Assembly (NCBI GenBank): GCA_007132345.1
Contig: SLOV01000044.1
Span: 1-51,481, forward strand
DNA from: Kiritimatiellia bacterium
GTDB lineage: Bacteria > Verrucomicrobiota > Kiritimatiellia > SLOV01
Length of the DNA stretch: 51,481 nt
Reading direction: 5' to 3'
Shown: positions 1 through 51,481 of the stretch, in pieces
How the letters are laid out: each line of letters starts with the position of its first letter
How positions within the stretch are numbered: position 1 is the stretch's first letter
Program-made: the position numbers and the translations under genes
The notes under the pieces: generated by a model
Told to the model about the DNA's origin: nothing
Database searches by the model: none
What the model saw: only the letters and a program-made list of their open reading frames with translations

Positions 1-110
1 ACAACGCGTTCTGGATGGATGCTTGCCGGACGCGGAAGCGCGTCCGCTCCACCCGAAATTGTGCAAATCGATGAACGGAGCGGCTCGGCTTCTTGAGCCG
101 GATTCACCCT

Positions 111-1295
111 TCAGCAAATGGCTGCGAGGAAGCGGTCGACCCGTTCCGGATCCATCGGCACAGGGTTGCCGGACATACTGCTGCCCATCGACGCCTCCGC
201 GACCGCGAAGCGTTCCGCTGCAGAAAGCTTCAAGAAACGGAGGTCGGGCGGAATCCCCAGGCGACGGTTCAGGCTTTCGATCGCATCGATGCCGCGGTCG
301 ATGGTGTCGGGCATGACCTCCGATTCGTTCAGAAACCGACACAGGGCTTTGGCCAGGGTCTCTTCGCACGCCTCCCGATTGTAGCGCAGTGTGTGCGGCA
401 GAAGGATGCCACAAATGAGGCCATGCGCCAGGCCATGGCGCCCGCCCAGCCCGGAGGCAATGCCATGTGCAAGGGCCAGTCCTGAATTGGCGAGGCAGAC
501 CCCGCTGATGGCGCTGGCGAGGAGCATGGCGGCGCGGGCGTCGAGGTTGCGCGGCGTCCCGCAACAGCGGGGCAAGGCCTGGCGCACTTCGCCAAGGGCC
601 GTATGCGCCAGTCCGGTTGTGGCGGGCGTTCGCTTGATGGTGATACAGGATTCGATCAATTGCGTGATGGTATCCATGCCGCCCGCGGCGGTGACCGAAG
701 CCGGCGTGGTGCAGGTCAGTTCGGGGTCCAGGATGACGACGCGTGCCAGCATGCGCTCGTCGCGCATGCTTTTCTTGAACTTTCCGAGCGCCGAGCCAAG
801 CACGGCGTTCTTGGTCATTTCCGCGCCGGTACCCGCCGTGGTGGGAATCGCGATGAAGGGCAGGGGCATCTCGTGCAGCGTCCAGCCGCGGCCCACGCCT
901 TCGAGGTAGTCTTCGACCTGACCCTCGTTTGTCGCGAGGGCCGCGACGGCCTTGGCGGCGTCGATTACGCTGCCGCCGCCGAGTCCGACGACGAGGGCGG
1001 GTTCAAGTTGCCGCGCCGCTGCCGCCATGCGGTTAACCTGTTCCGCCGTGGGTTCGCCTGCAACGCCTTCGCCATGGTGCGTTTCGAAGCCTGCCCGCCG
1101 CAGCAGGAGCGTGACACGGTCGCGCGAACCGGAGCGCCCCGCGGATTTGCCGCCCGTGACGAGAAACGCCCGGCCAGCCCCGGCGAGGCTGGCCGCGTCT
1201 TCGGCAAGCCGGTCGAGCGAACCGGATCCGATTCGAGCCAGGGGCGGGGTCTTGAGGGCGGGATCAGCAATGGCGGAGAGCAGGGTTTGTTGCAT
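111..1295 (-). CDS. iron-containing (group III) alcohol dehydrogenase family oxidoreductase
   Basis: 394-aa ORF with ATG at 1293-1295. It has the GGGSVIDAAKAVA nucleotide-binding motif and a His-rich metal site (LAHGIASGLGGRHGLAHG) typical of Fe-ADH proteins. Confidence 0.85.
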   Translation of the reverse strand: MQQTLLSAIADPALKTPPLARIGSGSLDRLAEDAASLAGAGRAFLVTGGKSAGRSGSRDRVTLLLRRAGFETHHGEGVAGEPTAEQVNRMAAAARQLEPALVVGLGGGSVIDAAKAVAALATNEGQVEDYLEGVGRGWTLHEMPLPFIAIPTTAGTGAEMTKNAVLGSALGKFKKSMRDERMLARVVILDPELTCTTPASVTAAGGMDTITQLIESCITIKRTPATTGLAHTALGEVRQALPRCCGTPRNLDARAAMLLASAISGVCLANSGLALAHGIASGLGGRHGLAHGLICGILLPHTLRYNREACEETLAKALCRFLNESEVMPDTIDRGIDAIESLNRRLGIPPDLRFLKLSAAERFAVAEASMGSSMSGNPVPMDPERVDRFLAAIC

Positions 1296-1345
1296 GGAGA
1301 GGACTCGCGAAAATTGAAGTTACTTCACAAGCTTCGGAAATCAAC

Positions 1346-1499
1346 GGCTGGCCCACGGCCGCAATTCCCAGTATGGCCCGGAACGGTCCTTCGGGCCTGC
1401 TGAAGCAGGTACTTCGAACGGTTTTACGCCGGGTTTTCGCCCGTTTGTAGTCCCGCCTTTAGGCGGCAATGGCCATACTGAGAATGGCTGGCCCACGGC
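1346..1499. repeat. composite direct/inverted repeat in a non-coding spacer
   Basis: GGCTGGCCCACGGC occurs at 1346-1359 and 1486-1499 (direct). ATTCCCAGTATGGCC (1364-1378) is the 14/15 inverted match of GGCCATACTGAGAAT (1471-1485). Small hairpins CCTGCT-gaa-GCAGG and CCGCC-ttta-GGCGG lie in between. Confidence 0.5.
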
Positions 1500-1769
1500 A
1501 GGCAAGACATCTCAACTTGGATAGAGCAGTTGATTTGCATAGGAATTACATTTGACCGAACACGTAGTCGCCACTCTTACTCGGATACACTTGCTCGTAC
1601 ACCCCTAATCCCCTGTCCGCCGTCGCCCGATCGCGCCGGGGCGGAACCCGCTCATTCGATTGGTGGGCCTTGCGTTTTCGTTGGTCCCAGGATGTCGAGA
1701 TCCGTGCAAATCTTTCGGGCCATGATATCGCGGATCTCATACCCATCGTCACCTCATCATCCCCCAATA

Positions 1770-2192
1770 TCAGGATGTACGAACCGCCCCCTTCTCTCTG
1801 TTGCCTCCTTCTTCCCCCTCTTGTTGGCTTCCGTATCGGATGTGCCCTTCCCTGACTTTGAGTACCCGGCTGATCCTCTTCGCCATGTCGTCGGAATACG
1901 TGCGGCGACCTCGCTCGTAGTCGCTAATCATGTTCTGCCGAATCCCGAGCTTATCGGCGAGTTGGGACTGCGTCAGACCGGCCTTGAGGCGGGCACCCGC
2001 CAATAGGTTACCCACACGATTCTTCTCCATCTCCTTCCAGTATCCTGTGCTCTCGATGGAGACAAACTCGTCCTCCGGCTCTTCTGCGAGCACCGTGATC
2101 TCGAACTTCTTCTTGATCCAGTCAACAAGCTCATCCACGCGCTCGCCGTGGAGCGAAATCTCAATATGGGGCTTTTTCACGAGAGCCAACAT
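1770..2192 (-). CDS. XRE-family helix-turn-helix protein, HigA-like antitoxin candidate
   Basis: 140-aa ORF with ATG at 2190-2192. It carries a classic XRE HTH (LRGARLKAGLTQSQLADKLGIRQNMISDYERGRR-type) after an N-terminal about 60-aa domain. Its start overlaps the end of a toxin-like reading frame. Confidence 0.7.
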   Translation of the reverse strand: MLALVKKPHIEISLHGERVDELVDWIKKKFEITVLAEEPEDEFVSIESTGYWKEMEKNRVGNLLAGARLKAGLTQSQLADKLGIRQNMISDYERGRRTYSDDMAKRISRVLKVREGHIRYGSQQEGEEGGNREKGAVRTS

Positions 2193-2280
2193 AATACACC
2201 TCGATTACGATTTCCTTCTTTCTGCATGTCCAGCATGCCACATATCGGTAATTTATGCGGTCGTCATAAGCGAGACGAGC
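2161..2280 (-). pseudogene. C-terminal remnant of a RelE/ParE-superfamily-like toxin
   Basis: The frame ending at TGA 2161-2163 reads ...RLAYDDRINYRYVACWTCRKKEIVIEVYYVGSREKAPY. This resembles the last two strands and C-terminus of RelE/YoeB-type toxins. Everything upstream in this frame overlaps the Phd-like gene, so only about 40 aa remain. Confidence 0.3.
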
Positions 2281-2485
2281 CTGGCGGCTCCGGAGCACGA
2301 ACCGCACGGCGCGCCTTGGCAAAGAGTGCGTCCTGAATATCCTCCAACCACGTATCCTCGTTGGTGGCAAGCAGTACCCCTTCCGGCTGTCCATTCTTCG
2401 TGACCAACACCGCGCCCTCCCGCTTGAGCATTCTCCGCAACGCTGCGGGCCGCGCGGCCATTTGACGGGACGCAATCGTTTTCAT
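2264..2485 (-). CDS. Phd/YefM-type antitoxin-like protein
   Basis: ATG at 2483-2485 gives MKTIASRQMAARPAALRRMLKREGAVLVTKNGQPEGVLL..., an N-terminal pattern typical of prevent-host-death antitoxins. The track ORF begins at an upstream TTG (2494). The start lies 24 nt downstream of the RND pump stop. Confidence 0.55.
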   Translation of the reverse strand: MKTIASRQMAARPAALRRMLKREGAVLVTKNGQPEGVLLATNEDTWLEDIQDALFAKARRAVRAPEPPGSSRL

Positions 2486-2509
2486 GCTTAGCAATCAGTA
2501 CATTAATTC

Positions 2510-5500
2510 TCAGATCCCCGCGCCTTCCGGGGTGGCCGACACTTCGTATTCCGTATCCTCCAGGGCCGGGTCGACGGCGTGGAAGAAGGCCCGGACATCT
2601 TCCACGATCTTGTAGAGCGCGGGGACGAGGATCAGGTTGATCAGGGTGGCGAAGAGCAGCCCGTAGCCGAGTGAGATGGCCATGGGGATGAGAAAGCGGG
2701 CCTGCCGAGAGGTCTCGAAGATCATGGGCGCGAGCCCGCCGAAGGTGGAGAGCGTGGTGAGCAGGATGGGCCGGAAGCGCTGAACGCCTGCGGAAACAAT
2801 GGCGTCGTGTACCGACATGCCTTTACGCCGCTGGCGATTGGCGAAGTCGATGAGCACGAGGGAGTCGTTCACGACCACGCCGCACAAAGCGAGCATGCCG
2901 AGGAAGCCGATGAGGCTGAGGGAATAGCCCATGATTAAGTGACCGATCACCGCGCCGACAAAGCCGAACGGAATGGCGGAAAGAATGATGAGCGGCTGAA
3001 TATAGCTGCGAAAAGGGATGGCGAGCAGGGCATAGATCGCCAGGAGGGAGAGGGGAATCATGCGGTAGAGCAGGATGCCCATGGAACGGCGATCCTCGGC
3101 CTGCCGCCCTTCGTAGGAGTAGGCCAGCCCCGGGAAGCGGTCCAGCAGTTCGGGCATGATTTCCGTGTCGAGCACGGTCATGACCTGCCCGGCCTGCGGC
3201 CTGGGATTGACGTCGGCGCTGACGGTCACCGTTCTGGCGCCATCGCGCCGGTTGATGGTGGTGTAGGCGCGGCCGCGCTCGTAGACGACCACCTCGCGCA
3301 GCGGCACCTCGGCCCCGGACGGCGTGCGCAGCATGAGTTCCTCAAGGCTATGCTCCACGCGCCGGTCTTCGAGCGGGAGCCGAACAAAGGTGCGCACCTC
3401 GTGCCGGCCCCGTTGCTGCCTGACGACCTCGACGCCGAAAAAGGCATGCCGCACCTGCCGCGCCACCTCCAGGGCGGTCAGGCCAACGGCTTCGCCTTCC
3501 GGTGTGATCCGGAAATCGATCTGGGGCTTGCCGGGCTGGAAGCCGGAATCGATATCCAGCACATTCGGGAAGGTGCTGAGCTCATCGGCGACAGCGGCGC
3601 TGGCCGCTTCGAGGACACGGATATCGGGATGGCGCAACTCCAGGGTAAGCGCTGCACCGCCGCCCGGGCCGCCGCGGTCCGACATCAGGCGAAGGCTGTC
3701 CACACCGGGTGTCGGCCCGACCCGGCTGCGCCATTCCTCGACAAAGGCCGCCGTGCTGAGTGTGCGCTCCCGCACGGCCGGTTCGGCGAGCTGGACGCGC
3801 ACCGAGGCGCGGTGGCTGCCGCCATCGCCGACGTTGACAAAGATGCCCTTCACCAGCTCGTTGTGGCCGGTCTCTTCCACCACCTTGCGCGCGGCATCGA
3901 ACAATTGGTCGGCCACGCGATGGGTATCCTCCACTGCCGCGCCGAAGGGTAGGGTGATGTCGGCGAAGGCGAAGTCGGACTCGACCCGCGGGAAGGGCTG
4001 GAACCCCATGCGTCCACTTCGCACGTAGCCCAGCGTCAGCGTCAACAGGCTGACGGCGATGAGAACGACCACCATGGGATGTGCAATGACGCGGTCGAGA
4101 AAGGGCGCGTATCGACGCCGCACCCAACTGGTGAAGGCATGCGAGAAAGCCTGTTGCCGGGCATGCAGCCAGTGGCGGAAGCCGCGCAGCTCTCGATCGC
4201 GCTGATGGCCGAGATGTGCCGGCAACACGAAGAGGGACTCGATCAGTGAAACGAAGAAGGCCGCAATGACCACGAGCGGGATCATGCTGAAGATCTTTCC
4301 GGTCACACCTGGCAGCACCAGCAACGGCGCAAAGGCCACCATGTTGGTGATGACGCTGAAGGTGACCGGCACGGCCACCTCGCGCGCGCCGAGGATCGCG
4401 GCCTGGCGGAACGGCAGTCCTTCCTGGTGGTGGTGATAGATGTTCTCCCCCACCACGATGGCGTCGTCGACCACGATGCCCAGGGCAATGAGGTACGCGA
4501 ACATGGAGACCATGTTGATGGAAACGCCGAGCCCCGGCACCAAGAGCATAGAGCCGAGGAAAGAGATGGGGATGCCCAGCATCACCCAGAAGGCGAGGCG
4601 CATTTCGAGAAAGATGCCGAGCAAGGTGAAGACAACGATCAGCCCGATGGCCCCGTTCTTGAGCAATAGATTGGCGCGCTGCTGGAAGATCACCGACCAG
4701 TCATTGAGCACGGCGAGTTGAATGCCCTCCGGCAGGGATTCCTGCAGGAGGTCCACCTGCTCGCGGGCGGCGGCGGCGACACTGGCCGGCGTCTGGTCGC
4801 CCACGCGGAAGATTTCGAGCATGACGGCGGGCTGCCCGTCGAAAGAGGCGGAGCGGTCGTCTTCGGCGAACTCGTCGCGCACTTCGGCGATGTCGCCGAG
4901 CAGCACCTGCGTTCCGTCGGGGGCAATGAGAATGGGCGTGCGGGCAAACTCCTCGCCGAAGTCGCGCCGCTCCGTCATGCGCACGAGCACCTCGCCGCCG
5001 CGGGTGCGGATGCCGCCCGCCGGCAGGTCGGTCGACGCCTGACGCAGCCGGGCAGCGATTTGCTCAAGGGTCAGACCATGCCGACGAAGCTGTTCCTGGG
5101 GCACCTCGATGCTGATCTCGAGGCGCGGCAGACCGTTGACCTCCACCTGGGTGATTTCCGGGTCTTCGAGAAGCTGCCGCCGCACCAGCTCGGCAAGCTC
5201 GTGGAGCACCAGGCGTTCGGCCGGCCCGTAGAGAACCAACTCGATGACCCGCCTGCGCCGCGAGTCGATGGAGACCTCCGGTTGTTCGGCATCCACCGGA
5301 AAGGTCGTGATGCTGTCGACACGACTTTGAATGTCCTGCGCAAGCTGTTGCAGGTCACCGCCGCGGAGCATCTCGATCCGTACGCGGCCGAAGCCCTCGC
5401 CCGCGGTGGAGATCACCTCTTTGATGTCGTCGATCTCTGCGACGGCCTCCTCGATGGCGAGCACGATGCCCTGTTCCACTTCTTCAGGACTGGCCCCAGG

Positions 5501-5677
5501 GTAGGCGACGCTGACTGTTACGGTGTCGAGATCGAAGTTGGGGAATACCTCCTGGCGGATGTTCAGGAAGCTGACGAATCCGCCGCCCAATAACGCCGCC
5601 ATGAGGATATTCGCCGCGACGATATTGCGGGCCATCCACGAAATAGGGCCGCGCGCCTGTGCAGGGTCCTGATTCAT
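2510..5677 (-). CDS. RND efflux transporter permease subunit (AcrB/HAE family)
   Basis: 1055-aa ORF with 12-TM RND architecture and two large periplasmic loops. The ATGA start/stop overlaps the upstream MFP gene. Confidence 0.95.
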   Translation of the reverse strand: MNQDPAQARGPISWMARNIVAANILMAALLGGGFVSFLNIRQEVFPNFDLDTVTVSVAYPGASPEEVEQGIVLAIEEAVAEIDDIKEVISTAGEGFGRVRIEMLRGGDLQQLAQDIQSRVDSITTFPVDAEQPEVSIDSRRRRVIELVLYGPAERLVLHELAELVRRQLLEDPEITQVEVNGLPRLEISIEVPQEQLRRHGLTLEQIAARLRQASTDLPAGGIRTRGGEVLVRMTERRDFGEEFARTPILIAPDGTQVLLGDIAEVRDEFAEDDRSASFDGQPAVMLEIFRVGDQTPASVAAAAREQVDLLQESLPEGIQLAVLNDWSVIFQQRANLLLKNGAIGLIVVFTLLGIFLEMRLAFWVMLGIPISFLGSMLLVPGLGVSINMVSMFAYLIALGIVVDDAIVVGENIYHHHQEGLPFRQAAILGAREVAVPVTFSVITNMVAFAPLLVLPGVTGKIFSMIPLVVIAAFFVSLIESLFVLPAHLGHQRDRELRGFRHWLHARQQAFSHAFTSWVRRRYAPFLDRVIAHPMVVVLIAVSLLTLTLGYVRSGRMGFQPFPRVESDFAFADITLPFGAAVEDTHRVADQLFDAARKVVEETGHNELVKGIFVNVGDGGSHRASVRVQLAEPAVRERTLSTAAFVEEWRSRVGPTPGVDSLRLMSDRGGPGGGAALTLELRHPDIRVLEAASAAVADELSTFPNVLDIDSGFQPGKPQIDFRITPEGEAVGLTALEVARQVRHAFFGVEVVRQQRGRHEVRTFVRLPLEDRRVEHSLEELMLRTPSGAEVPLREVVVYERGRAYTTINRRDGARTVTVSADVNPRPQAGQVMTVLDTEIMPELLDRFPGLAYSYEGRQAEDRRSMGILLYRMIPLSLLAIYALLAIPFRSYIQPLIILSAIPFGFVGAVIGHLIMGYSLSLIGFLGMLALCGVVVNDSLVLIDFANRQRRKGMSVHDAIVSAGVQRFRPILLTTLSTFGGLAPMIFETSRQARFLIPMAISLGYGLLFATLINLILVPALYKIVEDVRAFFHAVDPALEDTEYEVSATPEGAGI

Positions 5678-6933
5678 GGCTGTTCCTCCCGTTCCGCCCC
5701 GGCAGCCGCGTCCGAATCGGAGATGCGCAGGCTCATGCCTTCGACCGGCGTTCCGAGTGCGGAGACAATCAGGCGGTCGCCGGGTTGAAGGCCATCACGG
5801 ATCAGGGCAAACTCCGCGCCGGTCCAGACGGGCTCAACGCTGCGAATCCGCAGGGCATCCTCCTCGTCGGCCAGCCAGATCCGCCGATCGGCCCGGAGAG
5901 CCTCCCGCGGAATCCGGTAGACGTCGCGCACGGTGCGCCCTTCGATTGAGATCCGGACGAACTCTCCGATTAAGAGCGGCGCGGGGTCCTCTTCGGAATC
6001 GAGCAGGAGCGGATCGCGTACCTCCACCAGAATGCGGGCCAAGCGTCCGCCGGGTTCGAGGTCACCGAGCAGGCGCAACACGCTCCCATGGCGCGGTGCG
6101 CCCAGGGTGCCCTTGACGGTGACGTCCGAACCTTCGCTGCCGCCAGGAGTGGGAAGGGTGATCCAACGCAGGCGGTCCATCGGCACGGTGGCGCGCACCC
6201 AGAAGGTGTCGGTGGCACAGAGGGTGCCGAGCGGGGTCTGGCTGCGGGCCAGGTCGCCGACTTGCGCGTCGGCGCGCAGCACGACAACATCGAATGGGGC
6301 GCGCACCTGGGTCCGTTCGAGTGCCAGTTTGGCGGCGTCCAGGTCAGCTTTGGCGGTGGCCAGTGCGGCTTGCAGGTTGCGTAACTGGGGCTGGCGCGTG
6401 GCCAGTTCGCGCTCGAGTTCGCTGGCTTCCGAGTCGGCGCCGAGCAGTTCCCATTCGCGGCGGGCGACCGCTTGCTGTCCTTCTTCGAGCCGCAGATTGT
6501 TGCGGGCGCTTTCCACTCGCGCCTCCATGCGCACAACGTCGAGTTCGAAGTCGCGCGGGTCAATGGTCACGATGGTTTCGCCTTTTGATATGAACCCGCC
6601 TTCTACGAAATCCGGATGAATCGCGACAATCTCGCCCTGCACCTGCGCAAAGAGTTGAACCTCGCGGGCCGGCACCACCGTTCCCATGGCGGGCACATGG
6701 ATCGTTTCGTCGGTTGGCGTCAATGCCTGCACTTCGACCATGGGCACGAGCCTGGGCGGCGGGCGGCGTTCCGGGCGGGTGGTGAACCTGACCATGGCCC
6801 AGGAGCCGAGGAAAGAGAGGGCGAGCACCGCGATGCCGATAAGGGTGAGTACTCGACCCCGGCCTTTCGGTTCCGGCTTCGTGCCGTTGGGCGATGGGTG
6901 GAGGGGCTTTGCGGGTTTGCCAGGCTTGGTCAT
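5674..6933 (-). CDS. RND efflux periplasmic adaptor (MFP/HlyD family)
   Basis: 419 aa with an N-terminal TM anchor, a coiled-coil hairpin (LQAALATAKADLDAAKLALERTQVRAPFDG-like) and a beta-barrel C-terminus. It is translationally coupled to both neighbours. Confidence 0.9.
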   Translation of the reverse strand: MTKPGKPAKPLHPSPNGTKPEPKGRGRVLTLIGIAVLALSFLGSWAMVRFTTRPERRPPPRLVPMVEVQALTPTDETIHVPAMGTVVPAREVQLFAQVQGEIVAIHPDFVEGGFISKGETIVTIDPRDFELDVVRMEARVESARNNLRLEEGQQAVARREWELLGADSEASELERELATRQPQLRNLQAALATAKADLDAAKLALERTQVRAPFDVVVLRADAQVGDLARSQTPLGTLCATDTFWVRATVPMDRLRWITLPTPGGSEGSDVTVKGTLGAPRHGSVLRLLGDLEPGGRLARILVEVRDPLLLDSEEDPAPLLIGEFVRISIEGRTVRDVYRIPREALRADRRIWLADEEDALRIRSVEPVWTGAEFALIRDGLQPGDRLIVSALGTPVEGMSLRISDSDAAAGAEREEQP

Positions 6934-8384
6934 GAAGGGTCTCCGGAATCGGCGGGTTGCTCGGTGGCGAGTGGCGCTTGTGGCCAGGCGCCCCCCAGGG
7001 CGCGCAGCAGGGCAACGCGGGAGCGCAGTCGATCGGCGCGGGCCTGCACCAGGCCGCGTTCGGCGGCCTGCATGTTGAATTCGGCGGTGAGGACGGGGAG
7101 AAAATCGGTGAGTCCGTTGCGATACCGCTCCATGGCTTCCCGATAGGTGAGGCGGGAGGCATCCAGTTGTGCGGCCAGGGCGGCCTCGAACTCAGCCTGT
7201 TTCCGTTCCTGCACGAGAGCACCTTCCACCTCCAGGAAGGCCTGCAGGACGACGGCCCGGTATGCCGCCAGCCGCTCGTCCACGACGGCGCGTGCGCGAT
7301 CCGCTTCGGCGCGGCGGCGGCCAGCGTCGAAGACTGGTCCGGTAAGGGAGGCGGCGAGGGAGCCGATCCAGTCATCGAAGAGCGAAGAGAGTTGTTCGTC
7401 GCTATATTGGGCAAGTCCGGTGAGGCGAAGGGCGGGCAGCCGCTCGGCGCGCGCCGCGCTGAGGCGCCAGTCGGCGGAGGATAACCGGAGTTGCGCGGCG
7501 CGCACGTCGGGCCGTCGTTCCAAAAGTTCCGCGGGCAGGCCGGTGGGCGGCATGGGCGCTGACTCGGGCAGGAGGCGCAACACGGACTCCACGCTGCTGC
7601 GCGGCGGGCGGCCGGCGAGCACCGCAAGCTCGTGCAGGAGGGTTTGCTTGCGGGCTTCTTCGAGCGGGATCAACGCTTCGGTGCGCGCCACGGCTTCGCG
7701 CTGCTGGAAAACGTCGACGGCGCTGGCCCGCGCCTGGCGGAAGCGGAGTTCGGTGAGTTCGAGGACGCGGCGATTGCCCTCCAACTGGCGGGCCAGAACG
7801 TCCAGCGCCTGGCGCTGGGCGACCAGGGCGATCCAGCGGGTTGCGACCTCGGCGGCCACGGAAATGGCTGCGGCGTCGAGATCCTCGGCGCTGGCCTCGC
7901 GCTGCAGGGCGGCGGCCTCCGCGACGGAGCGCACCCGGCCCCACAGATCGAGTTCGTAGGCGCTGGCCAGGCCGATGCTGTAGGACTCGCGGGTTCGAAT
8001 CGATTCGGTGCCGGTCGCTGCGGGTAGCCGTTGCCGTGCCACGCCGGCGCCGCCTTCGAGGCGCAGATCGGGTAGGCGCGCGGCACCTTGCACCACGGCC
8101 TCGGCGCGCGCCTGTTCCAGCCGGGCGCGCGCCTGGGCAAGCGTCAGGTTTCCGTCGAGCGCCTGCTCGACCAGGGCGTCCAGCTCCGGTGCGCCGAGCA
8201 GTTCCCACCAACGGTCGGCTGGTGCTTCCGCCGCGGCGCCATCGGTAAAGGCATCGGGCACATCCGCCAGGTCGGAGTGTGATCGCGGAGCGGGTGCATA
8301 GATGGCGCAGGAGGCCTGAAGTATCAGCAGAGGAAGCAGGCAGAGCGCGCGGCGGCGGCCGGATCTACAGCAATCAAAATACAT
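6930..8384 (-). CDS. outer membrane efflux factor, NodT/TolC-family lipoprotein
   Basis: 484 aa with a lipobox-like LILQASC near the N-terminus and duplicated OEP repeats (DLWGRVR, RAALLRALGGAW-type C-terminus). Confidence 0.9.
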   Translation of the reverse strand: MYFDCCRSGRRRALCLLPLLILQASCAIYAPAPRSHSDLADVPDAFTDGAAAEAPADRWWELLGAPELDALVEQALDGNLTLAQARARLEQARAEAVVQGAARLPDLRLEGGAGVARQRLPAATGTESIRTRESYSIGLASAYELDLWGRVRSVAEAAALQREASAEDLDAAAISVAAEVATRWIALVAQRQALDVLARQLEGNRRVLELTELRFRQARASAVDVFQQREAVARTEALIPLEEARKQTLLHELAVLAGRPPRSSVESVLRLLPESAPMPPTGLPAELLERRPDVRAAQLRLSSADWRLSAARAERLPALRLTGLAQYSDEQLSSLFDDWIGSLAASLTGPVFDAGRRRAEADRARAVVDERLAAYRAVVLQAFLEVEGALVQERKQAEFEAALAAQLDASRLTYREAMERYRNGLTDFLPVLTAEFNMQAAERGLVQARADRLRSRVALLRALGGAWPQAPLATEQPADSGDPS

Positions 8385-8435
8385 AGACTTAGATTCTCAC
8401 GTTCCTGCATCGAACCCTAATCGAATGCCTTACGG

Positions 8436-9431
8436 TTATCCGCCGATTTCCGACATGACGCGGTGGCGTGGAAAGTCGTCTCTCGCCAGCTCGTGGCCCC
8501 ATGGTTTGTGCCAGATGGCCTCGGAGATACTGGCCTGGATCGTCCGGTCGCTGACGCCGGTGCGCAGGAGGGAGAGCACGTCGAGTTCGCGGTCCTTCAG
8601 CAGGCAGAGACGCAACTTGCCGTCGGGCGTGAGGCGCGCCCGGTTGCAGGCGGCACAGAAGGGTTTTGTGACGGAGCTGATAAAGCCCAACGAACCCTTG
8701 GCGCCTTCGATGCGGTACATGCATGCTTCGCCGTCCAGCCGTCCGTCGTCGAGCAGGGTCAGCGGGCCGAGGGCCTCGCTGATGGTTTGCCGGAGTTCCG
8801 ACTCGGAGACGATATGGCTTCGCTGAAAATCGGCTACACTGCCGAATGGCATGACTTCAATAAAGCGCACCTGCCACGGGTTCTCAATGGTGAGGCGGGC
8901 GAGGTCGACGACATCGGCCCGGTCGTTGTAGTTGCGGACAACCACCGCGTTGATCTTGATGCCCAGTCCTGCCTGCCGGGCGGCATCGAGTCCGGCCAGG
9001 ACATCCTCCAGGTTGCCCCAGCGCGTCATTTTGCGGAACCGGAGCGGGTCCAGTGTATCGATACTGACATTCACGCGTTGCAAGCCTGCCTTCTGAAGCG
9101 GACGCGAGAGATGCTTGAGGAGAACGCCATTCGTGGTGAGGGCCACCGCCTCGACGCCGGGCGTTCGCACGATGCCTTCGACAATGCCGGTGACATTTTC
9201 CCGGATCAACGGTTCTCCCCCCGTGAGGCGGAATTTGCGGAAGCCCATCTCCGCGAAGAGTCGGACCAGGTGCAGGACTTCGTCGTCTTGAAGCAGGTCC
9301 TCGGATGGGCGAAAGCGCATATCCTCCGGCATGCAATAGACACAGCGCAGGTTGCACATGTCTGTGAGGGAGATGCGCAGATAGTCGATACGGCGTCCGT
9401 AGCGGTCGGTGACGTTGGTGGAAGCAATCAT
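8436..9431 (-). CDS. moaA: GTP 3',8-cyclase MoaA (radical SAM, molybdenum cofactor biosynthesis)
   Basis: 331 aa with the CNLRCVYCMP radical-SAM cluster motif, the C-terminal CxxC(13)C second-cluster region (FCAACNRARLTPDGKLRLCL) and a GG tail. Confidence 0.92.
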   Translation of the reverse strand: MIASTNVTDRYGRRIDYLRISLTDMCNLRCVYCMPEDMRFRPSEDLLQDDEVLHLVRLFAEMGFRKFRLTGGEPLIRENVTGIVEGIVRTPGVEAVALTTNGVLLKHLSRPLQKAGLQRVNVSIDTLDPLRFRKMTRWGNLEDVLAGLDAARQAGLGIKINAVVVRNYNDRADVVDLARLTIENPWQVRFIEVMPFGSVADFQRSHIVSESELRQTISEALGPLTLLDDGRLDGEACMYRIEGAKGSLGFISSVTKPFCAACNRARLTPDGKLRLCLLKDRELDVLSLLRTGVSDRTIQASISEAIWHKPWGHELARDDFPRHRVMSEIGG

Positions 9432-9518
9432 AATTTGTCGGCAATCGAAAGATAAGGATAGCCTCTCGTGGGTGGGGCATCAAGGCCGCCGCAGGCCGCT
9501 TCTGGCCGTTCTCATTCA

Positions 9519-9549
9519 CCCGCGACGCAAGGTCGCGGGGGTTTTTCTT
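9519..9549 (+). terminator. orphan intrinsic-terminator-like hairpin (plus-strand orientation)
   Basis: CCCGCGAC-gcaag-GTCGCGGG (9519-9539) is followed by GG TTTTT CTT. No plus-strand gene ends here, because both flanking genes are on the minus strand. Confidence 0.3.
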
Positions 9550-9644
9550 GCGCGATACAACGAAAGGTGCCGTTCTCGTTCACCCGCAAGGTCGCAGCGG
9601 GCTTTCTTCCGCACCGGGATGGGCACGCCTGCCTGGACGAGCCA

Positions 9645-10607
9645 TCAACCGCGCGGTCGAAAGGCGGACTCCTCCCGCAACTGTTCGAAGAGCTGCTGCT
9701 CCCGTTCCGAGAGTTGCTGAGGCACAACGATCCGAATGCGCACAAACAAGTCGCCAAATTCGCCACGGCCCTTTGGCAGTCCTTTTCCGCGCAGGCGCAG
9801 GCGCTGTCCACTCTGGCTGCCGGGCGCGAGTTTCAGCGAGGCCGGCCCGCCCAGCGTCTGGACCTCGACCGTGGCGCCGAGCGCGGCCTCCCACGGCGAG
9901 ACGGAGATGGTGGTCTCAAGATCGTGATCGGCCACAACGGAGAAGAGCGGGTGCGGCTGTAACCGGACCATTAGAAAAAGGTCCCCGCCCGGCCCGCCAC
10001 CATGCCCGCTGCCCCCCTGGCCGCTCAGCCGGATCCTGGAGCCTTCCTTGACGCCCGCAGGAATGCGCACCTCGTAGGAGCGCGGGCCTTCGGGCGTCTG
10101 GAGGCGCAAGCTTTTGCGGGCTCCGTGAAAAGCCTCCTCGAGCGTTACCTCGAGTTCGGCCTCCACATCGCCGCCGCGTGCCGGGCGCTGCGCGCGGGCT
10201 CCGGTGCGTGTTCGCGTTCGGAACGAGCGGCCCTGGGTCCTACCGCCGCCAGGGAAGCCATCGGCGAAGCCTTGCCCAAAAAACAGATCGAAAAAGTCGC
10301 TGAACCCTCCAAAGCCTTCCGGGCCCGCACCGCCGGTTTCGAACCGGATACCCTCCCAACCGGGCGGCGGGGTGAAGTCCTGGTTCGCTTTCCAATTGGA
10401 GCCGAGCGCATCGTAGCGGCGTCGCTTTTCTTCGTCGCCGAGCACTTCATAGGCTTCGCTGACCTCCTTGAAGCGGGCTTCCGCGTCCGCGCCTTTGTTG
10501 ACGTCCGGGTGGAATTCGCGGGCCAGTTTCCGGTAGGCCTTCTTAATGGTCGCAGAGTCGGCGTCGCGTTTGACGCCCAGCGTCTTGTAATAGTCGCGAT
10601 ACTTCAT
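9645..10607 (-). CDS. DnaJ-class co-chaperone without zinc finger (CbpA-like)
   Basis: 320 aa with a J domain containing HPD (YYKTLGV...AYRKLAREFHPDVNK), a G/F-rich linker and a DnaJ C-terminal substrate-binding domain. There are no CxxCxGxG repeats. Confidence 0.85.
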   Translation of the reverse strand: MKYRDYYKTLGVKRDADSATIKKAYRKLAREFHPDVNKGADAEARFKEVSEAYEVLGDEEKRRRYDALGSNWKANQDFTPPPGWEGIRFETGGAGPEGFGGFSDFFDLFFGQGFADGFPGGGRTQGRSFRTRTRTGARAQRPARGGDVEAELEVTLEEAFHGARKSLRLQTPEGPRSYEVRIPAGVKEGSRIRLSGQGGSGHGGGPGGDLFLMVRLQPHPLFSVVADHDLETTISVSPWEAALGATVEVQTLGGPASLKLAPGSQSGQRLRLRGKGLPKGRGEFGDLFVRIRIVVPQQLSEREQQLFEQLREESAFRPRG

Positions 10608-10682
10608 GGGGGGTTCCGCGCCACACCCCGGCCCAGGACGAGGCTCCTTGCCGGGCTGCTGGCTTCATCCTCCAGACAGCCT

Positions 10683-10847
10683 TTAGAACAAGGTGTAGAT
10701 GAACGGCGCCACGCTCGAACTGGTGAAGACAAAGAAGGTGAGCAAGAGGAGCACCAGCGCGATCGGGATGATCCACCAGGCCTTGTTGTGCCAGGCAAAC
10801 TGAAAGAACTCTCTTACCAGTCCACCGACATATTTGAGCACACGCAT
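10683..10847 (-). CDS. small membrane protein, DUF5989-like
   Basis: An internal ATG at 10845-10847 gives a 54-aa peptide, MRVLKYVGGLVREFFQFAWHNKAWWIIPIALVLLLLTFFVFTSSSVAPFIYTLF. It has a single TM and the APFIYTLF C-terminus I associate with DUF5989. The upstream part of the 132-aa track ORF looks non-coding. Confidence 0.65.
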   Translation of the reverse strand: MRVLKYVGGLVREFFQFAWHNKAWWIIPIALVLLLLTFFVFTSSSVAPFIYTLF

Positions 10848-10965
10848 GATCCGAAACTCCTTCCGAGAAACTTGAATGAGCGCACTATGTCGCCCCGCTG
10901 CCCCCTCTTTGCAAGACGGAAATGCAACCGGGCCGACGTTGGCAGGGCTGATTCGCGAAGAAGTT

Positions 10966-11790
10966 TCAGGCGGGAATGGGCGGGTTTTCCGTGCACCCCG
11001 GCGGTGGCCGGACAGAGGAATCCCACACTTCGGCCACCCGATCGGGATAGGTCGGACAGACCCGAATGTGGGGATGGCCACTCTCGGCGAGTGCCTCGGA
11101 AATGGTGCGAACGGCCAGGATGGGGCAGTTACAGTCTTCGCTGAGATGCCCGAGGAAGACCTGCTGGAGCGCGGGGCTCGCGATTTCGGCCAGCATTTCG
11201 GCGGCCATCCGGTTGGAGAGATGCCCCTGTCGGCTGCGGATGCGTTGCTTCAAGGCCCACGGCCGCGGGGCTTCCTGCAGCAGGTGCTCGTCATGATTCG
11301 CCTCCACGACAAGGGCATGACACCCCCGCAACCGCTCACGGACCAGGGTCGTCGGGGTGCCGACGTCGAGGGCAATCCCGATTCGCCCCTCTTCGCAGTG
11401 CAGGGTGAACCCGACCGGCTCGTAGGCATCGTGAGGGATCGAAAACGGTTCAATGACAAGGTCCCCGATCGAAAACGGGGCGCCGGTGGTAAACACGCGC
11501 CAGGGCAGGCCTTGCAGACGGGGACGCCGGGAGAGGGCGTCGGCCGTGCCGCCATTCGCATAGACGGGAATCTGGTGGCGCTTGTAAAGAATGCCCACGC
11601 CGCCGGTGTGGTCATCGTGCTCGTGACTCACACAAATGGCGTCGATCGCCTCGATCGAGACCCCGATCTCTTCCAGGCGCCGCACTGTCTGCCGCCCGCT
11701 GATTCCCGCATCCACAAGAATACGGGTCTTCCCGGAAGCTACATAGATGCAGTTCCCGGCACTTCCACTTGCCAGAACACAGATTTTCAT
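10966..11790 (-). CDS. MBL-fold metallo-hydrolase
   Basis: ATG at 11788-11790 gives MKICVLASGSAGNCIYV... with the HxHxDH motif (SHEHDDHTGG). The 84 aa upstream in the track ORF are Arg/Cys-rich and unlikely to be coding. Confidence 0.85.
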   Translation of the reverse strand: MKICVLASGSAGNCIYVASGKTRILVDAGISGRQTVRRLEEIGVSIEAIDAICVSHEHDDHTGGVGILYKRHQIPVYANGGTADALSRRPRLQGLPWRVFTTGAPFSIGDLVIEPFSIPHDAYEPVGFTLHCEEGRIGIALDVGTPTTLVRERLRGCHALVVEANHDEHLLQEAPRPWALKQRIRSRQGHLSNRMAAEMLAEIASPALQQVFLGHLSEDCNCPILAVRTISEALAESGHPHIRVCPTYPDRVAEVWDSSVRPPPGCTENPPIPA

Positions 11791-12001
11791 GCGTCTTTCA
11801 AAAAAAATCGGCCCGCCCGGATTAATTGCTGGCCTACCCGGGCGGAAAATGGTATGAATCTTGCTAACGATCTCTTGTGAGCCGGTCCCGCGGGCGAGGC
11901 GGCGGCGCGGTTCACGCTTCGGGCAATGTACGAAGAAGAGGATGGCGCGGAAGGCCGCGCAACGCGAGGCAAAAGGGGCCCCGTGGGGGCTGTGGGACGT
12001 T

Positions 12002-13444
12002 ATGGCGGAACAATATTTAGCACAAACACAACAGCAACGCATGCAGATGGTGCTGGCTCCCCAGCTCCGTCAATCCCTGGAAATGCTCCAGGTCCCGATC
12101 ATGGAGTTGCAGACGCTGATCCAGCAGGAGATTCAGCAGAATCCCACGCTGGAAGAGCAGATCACCGATGCGAAGGACCGCATCGAAGTCGAACCCATTG
12201 CCGACGAGAAGGAAGACGAGAACCCGCTGAACAATGAATTCTCCGACTTCGAGGAGCAGTTCGAGGCGTTGGCAAAGATCGACGACGAGTGGCGCGAACA
12301 CTTCAGGCAGAGCACGACCAGCTACAGCTCCGACGATGCCGCCCGCCGCCAGTTCTTCATGGATTCCCTCTCGCAGCCGGAATCGTTGCAGGAGCATCTC
12401 CTGAACCAGCTCATGCTCGCGGAATTGCCGGAAGACGAGAAGAACATCGGAGAAATGCTCATCGGCAGCATCAACGAAGATGGCTATCTCACCCTCGACC
12501 TGAACGAGCTGACCGAAACCATGGGCTACGACCATGACCAGGTGGATCATGTGCTTCACCTGATCCGCGAGTTCGATCCCGTCGGGGTCGGGTCGAGCGA
12601 CCTGCGCGATTGCCTGCTCATTCAACTGGAGCGGCTCGGCAAAGGCGAGAGCCTCGCGTTCACCATCGTGGATCAACACCTGCGCGCCCTTGCGGCGCAC
12701 AAATACGCGGAGATCGCGCGCGCCCTGAAAGTCCCGCCAGAAGAGGTGCACCAGGCCGCCAGATTCATCGCCACGCTCGAACCGAAACCGGGCCGATCGT
12801 TCATCAGCTCGGCGCCGACCTACGTCCTGCCCGAGGTGGTGGTGAACAAAGAGAATGGCGCCTACAACATTCAGTTGGATAACGACCAGATCCCCCATCT
12901 CCGCATCAGCCGGCACTACCGCAACCTCATGCAGGACCCCAACACCTCCACGGAGGTGAAGGCCTACATTCGCGACAAGATTCGGGCCGGCGAGTTTCTG
13001 ATCAAGAGTATCGGGCAACGGCAGGACACCATCGGGCGCATTGCCCGCGAGATTGTGGCCGTGCAAACCGAGTTTATGGAGCAAGGCGTTTCGGCCCTGC
13101 GGCCGCTGACGATGGCCGAGATTGCCGATAAGCTCGGCATACACGAGACAACCGTCAGCCGGGCGATCGCCAACAAGTATATTGAAACACCGCGCGGCGT
13201 TTTTGAAATGAAGTACTTCTTCACGCCCGGCTTCAAATCGGCGGACGGGACGGAGGTCTCGAACAAGACCATCAAAGACGCGATCTCCCAATTGGTCGCG
13301 AACGAGGATCCGGCCGCTCCCCTTTCCGATCAGGCCATGGTGGTGCAACTGAAGGAGCGCGGCATCAAAGTCGCCCGGCGAACCATTGCGAAATACCGGG
13401 AGGAGCTGAAGATTCTGCCCTCCCACCTGCGCCGCTCGATGTAA
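12002..13444 (+). CDS. rpoN: RNA polymerase sigma-54 factor
   Basis: ATG at 12002 gives MAEQYLAQTQQQRMQMVLAPQLRQSLEMLQ... (region I). There is an acidic region II, and the C-terminal HTH and RpoN box (ARRTIAKYRE) are present. Confidence 0.93.
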   Translation: MAEQYLAQTQQQRMQMVLAPQLRQSLEMLQVPIMELQTLIQQEIQQNPTLEEQITDAKDRIEVEPIADEKEDENPLNNEFSDFEEQFEALAKIDDEWREHFRQSTTSYSSDDAARRQFFMDSLSQPESLQEHLLNQLMLAELPEDEKNIGEMLIGSINEDGYLTLDLNELTETMGYDHDQVDHVLHLIREFDPVGVGSSDLRDCLLIQLERLGKGESLAFTIVDQHLRALAAHKYAEIARALKVPPEEVHQAARFIATLEPKPGRSFISSAPTYVLPEVVVNKENGAYNIQLDNDQIPHLRISRHYRNLMQDPNTSTEVKAYIRDKIRAGEFLIKSIGQRQDTIGRIAREIVAVQTEFMEQGVSALRPLTMAEIADKLGIHETTVSRAIANKYIETPRGVFEMKYFFTPGFKSADGTEVSNKTIKDAISQLVANEDPAAPLSDQAMVVQLKERGIKVARRTIAKYREELKILPSHLRRSM

Positions 13445-13517
13445 CAACGATCCCGGCGGCGGGCGACCGGCCTTGCCTTCCGCTCGTATCGGAATCGGTG
13501 CGGTCGATGAGGCATGG

Positions 13518-16307
13518 ATGAACCCATCGGTCACAAGCCTGTCTTCGCCCGAGCGGAAGATCGCGCTTTTTATGAAGCTCTTCCGGGGCCGGACCGATGT
13601 CTACGCACAGCGCTTCGAAAGCCGTAGAACCGGCAGGAGCGGGTACAGCCCCGCATGCGCCAACGAGTGGGTTCGAGGGGTCTGCCAGAAGCCCAGAGTG
13701 AAGTGCGCCGAATGCCCGCACCAACAGTTCCTCGCGCTGTCCCCCGAGGTGATCCGACATCACCTCTCCGGCGTCGACGAGCATGGCCAGGCCTTCGTTG
13801 CGGGGCTATACCCCATGCTCCTGGACGAAACCTGCTGGTTCCTCGCCGTCGATTTCGACAAAGCGAGCTGGCGCGAAGACGTCGGCGCCGTCCGGGAGAC
13901 ATGCGCCACGCTCGGCCTCCCATGCGCCATCGAACGTTCGCGGTCCGGCAACGGCGCGCACCTCTGGTTTTTCTTCGAAACGGCCGTTCCCGCCGTCCTC
14001 GCCAGAAAGCTCGGCGCGCACCTGCTCACCCGGACCATGGAGCGCCGTCCCGAGATCGGGCTCGATTCGTACGATCGCTTCTTTCCCAATCAAGACACAC
14101 TGCCGAAAGGCGGCTTCGGGAACCTGATTGCACTGCCGCTGCAAAAGCAGGCAAGGGCCCGCGGAAACAGCGTGTTCGTGGACGACGACCTGGCCCCCTG
14201 GCCGGATCAGTGGGCCTTCCTCTCAAGCGTGGCGCGGCTCGACAAAGCGCGCATCGAAGAAATCGTCAAAAGGGCGGAGCGCGCCGGGCATGTGACTGGC
14301 GTGCGAATGGTCGTGGACGAGGAAGAGGCCGAATCGCCGTGGAAGGCAACGCCGTCGCGACAACCCCGCGTCACGCAGGTGCGGGGTCCGCTGCCGGACC
14401 GGATCGAGGTCGTTCTCGCAAACGAACTATACATTCCCAAGGCAAGCCTCACACCATCCCTGAGAAACCGGCTGCTGCGTCTGGCGGCCTTTCAGAACCC
14501 GGACTTCTACCGGGCACAAGCCATGCGCCTCCCCACGTTTGGCAAACCGCGGATCGTCGCCTGCGCCGAAGAGCATCAAGACCATATCGCCCTGCCCAGG
14601 GGTTGCCTGGACGACCTCACCTCACTCCTCGAATCCCTCGGCATCGACCAATCCGTTCGAGACGAACGCAGCAAAGGAAGACCGCTGGACGTGGAGTTTA
14701 CAGCACAGCTTTATCCGGAACAGATGGCCGCGGCATCCGCGCTGCTGGCACACGACACCGGTGTGTTGGCCGCAACGACCGCGTTTGGCAAGACCGTGCT
14801 GGCGGCATGGCTCATTGCGAAGCGAGGCACAAACACCCTGGTTCTGGTTCATCGCCGTCAACTGCTCGAACAGTGGGTTGAGCGACTCTCCTCTTTCCTC
14901 GGTCTCCCGCACGCCCAGATCGGGCGAATTGGCGGGGGCCGACGAAAGGTCTCCGGGCTGGTCGACGTTGCACTGATTCAGAGCCTCGTTCGGAAAGGCG
15001 TCGTGGACGATCTCGTCGGCGACTACGGACATCTTGTGGTCGACGAGTGTCATCATTTGCCCGCGCCCAGTTTCGAGCAGGTGGCCCGGCGTGCGAAGGC
15101 GAGATATCTCCTCGGTCTTTCGGCCACGGTGCCCCGCAAGGATGGCCACCACCCCATCATCTTCATGCAGTGCGGGCCGGTGCGGTATCGAGTACATGCC
15201 AAACGGCAAGCGGCAGCGCGGCCCTTCGCACACAGTGTATTCGTCAGGCCGACCTCCTTCCGACACGAAGAACAGGAAACCGAGGACGCCCGAACCCGGT
15301 TTCAGGCCTTGTACCGGGCGCTGGCGGCCGACGAAGAACGCAATCGCCAGATCGTCGACGATGCCGTTGCCTCCGTGCGCGAAGGCCGCAAGCCGGTGGT
15401 GCTGACCGAGCGCCGAGAACACCTTGAACGCCTGGCCGCGGATCTCTCGCCGCTGGTGCGACACCTGATTGTTCTGATGGGGGGAATGGGGAAGAAGCCC
15501 CTGGCCGCGGCCATGGAGCAACTCGCCCGGATTCCAGAAGACGAAGATCGTGTGATCCTTGCGACAGGGCGGTTTCTTGGAGAGGGATTCGATGACGCAA
15601 GGCTCGATACGCTGTTCCTGACCATGCCCGTTTCCTGGCGCGGGACCATTGCTCAATATGTCGGCCGGCTGCATCGCAGACACGCGTGCAAGCGCGAGGT
15701 CCGTGTTTACGACTACGCCGACCTGAATGTCCCCATGCTGGCCCGCATGTTCGACCGGCGCTGCAAAGGATACGAGGCCATTGGCTATACCCTTCTCCTG
15801 CCCGCCAGCGCCGTACCGGGCTGGCCGCCGGAAGTTCCGTTGCCTGTCGATCCTGAGTGGAAGCGCGACTACGCAGCCAGTGTGCAGCGCTTAATCCGCG
15901 ACGGCGTCGATCCGCCGCTCGGCAATCTCTTCCTGCACGCCGCCCGAACGTCCTCACCGGTTGCGACCGGCAGCGCCCGCAGTGCATCCGAAGCGTTCCT
16001 GTTCCGACGCCTCGAAACGTTGCCCGCGACCAGAGGCAGATTCCGCATGAACGTGAAGCTGCCGATCCAGTTCGATCAACGCGGGCACATGGAGGTCGAT
16101 TTCCTCTGCCCGCAAGCCCGCCTTGTGATCGAGGTAGACGGACCGCACCATCTTGCCGATGCCGCGGCGTACCGGCGTGATCGCTACAAGGACGCCCTTC
16201 TGCAGGAGCACGGCTACTTCATCTTGCGCTTCCTTGCCGAAGATATCGGGAAGCACCTCAATCGTGTCCTCGACACCATTCTAAGGGCACTCGCGCATCG
16301 AGGCTGA
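13518..16307 (+). CDS. fusion protein: AEP (PrimPol-like) primase domain + SF2 DExH helicase + DUF559/Vsr-like endonuclease domain
   Basis: ATG 13518 is preceded by GAGG (13509-13512); the track ORF starts at TTG 13473. AEP motifs: FLAVDFD (DxD around 13848-13859), SGNGAH (13944-13961) and GGFGNLIALPL. A 4-Cys cluster C-x8-C-x6-C-x2-C is also present. Helicase motifs: I TAFGKT (14778-14795), II DECH (15042-15053), III SAT and VI QYVGRLHR. C-terminus: EVDFLCP...LVIEVDGPHH...ILRF (IEVDG at 16128-16142), typical of DUF559. Confidence 0.9.
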   Translation: MNPSVTSLSSPERKIALFMKLFRGRTDVYAQRFESRRTGRSGYSPACANEWVRGVCQKPRVKCAECPHQQFLALSPEVIRHHLSGVDEHGQAFVAGLYPMLLDETCWFLAVDFDKASWREDVGAVRETCATLGLPCAIERSRSGNGAHLWFFFETAVPAVLARKLGAHLLTRTMERRPEIGLDSYDRFFPNQDTLPKGGFGNLIALPLQKQARARGNSVFVDDDLAPWPDQWAFLSSVARLDKARIEEIVKRAERAGHVTGVRMVVDEEEAESPWKATPSRQPRVTQVRGPLPDRIEVVLANELYIPKASLTPSLRNRLLRLAAFQNPDFYRAQAMRLPTFGKPRIVACAEEHQDHIALPRGCLDDLTSLLESLGIDQSVRDERSKGRPLDVEFTAQLYPEQMAAASALLAHDTGVLAATTAFGKTVLAAWLIAKRGTNTLVLVHRRQLLEQWVERLSSFLGLPHAQIGRIGGGRRKVSGLVDVALIQSLVRKGVVDDLVGDYGHLVVDECHHLPAPSFEQVARRAKARYLLGLSATVPRKDGHHPIIFMQCGPVRYRVHAKRQAAARPFAHSVFVRPTSFRHEEQETEDARTRFQALYRALAADEERNRQIVDDAVASVREGRKPVVLTERREHLERLAADLSPLVRHLIVLMGGMGKKPLAAAMEQLARIPEDEDRVILATGRFLGEGFDDARLDTLFLTMPVSWRGTIAQYVGRLHRRHACKREVRVYDYADLNVPMLARMFDRRCKGYEAIGYTLLLPASAVPGWPPEVPLPVDPEWKRDYAASVQRLIRDGVDPPLGNLFLHAARTSSPVATGSARSASEAFLFRRLETLPATRGRFRMNVKLPIQFDQRGHMEVDFLCPQARLVIEVDGPHHLADAAAYRRDRYKDALLQEHGYFILRFLAEDIGKHLNRVLDTILRALAHRG

Positions 16308-16338
16308 ATCGCGACACTTCGTACTTGGCGGGAAAGTC

Positions 16339-16358
16339 CTGGCAGCCCTTCAGGTTGC
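16339..16358. repeat. REP-like hairpin, family CTGGCAGCC-cttca-GG(C/T)TGC
   Basis: The hairpin lies 32 nt after the stop of the primase-helicase gene. Near-identical copies occur at 41575-41594 and 41679-41698. Confidence 0.6.
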
Positions 16359-16424
16359 GGCCCACCTCGAAGGCAAAGGCCGCCGATTCTTGACGATTCG
16401 GTTAGGCACCCCTACCATTCTGCT

Positions 16425-16664
16425 ATGAATGTAACCTTGCCTGCACACCTAGAAGGCCGTCTCTCTCCGGAATCGGCAGCGCTTCATTTGGCCCTTGGCC
16501 TCTTTGTGGCAGAGGAAGCCACTCTGGGACAGGCAGCCGAAGTCGCAGGGCTTTCACAAGGCGCTTTCCTGCGCGAGCTCGGCCAGCGTAAGATCCCATT
16601 GCATTACGGTACCAAAGAACTAACTCAGGATTTGCAAGCAGTTGAAGAACTCTCCAGGCGATGA
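16425..16664 (+). CDS. UPF0175-family antitoxin-like protein
   Basis: 79 aa containing LALGLFVAEEATLGQAAEVAGLSQGAFLRELGQRKIPLHYG, the pattern of UPF0175 partners of DUF3368 PIN-like toxins. ATGA overlaps the next gene. Confidence 0.75.
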   Translation: MNVTLPAHLEGRLSPESAALHLALGLFVAEEATLGQAAEVAGLSQGAFLRELGQRKIPLHYGTKELTQDLQAVEELSRR

Positions 16665-16930
16665 TTGTCGTTTCGGACACCTCTCCCATATCAGCCCTGC
16701 TCACCGTGGGGGCCGAACAGATCCTTATTCAACTCGACGAACGTAAGGGCCGCATGCTTGCCATGCAGGAAGGGGTTCCGGTGATCGGGTTGCTCGGCGT
16801 TGTACTGCTCGCACGCCGTAAGGGGTTGATCCCATCCGCCCGCGACTTACTACATCGCCTTGCGGACGAGGCTGGCGCATATCTTGCCACAGACTTGGTA
16901 GAATCTGCGCTCAAGACTGTCGGCGAGTAG
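16661..16930 (+). CDS. DUF3368 (PIN-like) toxin homologue, apparently internally shortened
   Basis: The 89-aa product has the family N-terminus (MIVVSDTSPISALLTVG) joined almost directly to the family C-terminal part (LDERKGRMLA...GLLGVVLLARRKGLI...). Full-length members, as I remember them, are about 150 aa. Confidence 0.6.
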   Translation: MIVVSDTSPISALLTVGAEQILIQLDERKGRMLAMQEGVPVIGLLGVVLLARRKGLIPSARDLLHRLADEAGAYLATDLVESALKTVGE

Positions 16931-16996
16931 ACTCTTGTAGAATGCGAAGTCCGCCGCAAGCCTGCAAAGACCTTTCCATTCCACCCCACTCTGCCC

Positions 16997-17091
16997 TTGA
17001 CGCTCAGGCCTTTGGTTGGCATGATTTCTGAGTTGCTTCTTTGGGGGGGGGCGCCTGATCTGCGACGTCCCTTCCTTGGTTTTTTTGGGGG
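16997..17091 (+). promoter_or_regulatory. putative promoter/leader with homopolymer tracts upstream of the 17100 gene
   Basis: TTGACG (16997-17002), a 17-nt spacer, then CATGAT (17020-17025). G9 lies at 17043-17051. T7 (17080-17086) abuts G5 (17087-17091), which is the SD-like element 8 nt before ATG 17100. Confidence 0.25.
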
Positions 17092-17099
17092 AATAGACC

Positions 17100-18473
17100 A
17101 TGAGAAATCGGGCATCGTTTCATCGGCTGGCATCTTTTCGCTTTGTGCTCGTTTGCGCGTTGGCGTCTCTTGCCTCGTTGGCTGTTCCACCGACTCGGGC
17201 CCAGATCATCTTCAACGCCCTTGTGAACGAGCCAGGCGGAGCCGTGAATCGTCTATTCGAAATGCAGGGTGGCGTGGTGACGCCCGTCCTCACCGGATTG
17301 ACCGCCGATAACTTTCCGGGCCTCTCTCCCGACGGGCGCTTCATCACGATCTCTTCTCCCGATCCCCTCCAGCCATTCGAGCCCAGCCACGACCTCTTCG
17401 TGCATGACCGGCTCACCGGCCAGACGCGCAAGGTCGTTGACTACGCTACCTTTGAGACCAATGGAAACTTTGTCACCTCCACCCCCCTCTTCAGTCGACT
17501 CTCGCCCGACAACCAGTGGATCGCACTGAAAACGCTCGTGAACACCTCCACCGCACAGGGGCTCAGCAGCACACCGATGCTCACCGTGAATCGGGCCAGC
17601 GATGGATTTCAGGTGTCGCTTGTGGAGATCGGACAGGGCAACGCCATCGATCATTTCCGATCCGAGTATGTGGGCATCGCCTGGCATCCGGGTGGAACCT
17701 TCTTTGTGGCGCCGGCCTATGTGCCAATCCTCACACAAACGGGCCAGAGCACGATCGGGGTTGGACTCGCCTCCTATGCCTTCAATGCCGGCACCTTACA
17801 GTGGCAGCGGATCGGCCAACTCACGCAGCCCCGCATCTTCGATGCTGTCTTTCCGTCGGTCATCGAAACCCACATCCTCCCCGCCATCTCCCCGAACGGG
17901 CAACGGATTGCCTTCTTCGAACTCACCTGGCCTGACGCTTTGCTGCAGGGGCCGGTGCAGGCGCGGCTGGCGGTCATGAACCTCGACGGTTCCAACGGCG
18001 CGTATCTGGCGACGTTCAACCCCGGCTTCTTCCCCGGCGGGCTGACCTGGTCGCAGGACGGCGCCCAACTGATCTTCTCGATCGCATTCCAGATGCAGGT
18101 GCCGGGTGTCGGCTTTCAGCCGGGCGGCGATCCGGCGACGGCCGAGATTCGGGCCGTGGACAGCGTAGTGGGCGGCGCCTGGACCCAACTACCGGGGGTG
18201 AATGCGGGCTTCTTTCCGAGCAGCCCCATGTTCCTCTCGGGCGGCGTCGATCTCGGCACCATCCCCCTCGATCTGCAGCGCCTGCCGGATGGCACGTTTC
18301 TGCTGACGGCCGCCGGACTGGATCCCGCGCTGACGTATCAATTGCAGAGCACCACCACCATGCGTCAACCCTTCGGGAGCAGCCAGGGTTTCACCGGGCA
18401 ACAGATCATGAACGGTATCAGCATCACGCCGACGCCCTCCGCCTGGTTCTTCCGCCTGCAGCAGGCGCCGTAA
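17100..18473 (+). CDS. secreted PD40/TolB-like beta-propeller repeat protein, function unknown
   Basis: 457 aa with a signal peptide (FVLVCALASLASLAVPPTRA|Q). Repeated LSPDGRFI / LSPDNQWIA / ISPNGQRIAF / WSQDGAQLIF blades are present. The C-terminal about 90-aa beta-sandwich-like domain ends in FFRLQQAP. Confidence 0.8.
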   Translation: MRNRASFHRLASFRFVLVCALASLASLAVPPTRAQIIFNALVNEPGGAVNRLFEMQGGVVTPVLTGLTADNFPGLSPDGRFITISSPDPLQPFEPSHDLFVHDRLTGQTRKVVDYATFETNGNFVTSTPLFSRLSPDNQWIALKTLVNTSTAQGLSSTPMLTVNRASDGFQVSLVEIGQGNAIDHFRSEYVGIAWHPGGTFFVAPAYVPILTQTGQSTIGVGLASYAFNAGTLQWQRIGQLTQPRIFDAVFPSVIETHILPAISPNGQRIAFFELTWPDALLQGPVQARLAVMNLDGSNGAYLATFNPGFFPGGLTWSQDGAQLIFSIAFQMQVPGVGFQPGGDPATAEIRAVDSVVGGAWTQLPGVNAGFFPSSPMFLSGGVDLGTIPLDLQRLPDGTFLLTAAGLDPALTYQLQSTTTMRQPFGSSQGFTGQQIMNGISITPTPSAWFFRLQQAP

Positions 18474-18530
18474 TGGGCTGGCTTCTTGAGGACCGCCGTC
18501 ATGCATGGTTCGTGATGAAGGCTTTCACCC

Positions 18531-19688
18531 TCACGATCCGGCTGGCCGGACGGCGGTTTCGATATCGTGGGCCACTCGCTCGGCAGCACGGGCGTAGGCG
18601 CCCGGCGGTCCCAGTTTCTCCGCAATCGATGCCAGCCCGTCGATCGTACGGTGGCGTTCCTCGGTATCGCCGAGCAACGGCAGCATGGCCGCAGCCAGCG
18701 ATTGCGGTGTCGCCTGGTCCTGAATCCGCTCGGGACATAACTCGCGGCCGGCGATGAGATTCACCATGCCGATATAGGGCACCCGCACCAGCCGCTTGCC
18801 CAGCAGATACATGAAGGGGCTGGTGCGATAGGTGACAACCATCGGACAGCGCAGGAGCGCAGCCTCGACGGTGGCGGTGCCGGAGGCGACGAAGGCCGCG
18901 TCGGCCTGCCGCAAAATCTGACGGGTCTGCGCCGTTTGCACGGCCCAGTTCGTGGGACCCAGTGTGCCTTGGGCCAGCTTCGCTTCGATGTGCCGCGCCG
19001 TCTCCGCATTGGGCGCGGCGATCCGGAAGGATACGGCTGGGTGCAGACCCTCGATGCGTGCGGCCGCCTGCCAGAGAACGGGGAGGATGCGATCGATTTC
19101 CTGGCGGCGGCTGCCGGGCAACAAGGCGATTCTGGGCGCGCCCTGCCACGATAGGTCCGCTGCCGGTGCCGCGAGCACGGCCTCGGCTTCGTCGACGAGG
19201 GGATGCCCCACATAGTTCACCTTCAGGCGGGTGCCGGCGAACACCTCGGGCTCGAAAGGAAAGATGACCAGCAGCCGGTCGATGACTTCCGCCATCACCG
19301 GAATCCGGCCCGGCCGCGAGGCCCAGACCTGGGGACTGATGAAATAGATGACGCGGATGCCGCGTCGTTTGAGTTCGCGGGCCAGGCGCAAGTTGAAGCC
19401 GCCATAATCGACCAGCAGTGCCACGCTGGGCTTGCGTTTGTCGACCTCGCGCAACAGGTCCCGGAACGCGCGGCGGAAGAAAGGGAGACGGCGCAGCGCC
19501 TCCGGCAGGCCAAACACGGCCATGTCGTTCACGTCGTAGAGCAGGTCCGCGCCCTGCTCGCGCAGGGCCTCGCCGCCAATCCCGAACACATCAAGGCCGG
19601 GCCACAAGGGGCGCAACGCGCGGAGCAGACCCGCGGCATGCATATCGCCGGAAATCTCGCCCGCCACCACGAGCAGGGGCGTGCTCAC
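18531..19688 (-). CDS. lpxB: lipid-A-disaccharide synthase
   Basis: LpxB signature VVAGEISGDMHAAGLLRAL...GIGG...VDYGGFNLRLA...YFISPQVWASRPGR. The likely start is GTG 19686-19688, overlapping the upstream TGA (GTGA). The track ORF extends 35 Arg/Pro-rich codons further to 19793. Confidence 0.85.
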   Translation of the reverse strand: MSTPLLVVAGEISGDMHAAGLLRALRPLWPGLDVFGIGGEALREQGADLLYDVNDMAVFGLPEALRRLPFFRRAFRDLLREVDKRKPSVALLVDYGGFNLRLARELKRRGIRVIYFISPQVWASRPGRIPVMAEVIDRLLVIFPFEPEVFAGTRLKVNYVGHPLVDEAEAVLAAPAADLSWQGAPRIALLPGSRRQEIDRILPVLWQAAARIEGLHPAVSFRIAAPNAETARHIEAKLAQGTLGPTNWAVQTAQTRQILRQADAAFVASGTATVEAALLRCPMVVTYRTSPFMYLLGKRLVRVPYIGMVNLIAGRELCPERIQDQATPQSLAAAMLPLLGDTEERHRTIDGLASIAEKLGPPGAYARAAERVAHDIETAVRPAGS

Positions 19689-20641
19689 GCGGTATTTCCT
19701 TCGCGTATCCGGCTGGTGATCTCCACCGCCAGCTTGAGGGCCTCCGCGGCATGGTCGCCGCTCACGACCGGGTCGCCTCGATGGCGTACACACTCCGCGA
19801 AGGCCGCCAGTTCGATGGCCAGCGGTTCGCCTTTCTCGATCGGCACCTGGACACGCTCGATGCCGGTCGCCGCCTTCCGATAGAGTTCTCCACTCTGGCT
19901 CTGGTAGTCGAGCGAAAGGTAGGCATCGGGCAGAAACACGCGGACCTTCCGCATGCGCTCTGGACTGATGCGGCTGGCCGTGACATTGGCTACGCAGCCG
20001 TTCTCGAAATGGAGCCGCACGTTGGCGATGTCTTCGCTCGGGCTCAAGACGGAGACCCCGACGGCATGGAACGATTTCACGGGCGCCCGTACCAGGTGCA
20101 TGATCACTTCGAGGTCGTGGATCATCAGGTCGAGCACGACGCTCACCTCCGTGCCGCGCGGGTGCAACCCGTCGCGGGGCGGCGGGTAGGGTGCAAGGCG
20201 GTGGGCCTCGATGAAGCGGAGATTGTGCGCCGCCGCTTCGAGAAAGCTGAGCACGGGGTTGAAGCGTTCGATGTGGCCGACCTGCAGAATCAGATCGCGT
20301 TCTTTGGCCATGGCGACGAGGTCCATGGCTTCCTGCGTGGTGGAGGCGATCGGCTTTTCGATGAGGAGATGCACGCCGGCGGCCAGAAGCTGTGCACCAA
20401 CCTCGCGGTGCAGGTGCGTCGGCACGACCAGGCTGGCGGCTTCCACCTGCTCCGCCAGTTCGTCGATGGAGGCGAAGACGCGGGTTCCATGCTTCGCCGC
20501 GATCTCCGTGGCGCGCTCGGTGTCGATGTCATAGATGCCGACCAGGTTCGTCTGCGGCAGTTCGCTGTAGATGCGGGCGTGGGCCTGGCCCAGGCTACCG
20601 ACACCCACAACCCCGACGCGAAGGGCGTTCGCTGCGTTCAT
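19685..20641 (-). CDS. Gfo/Idh/MocA-family NAD-dependent oxidoreductase (GnnA-like position in a lipid A cluster)
   Basis: 318 aa with an N-terminal Rossmann fold (LRVGVVGVGSLGQAHARIY), the EKP motif (HLLIEKP) and a C-terminal alpha/beta domain. It is coupled to lpxI and lpxB by 4-nt overlaps. Confidence 0.88.
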   Translation of the reverse strand: MNAANALRVGVVGVGSLGQAHARIYSELPQTNLVGIYDIDTERATEIAAKHGTRVFASIDELAEQVEAASLVVPTHLHREVGAQLLAAGVHLLIEKPIASTTQEAMDLVAMAKERDLILQVGHIERFNPVLSFLEAAAHNLRFIEAHRLAPYPPPRDGLHPRGTEVSVVLDLMIHDLEVIMHLVRAPVKSFHAVGVSVLSPSEDIANVRLHFENGCVANVTASRISPERMRKVRVFLPDAYLSLDYQSQSGELYRKAATGIERVQVPIEKGEPLAIELAAFAECVRHRGDPVVSGDHAAEALKLAVEITSRIREGNTA

Positions 20642-21468
20642 TCGTTCTCCTCGCTTCCCGTAAAGGCCGTAAATGCCATTTGCAGGCGGTTCGCTTCTTC
20701 GATGAGTTTCTCGCGCTCCAGCAGAATGGTGCGTCCAGCCTCGACCGCCAGTGCGGAGACACGGGCTTTGCGCAGGTAGCGGAAAGTCTTGGGGCCGACC
20801 ACGGGAATATCGAAGCGCATGTCGTGTCCGCGTTTCGCCATCTTGACGACCACGCTGCCCGCGCCCCCCAGTTTGCCGGCCCGGCGAATGGCCGCGTCGG
20901 TGCCTTCAAAGGCCTCGACGGCCAGCACCGCGCCTTGCTTGATCACCACCGTCTGGCCAATATCGAGACCGCTGGTGGCGTGCGCCACACGCAGCCCGAG
21001 TTCGATGTCCGCCTGTTCCTGCTCGGTGGGGGCGCGTCGACTCAACAGACCGGGCTCCGGCATGGAGGTTTCCATGAACAGATGGGCGGGACGCAGCGTG
21101 ACGCCGACGCCTTCGAGCCGCGCGGCGATCGCGCCGAAGATGGTGTGCGCGTTACGCTCCTTCATCTGGGCGAGCATCTCGATAGTGGCCTTATCCGGGC
21201 GCAATCGGAAGAGGTTGGAGGGCGTGATCTGCCCCGCCATGACAGCGTCCTTCACCCCGCTGGCGCGAAACGCGTCGAGCATTGCCTGTAACTGGCCCAC
21301 GCGCAGCCACACCACCTCGTCCACCAACTGCGCAATGGACGGATCGGTCTCTTTGCGGAACGCCACGGCGAAAAGGCGCGAAACACCCTGGGCCCTGGCG
21401 GACGCGGCCAGTTGCAGGGGATATGCTCCTTTTCCGGCAATGATCCCCAGTGAGGCTGGCGTATCCAT
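20638..21468 (-). CDS. lpxI: UDP-2,3-diacylglucosamine pyrophosphatase LpxI (DUF1009 family)
   Basis: 276 aa containing LGIIAGKGAYPLQLA...GQTVVIKQGAVLAVEAFEGTDAAIRRAG...VVVKMAKRGHDMRFDIPVVG, characteristic of LpxI. Confidence 0.85.
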   Translation of the reverse strand: MDTPASLGIIAGKGAYPLQLAASARAQGVSRLFAVAFRKETDPSIAQLVDEVVWLRVGQLQAMLDAFRASGVKDAVMAGQITPSNLFRLRPDKATIEMLAQMKERNAHTIFGAIAARLEGVGVTLRPAHLFMETSMPEPGLLSRRAPTEQEQADIELGLRVAHATSGLDIGQTVVIKQGAVLAVEAFEGTDAAIRRAGKLGGAGSVVVKMAKRGHDMRFDIPVVGPKTFRYLRKARVSALAVEAGRTILLEREKLIEEANRLQMAFTAFTGSEENE

Positions 21469-21470
21469 GG

Positions 21471-21752
21471 CTAGAGAATCTGCGTGTGCAAGTCCATGAC
21501 GACGTAACGTGGGTCGGAACGTAACGCATCCGACAGATTAGAGAGGCGTTTATCGATCACATCGCGCGTCGCGGCGACGGTGACGAAGGCGAAATCGGCA
21601 TACTTCCATTCGTCCTGGCGGCCCACCTCGGCCACGCTGACGTTCATGCGGTGGAGAATGCGATCCTTCAGGCTGCGAATGACCGAGCGTTTGTCCTTCA
21701 GCGAGCGCGCCTCGGGAATACTGATACTCAATTCCAACAGACCAATCACCAT
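21471..21752 (-). CDS. DUF503 (YlxP-like) protein
   Basis: 93 aa containing MVIGLLELSISIPEARSLKDKRSVIRSLKDRI...ADFAFVTVA, the canonical DUF503 pattern. Confidence 0.85.
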   Translation of the reverse strand: MVIGLLELSISIPEARSLKDKRSVIRSLKDRILHRMNVSVAEVGRQDEWKYADFAFVTVAATRDVIDKRLSNLSDALRSDPRYVVMDLHTQIL

Positions 21753-21860
21753 GCCGCCGTATCTCCTGCAGCCGGAAAGCCCGCACGCGGTGGGCCGGAC
21801 GCCTCTGTTCCGTGCCGTGCGGCCGCGGCCGCAGCGATCGCAAGCCTGTTCCGGATTCGC

Positions 21861-22871
21861 TTAGCTTGCGCGTCCCCGTTTCAGCCGCCGCTCGATGCGC
21901 TCCAGATCGCGGCGTCGTTCTTCGCCCTTCTCGCCCTGCAAGCGCCGCAACTGCACGCAGACGGCCGCACCGGAGCCGACACCGAGGATTTTGGCGGTTT
22001 CCTCCTGCGTCAATCCGGCATGGCGCGTGAGCAGCGCGGCCACGACGGGTTTAATCGAGTCGCGCCTTCTCCGTCGCGCCAGATCTTTGATGGTAATGCC
22101 AAAATAGGCGGTCGCCGCGTCGAGAACCTCTTTCTTGCGCTTCCGCTGCTCGGCCTTCCGCTTCCGTTCGGTGGTGCCTTTATGGAGATCTGCCGCCTGT
22201 TTGGTCACGCCGCGGCGCAGACCGGCCACAAATTTGGGCGAGCCGATCCCCAGCGGCGCGCGGTACATGGCCTCTGCCAGTTCCGCATCGGGGTGGGCAA
22301 TCGCCTGATCCACATAAGCGGCATACTTGCGGCGGCGATCCTGCACCCGCGCCTTCATGAGGCGCAGGACCGGTTCGATCGCCACGGGCGCCGGTCCCCG
22401 GTGGGCGCTGGTGTAATCCTTGTAGCTGCTCCAGCGGTAACGCTTCACTTCCGCGCGGCGCTGGTTCGTGGGCTTCTTCAGCCACTTCTTCTCCCACACC
22501 GGCGCCAGGTGAATCCAGCGGCTCAGGGCAAGCACGTACGGGCCGGGTTCGACGACCCGCGATTTGTAGCGCCCATGCGTCACCGGTCCCGTCCAGCCGT
22601 AAGCGTGCTGGAGGTGATTGGCATACGCCGTCAGCAGCCCCGCCATGAAGCGGCTGACGTTGCCTTTCGGCGTTTCCACGAGAAGCTTCACCTGCTTCGG
22701 CAGCAGCACATACGCGTAGAGGTTCACCTCTCGCAGCGCCGCCTGATCGGTAAGTTTCTCCAGGAACCGGAGGTAATCGGACTCTTTGCGAAACAGCGTC
22801 TTTCCTTCGGACCCGCTGAAGGTCACGTAGAAAATGCCGCCTTCCAATTGAATGCGTAGAGGTCTGGCCAT
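21861..22871 (-). CDS. Y1 (IS200/RAYT-like) transposase homologue with substituted catalytic motifs, fused to a DnaA-domain-IV-like HTH
   Basis: ATG 22869-22871 gives a 336-aa product. LYAYVLLPKQVKLLVETP aligns with the family AYxLMPNHVHLL motif (H,H replaced by Q,K). SRWIHLAPV aligns with RYIHLNPV (Tyr replaced by Trp), and RYRWSSY is retained. The C-terminus AYFGITIKDLARRRRRDSIKPVVAALLTRHAGLTQEETAKILGV resembles DnaA domain IV. Confidence 0.8.
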   Translation of the reverse strand: MARPLRIQLEGGIFYVTFSGSEGKTLFRKESDYLRFLEKLTDQAALREVNLYAYVLLPKQVKLLVETPKGNVSRFMAGLLTAYANHLQHAYGWTGPVTHGRYKSRVVEPGPYVLALSRWIHLAPVWEKKWLKKPTNQRRAEVKRYRWSSYKDYTSAHRGPAPVAIEPVLRLMKARVQDRRRKYAAYVDQAIAHPDAELAEAMYRAPLGIGSPKFVAGLRRGVTKQAADLHKGTTERKRKAEQRKRKKEVLDAATAYFGITIKDLARRRRRDSIKPVVAALLTRHAGLTQEETAKILGVGSGAAVCVQLRRLQGEKGEERRRDLERIERRLKRGRAS

Positions 22872-22979
22872 GGGCAAAGATAAGCACAGACCCCTTGACC
22901 GCGTCAACTGGTGCGATGGCAACGAAATTGAAGGGCCGGGCTGGAAGCGCCCCGCCGATTCGCGTAGGCTCTGCACCGA

Positions 22980-25900
22980 ATGACAGAGCCGGCGCTTACG
23001 GCCAGACTCACAACCGGAGAACGCAAAGCCCTGGCGGATATGATCCGCAAGGGGGCGGCCCGCTCTGTCCAGGCATTGCCCGGCTCGGCCACCGCACACC
23101 TGCTCTGGCTGCTCTGGCAGACCTTCGAGACGCCCCTCATCGCCGTCACAGACGGCGCCAATCGCCAGGACGAATTGTTCGAGGACCTCACCGCACTCGC
23201 CAACAGGCGCGAGGCGGAGCTGGGCTTCTATCCGGCCTGGGAGTCGACGCCCAGCCCCGATACGTTGCCCCATGCCGACATCACCGGCGACCGTCTCGCC
23301 ACCCTGCTCCGGATCGCCCGCGGAAACGCGCCGGCCATCACGGTGGTCTCCGTGCAGGCGCTCTTGCAGCCAACGCTCCCGCTCGACAAGCTTCGCGAAG
23401 CCACCCTCTCCATTCAGCGCGACACCGATTTGGAACTGGAGTCGCTCATGGAGCACCTCGTGGCTACCGGCTACGAGGTGGAACCCGAGGTGCTGAACAA
23501 AGGCGAAGCCGCCCGGCGCGGCGGCCTGGTGGATGTCTGGCCGCCCACCGCCGACTGGCCGCTGCGTATCGAATGGTTCGGCCCCACCATCGACTCCATC
23601 CGCGCCTTCGACCCCAACAACCAGCGCTCCGTCGAGGCCCTCGATGCCATGGAACTGCCGCCTGCCACCGAATGGTGCGGCGTCCCGCCGGGCGGCCCCT
23701 TGCACGGCAGCCTGCTCGACGCCGCCCCCGGCGGGGCCTGCTGGGTCTGGCTCGATCCCGACCTCATCGAACACCACGCCGCCGTCTACGAAGAATCGCA
23801 GGCCGAGTCGGAGCATACCGTCGAGGATCTCAGCCTGAACCAGGTGCGCCGCCGGCTCGCGCAACGCAGGACCGGGGGCCAGTTGTTCATCGGTCCGGAT
23901 CGGCCCGATCTCGATACGCACCTCGAACTGGCCATCGAACCGGTCGACGGCCTCTCCGCGGCAACCGGCGCGGTCTTCACGCCGGATGCCGTCCAACAGG
24001 CGCGCGGCGACTTCCTGGCCCGGCTCAACGCCTTTCTGGATCAAGGCACCCATGTGTCGCTGCTGTTCGGCACCACCGGCGCGCGCGACCGCTTTCTGGA
24101 GGTCTACTCCCATCAGCGCCATCTGTTGGACCGGCTCGACACGCGCATCGGGCGTCTCTCCGCCGGCTTCCATGACCGCGCCCGGCGCCTGCTCGTGGTC
24201 GCCGAGTCCGACCTGCTCGGCCAACGCAAGGCGCTGCGCGGGCGTTACCATCTCCACGCCCGCCGCAAAGGGCCCACCCGCCGAAGCCTGGGCCGCCGCA
24301 TCGCGGAATGGACCGAGCTGAAGCCCGGCGACTTTGTGGTGCACGTCGAGCACGGCATCGGTCGCTATCTCGGCATGAGCGAAGTGCGCGTGCACGGCCA
24401 GATGACCGAAGTGCTGACACTCGAATATGCGGACAAAGGCCGGCTACAGGTCCCGGTCACCCACGCGCACCTGCTCAGCCGCTATGTCGGTACCGGCAAT
24501 CGCACACCTTCCCTGCACAGGCTCGGCGGCCGCAAATGGAGTCGCGAGAAAAAGGCCGCGCAACGCGCCGTCGAGGACCTTGCCGCCACCATGCTCGAAA
24601 CCCAGGCCGCGCGCGACACGGAGGCCGGATACGCGTTCGCGCCCGACGCCCCCTGGCAGATCGAATTCGACCACGCCTTCCTCTACGAAGAAACGCCCGA
24701 CCAGGATCAGGCCATTCGCGAAGTCAAACAGGACATGGAGCGCCCCCGCCCCATGGACCGCCTCGTCTGCGGCGATGTCGGCTATGGCAAAACAGAAGTC
24801 GCCATGCGCGCCGCCTTCAAGGCCGTCATGAACGGCAAACAGGTGGCGGTGCTCGTGCCCACCACCATCCTGGCGCAGCAGCACCGCGACTCGTTCGTCA
24901 ACCGGATGAGCGCCTTTCCCTTCACCATCGCCATGCTCAGCCGGTTCCAGACCGACGGCGAGCAAAAGCGCATCCTGCGCGGCGTTCGGGAAGGCATCGT
25001 CGATATTGTTATCGGCACACATCGCCTGCTGCAGGCCGACGTTCATTTCAAGGACCTGGGCCTTCTGGTGATCGACGAAGAGCAGCGCTTCGGCGTTGCT
25101 CAAAAGGAACATTTCAAACACCTGCGCCGGCTGGTGGACGTCCTCACGATGACCGCCACCCCGATTCCGCGCACGCTCTACATGAGCCTGCTGGGCGCCA
25201 AGGACATGAGCACCATTCAGACACCGCCGCAGGAGCGCCTTCCCATCGAAACCATCGTGGCCCCTTTCGACAAGGCGCTCATCCGCCAGGCCATTCTCCG
25301 CGAGTTGAACCGCGAGGGGCAGGTCTTCTTCCTGCACAACCGCGTGCTCACCATCGAGCGCATGCGCCACCGCATCGTCAACTGGGTCCCCGAAGCGCGG
25401 GTCGCCATGGCGCATGGGCAGATGCACGAAAGAGAGCTCGCCGATGTCATGCGCGCCTTCGTGCAGGGCGAATACGACGTGCTCCTCTGCACCACCATCA
25501 TCGAGAGCGGCGTCGACATTCCCAACGTCAACACCATCCTCATCGATCGCGCGGACCGCTTTGGCCTCTCCGAGCTCTACCAGTTACGCGGGCGCGTCGG
25601 CCGCTACAAACACAAGGCCTACGCCTATCTGCTCGTGCCGAACCAGGGCGGGCTGGCGCCCGACGCGCGCGAGCGCATCAGCGCCCTCAAGCGGCACACC
25701 AGCCTGGGGTCAGGCTTCAAGCTGGCGCTCAAGGACCTCGAAATCCGCGGCGCAGGCAACCTTCTTGGTGCCGAGCAGAGCGGCCACATCGCGGCCGTCG
25801 GCTTCGAACTCTACTGCCAGTTGCTGCGCCGCACCGTGGCGACCGCCAAAGGCGAAACGCCGCCCATCCTCGTCGACACGCAGTTGCGCCTCGACTTTCT

Positions 25901-26279
25901 GCGTCACGACACGGCCTCCGCGCACCAGTCCGATGCCGCGATCTTGCCGGTCGAATACATCGAAGACGAAGCCCTGCGCGTACAGGCCTACCGCGCCCTC
26001 GCCGCCTGCGTCTCTGAAGAAGAAGTGGCCGAGATGGAAGCCGAGTTCTCCGACCGCTACGGGCCGCTGCCCGCGCCGGTCATCCGCCTGCTAAAAGCGG
26101 CGACTGTCCGAATCTTCGCCGCCCGCCGTGGCATCGAATCGGTGGAAACGCAGGAGGACAAAGTCATCCTCACCCGCAACGGCGAATATCTGAAAGACGG
26201 CATTCGCTTCCCCCGTATGACAAAGACCGACCCCGACGGAAAACTCGACGACCTGATCGGAATTCTCCGCGCGACGTGA
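22980..26279 (+). CDS. mfd: transcription-repair coupling factor
   Basis: 1099 aa with a UvrB-homology N-terminus and an RNAP-interaction/CarD-like region (GDFVVHVEHGIGRY). Helicase motifs are present (CGDVGYGKTEVA, VIDEEQRFG, MTATPIPRT, QLRGRVGR), as is the TRG motif region. Confidence 0.95.
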   Translation: MTEPALTARLTTGERKALADMIRKGAARSVQALPGSATAHLLWLLWQTFETPLIAVTDGANRQDELFEDLTALANRREAELGFYPAWESTPSPDTLPHADITGDRLATLLRIARGNAPAITVVSVQALLQPTLPLDKLREATLSIQRDTDLELESLMEHLVATGYEVEPEVLNKGEAARRGGLVDVWPPTADWPLRIEWFGPTIDSIRAFDPNNQRSVEALDAMELPPATEWCGVPPGGPLHGSLLDAAPGGACWVWLDPDLIEHHAAVYEESQAESEHTVEDLSLNQVRRRLAQRRTGGQLFIGPDRPDLDTHLELAIEPVDGLSAATGAVFTPDAVQQARGDFLARLNAFLDQGTHVSLLFGTTGARDRFLEVYSHQRHLLDRLDTRIGRLSAGFHDRARRLLVVAESDLLGQRKALRGRYHLHARRKGPTRRSLGRRIAEWTELKPGDFVVHVEHGIGRYLGMSEVRVHGQMTEVLTLEYADKGRLQVPVTHAHLLSRYVGTGNRTPSLHRLGGRKWSREKKAAQRAVEDLAATMLETQAARDTEAGYAFAPDAPWQIEFDHAFLYEETPDQDQAIREVKQDMERPRPMDRLVCGDVGYGKTEVAMRAAFKAVMNGKQVAVLVPTTILAQQHRDSFVNRMSAFPFTIAMLSRFQTDGEQKRILRGVREGIVDIVIGTHRLLQADVHFKDLGLLVIDEEQRFGVAQKEHFKHLRRLVDVLTMTATPIPRTLYMSLLGAKDMSTIQTPPQERLPIETIVAPFDKALIRQAILRELNREGQVFFLHNRVLTIERMRHRIVNWVPEARVAMAHGQMHERELADVMRAFVQGEYDVLLCTTIIESGVDIPNVNTILIDRADRFGLSELYQLRGRVGRYKHKAYAYLLVPNQGGLAPDARERISALKRHTSLGSGFKLALKDLEIRGAGNLLGAEQSGHIAAVGFELYCQLLRRTVATAKGETPPILVDTQLRLDFLRHDTASAHQSDAAILPVEYIEDEALRVQAYRALAACVSEEEVAEMEAEFSDRYGPLPAPVIRLLKAATVRIFAARRGIESVETQEDKVILTRNGEYLKDGIRFPRMTKTDPDGKLDDLIGILRAT

Positions 26280-26301
26280 TGAAGGATCGGCAGGCGCTTC
26301 A

Positions 26302-26556
26302 TCAATAGTGGTATCGAGCTTGAGCGACCAAGATCCGCTCCTTGTCGACAGCGTATACAAGGCGGTGCTCATCGGTGATCCTTCTGGACCAGAAACCTGC
26401 AAGGTCATACTTCAAAGGTTCCGGTTTGCCCAAACCCTCATACGGATCACGCTCGATATCTTTGATGAGTCGAACGATCCGCGCCGCAATTTTGCGATCA
26501 TTGTTGACCCAGTAAACGAAATCTTCCCAGCCGCGCTCCGCGAAGATGATCTTCAT
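26302..26556 (-). CDS. yoeB: Txe/YoeB-family toxin (ribosome-dependent mRNA interferase)
   Basis: 84 aa containing MKIIF...WEDFVYW...RIVRLIKDIERDPYEGLGKPEPLKYDLAGFWSRRITDEHRLVY...ARYHY, with the conserved C-terminal His-Tyr. Confidence 0.92.
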   Translation of the reverse strand: MKIIFAERGWEDFVYWVNNDRKIAARIVRLIKDIERDPYEGLGKPEPLKYDLAGFWSRRITDEHRLVYAVDKERILVAQARYHY

Positions 26557-26810
26557 CAGAAGGTGGGCAATTTCTTTTCGGTTCCTTTGCCCTCGCGAAG
26601 CTGCTCAACCGCTTCGCGCAGGCGTTTTGCGTTCCGCGGGCTGCGCAACAGGTAAGCGGTCTCCTCAAGCGCTTCGTAATCCTCCAACGCCATCATCACC
26701 ACCGCCTGGTCGCGGCGACGCGTAATGATGACCGGTGCACGATCCTCGCAGACGCGCTGCATGGTCTTTGCAAGATTTTCCCTGGCGGCAGTGTAAGTGA
26801 TGGCCTTCAT
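26556..26810 (-). CDS. yefM: Phd/YefM-family antitoxin
   Basis: ATG 26808-26810 gives an 84-aa product, MKAITYTAARENLAKTMQRVCEDRAPVIITRRRDQAVVMMALEDYEALEETAYLLRSPRNAKRL. ATGA overlaps yoeB. The upstream part of the 180-aa track ORF merely translates the tandem repeat. Confidence 0.9.
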   Translation of the reverse strand: MKAITYTAARENLAKTMQRVCEDRAPVIITRRRDQAVVMMALEDYEALEETAYLLRSPRNAKRLREAVEQLREGKGTEKKLPTF

Positions 26811-26894
26811 AACTGGACAGTATCGCGTACAAGGTCGCCGCCTGCCACCCGTTTTCTTCATTTTCTGATCCCGCTGGATCAAGCTCTGCCGCAA

Positions 26895-27028
26895 AGAGAA
26901 CGCCCCCGGCCAGCTTCCCCGGCCGCGTAGAGAACGCCCCCGGCCAGCTTCCCCGGCCGCGAGAGAACGCCCTTGGCCAGCTTCCCCGGCCGCGAAGAGA
27001 ACGCCCCCGGCCGGTTTATCCGGCCGGA
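26895..27028. repeat. tandem repeat, 33-34 bp x 4
   Basis: The unit AGAGAACGCCCCCGGCCAGCTTCCCCGGCCGCG starts at 26895, 26929, 26962 and 26996. Copies 1 and 2 are identical, copy 3 has CC>TT, and copy 4 diverges into the perfect hairpin CCGGCCGG-tttat-CCGGCCGG (27008-27028). Confidence 0.9.
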
Positions 27029-27049
27029 GCGGAAGATTCGGAAGAAGAC

Positions 27050-28147
27050 TCAGCGCCGGAAATCCCGCAATCGCACCGGCCTTCTGCGCGCACCCCAAGC
27101 TCCGGGCTTAGACTCAAACACCCCCGCACACTTCGCGCCGCACGCCGGACAGGCCCCTTCACCCGTCACCGCCCAATGGGTAATCACATACCAATCGCGC
27201 CCGATCAGCCGCTCGCCGCATCCCGCGCAATATGTGCTGCCCCCCTCCTCGTCATGAACGTTCCCCGTGTAGGCATAGCGCACCCCGTTCCCCATCGCGA
27301 TTTCCCTCGCACGCACCAAGGTGCCGGCGGGCGTGGCTGGCTTGTCGAGCATCTTGTAGTCGGGATGAAACGCCGTGAAGTGCATCGGCACATCCGGCCC
27401 CAACTCTGCCACGACCCAGCGGGTCATTTCGTCGATCTCCTCGGGCGCATCGTTCTCGCCGGGAATCAGCAGCGTGGTGAGTTCAAACCAGACGCCCGTC
27501 TCATGCTTCAGATACACCAGTGTTTCCTGCACGCCAGCAAGCGTTGCGCCGCAGATCCGTTGATAGAAATCCTCGCTGAACCCCTTCAAATCGACATTTG
27601 CGGCGTCCATGTTCGCAAAAAACTCGCGGCGCGGCTCGGAATTGATATACCCAGCCGTCACAGCCACGGTTCGAATTTCCTGTGCATGACACGCCTTTGC
27701 GATGTCGACCGCATATTCGAGAAAGATGACCGGGTCATTATAGGTGAAGGCCACGCTGCGGCAACCGAGCGCGCGGGCGGCGCGGGCCACGGTTTCTGGA
27801 TCGGCCGTATCCGCAAGCGTATCGAACTCGCGCGATTTGCTGATGTCCCAATTCTGACAAAACCGGCAGGTGAGATTGCAGCCAGCCGTTCCGAACGACA
27901 AAACAGGCGTGCCGGGCAGGAAATGATTCAGCGGCTTCTTCTCAATGGGATCGATGCAGAACCCGCTCGACCGCCCATAGGTCGTAAGCACCATGGCGCC
28001 ATCCTTGCAGGCACGCACGAAACAGGCACCGCGCTGGCCGTCCTTCAGCCGACAGGCGCACGGGCAAAGCGTACAAAGCACGCGTCCGTTCGGTAACGGC
28101 TCCCAATAGCGCGCCGGCACGCCTTCCATGATCTGCGCGTCACTCAT
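27050..28147 (-). CDS. amrS: AmmeMemoRadiSam system radical SAM enzyme
   Basis: ATG 28145-28147. N-terminal CTLCPCACRL...GACFVR cluster; DPIEKKPLNHFLPG; radical-SAM CNLTCRFCQNW; C-terminal CAGCG...CPACG zinc-ribbon-like tail. Confidence 0.88.
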   Translation of the reverse strand: MSDAQIMEGVPARYWEPLPNGRVLCTLCPCACRLKDGQRGACFVRACKDGAMVLTTYGRSSGFCIDPIEKKPLNHFLPGTPVLSFGTAGCNLTCRFCQNWDISKSREFDTLADTADPETVARAARALGCRSVAFTYNDPVIFLEYAVDIAKACHAQEIRTVAVTAGYINSEPRREFFANMDAANVDLKGFSEDFYQRICGATLAGVQETLVYLKHETGVWFELTTLLIPGENDAPEEIDEMTRWVVAELGPDVPMHFTAFHPDYKMLDKPATPAGTLVRAREIAMGNGVRYAYTGNVHDEEGGSTYCAGCGERLIGRDWYVITHWAVTGEGACPACGAKCAGVFESKPGAWGARRRPVRLRDFRR

Positions 28148-28271
28148 TGCTTCCTCCGCCCGAACCCGAGAACCGAAGCGGGTCCATTGCGACAAGAAAA
28201 GTATAACGCAACTTTAGAGAAATGGCACGAAAGGGAAAACAGCAAGATGTCCGCAAACCTTTGCATGGCCT

Positions 28272-28292
28272 GCGGGAGCAGGATGCTCCCGC
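28272..28292. repeat. REP-like hairpin GCGGGAGC-aggat-GCTCCCGC
   Basis: A perfect 8-bp stem, identical to the hairpins at 33711-33731 and 34034-34054. It lies 4 nt downstream (minus sense) of the stop of the 28296-28514 small ORF. Confidence 0.7.
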
Positions 28293-28295
28293 GCT

Positions 28296-28514
28296 TCAGC
28301 GGCGGGCGCCTTCGCGAAGCCCATGCCCGAAACGCATCGTCCAGTCGACGACCGCCCGGTCCCACCCGATATCGTGGCCCGCCCGTTTGCTCTCGTCGCA
28401 CCGATGGCGACTGATATCGGCCGTGGTGTCGGCCAGCGCTTTAACCAGGCTCGTCTCGCGCATCCAGGGTTCCATCACTTGGGCGTGGGCTCGATCGTAC
28501 AGGTGCAGGTTCAT
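28296..28514 (-). CDS. hypothetical small protein (72 aa)
   Basis: ATG 28512-28514 is preceded by GAGAGATAGAG. The product MNLHLYDRAHAQVMEPWMRETSLVKALADTTADISRHRCDESKRAGHDIGWDRAVVDWTMRFG... reads like a real helical protein. It is the only part of the 758-aa antisense ORF that lies outside htpG. Confidence 0.3.
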   Translation of the reverse strand: MNLHLYDRAHAQVMEPWMRETSLVKALADTTADISRHRCDESKRAGHDIGWDRAVVDWTMRFGHGLREGARR

Positions 28515-28844
28515 CTCTATCTCTCGTTTCCGGTTTGAATGATCTTCGAATTCAAGTAGGTAGCATCGTCTATGCCAATTCGTGCGAGGTCGCGCCCGGC
28601 AGACATCTTCGCATGCACGTGCACACCCGACTTGGCATGGCCTATGCTCTATGAGTTCCCAGAAGCTGATGGCTGTGGCAGGCCAACCAATCATCAAAGG
28701 GCCGCGCGCCCAACCTAGCATCATTGAGCCTTGCCACAGCCAGCTTCCTCCCCTCCCCCGCCGCTCCAGACGGTTGACAAGCCCGCCGGGCTTTGGAACG
28801 TTCCCCGCCTCGTTCATGAACCCAACCCGGAGGTTTGTAGCGCC

Positions 28845-30728
28845 ATGAGCAAAAAGACCCGCAAATTCAAAACCGAGGTGCAGCAGCTCCTCGATCTCGT
28901 GATTCATTCGCTCTACTCGAAAAAAGAGATTTTTCTTCGCGAACTCATCTCCAACGCATCCGATGCCATCGACCGCGCCCGCTTCGAGGCGCTCACGATT
29001 AAGAGCGGCGACACCGGCCACCAGGAATGGGCCATTAGCATCTCGCCGAATCGCGAAGTACGTACGCTCACCATCAGCGATAACGGCATCGGCATGAACG
29101 CCGAGGAACTCGACCGCAACATCGGCACCATTGCCAACTCGGGCACCAAGGCCTTTCTTGCCGAACTCAAGAACAGCCAGGAAACAGGCAGCCCGCAACT
29201 CATCGGCCAGTTCGGCGTCGGCTTCTACAGTGCCTTCATGGTCGCCGACCGCGTCACCGTCGTCACCCGTCGCGTTGGCGAATCCAATGCCCTGCGCTGG
29301 GAATCGGATGGCGGCGGCAGCTATACGGTCGAAGAAACCGAACGCGCCGAGCCGGGCACCGACGTCACCCTGCATCTGCGCGAGGACCAGGACGACTACC
29401 TCAGCGAATGGCGCCTCCGCTCCATCGTGAAGGAATACTCCAACTACATCGAGTTTCCCATCCGCCTCCTCGTCACCCGCACCAAGGACGACAAGGAAAC
29501 CGTCGAGGAAGAAACCCTCAACTCCATGAAGTCCATCTGGAAGCGGCCCAAAGCAGAGATCACCGAAGAGGATTACCGCGAGTTCTATCACCACGTCAGC
29601 CATGACGGCGGCACACCGCTCGAAACGATCCATTTTCAGGCGGAGGGTGCCGTGGAATTCTCCGCGCTCCTCTACCTCCCCGAAAAGGCGCCCTTCGATT
29701 TGCTCGGTCCCGAACCGCAACACGGCATCCACCTCTATGTGCGGAACGTCTTCATCACCGACAACTGCAAGGAACTCATTCCGCCCTACCTCCGCTTCGT
29801 GCGCGGCGTGGTCGACTCCAGCGACCTCCCGCTCAACGTCTCCCGCGAAATGCTCCAGGACGACGCCATCGTTCGTAAAATCCAGAAGAACCTCGTCAAC
29901 CGTGTGCTCAAGACCCTCGCCCAGATGAAGGACAACCGGCGCGACACCTACGTCGGGTTCTTCCGCGAGTTCGGTAAAGTCCTGAAAGAAGGGCTGCACG
30001 CCGATTTCGCCAACAAAGACGCCCTTGCGGACCTGATGCTCTATCCATCCACGCATGGCGAGGAGCCCGTGACCCTGCGCGAAGCGCGCGACCGCCTGCC
30101 GGAAGAGCGGAAGACAATCTACTATCTCACGGCCGACTCCGAAGAGGCCGCCCGCCACTCCCCGCATCTCGAAATCTTTCGCGAGAAGGAAATTGAAGTG
30201 CTCCTCATGACCGACCCCATCGACGAATGGGTCGTGCAGTCTTTGCCCGAATACGACGGCTGCGCCCTGCGCCCCATTGACCGTGGCGAACTCGATCTCG
30301 GCCAGGCCGCCACCGAAGAACAGACAAAGCGCGACGCCGCCGCAGAAGCGCACCGCGACCTGCTCACCGCCATCGGCGAAAGCCTCAAGGAGCAGGTCAA
30401 AGAGGTGCGTTTCAGCCTGCGCCTCGCCGCGTCCCCCTGCTGCCTCGTCGCCGACGAAAACGCCCTGAATCCGCACATGGAACGCATCCTCCGCGCCATG
30501 AAGCAGGAAGTCCCCGAGACCAAGCCCATTCTCGAACTGAACCCGGCGCACCCGCTTGTCCCGCGCCTGCAAGCCCTCTTCGCCGAAGATCCGGACAGTG
30601 CGCAGTTGAAAGACTATATCGACCTCCTCTATAATCAGGCCCTGTTAAGTCAAGGGCTGCCTCTCCGCGATCCGGTCAAGTTCAGCCGTATGGTCAGCGA
30701 CCTGATGGTGCAGGCGGGCGCCTCCTGA
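28845..30728 (+). CDS. htpG: molecular chaperone HtpG (Hsp90)
   Basis: ATG 28845 gives MSKKTRKFKTEVQQLLDLVIHSLYSKKEIFLRELISNASDAIDRAR (GHKL ATPase N-box), GQFGVGFYSAFMVAD and LNVSREMLQ. Confidence 0.95.
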   Translation: MSKKTRKFKTEVQQLLDLVIHSLYSKKEIFLRELISNASDAIDRARFEALTIKSGDTGHQEWAISISPNREVRTLTISDNGIGMNAEELDRNIGTIANSGTKAFLAELKNSQETGSPQLIGQFGVGFYSAFMVADRVTVVTRRVGESNALRWESDGGGSYTVEETERAEPGTDVTLHLREDQDDYLSEWRLRSIVKEYSNYIEFPIRLLVTRTKDDKETVEEETLNSMKSIWKRPKAEITEEDYREFYHHVSHDGGTPLETIHFQAEGAVEFSALLYLPEKAPFDLLGPEPQHGIHLYVRNVFITDNCKELIPPYLRFVRGVVDSSDLPLNVSREMLQDDAIVRKIQKNLVNRVLKTLAQMKDNRRDTYVGFFREFGKVLKEGLHADFANKDALADLMLYPSTHGEEPVTLREARDRLPEERKTIYYLTADSEEAARHSPHLEIFREKEIEVLLMTDPIDEWVVQSLPEYDGCALRPIDRGELDLGQAATEEQTKRDAAAEAHRDLLTAIGESLKEQVKEVRFSLRLAASPCCLVADENALNPHMERILRAMKQEVPETKPILELNPAHPLVPRLQALFAEDPDSAQLKDYIDLLYNQALLSQGLPLRDPVKFSRMVSDLMVQAGAS

Positions 30729-30786
30729 CCCCGGCGCCCTCGGGGCGAAAACAAATCCGATACGGCCTCTTTCCAGAGACAACTCC

Positions 30787-32580
30787 ATGCTCGCCGACGC
30801 GCTCAGCCAACTCACCCCGGCGGCCTGGTTCACCCTCGCGACAGTCGCCACCTGCTTCGGCCTCCTCGCCCTGACCCGCATGCCCGCCGACTTCGTCTTC
30901 CTGGGCGGTCTCGTTGTCTTGCTGGTCGGCGGCGTGCTCAGCACCGAGCAGGCCCTGGCCGGGTTCAGTTCCAGCGGCATGATCACGGTCGGCGTGCTCT
31001 ACGTTGTCGTCACCGGCCTGCAGGAAACCGGCGGACTCTCCTGGATTTCCACGCATGTGCTCGGCCGCCCCACCGGTCCACGCCGCGCGCAGCTTCGCAT
31101 GATGCTCCCCGTCACTGGGCTCAGCGCCTTCCTGAACAACACCCCGGTCGTCGCCATGTTCATTCCCGTCGTCCAGGAATGGTGCCGACGCATCCGTGTC
31201 TCTCCCTCGCGCATGCTGATTCCCCTCAGCTACGCCAGTATCTTCGGCGGCATCTGCACCCTCATCGGCACCAGCACCAATCTCGTCGTGAACGGCATGG
31301 TCCAGGCCCGCTACGATGGCCTCTCTCTACCCATCTTCGAAATCGGCAAGCTCGGCCTGCCCTGCGCCATCGTCGGCACCCTCTTCATGGTCTTCGCCGC
31401 TCACCGCCTGCTGCCGGCCCGCAAAACGCTCGGCGAGGTTTTTGAAAACCCACGCGAGTACACGCTGGAACTCGAAGTCCCCGCAGGCAGCCTCTTCAAT
31501 GGCGTCTCCATCGAGAAGTCCGGCCTGCGCCACCTGCCCGGCGCTTATCTCGCCGAACTCATTCGCGACGACCAGGTCGTCTCCGCTGTCTCACCCAACA
31601 CCCTCCTCCAAGCGGGAGACCGCCTCGTCTTTGTTGGCAACATCGACTCCGTACGCGAGCTCTATAAACAGATCGGCCTGCAACCCGCCTCGGACCAGCT
31701 CTTCAAGCTCGACGCCCCCCGCCACCAGCGCTGCCTGGTCGAGGCCGTCGTTTCAGATACCTGCCCGCTCGTCAACCGCACCATTCGCAACGGCCGCTTT
31801 CGTAACGTCTACAACGCCGTCGTCATTGCCGTGGCCCGCAACGGCGAACGCGTGCAGGGCAAGATCGGCGACATCGTGCTGCGCCCCGGCGACACCCTGC
31901 TCATCGAGTCGCACGCCGGCTTCATTCCCCGCCAGAAGGACTCGCGCGACTTCTACCTCGTCAGCAGCGTCGAAGACTCCACCCCGCGCCGTTTCGAGCG
32001 CGCTCCCCTCGCCATGGTGGTTCTGGCAGGCATGGTCGCCGCCTCCGCCCTGGGTTGGCTCAGTATGCTCAAGGCCGCGATGCTGGCCGCCGCGGCGATG
32101 CTCCTGCTCCGCTGCTGCTCCCCCGGCCAGGCGCGCCGCGCCATCGAGTGGAATGTCTTGCTGGTCATCGCCGCCGCACTCGGTCTCGGCGTTGCGCTCG
32201 ACGTCAGCGGCGCGGCTGGCGCTATCGCCTCGCTGCTCCTGGGCATTGTGCGAGACCACCCATGGGGCGCGCTGGTCATGGTCTACTTCGTCACCGTCCT
32301 CTTCACCGAAACCGTCACCAACAACGCCGCCGCCGCGCTCGTCTTCCCCATTGCCATGAACACGGCCGAGCGGCTCGGCGTCAGTTCCATGCCCTTCATC
32401 ATGTGCATCATGGTGGCCGCCTCCGCCAGCTTCGCCACACCCATCGGCTACCAGACCAACCTCATGGTGTATGGTCCCGGCGGCTATCGGTTCAGCGACT
32501 ACCTGCGCATCGGCATTCCCCTCAACCTGCTAATCGCCACGGTCGCCCTCTCTCTCGCCCCGGTCATCTGGCCGTTCTGA
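30787..32580 (+). CDS. SLC13/DASS-family permease with two internal TrkA-C domains
   Basis: 597 aa. Two polytopic membrane halves flank two RCK_C/TrkA-C-like modules (LELEVPAGSLFNGVSIEKSGL... and LVEAVVSDTCPLVNRTIRNGRF...). Confidence 0.9.
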   Translation: MLADALSQLTPAAWFTLATVATCFGLLALTRMPADFVFLGGLVVLLVGGVLSTEQALAGFSSSGMITVGVLYVVVTGLQETGGLSWISTHVLGRPTGPRRAQLRMMLPVTGLSAFLNNTPVVAMFIPVVQEWCRRIRVSPSRMLIPLSYASIFGGICTLIGTSTNLVVNGMVQARYDGLSLPIFEIGKLGLPCAIVGTLFMVFAAHRLLPARKTLGEVFENPREYTLELEVPAGSLFNGVSIEKSGLRHLPGAYLAELIRDDQVVSAVSPNTLLQAGDRLVFVGNIDSVRELYKQIGLQPASDQLFKLDAPRHQRCLVEAVVSDTCPLVNRTIRNGRFRNVYNAVVIAVARNGERVQGKIGDIVLRPGDTLLIESHAGFIPRQKDSRDFYLVSSVEDSTPRRFERAPLAMVVLAGMVAASALGWLSMLKAAMLAAAAMLLLRCCSPGQARRAIEWNVLLVIAAALGLGVALDVSGAAGAIASLLLGIVRDHPWGALVMVYFVTVLFTETVTNNAAAALVFPIAMNTAERLGVSSMPFIMCIMVAASASFATPIGYQTNLMVYGPGGYRFSDYLRIGIPLNLLIATVALSLAPVIWPF

Positions 32581-32674
32581 CGAGCTTCCAGGCCGATTCA
32601 GGGTTGCGGCATCCGCATCACCTTACTACGGTGCCGTGCCTCACCTACCGTCACTCTCTTTTGGAGGCTCCCCA

Positions 32675-33697
32675 TTGAAATCCTTTCCGATCTTTCTCAC
32701 CGCACTGTTGCTGCCCGCCACGGCCTTCGCCCAGCTTCAGTGGGGCCGCGACCTTGAAGACCGCAAGACCTTCTCGATCGGCCTTACCTTTGGCTCCGTC
32801 TTCGGCCTCGACGGAGAAGTGCAGGAAACAACCCGCCCCATCGAGCAAGTGGGTGGGCGCACCTCCGGCGCCCCGCCCGAAAACTACAGTTGGCGCGAAC
32901 TCGGCTTCGACGAACAATTCGCTACCCTCGGCCTCTCGCTCGAAAAAGAATGGCGCCTCTTCACGCTGCAGAGCCATTTCCTGTATGGAAACCCTTCCGT
33001 CAGCGGCACCGCCGATCGCGACTTCTTCATCGGCGTCGACCGCGTAACGTTCCGCGGCCGCGATTTCGAGTATATGGTCATTCCCGAGGGCCAGCGTCTT
33101 TCCGGCGATCTGGACATATACGCCTTCGATCTCCGCTTTCTTTTCACGCCGGTCTCCTTCGGCGACGCCTATGGCCCCTCCTTCACGCCCTGGGGCCATC
33201 TCGGCCTCTTCGCCTTCATGGCCGACTACACCGTCGACGCCGGCCCTGCGCAGCGCGTCATCCAATACGAAAACCCGCCTCGCGACTATGTCGTCGGTGG
33301 GCGCGGCTCTGGACGCACCGGTCTGGTCGTGCCCGAGTTGGGCCTCGGCGGCAAAGCGCGCCTTCCGATCTCCGACCGCCTCGACCTGCACCTGCAGGCC
33401 TATGCCGCCTTCCTGCGTTATGACGGCAGCAGCCGCGATTTCGGTGTCAGTTCCCGCAACGAGAAGGCGGTCAATGTCGATTACACAAACCTCGGCGCGC
33501 GCGCCCTGCTCGAGTGGGATTTGAGTGACCGCGTGGGTGCCTTTGCCGGCGTGGAGTTTCAGCACTGGCGCGGCGAAGCCGACATACGTGCCACCGACAG
33601 GCCCCGCGAGGAAATCCTCGCCCTGCGCGAAAAATTCGACAAAGAGGTCACCTTCGAAATGTCCTCCCTCGTCGCCGTCGCCGGCCTGCGGTTTTGA
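32675..33697 (+). CDS. putative outer-membrane beta-barrel protein
   Basis: The likely TTG start at 32675 lies 7 nt after GGAGG (32663-32667); the track ORF starts at GTG 32636. The signal peptide is LKSFPIFLTALLLPATAFA|Q, the sequence has an alternating amphipathic strand pattern, and the C-terminus is ...VAVAGLRF. Confidence 0.65.
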   Translation: MKSFPIFLTALLLPATAFAQLQWGRDLEDRKTFSIGLTFGSVFGLDGEVQETTRPIEQVGGRTSGAPPENYSWRELGFDEQFATLGLSLEKEWRLFTLQSHFLYGNPSVSGTADRDFFIGVDRVTFRGRDFEYMVIPEGQRLSGDLDIYAFDLRFLFTPVSFGDAYGPSFTPWGHLGLFAFMADYTVDAGPAQRVIQYENPPRDYVVGGRGSGRTGLVVPELGLGGKARLPISDRLDLHLQAYAAFLRYDGSSRDFGVSSRNEKAVNVDYTNLGARALLEWDLSDRVGAFAGVEFQHWRGEADIRATDRPREEILALREKFDKEVTFEMSSLVAVAGLRF

Positions 33698-33706
33698 GCC
33701 ACAACG

Positions 33707-33850
33707 GAAAGCGGGAGCAGGATGCTCCCGCCACTATCGGGGGAAGCGCCTAAAGTGGCGGGAGCTTCCAGCTCCCGCTTCCGCCAACGGGCTCGTGTAA
33801 CTCGCCCCTCCATTTTGTCTGACCTCCAAACTGGAGGGCGGAGTTATACG
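33707..33850. repeat. 144-bp composite hairpin element, copy A (MITE/REP-like)
   Basis: It contains GCGGGAGC-aggat-GCTCCCGC (33711-33731), GCGGGAGC-ttcca-GCTCCCGC (33758-33778) and CCTCCA-aac-TGGAGG (33823-33837). By eye it is about 90 percent identical to copy B. Confidence 0.85.
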
Positions 33851-34029
33851 GACGTGAGTCCCCCCGTTGGTGGGACAACGTCCCTCCTCACGGGGGACGC
33901 CGTCAACGCCCGATACACCATGCTCGAAGGCCTGTCTCGTCATTCGACCCCGTACTCGTACACCTACTCGTACTCGCCGATCTCTCCAACCGTCAGAAGA
34001 GTTCGAATACCCTGCAAATGTCCGAGCCC

Positions 34030-34175
34030 GAAAGCGGGAGCAGGATGCTCCCGCCACTATGGTGGGGGCCGCTCTCAAAGTGGCGGGAGCTTCCAGCTCC
34101 CGCGTTCAGCAACGGGCTCGTGTAACTCGCCCCTCCATTTTGTCTGACCTCCAAACTGGAGGGCGGAGTTATACG
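34030..34175. repeat. 146-bp composite hairpin element, copy B (direct repeat of copy A)
   Basis: It has the same three hairpins (34034-34054, 34083-34103 and a TGGAGG hairpin) in the same order and orientation. The start-to-start distance from copy A is 323 bp. Confidence 0.85.
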
Positions 34176-34236
34176 ACGCCGTCAGCACCTGATTCTAACC
34201 GCACCGGGACATCGCGAAATTTCGGCTCAGTTCACC

Positions 34237-37200
34237 TCACTCACGAACCCGGAACAGAATCGCGTAGTTGAGCGGGATCACGATCATGGTCAATAGCGTG
34301 GCGAAGCTGAGGCCGACCATGATGGTGACGGCCATGGAGATATAGAAGGCGTCCATCAACAAAGGCATCATGCCGAGCACCGTGGTGAGCGCGGCAAGAA
34401 CCACCGGCCGTAACCGCGTGACGCCCGCCTGCACCACCGCGTGAAAAGGATCGACGCCCGCCACCTGCTGCGCGTCGATTTCGTCGATCAGCACAATCGC
34501 GTTCTTGATCTGCATACCGGCCAGGCTCAGGAAGCCGAGCAGGGCCATGAAGCCGAACGGTTGATTGAAGATCAATAAACCCACCGTGACACCCACCAGC
34601 GTGAGCGGCACGGTGAGGAAGATGACCAGCGGCTTGCGTACGGAATTAAAGAGGGCCACCACAATCAACACCATCGCCGCGAGAATCGGCGGAAGCTTTG
34701 CCACCAGGCCCGCCTGCGCGTCGCTGGAGCTTTCATATTCGCCGCCCCACTCCAACCGATAGCCGTCCGGCAAATCGGCCAGGGCCTCGCTGATCAGCGG
34801 ACGAATGCGCTGAAACGCCGCGGCGGCGGTTTCCCCCGTGGTGTTGCACTTGACGGTAATCGTCGGCAACCGGTTCCGGCGATGCATCTTCGCCTCCTCG
34901 GAAACGTTCTCGAATCGATCGATCACCTGCGCCAGGGGAACCGGTTGGTTCAGCAGCGTGCTCCAGAACCACGCACTGTAGAGGCTGTCCGGGTCCGACG
35001 TCTCGTCCGGTGATGCGCGCAGGATCACGGGCAAGGTGTCGTCGCCTTCCTTGTAGGCGGCGATGGGGAGGCCCGTCGTCACGGCTTTGAAGCCGGCGGC
35101 GATCTGCGTGCGGGAGACTCCGATACTTCGGGCGCGCGCCTCGGAAACCACCGGCCTGAGTACGTCGACGCGGTTCCGCCAATCGGACTGCACCTCGACG
35201 AGCCGCGGGCCGTCGCGAAGAATCGCCAGTGCCGTGTCCGCGTGACGCCGCAACACCGCCGGGTCCGGCCCGGAGATGCGCGCCTGAATCTTCTGCGGGT
35301 CGCCCGGCCCGAGCACAAAGCGATGGGCATAGACCATGGCATCGGGCGTAGCCTCGGCGGCGAAGGCCGTGATTCGTTCCGACAACTCGCCGATCAGGTC
35401 AGCGTCCTCAACATCCACCAGCAACAAACCGTAGGCGGGATCGGGCGTTTCCAGGGAGTAGGTCAGCAGAAAACGCAGGCCACTGGTGCCGACCATTTCC
35501 GTCACTGCGGTGACGCCGGGGAGATCGCGGACTTCTTCCGCCAGCAGGCGCACGCGTGCGTCCGTGGCATGGATGGAGGCGCCGGCCGGCATCCATACAT
35601 GCACCATGAACTGCGGCCGCGTGGAGTCGGGGAAGAAGCTCTGCTTCACGAAACCGAATCCGACGAGCGAGGCCATCAGCAAGACGAGCAGGACCGAGGC
35701 GGAGATCCATCGGTAACGGATGCAGCGGACCAGGAAGGCGCGATACCAGCGATAAAACGGGCCGTCGTACGGATCGCGCTCCTGTTGCGGGTCGCGTGGG
35801 CGGCTCTTGAGGAACTGCGTGGCGAGCAGGGGCGTCACCGTAATGGCCAGCAGCCAGCTCAACGACAAGGAGATCAACAAGACCAGAAAGAGCGACCGGC
35901 AATACTCGCCCGTTGCGTCCTGTGAGGCGCCGATGGGCGCGAAGGAGAGAATGGCCACGACCGTGGCGCCGAGCAGGGGCCACTGGGTCTGCTTCACTGT
36001 GGCCAAAGCCGCTTTCACGCGGTCTTCGCCTTTCTGCGCGGCAACCAGCACGCCGTCGGTAATGACAATGGCGTTATCGACCAGCATGCCGAGCGCGATG
36101 ATGAAGGCACCGAGGCTCACCCGGTCGAACATCAGGCCCAGCCCCTCCATGGCCAGTACCGTGCCCATCACGGTCACGACCAGCACCACGCCGATGAGCA
36201 AACCGCTGCGCATGCCCATGGCGACCAGGAGCACGGCAATCACGATGATGACCGCGAGGAGCAGGTTCACCACGAACCCGCGTACGGCCAGGTTGACGCT
36301 GTCGGCCTGATGCGAGATGACGCCGAACTCGATGCCGATCGGCGTTTCGGCCTTCAGCTCTTCGATGCGCCGGTCGATCGAAGCGCCCATGGTGATGACG
36401 TTGCCGCCTTTAACGGTCGAGATGCCGAGGCCAATGCAGGGATGGCCGTTATAGCGGAGCAGGGCGCGCGGTGGGTCCAGGTAGTCGCGGCGGATTTCCG
36501 CAATATCGCGCACGCGCACGGCCGGTTGCCCGCCGGGCCCGGGCTGGATCAGCAGCAACTCGCCCAGCTCCTCGACGGAGTCAATCTTCCCGGTCGGATA
36601 GATCCGCACCATCTTGTCGCCAATCTCGATGGCCCCGGCGTCGGCGACGGTGTTGCGGCCCGAGATGGCCTGGTGCAACTGCCGGATGCCGATACCCGAG
36701 TTGGCCAGGCGCGCGCGGCTGAACTCGATGTAAACGACCTCCTGCTGCTCGCCCACCAGTTCGATCTTTGCCACGTCATCGCACAACAGCAACTCGCGGC
36801 GCAGCACCTTCGCGTAGTCGCGCAAATCGGCATAGGAGTAGCCGTCGCCATAGATGGCATAGAAGACGCCGAACACATCCCCGAAATCGTCCGCGATGAT
36901 TGGCTCCGCCGCGCCCTCGGGCAGTCGCCCCTGCATGTCGCGCACTTTACGCCGCAGCTCGTCCCAGACCTGCGGCAGGTCCTTGGCGCCATACCGGTCT
37001 TGAATCTCCACCGACACCACGGAGCGACCGGGATAGGAGACGCTGGTGACCTTCTTGATCTGCCCAAGCTGTTGAACAGCGATTTCGATGGGATCGGTCA
37101 CCTCGTTCATCACGTCGAGGGCCGAGGCGCCTGGGTAGAGGGTAATGATCTGCGCGGTCTTGATGGTGAACTCAGGGTCTTCGAGCCGGCCGATTTGCCG

Positions 37201-37287
37201 ATACGCCTGAACGCCGCCAAGAAACAGCGTCAGCGTCAGCGCATAGGTCAGCACCTTGCGCTCCATGCAGAAGGCCGCCACGCTCAT
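34237..37287 (-). CDS. RND efflux transporter permease subunit (second paralogue)
   Basis: 1016 aa with AcrB-family architecture. ATGA overlaps the upstream MFP gene. Confidence 0.95.
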   Translation of the reverse strand: MSVAAFCMERKVLTYALTLTLFLGGVQAYRQIGRLEDPEFTIKTAQIITLYPGASALDVMNEVTDPIEIAVQQLGQIKKVTSVSYPGRSVVSVEIQDRYGAKDLPQVWDELRRKVRDMQGRLPEGAAEPIIADDFGDVFGVFYAIYGDGYSYADLRDYAKVLRRELLLCDDVAKIELVGEQQEVVYIEFSRARLANSGIGIRQLHQAISGRNTVADAGAIEIGDKMVRIYPTGKIDSVEELGELLLIQPGPGGQPAVRVRDIAEIRRDYLDPPRALLRYNGHPCIGLGISTVKGGNVITMGASIDRRIEELKAETPIGIEFGVISHQADSVNLAVRGFVVNLLLAVIIVIAVLLVAMGMRSGLLIGVVLVVTVMGTVLAMEGLGLMFDRVSLGAFIIALGMLVDNAIVITDGVLVAAQKGEDRVKAALATVKQTQWPLLGATVVAILSFAPIGASQDATGEYCRSLFLVLLISLSLSWLLAITVTPLLATQFLKSRPRDPQQERDPYDGPFYRWYRAFLVRCIRYRWISASVLLVLLMASLVGFGFVKQSFFPDSTRPQFMVHVWMPAGASIHATDARVRLLAEEVRDLPGVTAVTEMVGTSGLRFLLTYSLETPDPAYGLLLVDVEDADLIGELSERITAFAAEATPDAMVYAHRFVLGPGDPQKIQARISGPDPAVLRRHADTALAILRDGPRLVEVQSDWRNRVDVLRPVVSEARARSIGVSRTQIAAGFKAVTTGLPIAAYKEGDDTLPVILRASPDETSDPDSLYSAWFWSTLLNQPVPLAQVIDRFENVSEEAKMHRRNRLPTITVKCNTTGETAAAAFQRIRPLISEALADLPDGYRLEWGGEYESSSDAQAGLVAKLPPILAAMVLIVVALFNSVRKPLVIFLTVPLTLVGVTVGLLIFNQPFGFMALLGFLSLAGMQIKNAIVLIDEIDAQQVAGVDPFHAVVQAGVTRLRPVVLAALTTVLGMMPLLMDAFYISMAVTIMVGLSFATLLTMIVIPLNYAILFRVRE

Positions 37288-38402
37288 CGCGCAATATCTC
37301 CCGCCTCGCCGAGGAGGCGGACGCGACGCCCTTCCGTCAGAATCGCCACGCCCGCCGTTGCGATTCTCGTGCCCTCCTCAATGCCATCCGCCTCAATCAT
37401 CTCGCCGCTGCGCCTGCCCAACTCTACGAAGATACGGCGCGCCGCAAAGACCTCCGGCGCATCGGTTCGCTCCAGCGCCCAGACAAACGCGCGCCCGTCG
37501 GAGGCGAACCCCACCGCATCGGAGGGCACGAGCAGCGGCGCCTCCTCATAGACGTGCGTGGGGCCATCCACATGCACCGTGCCCGTCATGCCCGGCAACA
37601 AGATATAGTCTTCATCATGCTCGAACTGCACACGCACCCGAAAGGTGCGCGTCACCGGATCGGCAACCGTGGCGTACTCCTTGATCGTCGCCGGATACGT
37701 TACGCCCGGCAGGGAATCGAACGAGACGGAAAACGGTGTCCTCTCCAGAAAGTCCGGCCGCGCCCATTGCACGTAGGTTTCCGGAACGGCCACCGACAAC
37801 GCCAGGCGGCGCGTGTCCTGCAACTTCAGCACCGTTCGGCCTGGAGTGATGTTGTCGAAGGTGTTCACATAGGTCTCTGACACGCGTCCCTCGAACCGTG
37901 CCGTGAGCACCGTGTCCGAAAGCGCCTTCTCTTGAATCGCCAACTGTGCCTCGGCCTTCTGTACCGCGGCGGACGCACGCGCAAATTCCTCCTCCGAGAC
38001 CGCGCCCGCAGCCAGTGCCCGCTCGATGCGCGACAGCGTGCTTCGGGCGAGTTCCAATTCCGCCTCCACATTGCGCACCTGGTTTTCGAAGTTGGTCGGG
38101 TCGAGCCGCCCCAGCACGGTGCCTTCTTCCACCGTCATGCCGCGCCGCACGGGAAAATCGATCAATCGCCCGCCCACCTCGAACGCCAGGTCCACTTCGC
38201 GGTCCGCCTCCACGGAACCGGGGAAATGTAAAACAGGCCGATCGGTGACAGAGCCTACAACCATGGATTTAATCGGGCGCACCGTCGTATCCTCTGGCGC
38301 AGGTTTCGGCGCGACACGGTAGAGAAACACCCCAGCCACGCCGACCATGAGCAAAACACCGCCCACAATCTTTCCCATCACATTCCGGTTCTTCCAGTTC
38401 AT
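37284..38402 (-). CDS. RND efflux periplasmic adaptor (MFP), second paralogue
   Basis: ATG 38400-38402 gives MNWKNRNVMGKIVGGVLLMVGVAGVFLY (TM anchor), followed by coiled-coil and barrel domains. The track ORF starts at GTG 38423. Confidence 0.85.
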   Translation of the reverse strand: MNWKNRNVMGKIVGGVLLMVGVAGVFLYRVAPKPAPEDTTVRPIKSMVVGSVTDRPVLHFPGSVEADREVDLAFEVGGRLIDFPVRRGMTVEEGTVLGRLDPTNFENQVRNVEAELELARSTLSRIERALAAGAVSEEEFARASAAVQKAEAQLAIQEKALSDTVLTARFEGRVSETYVNTFDNITPGRTVLKLQDTRRLALSVAVPETYVQWARPDFLERTPFSVSFDSLPGVTYPATIKEYATVADPVTRTFRVRVQFEHDEDYILLPGMTGTVHVDGPTHVYEEAPLLVPSDAVGFASDGRAFVWALERTDAPEVFAARRIFVELGRRSGEMIEADGIEEGTRIATAGVAILTEGRRVRLLGEAGDIAR

Positions 38403-38416
38403 CGCATCAATTCCTC

Positions 38417-39820
38417 TTACCACCCGCCACCGAACGCCTTGTAGACCGCCACGAGGCTCGCGGCGCGCGCGCCTTCGGCCTGCGCCAGCGAATCTTCGTA
38501 TTGCGCCAACTGCCGCTGCGCATCCAGGACACGCTGAAAATCCGTCAGGCCAGTGCCGTACAACTCGGTGACCAGATCCACCGCGCGCACCGCCGCGGCC
38601 ACGGCGCTGCGCAACGCGGCCACTTGTTCACCGGTACGCGCAAATCGCGACAACGCATCCTCGCACTCGCCAAACGCCGTCAAAACCGTCTTTTCATATC
38701 GAGCCAGCGCGGCCCGTGCCGCGGCTTCCTCCGCACGAACCGTGCTGCGCACCTTGCCGCCCGTAAAGACCGGCATGGAGAGCACCGGCCCGATGCTGAA
38801 CACCCGCGCGGCCGAAGAGACCAGGTCGTCGGGGTCCGTTGCCGCGAAGGCGAACATGCCGTCCAGCGCCAGCTTCGGAAACAGTTCTCCCTGCGCCACG
38901 CCAATACGCGCCGTCTGCGCGGCAAGGTCGCGCTCGGCGGAACGGATATCGGGCCGACGCCGGACCAGTTCGGCGGGCAACAAATGCGGCAACGTGTCAG
39001 CGGCGGGAATAGGGCCTGCCTCGCGTAAGTCGTCGAATGCGCCCGGCCAGGCGCCTGCCAGCACGCAGAGTGCGTTGAGCGTCTCGTCCAACTCCGCCTT
39101 CAACGATGGCACCAACGCCTCCGTTGCCGCCAGGTTCATTTCCGCCTGGAACACATCGATTTCACCCGTCATCCCCGCATCGAACCGGCCCCGCACCACC
39201 TCCAGCGTCTCGCGTTGCAGCTCGATGTTCCGCTCCGCCGTCGCGAGACGCGCCTGGACGGCTCGCAGCTTAATGTATTCGGCCGCCGCCTGCGCCTGCA
39301 GGAGCACCAACGTATGGCGCACGTCCTCTGCCGCCGCTTCGAACCGACCGCGGGCCGCCTCCTTGCTTCGCCGCACGCGGCCCCACAGATCCAGCTCCCA
39401 CGCCATGGAAAAGCCTGCCTGATAGAGCCAGGTCGGATTATCGGGAATCGGCATGCCCGGCGGGCGGCGCACCCGCTCGGTCTGACGATCGTACGCAGCG
39501 CTGCCTTGCGCCCCCACTTGTGGAAACGCATCCGCGCGCACCACACCGTACATTGCCGCGTATCGGTCCAAGTTCGCCACCGCCATGGCGAGCTGGCGAT
39601 TATTCGCGCGGACCTCCGCCAGGAGCGCCGTCAGGGCCGGGTCATCGAACAGCAACCACCACGCGGCGAGGGCTTCGTCGCTATCCCCCGTCTCGCCCAA
39701 CCATGCAGCGGGCGCGCCCATGTCGGGGGCTTCATACTCCGGGCCCACCGTTGCGCATCCGACGCAGAGCAAGGCGCAACACACCCATGGCCGAACCAAG
39801 AATCGTGTTTTGCGTGGCAT
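38417..39820 (-). CDS. outer membrane efflux factor, NodT-family lipoprotein (second paralogue)
   Basis: ATG 39818-39820 gives MPRKTRFLVRPWVCCALLCVGCATVGPEY with a lipobox. It has the WWLLFDDPAL and DLWGRVRR motifs and the C-terminus YKAFGGGW. Confidence 0.88.
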   Translation of the reverse strand: MPRKTRFLVRPWVCCALLCVGCATVGPEYEAPDMGAPAAWLGETGDSDEALAAWWLLFDDPALTALLAEVRANNRQLAMAVANLDRYAAMYGVVRADAFPQVGAQGSAAYDRQTERVRRPPGMPIPDNPTWLYQAGFSMAWELDLWGRVRRSKEAARGRFEAAAEDVRHTLVLLQAQAAAEYIKLRAVQARLATAERNIELQRETLEVVRGRFDAGMTGEIDVFQAEMNLAATEALVPSLKAELDETLNALCVLAGAWPGAFDDLREAGPIPAADTLPHLLPAELVRRRPDIRSAERDLAAQTARIGVAQGELFPKLALDGMFAFAATDPDDLVSSAARVFSIGPVLSMPVFTGGKVRSTVRAEEAAARAALARYEKTVLTAFGECEDALSRFARTGEQVAALRSAVAAAVRAVDLVTELYGTGLTDFQRVLDAQRQLAQYEDSLAQAEGARAASLVAVYKAFGGGW

Positions 39821-39912
39821 GTCCTTTCTTTGGTCTTTTGTTCGCATTGTCGGCCACATGCATACCCTATTGCACAGGTAGGGGAAAGCCGAAGCGGCAG
39901 ACCACTCGTTCT

Positions 39913-40896
39913 TTACCGTCGGTCTTCTTCGAAAAGCCATGTGGAGAGATAGCGCTCTCCGGTGTCGCAACCGATCGTCACGATCGTTTTGCCCCGGTTC
40001 TCGGGGCGCTTCGCCACCTCGACCGCGGCGTGGATATTTCCGCCCGCCGAGATGCCGACGAGGATACCTTCCTCCCGCGCCACGCGCCGCGCCATGGCCC
40101 CCGCATCCTCTTCCTGCAAGGGGAAGATCTCATCCACGAGCCCTTCTTGCATCACGTCGGGAACAAAGCCGGCGCCGATGCCCTGGATGCGGTGCGGCCC
40201 CGGTTTGCCGCCCGCCAGCACCGGCGATTTGGCGGGCTCCACTGCGATCGCCTGAAACGACGGCTTGCGCGGCTTGATCACTTGCGCCACGCCGGTGATC
40301 GTGCCGCCCGTGCCCACGCCCGCCACGAAGATATCGACCGTCCCGTCCGTGTCGCGCCAGATCTCTTCCGCCGTGGTTTCGCGGTGAATCGCCGGGTTCG
40401 CCGGGTTCATGAACTGCTGGGGCATAAAAGAGCCGGGGTGCGCTTCGACCAGTTCCTCTGCCTTGGCGACCGCGCCGGGCATTCCCTTTTCCGCCGGGGT
40501 CAGCACCACTTCGGCGCCAAGGATGCGCAGCAGGTGGCGCCGCTCCACGCTCATGCTTTCGGGCATGGTGAGGATCAGTTTATAGCCGCGCGCCGCGCAG
40601 ACGAAGGCGAGGGCGATGCCGGTGTTCCCGCTCGTCGGCTCGATGATGTAGCCGTCCTTCGAGAGCACGCCGTCCTTCTCCGCCTGGCGGATCATGTTGA
40701 TGCCGATGCGGTCCTTCACGCTGCCGAGCGGATTATGCGACTCCATCTTCACCAGCACGGTGGCGTCGATGCCGGCCATGACACGGTTGAGGCGGACGAG
40801 CGGCGTGTTAAAGGCGGTTTCGGTGATGTCGTTAAAGATTCTCACGGGGGTCTCCTTCGGCTTGGCTTGACGTTGCGTTACTTTAGAAATTTCCAT
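39913..40896 (-). CDS. cysK: cysteine synthase A (O-acetylserine sulfhydrylase)
   Basis: 327 aa with [11 protein letters not shown] (PLP lysine), TSGNTG and GTGGTITG motifs. The true start may be a few codons downstream of ATG 40896. Confidence 0.9.
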
Positions 40897-40961
40897 GGCT
40901 GAGGTCCACCGCGTTCGGCCAGCAATATTCTTGATACATGACTTCTTGATTTGCCTGAGTT

Positions 40962-42030
40962 GTCATTCCGAGCTTGTCGAGGAATCTCCTGCGTTCTCCA
41001 GAGTCTGGAGACAAGCTCGGGATGACGGATCGCGCAAACGAATGCCATCACAAAAAGCCCGGCGCGGCCGGTGGAACCCGGGTTCCATCGAGTGGAAGTT
41101 TTGTTCCACGGCCGTTTCACCGCCCGGCCCTTCGAGCGCGCGCTTGCGCGTCGCCTCGGGAATCAATCACCACACCCTAGCCGCCGCGGCCGCAGGTCAC
41201 GCACGAAGCCACATAACGACCAATAGCGTCGGGTGATGGGTGCTTTGCGGCCAGGGCTACGGCGGACAGGGAGTAAGGTTGTTCGAGTAAGGGTGAAAGG
41301 GCTGATGGGCTTTGGGAGACGGGATGGGATCCCGTCTTACGGGCGTGCTGCTGGCGTAGGACGGGTTTGCAACCCGTCCCCCCGGCCCGCCCGCCGTAGC
41401 CTTTGGCGAAGGTGGGAGCCCAACGGCCAGACGGGTTTTGGCTCTGACCCCAACTTCATCCCTTTGTCGCCCCTCTTTGTCCAAGCCCTTTGTCGGATAT
41501 CGGCAGCGAATCCCGACAAAGAGGGGCGACAAGGAAGGGCGACAAAGGTCGAGGTCTGCGGTGCGATGGAAGTTCTGGCAGCCCTTCAGGCTGCTTGTGG
41601 TTGGGGGTGGGCGCATGATCCCAGCGCGGCGCGGCCTGCTCCGCTTTGCTGCGCATGCCGCTTGCACTGGGCTCTGCTCTGGCAGCCCTTCAGGCTGCAC
41701 CCTTACTCGTCCCCATACCCTTACTCCTACTCTTACTACCGCTCCTACCCCCAACTCTCCCCGCCCACCACCCCTCTCCCATTCGCGTTCATTCGCGCCT
41801 GCCCCGCAGCGTGCTGCGCTCTGCTGCGGGGTCCATTCGCGGTTTCTCCTCCCCGAAGCCTAACGACTCCCTGTCGCCTGGAAGGTTTCTTCCATCGTGT
41901 GGAACCCGGGTTCCATCGAGTGGAAGCTTTGTTCCATTCGATGGAACTTTTTCTCCACTCGATGGAACTTTTCTTCCAGCCCCCGGCGGCGACAACGGCT
42001 GTGTCCGGTGTGCTCGGTCCTCGATCGGAT
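40962..42030. repeat. about 1.1-kb non-coding cluster of nested hairpins and short dispersed repeats
   Basis: The following elements occur in the cluster:
- GTCATTCCGAGCTTGTC (40962-40978) pairs with GACAAGCTCGGGATGAC (41010-41026), with an inner CTCCAGA-g-TCTGGAG.
- TGGAACCCGGGTTCCATCGAGTGGAAG occurs twice, starting near 41071 and 41898.
- Hairpins GACGGGAT-ggg-ATCCCGTC and GGACGGGTT-tgc-AACCCGTCC.
- A roughly 20-nt inverted repeat CCTTTGTCGCCCCTCTTTGTC / GACAAAGAGGGGCGACAAGG.
- Two CTGGCAGCCCTTCAGGCTGC hairpins.
- A run of TTCCAT(T)CGA(G)TGGAA units. Confidence 0.7.
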
Positions 42031-42031
42031 C

Positions 42032-42211
42032 ATGGAGTTGACAGACACGCCTGGGCTTTCCTTGCGTGCAGACACATATCCCCTCTTGAAGGGCGACTTC
42101 TCCGGGCTTCGCAAACTACGCGTTGGAGACTACCGCGTCATCTTCGCTCTTCTCGACGCTCAAGTTCTCGTTTTGCGGATTCGGCATCGAAGGGATACCT
42201 ACGAAAGATGA
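42032..42211 (+). pseudogene. N-terminally truncated RelE/ParE-family toxin fragment
   Basis: The 59-aa product MELTDTPGLSLRADTYPLLKGDFSGLRKLRVGDYRVIFALLDAQVLVLRIRHRRDTYER carries the family C-terminal signature (L.G...RKLRVGDYRVI..I.D....VL.I.HR...Y). It lacks the first 30-40 aa and any adjacent antitoxin. Confidence 0.5.
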
Positions 42212-42295
42212 TGGAACCAGAAAATACTCGGTACGCCGTTGGCGCCTGGGATGTGCGGACTCTGACCTCGCCGGACTCGGGATCGACAGCCGGGG

Positions 42296-43501
42296 TTATG
42301 CTGCGACCCACTCCTCGACGGGGCACGACAGGAATTCTTCGACGGGGATGCCGTCCGCCCCCACCAATAATGTGCGGTGCGGATGGAAGGCCTCGGAGAA
42401 GGCAGCGATGCCGGGAAGCGTGTCGCGACGGCGACCGCTTTTGACCTCAATGGCGATGAGTCTGTTGCCGGTACGAACCACAAAATCCACTTCCTGATTA
42501 CGGTCTCGCCAATAGAATACCTCGCAGACCCTTTGTTGGGCGGCATTAACGAGATGCGCACCCACCGAGGATTCTACGAGTCGACCGTAGAAATCCCGAT
42601 CGGTGCGGGCCTCATCCGGCATAAGCCCTGCCATCGCCGTCAATAGAGCCGTGTTAAATACCTGCAGTTTGGGGCTGGAGGCCCGCTGCCTCACGGACTG
42701 CCCTGCATACTTACGCAGCCCGGTCAGCATTCCAGCCGCAGCCAGCAAATCAAGGTAGTGGGCCAGCGTTGTGGTATTGCCCGCATCCTGCAACTGGCCG
42801 ATCATTTTGGTGTATGACAGGACTTGCCCCGAATAGCGGCAGCCCAGTTCAAATAATCGGCGTAATAGAGCGGGCTTATCCACCCTCGTCAGCAGAAGCA
42901 CATCACGGGCGATGCTGGTTTCCACCAATGCATCCAGTATGTAGCGTCGCCAGCGGGCAGGCTCACCCGATAGCGGCGCACCGCCTGGATAGCCGCCAAA
43001 ACAGAGGTAGTCATCGAGCGAGAAGCGGAAGGCCACGTTCATCTCGCGGAACGCCCAGTGCGGTAGCTGCAAGGTCTCAAAACGGCCGGCCAGGCTCTCG
43101 GTAAGCCCGCGTTCGATAAGCAGCGGTGCGGACCCCAGTAGCAACACCTTGAGGGGGTGACGCCTGCGGGTGTCCTCGTCCCACAGGCGCTTAACCGTTT
43201 CTGACCAATGCTCAACCTTCTGCACTTCATCGATAACCAGGATGCCCCCTCCTGAACCCGCCTCGAGCCTCGCCGCCTCCCACTGCTCAGCAAGCCACGC
43301 ACCACCTCGTAGCGTCGGCTCGTCGGCGCTCACAAAGCGCACGGGTAGACGCTGGGTTTCCATGACTTGTTGCACCAGCGTTGTCTTGCCCACTTGTCGT
43401 GCCCCGGTGATCACCTGCAAGAACCGACGGGGCTCCGCCAATCGACGAGCCAGTTCGGCTGCCTGCGGCCTCTGAAAAGGTCCCCTTTGATTACTCAGCA
43501 T
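42296..43501 (-). CDS. AAA-family ATPase with C-terminal DUF4143-like domain
   Basis: 401 aa with Walker A ITGARQVGKTTLV and Walker B ILVIDEVQ. The C-terminal EVDFVV...IAIEVKSG pattern is a restriction-endonuclease-like fold common to AAA_14/DUF4143 proteins. Confidence 0.85.
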   Translation of the reverse strand: MLSNQRGPFQRPQAAELARRLAEPRRFLQVITGARQVGKTTLVQQVMETQRLPVRFVSADEPTLRGGAWLAEQWEAARLEAGSGGGILVIDEVQKVEHWSETVKRLWDEDTRRRHPLKVLLLGSAPLLIERGLTESLAGRFETLQLPHWAFREMNVAFRFSLDDYLCFGGYPGGAPLSGEPARWRRYILDALVETSIARDVLLLTRVDKPALLRRLFELGCRYSGQVLSYTKMIGQLQDAGNTTTLAHYLDLLAAAGMLTGLRKYAGQSVRQRASSPKLQVFNTALLTAMAGLMPDEARTDRDFYGRLVESSVGAHLVNAAQQRVCEVFYWRDRNQEVDFVVRTGNRLIAIEVKSGRRRDTLPGIAAFSEAFHPHRTLLVGADGIPVEEFLSCPVEEWVAA

Positions 43502-43676
43502 ATTGAGTAAATTTACTCAATGCTTTGAGCATGTCAAGCCTGGTCCCTTTCTTGGTTTCCGGGCTGGAGCCTTGAGAGGAGGCCAGCCTAGCACGCTTTA
43601 GCAACCTGCTTATTCGATCGTGCGGAAAAGGGGTGCGTGCGTGGATGAAGCAGGTATGCTCTCTTAAATCAGGGCC

Positions 43677-44393
43677 ATGTACGAGGAGACCAACGTGAAT
43701 GCTGCATCTGCCTGGCAATATGACGAATTCCGGCAAGTGGGCAAGGATTATGACTCCGCTGCCGAGGTGGAGGTGTATGACGAAACGCACGCCGATTTCC
43801 GGGACATTGAAAGAGAGAGCGAAGAAACCCTGGACCGGCTTGGACTGGAGCCGGGGCAGGTGCTGATCGAGTTCGGCTGCGGAACCGGTACGCTCGCCAT
43901 CTGTGCGGCGAGGCGTGGGCTCCGTGTTCATGCGGTCGACGTGTCAGAGACCATGCTGGCCCGGGCGAAGGCCAAAGCAGAACGGGCCGGCGTGAGTGGC
44001 ATTGAATTTCATCATGCCGGCTTTCTCACTTATCGTCATGCCGGTCCGCCTGCGGACGGTGTCACGACGTCGCTGGCGCTGCATCATCTTCCCGATTTCT
44101 GGAAAGGCATCGCCTTGCAACGCATACATGGCCTGATGGTGCCGGGCGCGCGTCTGTCGTTATACGACGTGATTATTGAAGACAAGGATCCGGTGGCGAC
44201 AATCCAGGCATTCATCGACCAGCAGGAAGTCGCGGGCGGCGACTTTCTGCGGGAGGATGCTGAAATCCATTTCCGCGACGAGTTCTCAACCTACGATTGG
44301 GTCATGGAAGGGTTGCTGGAGCGGGCCGGATTTGTGATGGAGGAGAAGAGTGCAACAGACGGGGTGCTGGTGCAGTACTGCTGCCGAAAGTAG
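43677..44393 (+). CDS. class I SAM-dependent methyltransferase
   Basis: 238 aa with motif I VLIEFGCGTGTLA, AVDVSETML and LALHHL. Confidence 0.85.
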   Translation: MYEETNVNAASAWQYDEFRQVGKDYDSAAEVEVYDETHADFRDIERESEETLDRLGLEPGQVLIEFGCGTGTLAICAARRGLRVHAVDVSETMLARAKAKAERAGVSGIEFHHAGFLTYRHAGPPADGVTTSLALHHLPDFWKGIALQRIHGLMVPGARLSLYDVIIEDKDPVATIQAFIDQQEVAGGDFLREDAEIHFRDEFSTYDWVMEGLLERAGFVMEEKSATDGVLVQYCCRK

Positions 44394-44464
44394 ACAGAAT
44401 GTAGAGGCTCTCCATTACCTCCAATGTCTTGTCAGTCGGCTCCGGCACAATAGGATCCCTGTCC

Positions 44465-46690
44465 ATGCAGATAAAAGCATTTCTACTTTCGATTAGTTTT
44501 TGGGCGATCGCGGTTCCTGTTACTGCGGCTGGCGAGGTCGGGGCAGCAGAAGGTGGCCTTACCGAGCGGATGATGCTACTGGCACTCCAGCTAGGAATTA
44601 TCATATTCGCGACGCGTATCGGCAAGTGGGGGTTCCAATCGATGAAACTCCCTGGGGTCTTGGGGGAATTGGTGAGCGGCATAGTGATTGGCCCGTTTGC
44701 GCTCGGTGGACTCCGTTTTCCCGGGCTGCCACACGGTGTCTTCCCGTTGGCCGATCCGCTAACCCCGATCGCTCCCGAATTACAAGCCTTTGGGGCAGTG
44801 GCCGCAATTATCCTACTCTTTGATGCAGGACTAGAAACGGACCTGAAATTACTGATGCGTTACAGCGTGGCCGGCGCACTGGTCGGCGTCGGCGGCGTGG
44901 TGGTCACCTTCATAACGGGTGCTTGGATCACGGCGGTGATGTCCCCCCACATTCTAGGGATGCCGCTGCCGCTTTCACACCCCATCTGCCTGTTTATGGG
45001 CGTCGTATCTACCGCCACCTCCGTTGGCATTACCGCCCGGGTGCTTTCGGAGAAGCGGAAACTCGATTCCCCGGAAGGCGTGACCATTCTTTCCGCAGCA
45101 ATCGTGGATGATGTTCTGGGCATCATCATGCTCGCGGTTGTGTTGGGTATTGCCAGTGCATCGATGGGTGATGATTCCGTTCACTGGGGGCAGTTGGCTC
45201 GGATTGGGGTAAAGGCGCTGGGGGTGTGGCTGTTGGCCAGCGCATTCGGCATCCTGGCGTCGCGCCGAATCGGTGCGTTGCTCAAATGGGTGCATGAACC
45301 CGTTGCGATCGCGTTAATGGCGCTAGGGCTAGCCCTTATCCTGGGGGCGGTGTTTGAACAGGCGGGGCTCGCCATGATCATCGGGGCCTATGTGATGGGA
45401 GTCTCTTTGTCGCAAACAGATATACGCCATCTCATTCGCGAACATCTCAGTCCCATATACGCATTCTTTGTACCAATCTTTTTTTGCATCAGTGGCATGC
45501 AGATCAATATTCCCGCGATCCTTTCACCTTCGGTGCTGTTGTTTGGCGTGACGTTCACGGGGGTGGGCATCCTCGCCAAGGTTTTGGGCTGCGGCTTGCC
45601 CTCCTTGTTGGCGAACTTTAATGTGTTGGGTGCGATGCGCATTGGCGCGGGGATGGTTCCGCGCGGGGAGGTGGGCCTCATCATTGCCGCGATTGGTGCC
45701 AGCATCAGTCTGTCGGCCGACGGCCAACCGCTGCCACCGCAACTCTTCGCAACGGTTGTGTTTATGGTGATGTGCAACACGTTGCTGGCCCCTCCTGTGC
45801 TTTCCTGGCTGATGGCCATTCCCCGCCACGGAACCCGACACGAAGTCGACGAGGATGCTGACCGTAAAAGGGTTGCGTATACCCTCGCCTCCGAAGCCAT
45901 GGCGACCTTCTACCGGGAAAAGTTACGGGAGGTGTTCGAGGAAGAAGGGTTTTACTGGCACTGCATCGATCGTGAAACACAACTGTACCAGCTCCGGCGA
46001 AACACAATCATTATTGACCTGGTACAACGACAAGCCGAACTCTGTTTTGGGGTTCAACCATCGGATATCGGACTTGTCCGCACGATGATGATTGAAGCGA
46101 ATGCCGCATTTGCAAACACCTTGCAAGCTCTGCAGCAACCGTTTGACGCCAGAGTGCTCGGCCAGGGCATTCTTGACGGTAACGAATCCGAGGTCCCGCC
46201 CTCGTTTAGTCTGGCGGAAACATTGACTCAGCGTCACATCAAGATGGAACTCGCCGGGCGCACCAAAACCGCCGTTTACGAGGAGCTGCTGGACCTGCTA
46301 TGCGAGTGCGGCGATATTCCTGACCGGGCAGCAGCCCGCGAAGCCATCTGGGAGCGCGAAGAAAAGATGTCGACGGCATTGGAGGCCGGCATTGCGATTC
46401 CACACGGGAAAACCGATACCATTAGCAAACTGGTGTGCGTTATTGGGATTTCAAAGGACGGCGTGGATTGTGACTCCCTGGATGGTGCGCCAAGTCGCAT
46501 CTTCGTCATGACCCTCTCCCCGAAGACACGCCTTGGTCCCCATCTGCAATTCATGTCCACCATCACACAGTTACTTAACCCGTCGGGACGCACATCTATA
46601 TTGGAGGCCCAATCGGCCGCAGAGGTGCTGACCTATTTGACACACCAGACCGCACCCGGCACACGCCGCCTATTTGGGACCAGCCCTTAA
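44465..46690 (+). CDS. CPA2-family cation:proton antiporter fused to a C-terminal PTS EIIA (fructose/nitrogen, EIIA-2) domain
   Basis: ATG 44465 (the track ORF starts at TTG 44429). The first roughly 430 aa form a polytopic Kef/NapA-like domain (LGELVSGIVIGP, FDAGLETD, MVPRGEVGLI). An unassigned linker of about 130 aa follows. The last roughly 150 aa match EIIA-2 (HIKMELAGRTKTAVYEELLDLL...ALEAGIAIPHGKT), with the phospho-acceptor-position His at 46403-46405. Confidence 0.88.
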   Translation: MQIKAFLLSISFWAIAVPVTAAGEVGAAEGGLTERMMLLALQLGIIIFATRIGKWGFQSMKLPGVLGELVSGIVIGPFALGGLRFPGLPHGVFPLADPLTPIAPELQAFGAVAAIILLFDAGLETDLKLLMRYSVAGALVGVGGVVVTFITGAWITAVMSPHILGMPLPLSHPICLFMGVVSTATSVGITARVLSEKRKLDSPEGVTILSAAIVDDVLGIIMLAVVLGIASASMGDDSVHWGQLARIGVKALGVWLLASAFGILASRRIGALLKWVHEPVAIALMALGLALILGAVFEQAGLAMIIGAYVMGVSLSQTDIRHLIREHLSPIYAFFVPIFFCISGMQINIPAILSPSVLLFGVTFTGVGILAKVLGCGLPSLLANFNVLGAMRIGAGMVPRGEVGLIIAAIGASISLSADGQPLPPQLFATVVFMVMCNTLLAPPVLSWLMAIPRHGTRHEVDEDADRKRVAYTLASEAMATFYREKLREVFEEEGFYWHCIDRETQLYQLRRNTIIIDLVQRQAELCFGVQPSDIGLVRTMMIEANAAFANTLQALQQPFDARVLGQGILDGNESEVPPSFSLAETLTQRHIKMELAGRTKTAVYEELLDLLCECGDIPDRAAAREAIWEREEKMSTALEAGIAIPHGKTDTISKLVCVIGISKDGVDCDSLDGAPSRIFVMTLSPKTRLGPHLQFMSTITQLLNPSGRTSILEAQSAAEVLTYLTHQTAPGTRRLFGTSP

Positions 46691-46768
46691 GGAGCGTGGG
46701 CAGACTGGCCCTGACGAGTACAGCATGATGCGCAACGGGTTATTTTCATTCCCCGGCGGCGCGGCGGC

Positions 46769-47467
46769 TCAGCGCATGAGCGGAATCTCGTAGACGTAGA
46801 TGAGGCTGTAGAAGATGCCGACCACGACAAAAACAACGCCCGTGACGATACGGACCCAGTGCTCGACATGCGTGAGCCGGTCGAAGGCCTTGCCCACTTT
46901 CTGAGATGCGAACGCGATGAGAAAAGCGAAGATCACCACCGGCACCGCCGTGCCGAGGCCATAGATGCCCGGAACCAGGAACAGAGATTCCGCGCGCGCG
47001 GCGAGGGGGAGCAGCCCGCCAAAGAAGAGGCCGGCGGACAAGGGGCAGAAGGACAACGCGAAGAGCACACCGAGCAGAAACGACCAGCGCGCGCCACCAT
47101 GCGCCGCCCGCTGCTGGATGCCGGCGCCGACAAGATGCACCGAGCCGGTGGGATGAAACAGGCCGAGCAGCAACATGCCGACCAGAACCAGAATGGGGCC
47201 GAGTGCCTGGTTCAAGTGCCGTTGCAGGAAACGGGCAATATCGCCGCTGGCCATGAGCCCCACCAGGATGAGGATGCCCAGAACGAGATAGGCCACCGTG
47301 CGGCCGACCGCATAAAGCAGGCCGGAAAGCAGAATCTTGCGGGTGCTGCCGACCTTCCGGCCCACAAAGGAAATCGCCGCAATATTGCTCGCCAGCGGGC
47401 AGGGACTGATCGATGTCAGAATGCCGAGCCACAACGCGGTTCCGAAGGCCAGCCAGAAGGCGCTCAT
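46769..47467 (-). CDS. DsbD/CcdA-family thiol-disulfide transmembrane protein (ArsG-like naming in some RefSeq annotations, from memory)
   Basis: 232 aa with six predicted TM segments. The ISPCPLASN motif is in TM1 and a second Cys (LSFCPLSAG) is in TM4. ATGA overlaps the upstream gene. Confidence 0.8.
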   Translation of the reverse strand: MSAFWLAFGTALWLGILTSISPCPLASNIAAISFVGRKVGSTRKILLSGLLYAVGRTVAYLVLGILILVGLMASGDIARFLQRHLNQALGPILVLVGMLLLGLFHPTGSVHLVGAGIQQRAAHGGARWSFLLGVLFALSFCPLSAGLFFGGLLPLAARAESLFLVPGIYGLGTAVPVVIFAFLIAFASQKVGKAFDRLTHVEHWVRIVTGVVFVVVGIFYSLIYVYEIPLMR

Positions 47468-47946
47468 GGGTGGCCTTTCCGCAAGGCTTCGAGTTCCGCC
47501 TGCAATGCCTCGCGCACGTAGGCCATGTAGACATCGCGATCGCGGACGTGCATCCAGACATCTTCAAGCCGCTCGAAATGCGTCTCCTGGCCGCCTTGCA
47601 CACGGGAGAGCACGAGCATGCTGGCGGGGATGTCATAGCGGGACGCAAAGGCTGTGTCCTTGATGTAATCGACCGGCACGAAGCGGATTTCGCCGGCCTC
47701 GAGCAGCTCGGAGAATTCCGCGGCAAGAAGTTCGCTTGCAAGGGTTTCGATCTGTATGCATTCGAAGCAGCGGAACGTGGTGTGGGCTGCATAGATGGCA
47801 ATATGATCCCGGTGGGTAGCGGCAGAGTTCTCGTTTCCGTATGGGCTCGACGCAGCCGTCTGCCGGCCCAGGGAAAAGCCGATGGTCACCAGCACGAAGG
47901 CCATCAGCACGCGGCGCGTCCAGGCTTTTGCTTTGGAAGGGTTCAT
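47464..47946 (-). CDS. membrane-anchored thioredoxin-fold protein with CxxC (ArsF-like family, from memory)
   Basis: 160 aa with an N-terminal TM (VLMAFVLVTIGFSLG), then IAIYAAHTTFRCFECIQIE (CxxC) and ...SMLVLSRV...WMHVRDRDVYMAYV. Confidence 0.65.
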   Translation of the reverse strand: MNPSKAKAWTRRVLMAFVLVTIGFSLGRQTAASSPYGNENSAATHRDHIAIYAAHTTFRCFECIQIETLASELLAAEFSELLEAGEIRFVPVDYIKDTAFASRYDIPASMLVLSRVQGGQETHFERLEDVWMHVRDRDVYMAYVREALQAELEALRKGHP

Positions 47947-47990
47947 GCGGCGTGTCCTGACTGCATTTCGAGGATTCGAAGAGGGTGGGG

Positions 47991-48224
47991 TCAGGCTTTG
48001 AGCAGGTCGGCCACCTGTTCGGCGGAGAGCGCTTTGCCCGCGCTTTTCACTTTTCCGTCGATGACGATGGCGGGGGTGGTCATGACACCGAACGCGACGA
48101 TGTCGGTGATCTTCTCGACTTTCTCGACCGTGGCATCGAGTCCGAGCGTTTGAACGGCACTCTGTGCGTTTTCAAAGAGCAATTTGCACTTGGGGCAGCC
48201 GGTGCCGAGGATCTGTATTTTCAT
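47991..48224 (-). CDS. small thioredoxin-fold protein (redox-active disulfide protein 2 / glutaredoxin-like)
   Basis: ATG 48222-48224 gives a 77-aa product, MKIQILGTGCPKCKLLFENAQ...VMTTPAIVIDGKV, with a CPKC active site. Confidence 0.85.
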   Translation of the reverse strand: MKIQILGTGCPKCKLLFENAQSAVQTLGLDATVEKVEKITDIVAFGVMTTPAIVIDGKVKSAGKALSAEQVADLLKA

Positions 48225-48243
48225 GGCGTCCTTTCCTATGGGT

Positions 48244-49620
48244 TCACGAGACAAGAGCAGCAAAGATAAGGCCTGATAGCGTGGCCATGAGGACCACCAG
48301 GCCGATGAAGGTGGCGGTCTTTTTCGGACCGAGAATCGAGTTGATGACCAGCATGTTCGGCAGCGAGAGGGCCGGGCCCGCGAGCAGCAGCGCCAGGGCG
48401 GGGCCCTGTCCCATTCCGCTGTCGAGGAGTCCGCGCAGAATCGGGACTTCGGTCAGCGTAGCGAAATACATGAGCGCGCCGGTGATGGAGGCGAAGAAGT
48501 TGGTCCAGACCGGCCAGACCGAGACCAGCCATGCGGGGACGGAGGCGGCATCGCCGCGCAACAGCGCCACGACGGTGGCGGGCGAGTCGCCGACCAGTGC
48601 CTGAATCCAGAGGTTGGGGATGATCCCTGCGTCGTCGCTCTCCGGGCTTCCGAGAAAGAAGCCGGCCGCGAGCACGCCCATGAAGAGGAGCGGAAGAATC
48701 TGTTTGGTGAAGCCCCAGGTCTGGTCGCGCCAGTCCTTCAACTCTGCGCTTCCCAGCGAAGTGAGGATGGCCAGTCCGACCGCGCCGGCGGTGAAGGATG
48801 CGACTGGATATTGTGGTAGCATCAGCGCGAGAGCCAGCGCGGGGAGTGCAGCGGCCACCAGCCACGCCAGGCGCACGGAGAAGAAGCGCCAGAGACAGAG
48901 CCCGAAGAGCGTGGCAAACCCGGCGGTGAGCAGCCATTTGGCCTGGAAGATGTCGTACCACAGGCCGGAGGCCTCCATGGGGCGCCCCCAGTTGGCGAAG
49001 ACCAGAATGCCCACCATAGAGAAGAAGTAGAGGGCCACCTGCCAGAGCGGGCGATTGCCGTCGTCATCGCCCAGGTAGATCTCCTGTGCGTTGGCTGCCT
49101 TGGCGCGCTCTTCCTTCATGAAGATGAGGTGCATCAGCAAGCCGATGACGATGCTGAAGACGATGGCCCCCACGGCGCGGCCCAGTCCCAGTTGCCAGCC
49201 CAGGACGCGCGCGGTCAGCACGATGGCCAGCACATTGATGGCCGGCCCTGAGTAAAGGAATGCCGTTGCGGGGCCCAGGCCTGCACCACGCAGATAAATG
49301 CCGCCGAAAAGCGGGAGGACCGTGCAGGAGCAGACGGCCAGAATGGTGCCCGAAACGGAGGCGACGGAGTAAGAAAGCCACTTCGAGGCCTTCGGGCCGA
49401 AGTATTTCATGACGGCGCTCTGGCTCACAAAGACGCCGATGGCCCCTGCGATGAAGAAGGCGGGCACGAGGCAGAGCAGCACGTGTTCCCGAGCATACCA
49501 CTTCGCGAGGATGAAGGCCTCGATCACTGCGCCCTGAAAGCGCGCGCCTTCGATGGGCAGAAAGTAGAGCGCGAGAAAAGCCGCCAAGAGCCCGGCAAGA
49601 ATCTTGCCTTCCTTCTTCAT
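48244..49620 (-). CDS. UPF0718/YraQ (ArsP-like) family permease
   Basis: 458-aa polytopic protein with the family motif SGTILAVCSCTVLPLFGG (vicinal CSC). ATGA overlaps arsR. Confidence 0.88.
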   Translation of the reverse strand: MKKEGKILAGLLAAFLALYFLPIEGARFQGAVIEAFILAKWYAREHVLLCLVPAFFIAGAIGVFVSQSAVMKYFGPKASKWLSYSVASVSGTILAVCSCTVLPLFGGIYLRGAGLGPATAFLYSGPAINVLAIVLTARVLGWQLGLGRAVGAIVFSIVIGLLMHLIFMKEERAKAANAQEIYLGDDDGNRPLWQVALYFFSMVGILVFANWGRPMEASGLWYDIFQAKWLLTAGFATLFGLCLWRFFSVRLAWLVAAALPALALALMLPQYPVASFTAGAVGLAILTSLGSAELKDWRDQTWGFTKQILPLLFMGVLAAGFFLGSPESDDAGIIPNLWIQALVGDSPATVVALLRGDAASVPAWLVSVWPVWTNFFASITGALMYFATLTEVPILRGLLDSGMGQGPALALLLAGPALSLPNMLVINSILGPKKTATFIGLVVLMATLSGLIFAALVS

Positions 49621-49943
49621 GATCGAAGCCTCACTCCTGCCATGGCGGCCTGTCGCCGGGCCTGCGCTTTGATGACGCCCATCGTGCAGTCAAACACGCT
49701 GAGGATGCAGGGGGTTTCCAGCTTCAGGAAGGAGCGGACCCCTTCGCGACGTTCGGAGATGATGCCGACGTTCCGTAATTCCGCGATATGGCGGGAGAGC
49801 GTCGATTTGTTCATGGCGAAGAGCGGCTGCAACTCGCACAGGCATCGCTCGCCCCGGTTCAGTTCGTGCACGATCTTCAGCCGTACAGGACTGGCCAGCG
49901 CCTTCATAACCTTCGCCCTTGCCCTCAGTTCTTCTTCCTTCAT
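49617..49943 (-). CDS. ArsR/SmtB-family metalloregulatory repressor
   Basis: 108 aa with a winged HTH (KALASPVRLKIVHELNRGERCLCELQPLFAMNKSTLSRHIAELRNVGI) and a CxC pair in the alpha3 position used by As(III)-sensing ArsR proteins. Confidence 0.9.
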   Translation of the reverse strand: MKEEELRARAKVMKALASPVRLKIVHELNRGERCLCELQPLFAMNKSTLSRHIAELRNVGIISERREGVRSFLKLETPCILSVFDCTMGVIKAQARRQAAMAGVRLRS

Positions 49944-49960
49944 GGCCGCCCTAAATACGC

Positions 49961-49976
49961 ATTGTTGCGCAACAAT
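49961..49976. promoter_or_regulatory. candidate ArsR operator (perfect 16-bp palindrome)
   Basis: ATTGTTGCGCAACAAT lies 18 nt upstream of the arsR ATG and is followed by a GCAACAA half-site and an AT-rich stretch. Confidence 0.45.
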
Positions 49977-50051
49977 GCAACAAAAATATTAAAGAAAAAT
50001 ATGCGAAAGATGGCTTGCCGGTGCGGTACTGGTGCCGAAAGCGGAAACAGT

Positions 50052-50087
50052 GCCGGTCTCCACTGCCTTCTGGCAATGGAGACCGGC
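50052..50087 (-). terminator. stem-loop downstream of the DUF4914-like gene
   Basis: GCCGGTCTCCA (50052-50062) pairs with TGGAGACCGGC (50077-50087), giving an 11-bp perfect stem and a 14-nt loop. It lies 30 nt after the TAA at 50117. The trailing sequence on the minus strand is only moderately T-rich. Confidence 0.4.
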
Positions 50088-50116
50088 GATACGGGTTGAT
50101 TGGCTTGGAGCCAGGC

Positions 50117-51481
50117 TTAATCGTCGGTGTCGAGCACGGGGTGCGGCAACAGCTCCTCGTACTGTTTGACGGAGCCGTTCGAGAGGCAGCATTCGATGAT
50201 GTGCCGGCCAAGCGGCATGAGCTCGGTGTTGTTGTACTGCTTCAACTCGCGGTGGAAGAACTCTTTCAGCTTTTCGGCGCCCGCATCGTAGGCGGGGAGA
50301 CCGACATCCTTCTGCATGTCCACCTGAAGGAGGATCTGCGGAATGGACTGGCCCTCCACAACCATGCTCTTGAGGGCATAGCCGAGCAGCGGGCAGCGAG
50401 CCTCGACCACCTGGTCGGAATTGAACCGGGCACCGCCGCGGCGGGCGAGATATTCGCGCGAAATCCATTGCGGCATGAAGCTGGTCTTCCAGGCGCCGAT
50501 GTGCTGGTTGGGGCAGAGGATGTACTTCACCCGCGGGGTGTCGATGATCTGCCGGAGCAGCAGGTTGGCCTGGTCGATCATGAGGCCGGTGGCGAAGGGC
50601 CAGTAGGAGCCAACGCCTTCGGAGCTCATGCCTTCGCTGTCGACGATGCTGGGATTCGCGTGGCCGCGCGGCGCCACCAGGCGCCAGAGCCAGGCAAGGG
50701 CGGGCGGTAGCAGGTGCATCATGCCGATGATGCCGTAGGTTGGGTGTTCCTCGGTGCAGGGCGGACTCCGCACCCCGAAGCTGCGTACGTCGACGTTTAC
50801 CGCGCCATGGATCACGTCCGGAATGACCTTTCGCGGAATGACGACGCGCGGGTTGGGGCAGGGCTTGCCGGGCTCGTCTTCGATATGATCCCAGATCAGG
50901 GCGGTGGAGCCGGGATGTGCGTCGATATTCAGAAAGAGCAGCGGCTCGGAGGGGTGAATGGTGATCTCTTCGAGATGCGGATCGATGCCGTAGTGGGTGA
51001 TGTGGTTCACGCGGACGAACCAGCCGTGCTCTGCATCCATGAGCGCGAGGCGCCCGTCGTTTTTGGCGAGCGAGGGGTGGCAGAGGGCCATGTCGTCGGT
51101 GACCGGGTAGAGGTCGCAGTTGCGCGGCATGACGATGGTGCGTTTCTCGCCGGTGGCGAGGCGCTCGCCGAGGAGCAGGGAGCCGTCTCGCTCGCGGTGC
51201 ACCTGTTCGAGCATTTCGCTCTTGCCACCGCCGCTGGCGCCCTCGTGCATGATGGTGAGCTTGTTGTCGTAGGGCGTGACCACCTGAACGGTGGAGCAGT
51301 GGGCCGTTACCCAGCGCTCTTCCTCGCCCAGGTTGAGCAGGACGCCATAAACGCCTTTCTTGGCGCTTGGGCCGGGATAGAGGTTATAGCTGAATAGTTC
51401 GTGGCGGTCCGGGCGGCGGCAGTGCACCACCATTTGCTTACCGTCGAAATGGGTATGGCGGAAGGGCGGGGCGACATAGAT
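50117..51481 (-). CDS. P-loop protein, probably DUF4914 family (5' end outside the window)
   Basis: The frame stays open to the window edge (no stop in the 16 codons upstream of the first Met at 51433). It has the Walker-A-like HEGASGGGKSEM. Overall it resembles what I recall of DUF4914 proteins, which have a PEPCK/HprK-like P-loop fold. Confidence 0.75.
   Translation of the reverse strand: MYVAPPFRHTHFDGKQMVVHCRRPDRHELFSYNLYPGPSAKKGVYGVLLNLGEEERWVTAHCSTVQVVTPYDNKLTIMHEGASGGGKSEMLEQVHRERDGSLLLGERLATGEKRTIVMPRNCDLYPVTDDMALCHPSLAKNDGRLALMDAEHGWFVRVNHITHYGIDPHLEEITIHPSEPLLFLNIDAHPGSTALIWDHIEDEPGKPCPNPRVVIPRKVIPDVIHGAVNVDVRSFGVRSPPCTEEHPTYGIIGMMHLLPPALAWLWRLVAPRGHANPSIVDSEGMSSEGVGSYWPFATGLMIDQANLLLRQIIDTPRVKYILCPNQHIGAWKTSFMPQWISREYLARRGGARFNSDQVVEARCPLLGYALKSMVVEGQSIPQILLQVDMQKDVGLPAYDAGAEKLKEFFHRELKQYNNTELMPLGRHIIECCLSNGSVKQYEELLPHPVLDTDD

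Follow-up and report, generated by a model that had tools for sequence, protein, structure and literature searches.

What might be the role of a gene that lies directly behind rpoN in a Kiritimatiellia bacterium and whose single product combines an archaeo-eukaryotic primase (AEP), a helicase and a nuclease, and does it belong with sigma-54, with the replication of a mobile element, or with genetic conflict? A preliminary description of the window (the whole stretch of 51,481 nt analysed here) had taken it for an orphan and a candidate stand-alone conflict system. The relevant features, with the evidence for each in brackets, are as follows.

11942..13444, + strand: rpoN (sigma-54), a neighbour outside the system (Pfam Sigma54 AID, CBD and DBD)
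13445..13517, + strand: spacer of 73 nt between rpoN and the coding sequence, in which GAGG precedes the ATG by 5 nt (sequence)
[quoted passage not shown]
13557..14261, + strand: AEP (Prim-Pol) catalytic domain, aa 14-248 (PF22548, alignment to IEE, Foldseek)
13656..13715, + strand: cluster of four cysteines, C47-x8-C56-x6-C63-x2-C66, that putatively forms a zinc-binding insert of the AEP domain (sequence)
14385..14672, + strand: small alpha/beta domain that separates AEP domain and helicase, about aa 290-385 (AlphaFold model, Foldseek)
14706..15797, + strand: SF2 helicase/translocase core, aa 397-760 (ResIII, DEAD and XPB profiles, Foldseek)
15798..15977, + strand: conserved linker between helicase and nuclease, aa 761-820 (conservation in homologues; IEE has no such linker)
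15978..16304, + strand: DUF559/Vsr-like PD-(D/E)xK endonuclease domain, aa 821-929 (PF04480, PDB 3hrl, conservation)
16425..16930, + strand: toxin-antitoxin pair, UPF0175 and DUF3368 (PIN-like) (Pfam)

The gene is real and intact: positions 13518-16307 of the + strand read without a stop into 929 aa, and Pfam matches all three of the enzymatic modules (AEP, SF2 helicase and DUF559 nuclease) previously seen in this polypeptide. A second strain, L001, has CTG in place of an in-frame TTG found upstream at 13473, so the ATG at 13518 is favoured as the start. The coding sequences of the two strains differ at 11 nucleotides, and all 11 differences are synonymous; with the invariance of the catalytic residues across 54 homologues, this is evidence that the gene is probably functional and under selection. 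The motifs on which the preliminary description relied are all present, and its domain assignments are upheld by profile and structure searches (Pfam, PDB profiles and Foldseek), as set out below.

Residues 14-248 match the Pfam family AEP-TOTE (PF22548) with an E-value of 1.1e-99 (333 bits; cutoff 27). The catalytic residues are D112 and D114 (within FLAVDFD), H148 (within SGNGAH) and D186, each of them invariant in the 54 homologues, and the module also contains the stretch GGFGNLIALPL. On the predicted model, Foldseek aligns this domain with the CAPP Prim-Pol structures 7nqd and 7nqe (target-normalised TM 0.75-0.79), and CAPP is likewise matched in a PDB profile search (E 2.5e-13). Within the four-cysteine cluster, C56, C63 and C66 never vary among the 54 homologues, at least 90% of which keep C47; the region is weakly modelled (pLDDT below 50 for residues 44-65), and the cluster is putatively a zinc-binding insert of the AEP domain.

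The helicase core is recognised by ResIII (residues 397-540, E 3.4e-20) and DEAD (E 3.4e-10) in Pfam, by a profile search against the PDB entry for XPBII (6p4f, E 1.6e-20) and by Foldseek, in which UvsW and XPB are matched at E-values of 5e-18 to 1e-16; the NCBIfam XPB profile is also matched (E 1.9e-19), although under its family cutoff. Its motifs are those of a complete SF2 enzyme: motif I, (T)AFGKT, with G424, K425 and T426 invariant in the 54 homologues; motif II, DECH, at nt 15042-15053 (D509-H512); motif III, SAT, at residues 535-537; and motif VI, QYVGRLHR, at 713-720, of which Q713, Y714, G716, R717 and R720 are invariant. Motif III is followed at 540-542 by R-K-D, presumably the positional counterpart of the RED motif of XPB. 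The small alpha/beta domain that precedes the core occupies the position of the XPB N-terminal domain (the Foldseek alignments to XPB extend over some 480-550 columns) and is modelled with pLDDT 81-92 over most of its length, falling to 44-62 near residues 321-350; in the BLASTP alignment this stretch is also conserved in IEE. Behind the helicase, the linker of residues 761-820 has no Pfam match and is rich in residues invariant in the 54 homologues (P762, W781 and R791 among them), and pLDDT is below 50 across residues 734-819. The full-length model is of moderate quality (mean pLDDT 69.8, pTM 0.50).

The C-terminal module matches DUF559 (PF04480) at residues 856-925 (E 7.8e-13) and the 'endonuclease-like protein' 3hrl in the PDB (E 3e-7, with vDF...vEaDG..H aligned). 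Its EVDF...IEVDG motif lies at nt 16128-16142, and D861, E872, D874, G875 and H878 are invariant in the 54 homologues.

To what family does such a protein belong? Its closest characterized relative is IEE of Escherichia coli O157:H7 EDL933 (786 aa), with 47% identity over 755 aa in a collinear BLASTP alignment of residues 6-760 with residues 42-778 of IEE. The catalytic residues named for IEE, D142, D144, H178 and D216 in its AEP domain and K451 in its Walker A motif (PMC9943667; 10.1101/2023.06.07.543989), correspond to D112, D114, H148, D186 and K425, and IEE itself matches AEP-TOTE (329 bits, E 1.7e-98) and ResIII. The prototype IEE ends after the helicase; here there is a 169-aa tail with DUF559. 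In a survey of 43 full-length cluster representatives of the family, 20 stop after the helicase as IEE does and the other 23 extend beyond it by a tail of some 135-180 aa, in which Pfam finds PLD (PLDc_2) in 10 cases and DUF559 in three; the tail is therefore a subfamily trait, and does not exclude the protein from the IEE family. On these alignments we place the protein within the IEE ('Z1568-like' AEP) Prim-Pol/SF2 family, in a nuclease-tailed branch, and across that family the nuclease tail appears optional and swappable between PLD and DUF559 types. It is no orphan, as had been supposed: besides the collinear E. coli homologue there are at least 8000 close relatives of near-identical architecture, and clustering at 50% identity yields 8200 representatives of the family.

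The preliminary description had noted that the gene occupies the slot in which hpf- or ptsN-type genes often follow rpoN, and a sigma-54-linked function within an rpoN operon could be imagined from the shared strand, the 73-nt gap after the rpoN stop codon (13442-13444), the GAGG ribosome-binding site and the lack of a predicted terminator. The spacer sequence and a terminator scan agree with that account of the junction: no terminator-like or sigma-70-like promoter site was found on the + strand of 13445..13517, and the spacer folds no more stably than its shuffles (z = 0.12); the gene may be co-transcribed with rpoN. Synteny nevertheless brings the idea of an rpoN-operon gene close to refutation, and we regard it as extremely improbable. 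In the nearest relatives a convergent gene follows rpoN directly, after 16-25 nt, and the AEP-helicase gene is missing there; Sigma54 is absent from the families common to two or more homologues' immediate neighbours (86 loci); and the spacer evolves fast, the two strains differing at three of its 73 nt. The adjacency to rpoN is best read, from these gene orders, as a lineage-specific rearrangement, and the gene as no part of the rpoN operon by ancestry.

On its other side, the gene is followed by the toxin-antitoxin module that had been reported (UPF0175 at 16425-16664 and DUF3368 at 16661-16930), which is of a kind typically met in accessory islands and is not a conserved partner. A REP-like hairpin that had also been proposed there finds no support in folding, as the downstream spacer behaves like shuffled sequence (z = 0.04).

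Mobile elements classically use AEP-helicase fusions as replicases, and two-domain relatives occur on plasmids and some relatives on a few predicted viral contigs. Might the gene then serve an integrated plasmid or prophage as its replicative primase-helicase? This seems most improbable, in agreement with the earlier view that it is not a mobile-element replicase. The helicase is of SF2 (XPB/UvsW-like) and not of SF3, D5 or DnaB type, a scan of neighbouring ORFs turned up no integrase, Rep or partition gene, there was no full-length match in 50,697 phage records, the plasmids that carry a family gene have their own replicons, and the GC content of the gene is host-like.

The wider distribution of the family is that of an accessory gene that stands alone. 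No neighbour family was found in more than five of 86 non-redundant loci, so partners are not normally present and the claim of a stand-alone gene holds. Toxins of toxin-antitoxin systems are the commonest families immediately beside homologues, none of them in more than six of 150 flanking genes; the highest counts of any families there, which have no background control, are AbiEii 6, PIN 5, ParE 4, AAA_14/DUF4143 4 and integrase 3. Members of the family are carried by conjugative plasmids, by integrative elements and by a few predicted viral contigs. Protein identity between phyla is 61-76%; for RpoN it has fallen to about 62-65% within Kiritimatiellia alone. The gene has probably been spread horizontally as a stand-alone accessory element.

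The explanation that we favour, and consider somewhat better than an even choice, is that the gene encodes an IEE-family Prim-Pol/SF2-motor protein with an added C-terminal Vsr/DUF559-type endonuclease, stand-alone, horizontally spread and not of rpoN-operon ancestry. Most likely it would be an IEE-like enzyme that acts on the DNA intermediates of mobile elements and brings its own endonuclease. IEE (ECs1305, of the 'Z1568-like' AEP family) promotes the transposase-dependent excision of IS3, IS1 and IS30-family elements (PMC9943667; 10.1101/2023.06.07.543989). Its polymerase activity is Mn2+-dependent and error-prone, it is an ATPase that does not unwind DNA, and in vitro it carries out gap filling, strand displacement and microhomology-mediated end joining, the last of which requires both domains (PMC9943667). 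Its physiological role is debated, the models of Calvo et al. (PMC9943667) and Chandler et al. (10.1101/2023.06.07.543989) being different. By analogy, the SF2 module of the 929-aa protein would bind duplex DNA beside a 3' end, as in E. coli IEE, and serve as a DNA-dependent ATPase and clamp rather than as a classical unwinding helicase. The AEP domain would carry out Mn2+-favoured, error-prone DNA synthesis that tolerates dislocation of template and primer, and microhomology-mediated end joining, and so might abort or reverse copy-out-paste-in transposition, or similar intermediates of mobile-DNA replication. The fused endonuclease would provide strand cleavage in cis, so that the protein could itself make or trim the ends later joined by its Prim-Pol, or might just cut the offending DNA. 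The biochemical activities in this scheme are those of the published IEE work, which the 929-aa protein may well share; the part given to the nuclease we infer. Counting against this explanation, the ORFs scanned in the window include no transposase or IS, transposases are not enriched among the 150 genes that flank homologues, and the full-length structural model is only moderate.

The same activities might be thought to serve DNA repair or damage tolerance, with an XPB-like motor and a nuclease opening and incising DNA, as in archaeal XPB-Bax1, and the Prim-Pol filling gaps or joining ends, as in LigD or PrimPol. The closeness of the helicase to XPB, the in vitro repertoire of IEE, the strong sequence conservation and purifying selection, and the position of the gene between housekeeping genes in several genomes are all in keeping with this. 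We nonetheless think it unlikely, given the patchy, horizontal distribution (the closest relative's rpoN-mfd locus has no AEP-helicase gene), the carriage of family genes by conjugative plasmids and integrative elements, the optional and swappable nuclease, and the failure to find any linked Ku, ligase or uvr partner in 86 loci and 150 flanking genes.

A more serious competitor, though one that we hold to be doubtful, is a stand-alone effector against phages or plasmids, in which the SF2 translocase and nuclease cut invading DNA and the AEP domain senses or marks foreign replication intermediates or synthesises DNA on these. The NCBI and Pfam naming ('TOTE conflict system') points towards defence, as do the interchangeable PLD/DUF559 nuclease (typical of conflict-system effectors), the patchy, horizontal distribution, the commonest neighbours of homologues, the toxin-antitoxin pair behind the present gene, and weak single-domain PADLOC similarities to PbeA (6e-10), type IV restriction enzymes (mREase_IV, 3.7e-7) and DpdF (6e-7). 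Against this, PADLOC matched no system model, a generic 'PrimPol, Cas-associated' HMM (1e-94) excepted; neither TPR-OB nor TBP, the components by which TOTE is defined, turned up in the window or beside homologues; the neighbour enrichment has no background to be set against; the only member studied experimentally, IEE, targets insertion sequences and not phage; and the protein identity of 61-76% across phyla is more than one would usually expect of an effector that faces phage. The conflict-system interpretation of the preliminary description has survived in part: its domain calls, the RefSeq TOTE label that it named and its stand-alone gene stand, but the orphan status, the rpoN slot and the REP-like hairpin do not.

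The 'conflict system' label of Pfam and NCBI, it should be said, fits an anti-phage or anti-plasmid role just as well as an IEE-like one. Somewhat speculatively, the nuclease-tailed IEE branches (DUF559 and PLD) may be autonomous single-polypeptide 'cut-and-patch' immune enzymes, in which the SF2/AEP part would recognise intermediates of mobile-DNA replication or transposition, the nuclease would cleave them and microhomology-guided synthesis would reseal the host DNA. If so, they would defend the cell in a way that differs both from restriction and from nuclease-less IEE, and the tailed branches could be a missing link between IEE and TOTE conflict systems.

How, then, does the favoured IEE-like protein compare with known systems? 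[quoted passage not shown] The AEP domain belongs to the Pfam family named after them, homologues of the same architecture bear the NCBI name 'TOTE conflict system archaeo-eukaryotic primase domain-containing protein' (in agreement with the label named in the preliminary description), and there is a nuclease 'effector' module, DUF559 with D861, E872, D874 and H878. A TPR-OB/cold-shock gene was found neither among the neighbours in the window, nor in the 86 loci, nor among the families of 150 flanking genes, and a TBP-domain gene neither in the window nor among those families; with no conserved partner either, the gene is not a full TOTE system, and shares with TOTE a domain family but not the multi-gene set. 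A distant fused TBP or OB fold may conceivably lie within the low-confidence linker (aa 734-819).

CAPP of Marinitoga (PDB 7NQD, 7NQE, 7NQF and 7P9J) offers the closest solved AEP structure, but its fusion partners differ from those found here. Identity with CAPP was rejected on the sub-cutoff score of NCBIfam PrimPol_Msp (NF040561, 89 bits against 200), with no array-like repeats in the window and no Cas families among its scanned ORFs. The archaeal XPB-Bax1 pair and XPB/Ssl2 of TFIIH share the closest SF2 core and, in the former, the coupling of a nuclease to a motor, but here the fused nuclease is Vsr/DUF559 and not Bax1, and an AEP domain is attached; membership of XPB/Ssl2 was likewise rejected, the scores being far under the equivalog cutoffs (NF045503, 69.6 bits against 610; TIGR00603, 15 against 329). 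Helicase-nuclease enzymes of restriction and defence (type III Res, SauUSI, type IV mREases and ARMADA YprA with its C-terminal Vsr) also place a PD-(D/E)xK/Vsr or PLD nuclease at the C terminus, behind an SF2 ATPase, and SauUSI (7clg) is weakly similar in PDB profile and Foldseek searches, but they have no N-terminal Prim-Pol, and the 929-aa protein has no methyltransferase or partner genes beside it. LigD (AEP polymerase, phosphoesterase and ligase) is another single polypeptide with an AEP polymerase and an end-processing activity, and end joining by IEE in vitro adds to the likeness (PMC9943667); LigD differs in its ligase domain, in its link to Ku, which has no counterpart here, and in clade, being of AEP-proper where the 929-aa protein is of the Prim-Pol 'Z1568-like' type (PMC9943667).

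IEE remains the closest of all. The two proteins have in common a collinear AEP Prim-Pol and SF2 helicase with the catalytic Asp/His/Asp residues and the Walker A lysine, the four-cysteine cluster, the Pfam models, the nearest structures (CAPP 7NQE for the AEP domain, UvsW 2OCA or XPB for the helicase; 10.1101/2023.06.07.543989), and a stand-alone, horizontally spread gene. They differ in the roughly 170 extra C-terminal residues with the DUF559/Vsr-like endonuclease, in an N-terminal extension of roughly 35 aa that only IEE possesses, and in setting, a Kiritimatiellia-like chromosome as opposed to an SpLE1-type integrative element; and the excision of insertion sequences is an activity demonstrated for the E. 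coli enzyme, which is 47% identical and tailless. The IEE family is thus already catalogued, and what the locus adds to it is another member, from its nuclease-bearing branch.

The gene that follows rpoN is a single uninterrupted ORF. Every motif listed in the preliminary description is found at its place in the translation, and Pfam returns the three domains that had been called there (an archaeo-eukaryotic primase, AEP, an SF2 helicase and a DUF559 nuclease):

13518-16307, + strand: Prim-Pol CDS, uninterrupted ORF of 929 codons
aa 14-248: AEP-TOTE domain (PF22548), Pfam E 1.1e-99
aa 397-540: ResIII/DEAD helicase domain, Pfam E 3.4e-20
aa 856-925: DUF559 domain, Pfam E 7.8e-13

Across 54 aligned homologues, the AEP residues D112, D114, H148 and D186 are invariant, as are C56, C63 and C66 of the cysteine cluster (C47 is kept in at least 90%), the helicase residues G424-K425-T426, D509-E510-C511-H512, A536-T537, Q713, Y714, G716, R717 and R720, and D861, E872, D874, G875 and H878 of the nuclease. 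The Vsr-type catalytic core of the fused DUF559 domain is intact. A second strain of the same organism (locus L001) is 99.55% identical to the window across 13.2 kb, and the 11 nucleotide differences that fall within the CDS leave the encoded protein identical, which indicates that the gene is under purifying selection. An in-frame TTG upstream of the CDS, at 13473, is CTG in that strain, which argues for initiation at the ATG of 13518. The GC content of the gene (~0.62-0.64) is that of the window.

Far from being an orphan, as had been supposed, the protein belongs to a very large family: a protein search gave at least 8000 relatives, the best 120 of which all have the three domains and 67-76% identity. 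Some of these 120 carry the NCBI name 'TOTE conflict system archaeo-eukaryotic primase domain-containing protein', so that, as far as the domain family is concerned, the RefSeq label given in the preliminary description holds. [quoted passage not shown] Compared directly, the two proteins are 47% identical over 755 residues that span the whole AEP and helicase core; D112, D114, H148 and D186 align with IEE residues 142, 144, 178 and 216, and K425 aligns with K451, these being the published catalytic residue numbers of the 786-aa IEE (PMC9943667). IEE itself matches the Pfam AEP-TOTE model with E 1.7e-98. The identity, the aligned catalytic residues and the common Pfam model show the window protein to be a Prim-Pol/helicase of the IEE family, and the window gene is a further member of an already catalogued family whose prototype has been studied genetically and biochemically. 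By the same comparisons, the 'TOTE conflict system AEP domain' of Pfam and NCBI and the E. coli IEE are one protein family, a connection that we did not find made in the literature available.

Structural comparison agrees with the domain assignments. In the AlphaFold2 model, which was built from a 54-sequence alignment and is of moderate quality (mean pLDDT 69.8, pTM 0.50), one can make out the AEP core, an alpha/beta domain (about aa 290-385) for which confidence is mostly good, a pair of RecA-like lobes and a compact C-terminal domain (aa 823-929); confidence is low in the zinc-cluster loop and at aa 734-819. In a Foldseek search of the PDB, the motor matches T4 UvsW and archaeal/eukaryotic XPB (E 5e-18 to 1e-16) and the AEP domain matches the Marinitoga CRISPR-associated Prim-Pol (target-normalised TM 0.75-0.79). 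The same picture comes from sequence profiles searched against the PDB, with matches to XPBII (6p4f, E 1.6e-20) and CAPP (7nqd, E 2.5e-13). The nuclease assignment is supported by the DUF559 protein 3hrl, matched by the profile at E 2e-8 and by the C-terminal tail on its own at E 3e-7, with the vDF...vEaDG..H core aligned to that of the window protein. A PADLOC match to 'Cas-associated PrimPol' raised the separate question of a CRISPR link, which we rejected because no array was found in the window and no cas gene among its scanned ORFs.

The gene had been described as possibly co-transcribed with rpoN (sigma-54), behind which it takes a slot often occupied by hpf/ptsN-type genes. The order of features around it is as follows:

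upstream of rpoN, - strand: moaA, a DnaJ-like gene and an MBL-fold hydrolase
next, + strand: rpoN
13445-13517: rpoN/Prim-Pol spacer, 73 nt
downstream of the Prim-Pol gene: a UPF0175/DUF3368 toxin-antitoxin pair and a PD40-repeat protein
further downstream, - strand: lpxB, a GFO oxidoreductase and lpxI; then mfd
21861-22826, - strand: 321-aa gene, orthologue of the 334-aa gene that follows rpoN in the closest relative (82% identity)

By its RpoN homologues, the host belongs in Kiritimatiellia. In the closest relative (L094, whose RpoN is 88% identical), the genes run DnaJ-like, DUF5989 and MBL, rpoN, a convergent 334-aa gene 16 nt downstream of rpoN, and mfd; a convergent gene also comes right after rpoN in a relative with 70% RpoN identity. 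Relative to this sister lineage, rpoN in the window is parted from its ancestral neighbour by an 8.4-kb block (13445-21860, compared with L094 8330-10926) that contains the Prim-Pol gene, the toxin-antitoxin pair, the PD40 protein, lpxB, the GFO oxidoreductase, lpxI and DUF503. The breakpoint in synteny lies exactly at the rpoN/Prim-Pol junction. A clean insertion of the Prim-Pol gene alone was considered and rejected in the comparison of RpoN orthologues, the block holding the housekeeping genes lpxB and lpxI as well. The gene order in relatives shows the adjacency to be a lineage-specific rearrangement and no operon design; the hpf/ptsN slot is absent from them. The place behind rpoN is without evident meaning, and the window gene is an ordinary family member. 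A function tied to sigma-54 is accordingly a much less likely reading of the gene. A scan of the + strand of the 73-nt spacer found no terminator or promoter-like site, in keeping with the earlier remark that no convincing terminator separates the two genes, and read-through from rpoN is physically possible. Of the two spacers examined for structured RNA, neither folds better than shuffled sequences, which leaves the REP-like hairpin reported downstream of the gene unsupported.

Several other features of this locus may be recorded. Between the two strains there are three substitutions in 13445-13517 (~41 per kb, compared with 2-7 per kb in the flanking genes), none in the spacer 3' of the Prim-Pol gene (16308-16424) and one in that after the toxin-antitoxin pair (16931-17099). 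Over the 13.2 kb, the window and L001 differ by a single indel: a poly-G tract at ~17040-17053, some 50 nt upstream of the start of the PD40-repeat gene (17100-18473), changes in length by 1 nt. The tract could be phase-variable, or the change an artefact of assembly or sequencing. The MBL-fold hydrolase (10966-12042, - strand), divergent upstream of rpoN, has weak similarity to the anti-Pycsar Apyc1 family, and its arrangement with rpoN recurs in each of the three related contigs that were examined (L094, L096 and L097), as does a DUF5989 gene of 54 aa. Elsewhere in the window, a Phd/YefM antitoxin ORF (26556-27098, - strand) has an N-terminal extension that contains a 34-bp tandem repeat (26888-27026; 4.1 copies, 88% matches); as the Pfam domain covers only aa 97-169 of this ORF, the repeat may not be coding sequence but regulatory DNA upstream of the gene. 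There are also two separate RND efflux operons on the - strand (2510-8384 and 34237-39970), each with AcrB-like, HlyD-like and OEP genes.

Do homologues have partners elsewhere? Six exact-protein look-ups, with a scan in which each species was represented by one genome (327 relatives found, 80 loci kept), gave 86 non-redundant loci, the scanned ones mostly from Verrucomicrobiota, Kiritimatiellia/Victivallales, Vicinamibacteria and Ca. Accumulibacter, with 61-76% identity. All-against-all BLASTP of flanking ORFs within 6 kb revealed no conserved partner gene, no family being common to more than five of the 86 loci and those that reach this level being generic. The 150 immediately adjacent ORFs match 158 different Pfam families, the commonest being AbiEii (6), PIN (5), ParE (4), AAA_14/DUF4143 (4) and phage integrase (3); these are approximate raw counts without a background control, from a codon-usage gene finder that missed some small genes. 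BLASTN of 500-600-nt flanks found no common ends, terminal repeats or target duplications, nor repeats linking upstream with downstream flanks, similarity being confined to close relatives. The lack of both a common family and common flanking DNA marks the gene as a stand-alone unit; with the domain calls and the TOTE-domain label, this is what survives of the preliminary interpretation, from which the orphan status and the rpoN link drop out. TOTE (TPR, OB, TBP, Effector) is a multi-gene system whose proteins include a TPR-cold-shock-domain protein and one with a TBP domain (10.1101/2025.09.15.676423). The 25 families listed for adjacent ORFs include none of the TPR, cold-shock or TBP type, and the Prim-Pol gene does not qualify as a TOTE system.

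Homologues often have accessory surroundings with many toxin-antitoxin modules, and are sometimes found amid housekeeping genes. Their identity across phyla (61-76%) equals or exceeds that of RpoN within Kiritimatiellia alone (~62-65%), which points to horizontal spread. In several unrelated genomes (L002-L005, the P0016 loci, with L011 and L058), an AbiEi/AbiEii toxin-antitoxin pair immediately precedes the homologue, on the same strand and ~110 nt away; this could be co-transfer or chance within defence islands. The AAA_14/DUF4143 family is represented directly upstream of another homologue (L008), and also in the window by an ATPase gene (42296-43501, - strand) inside a stretch of lower GC (~42-47 kb, 0.565-0.597).

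To reach distant relatives that might be in TOTE operons, 1.84 billion cluster representatives were searched exhaustively by HMMER, the AEP domain (aa 1-330) serving as query. There were 8200 matches at E up to 1e-3 and 1585 at E up to 1e-30; the best 150 of the 8200 are AEP-helicase proteins only. Among 43 sequences scanned with Pfam (42 near-full-length representatives from this search and the window protein), AEP-TOTE is present in all and ResIII in 42. Twenty extend no more than 28 aa beyond the helicase, as in IEE, and 23, over half of the family's sampled sequence clusters, have a C-terminal tail of 135-180 aa that IEE is without. A nuclease was detected in 13 of these 23 tails (PLDc_2 in 10, DUF559 in three), the remainder being ~140-150 aa long without Pfam assignment. 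Family members can therefore do without the C-terminal nuclease, and those that have one draw on at least two unrelated folds. Untailed relatives with ~58% identity are found on conjugative plasmids of Alphaproteobacteria, such as Dinoroseobacter pDSHI01 and Bradyrhizobium pNK6d. On pDSHI01 (D. shibae, L091; 5813-7861 and 13881-16391, both - strand), the genes beside the homologue include some with the annotation of strawberry-notch-type helicases and three consecutive tyrosine recombinase genes; an adjoining 682-aa ORF is without annotation in PLSDB. No full-length relative was found in phage genome records; about 35 IMG/VR contigs carry one, with the DUF559 tail in only one of them. That the protein is a replicase is much less likely than a role in the policing of mobile DNA.

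IEE promotes the excision of IS629 and of other elements of the IS3, IS1 and IS30 families, which transpose by copy-out-paste-in, and an active transposase is required (PMC9943667; 10.1101/2023.06.07.543989). DNA synthesis by its AEP domain is error-prone, favoured by Mn2+ and tolerant of primer/template dislocation; its SF2 domain, a DNA-dependent ATPase, makes the binding of DNA more stable and does not unwind; and both domains are needed for the end joining of 3' overhangs with at least 4 nt of homology (same sources). Because the whole core and all the catalytic residues are conserved, the window protein probably shares this core chemistry. To it, DUF559 would most plausibly add strand cleavage in cis, which could create or trim ends for joining by the Prim-Pol, or destroy a targeted intermediate. 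A role in DNA repair is, again, much less likely. The main alternative, to which we would give distinctly less than even weight, is that the protein acts as an effector against phages or plasmids, the role implied by the TOTE label. It is favoured by the swappable nucleases and by the toxin-antitoxin and Abi neighbours; according to Aravind and colleagues, optional and exchangeable nucleases are reportedly typical of conflict-system effectors. This and the IEE-like reading are compatible, since both amount to the policing of mobile DNA.

The nuclease-tailed branch is the sole part of this family with real potential for novelty: we found no experimental characterisation of it in the literature, and the available IEE papers do not mention DUF559. 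Tailed forms abound in Verrucomicrobiota, Kiritimatiellia, Acidobacteriota and Ca. Accumulibacter and, if they do act on insertion sequences or other mobile DNA, would represent a widespread genome-policing activity. Comparative genomics carried out under the TOTE label is now joined to the experimentally studied E. coli IEE, from which the window protein differs in having an extra C-terminal segment of ~170 aa, and the excision and MMEJ assays developed for IEE provide a ready experimental template for the tailed forms.
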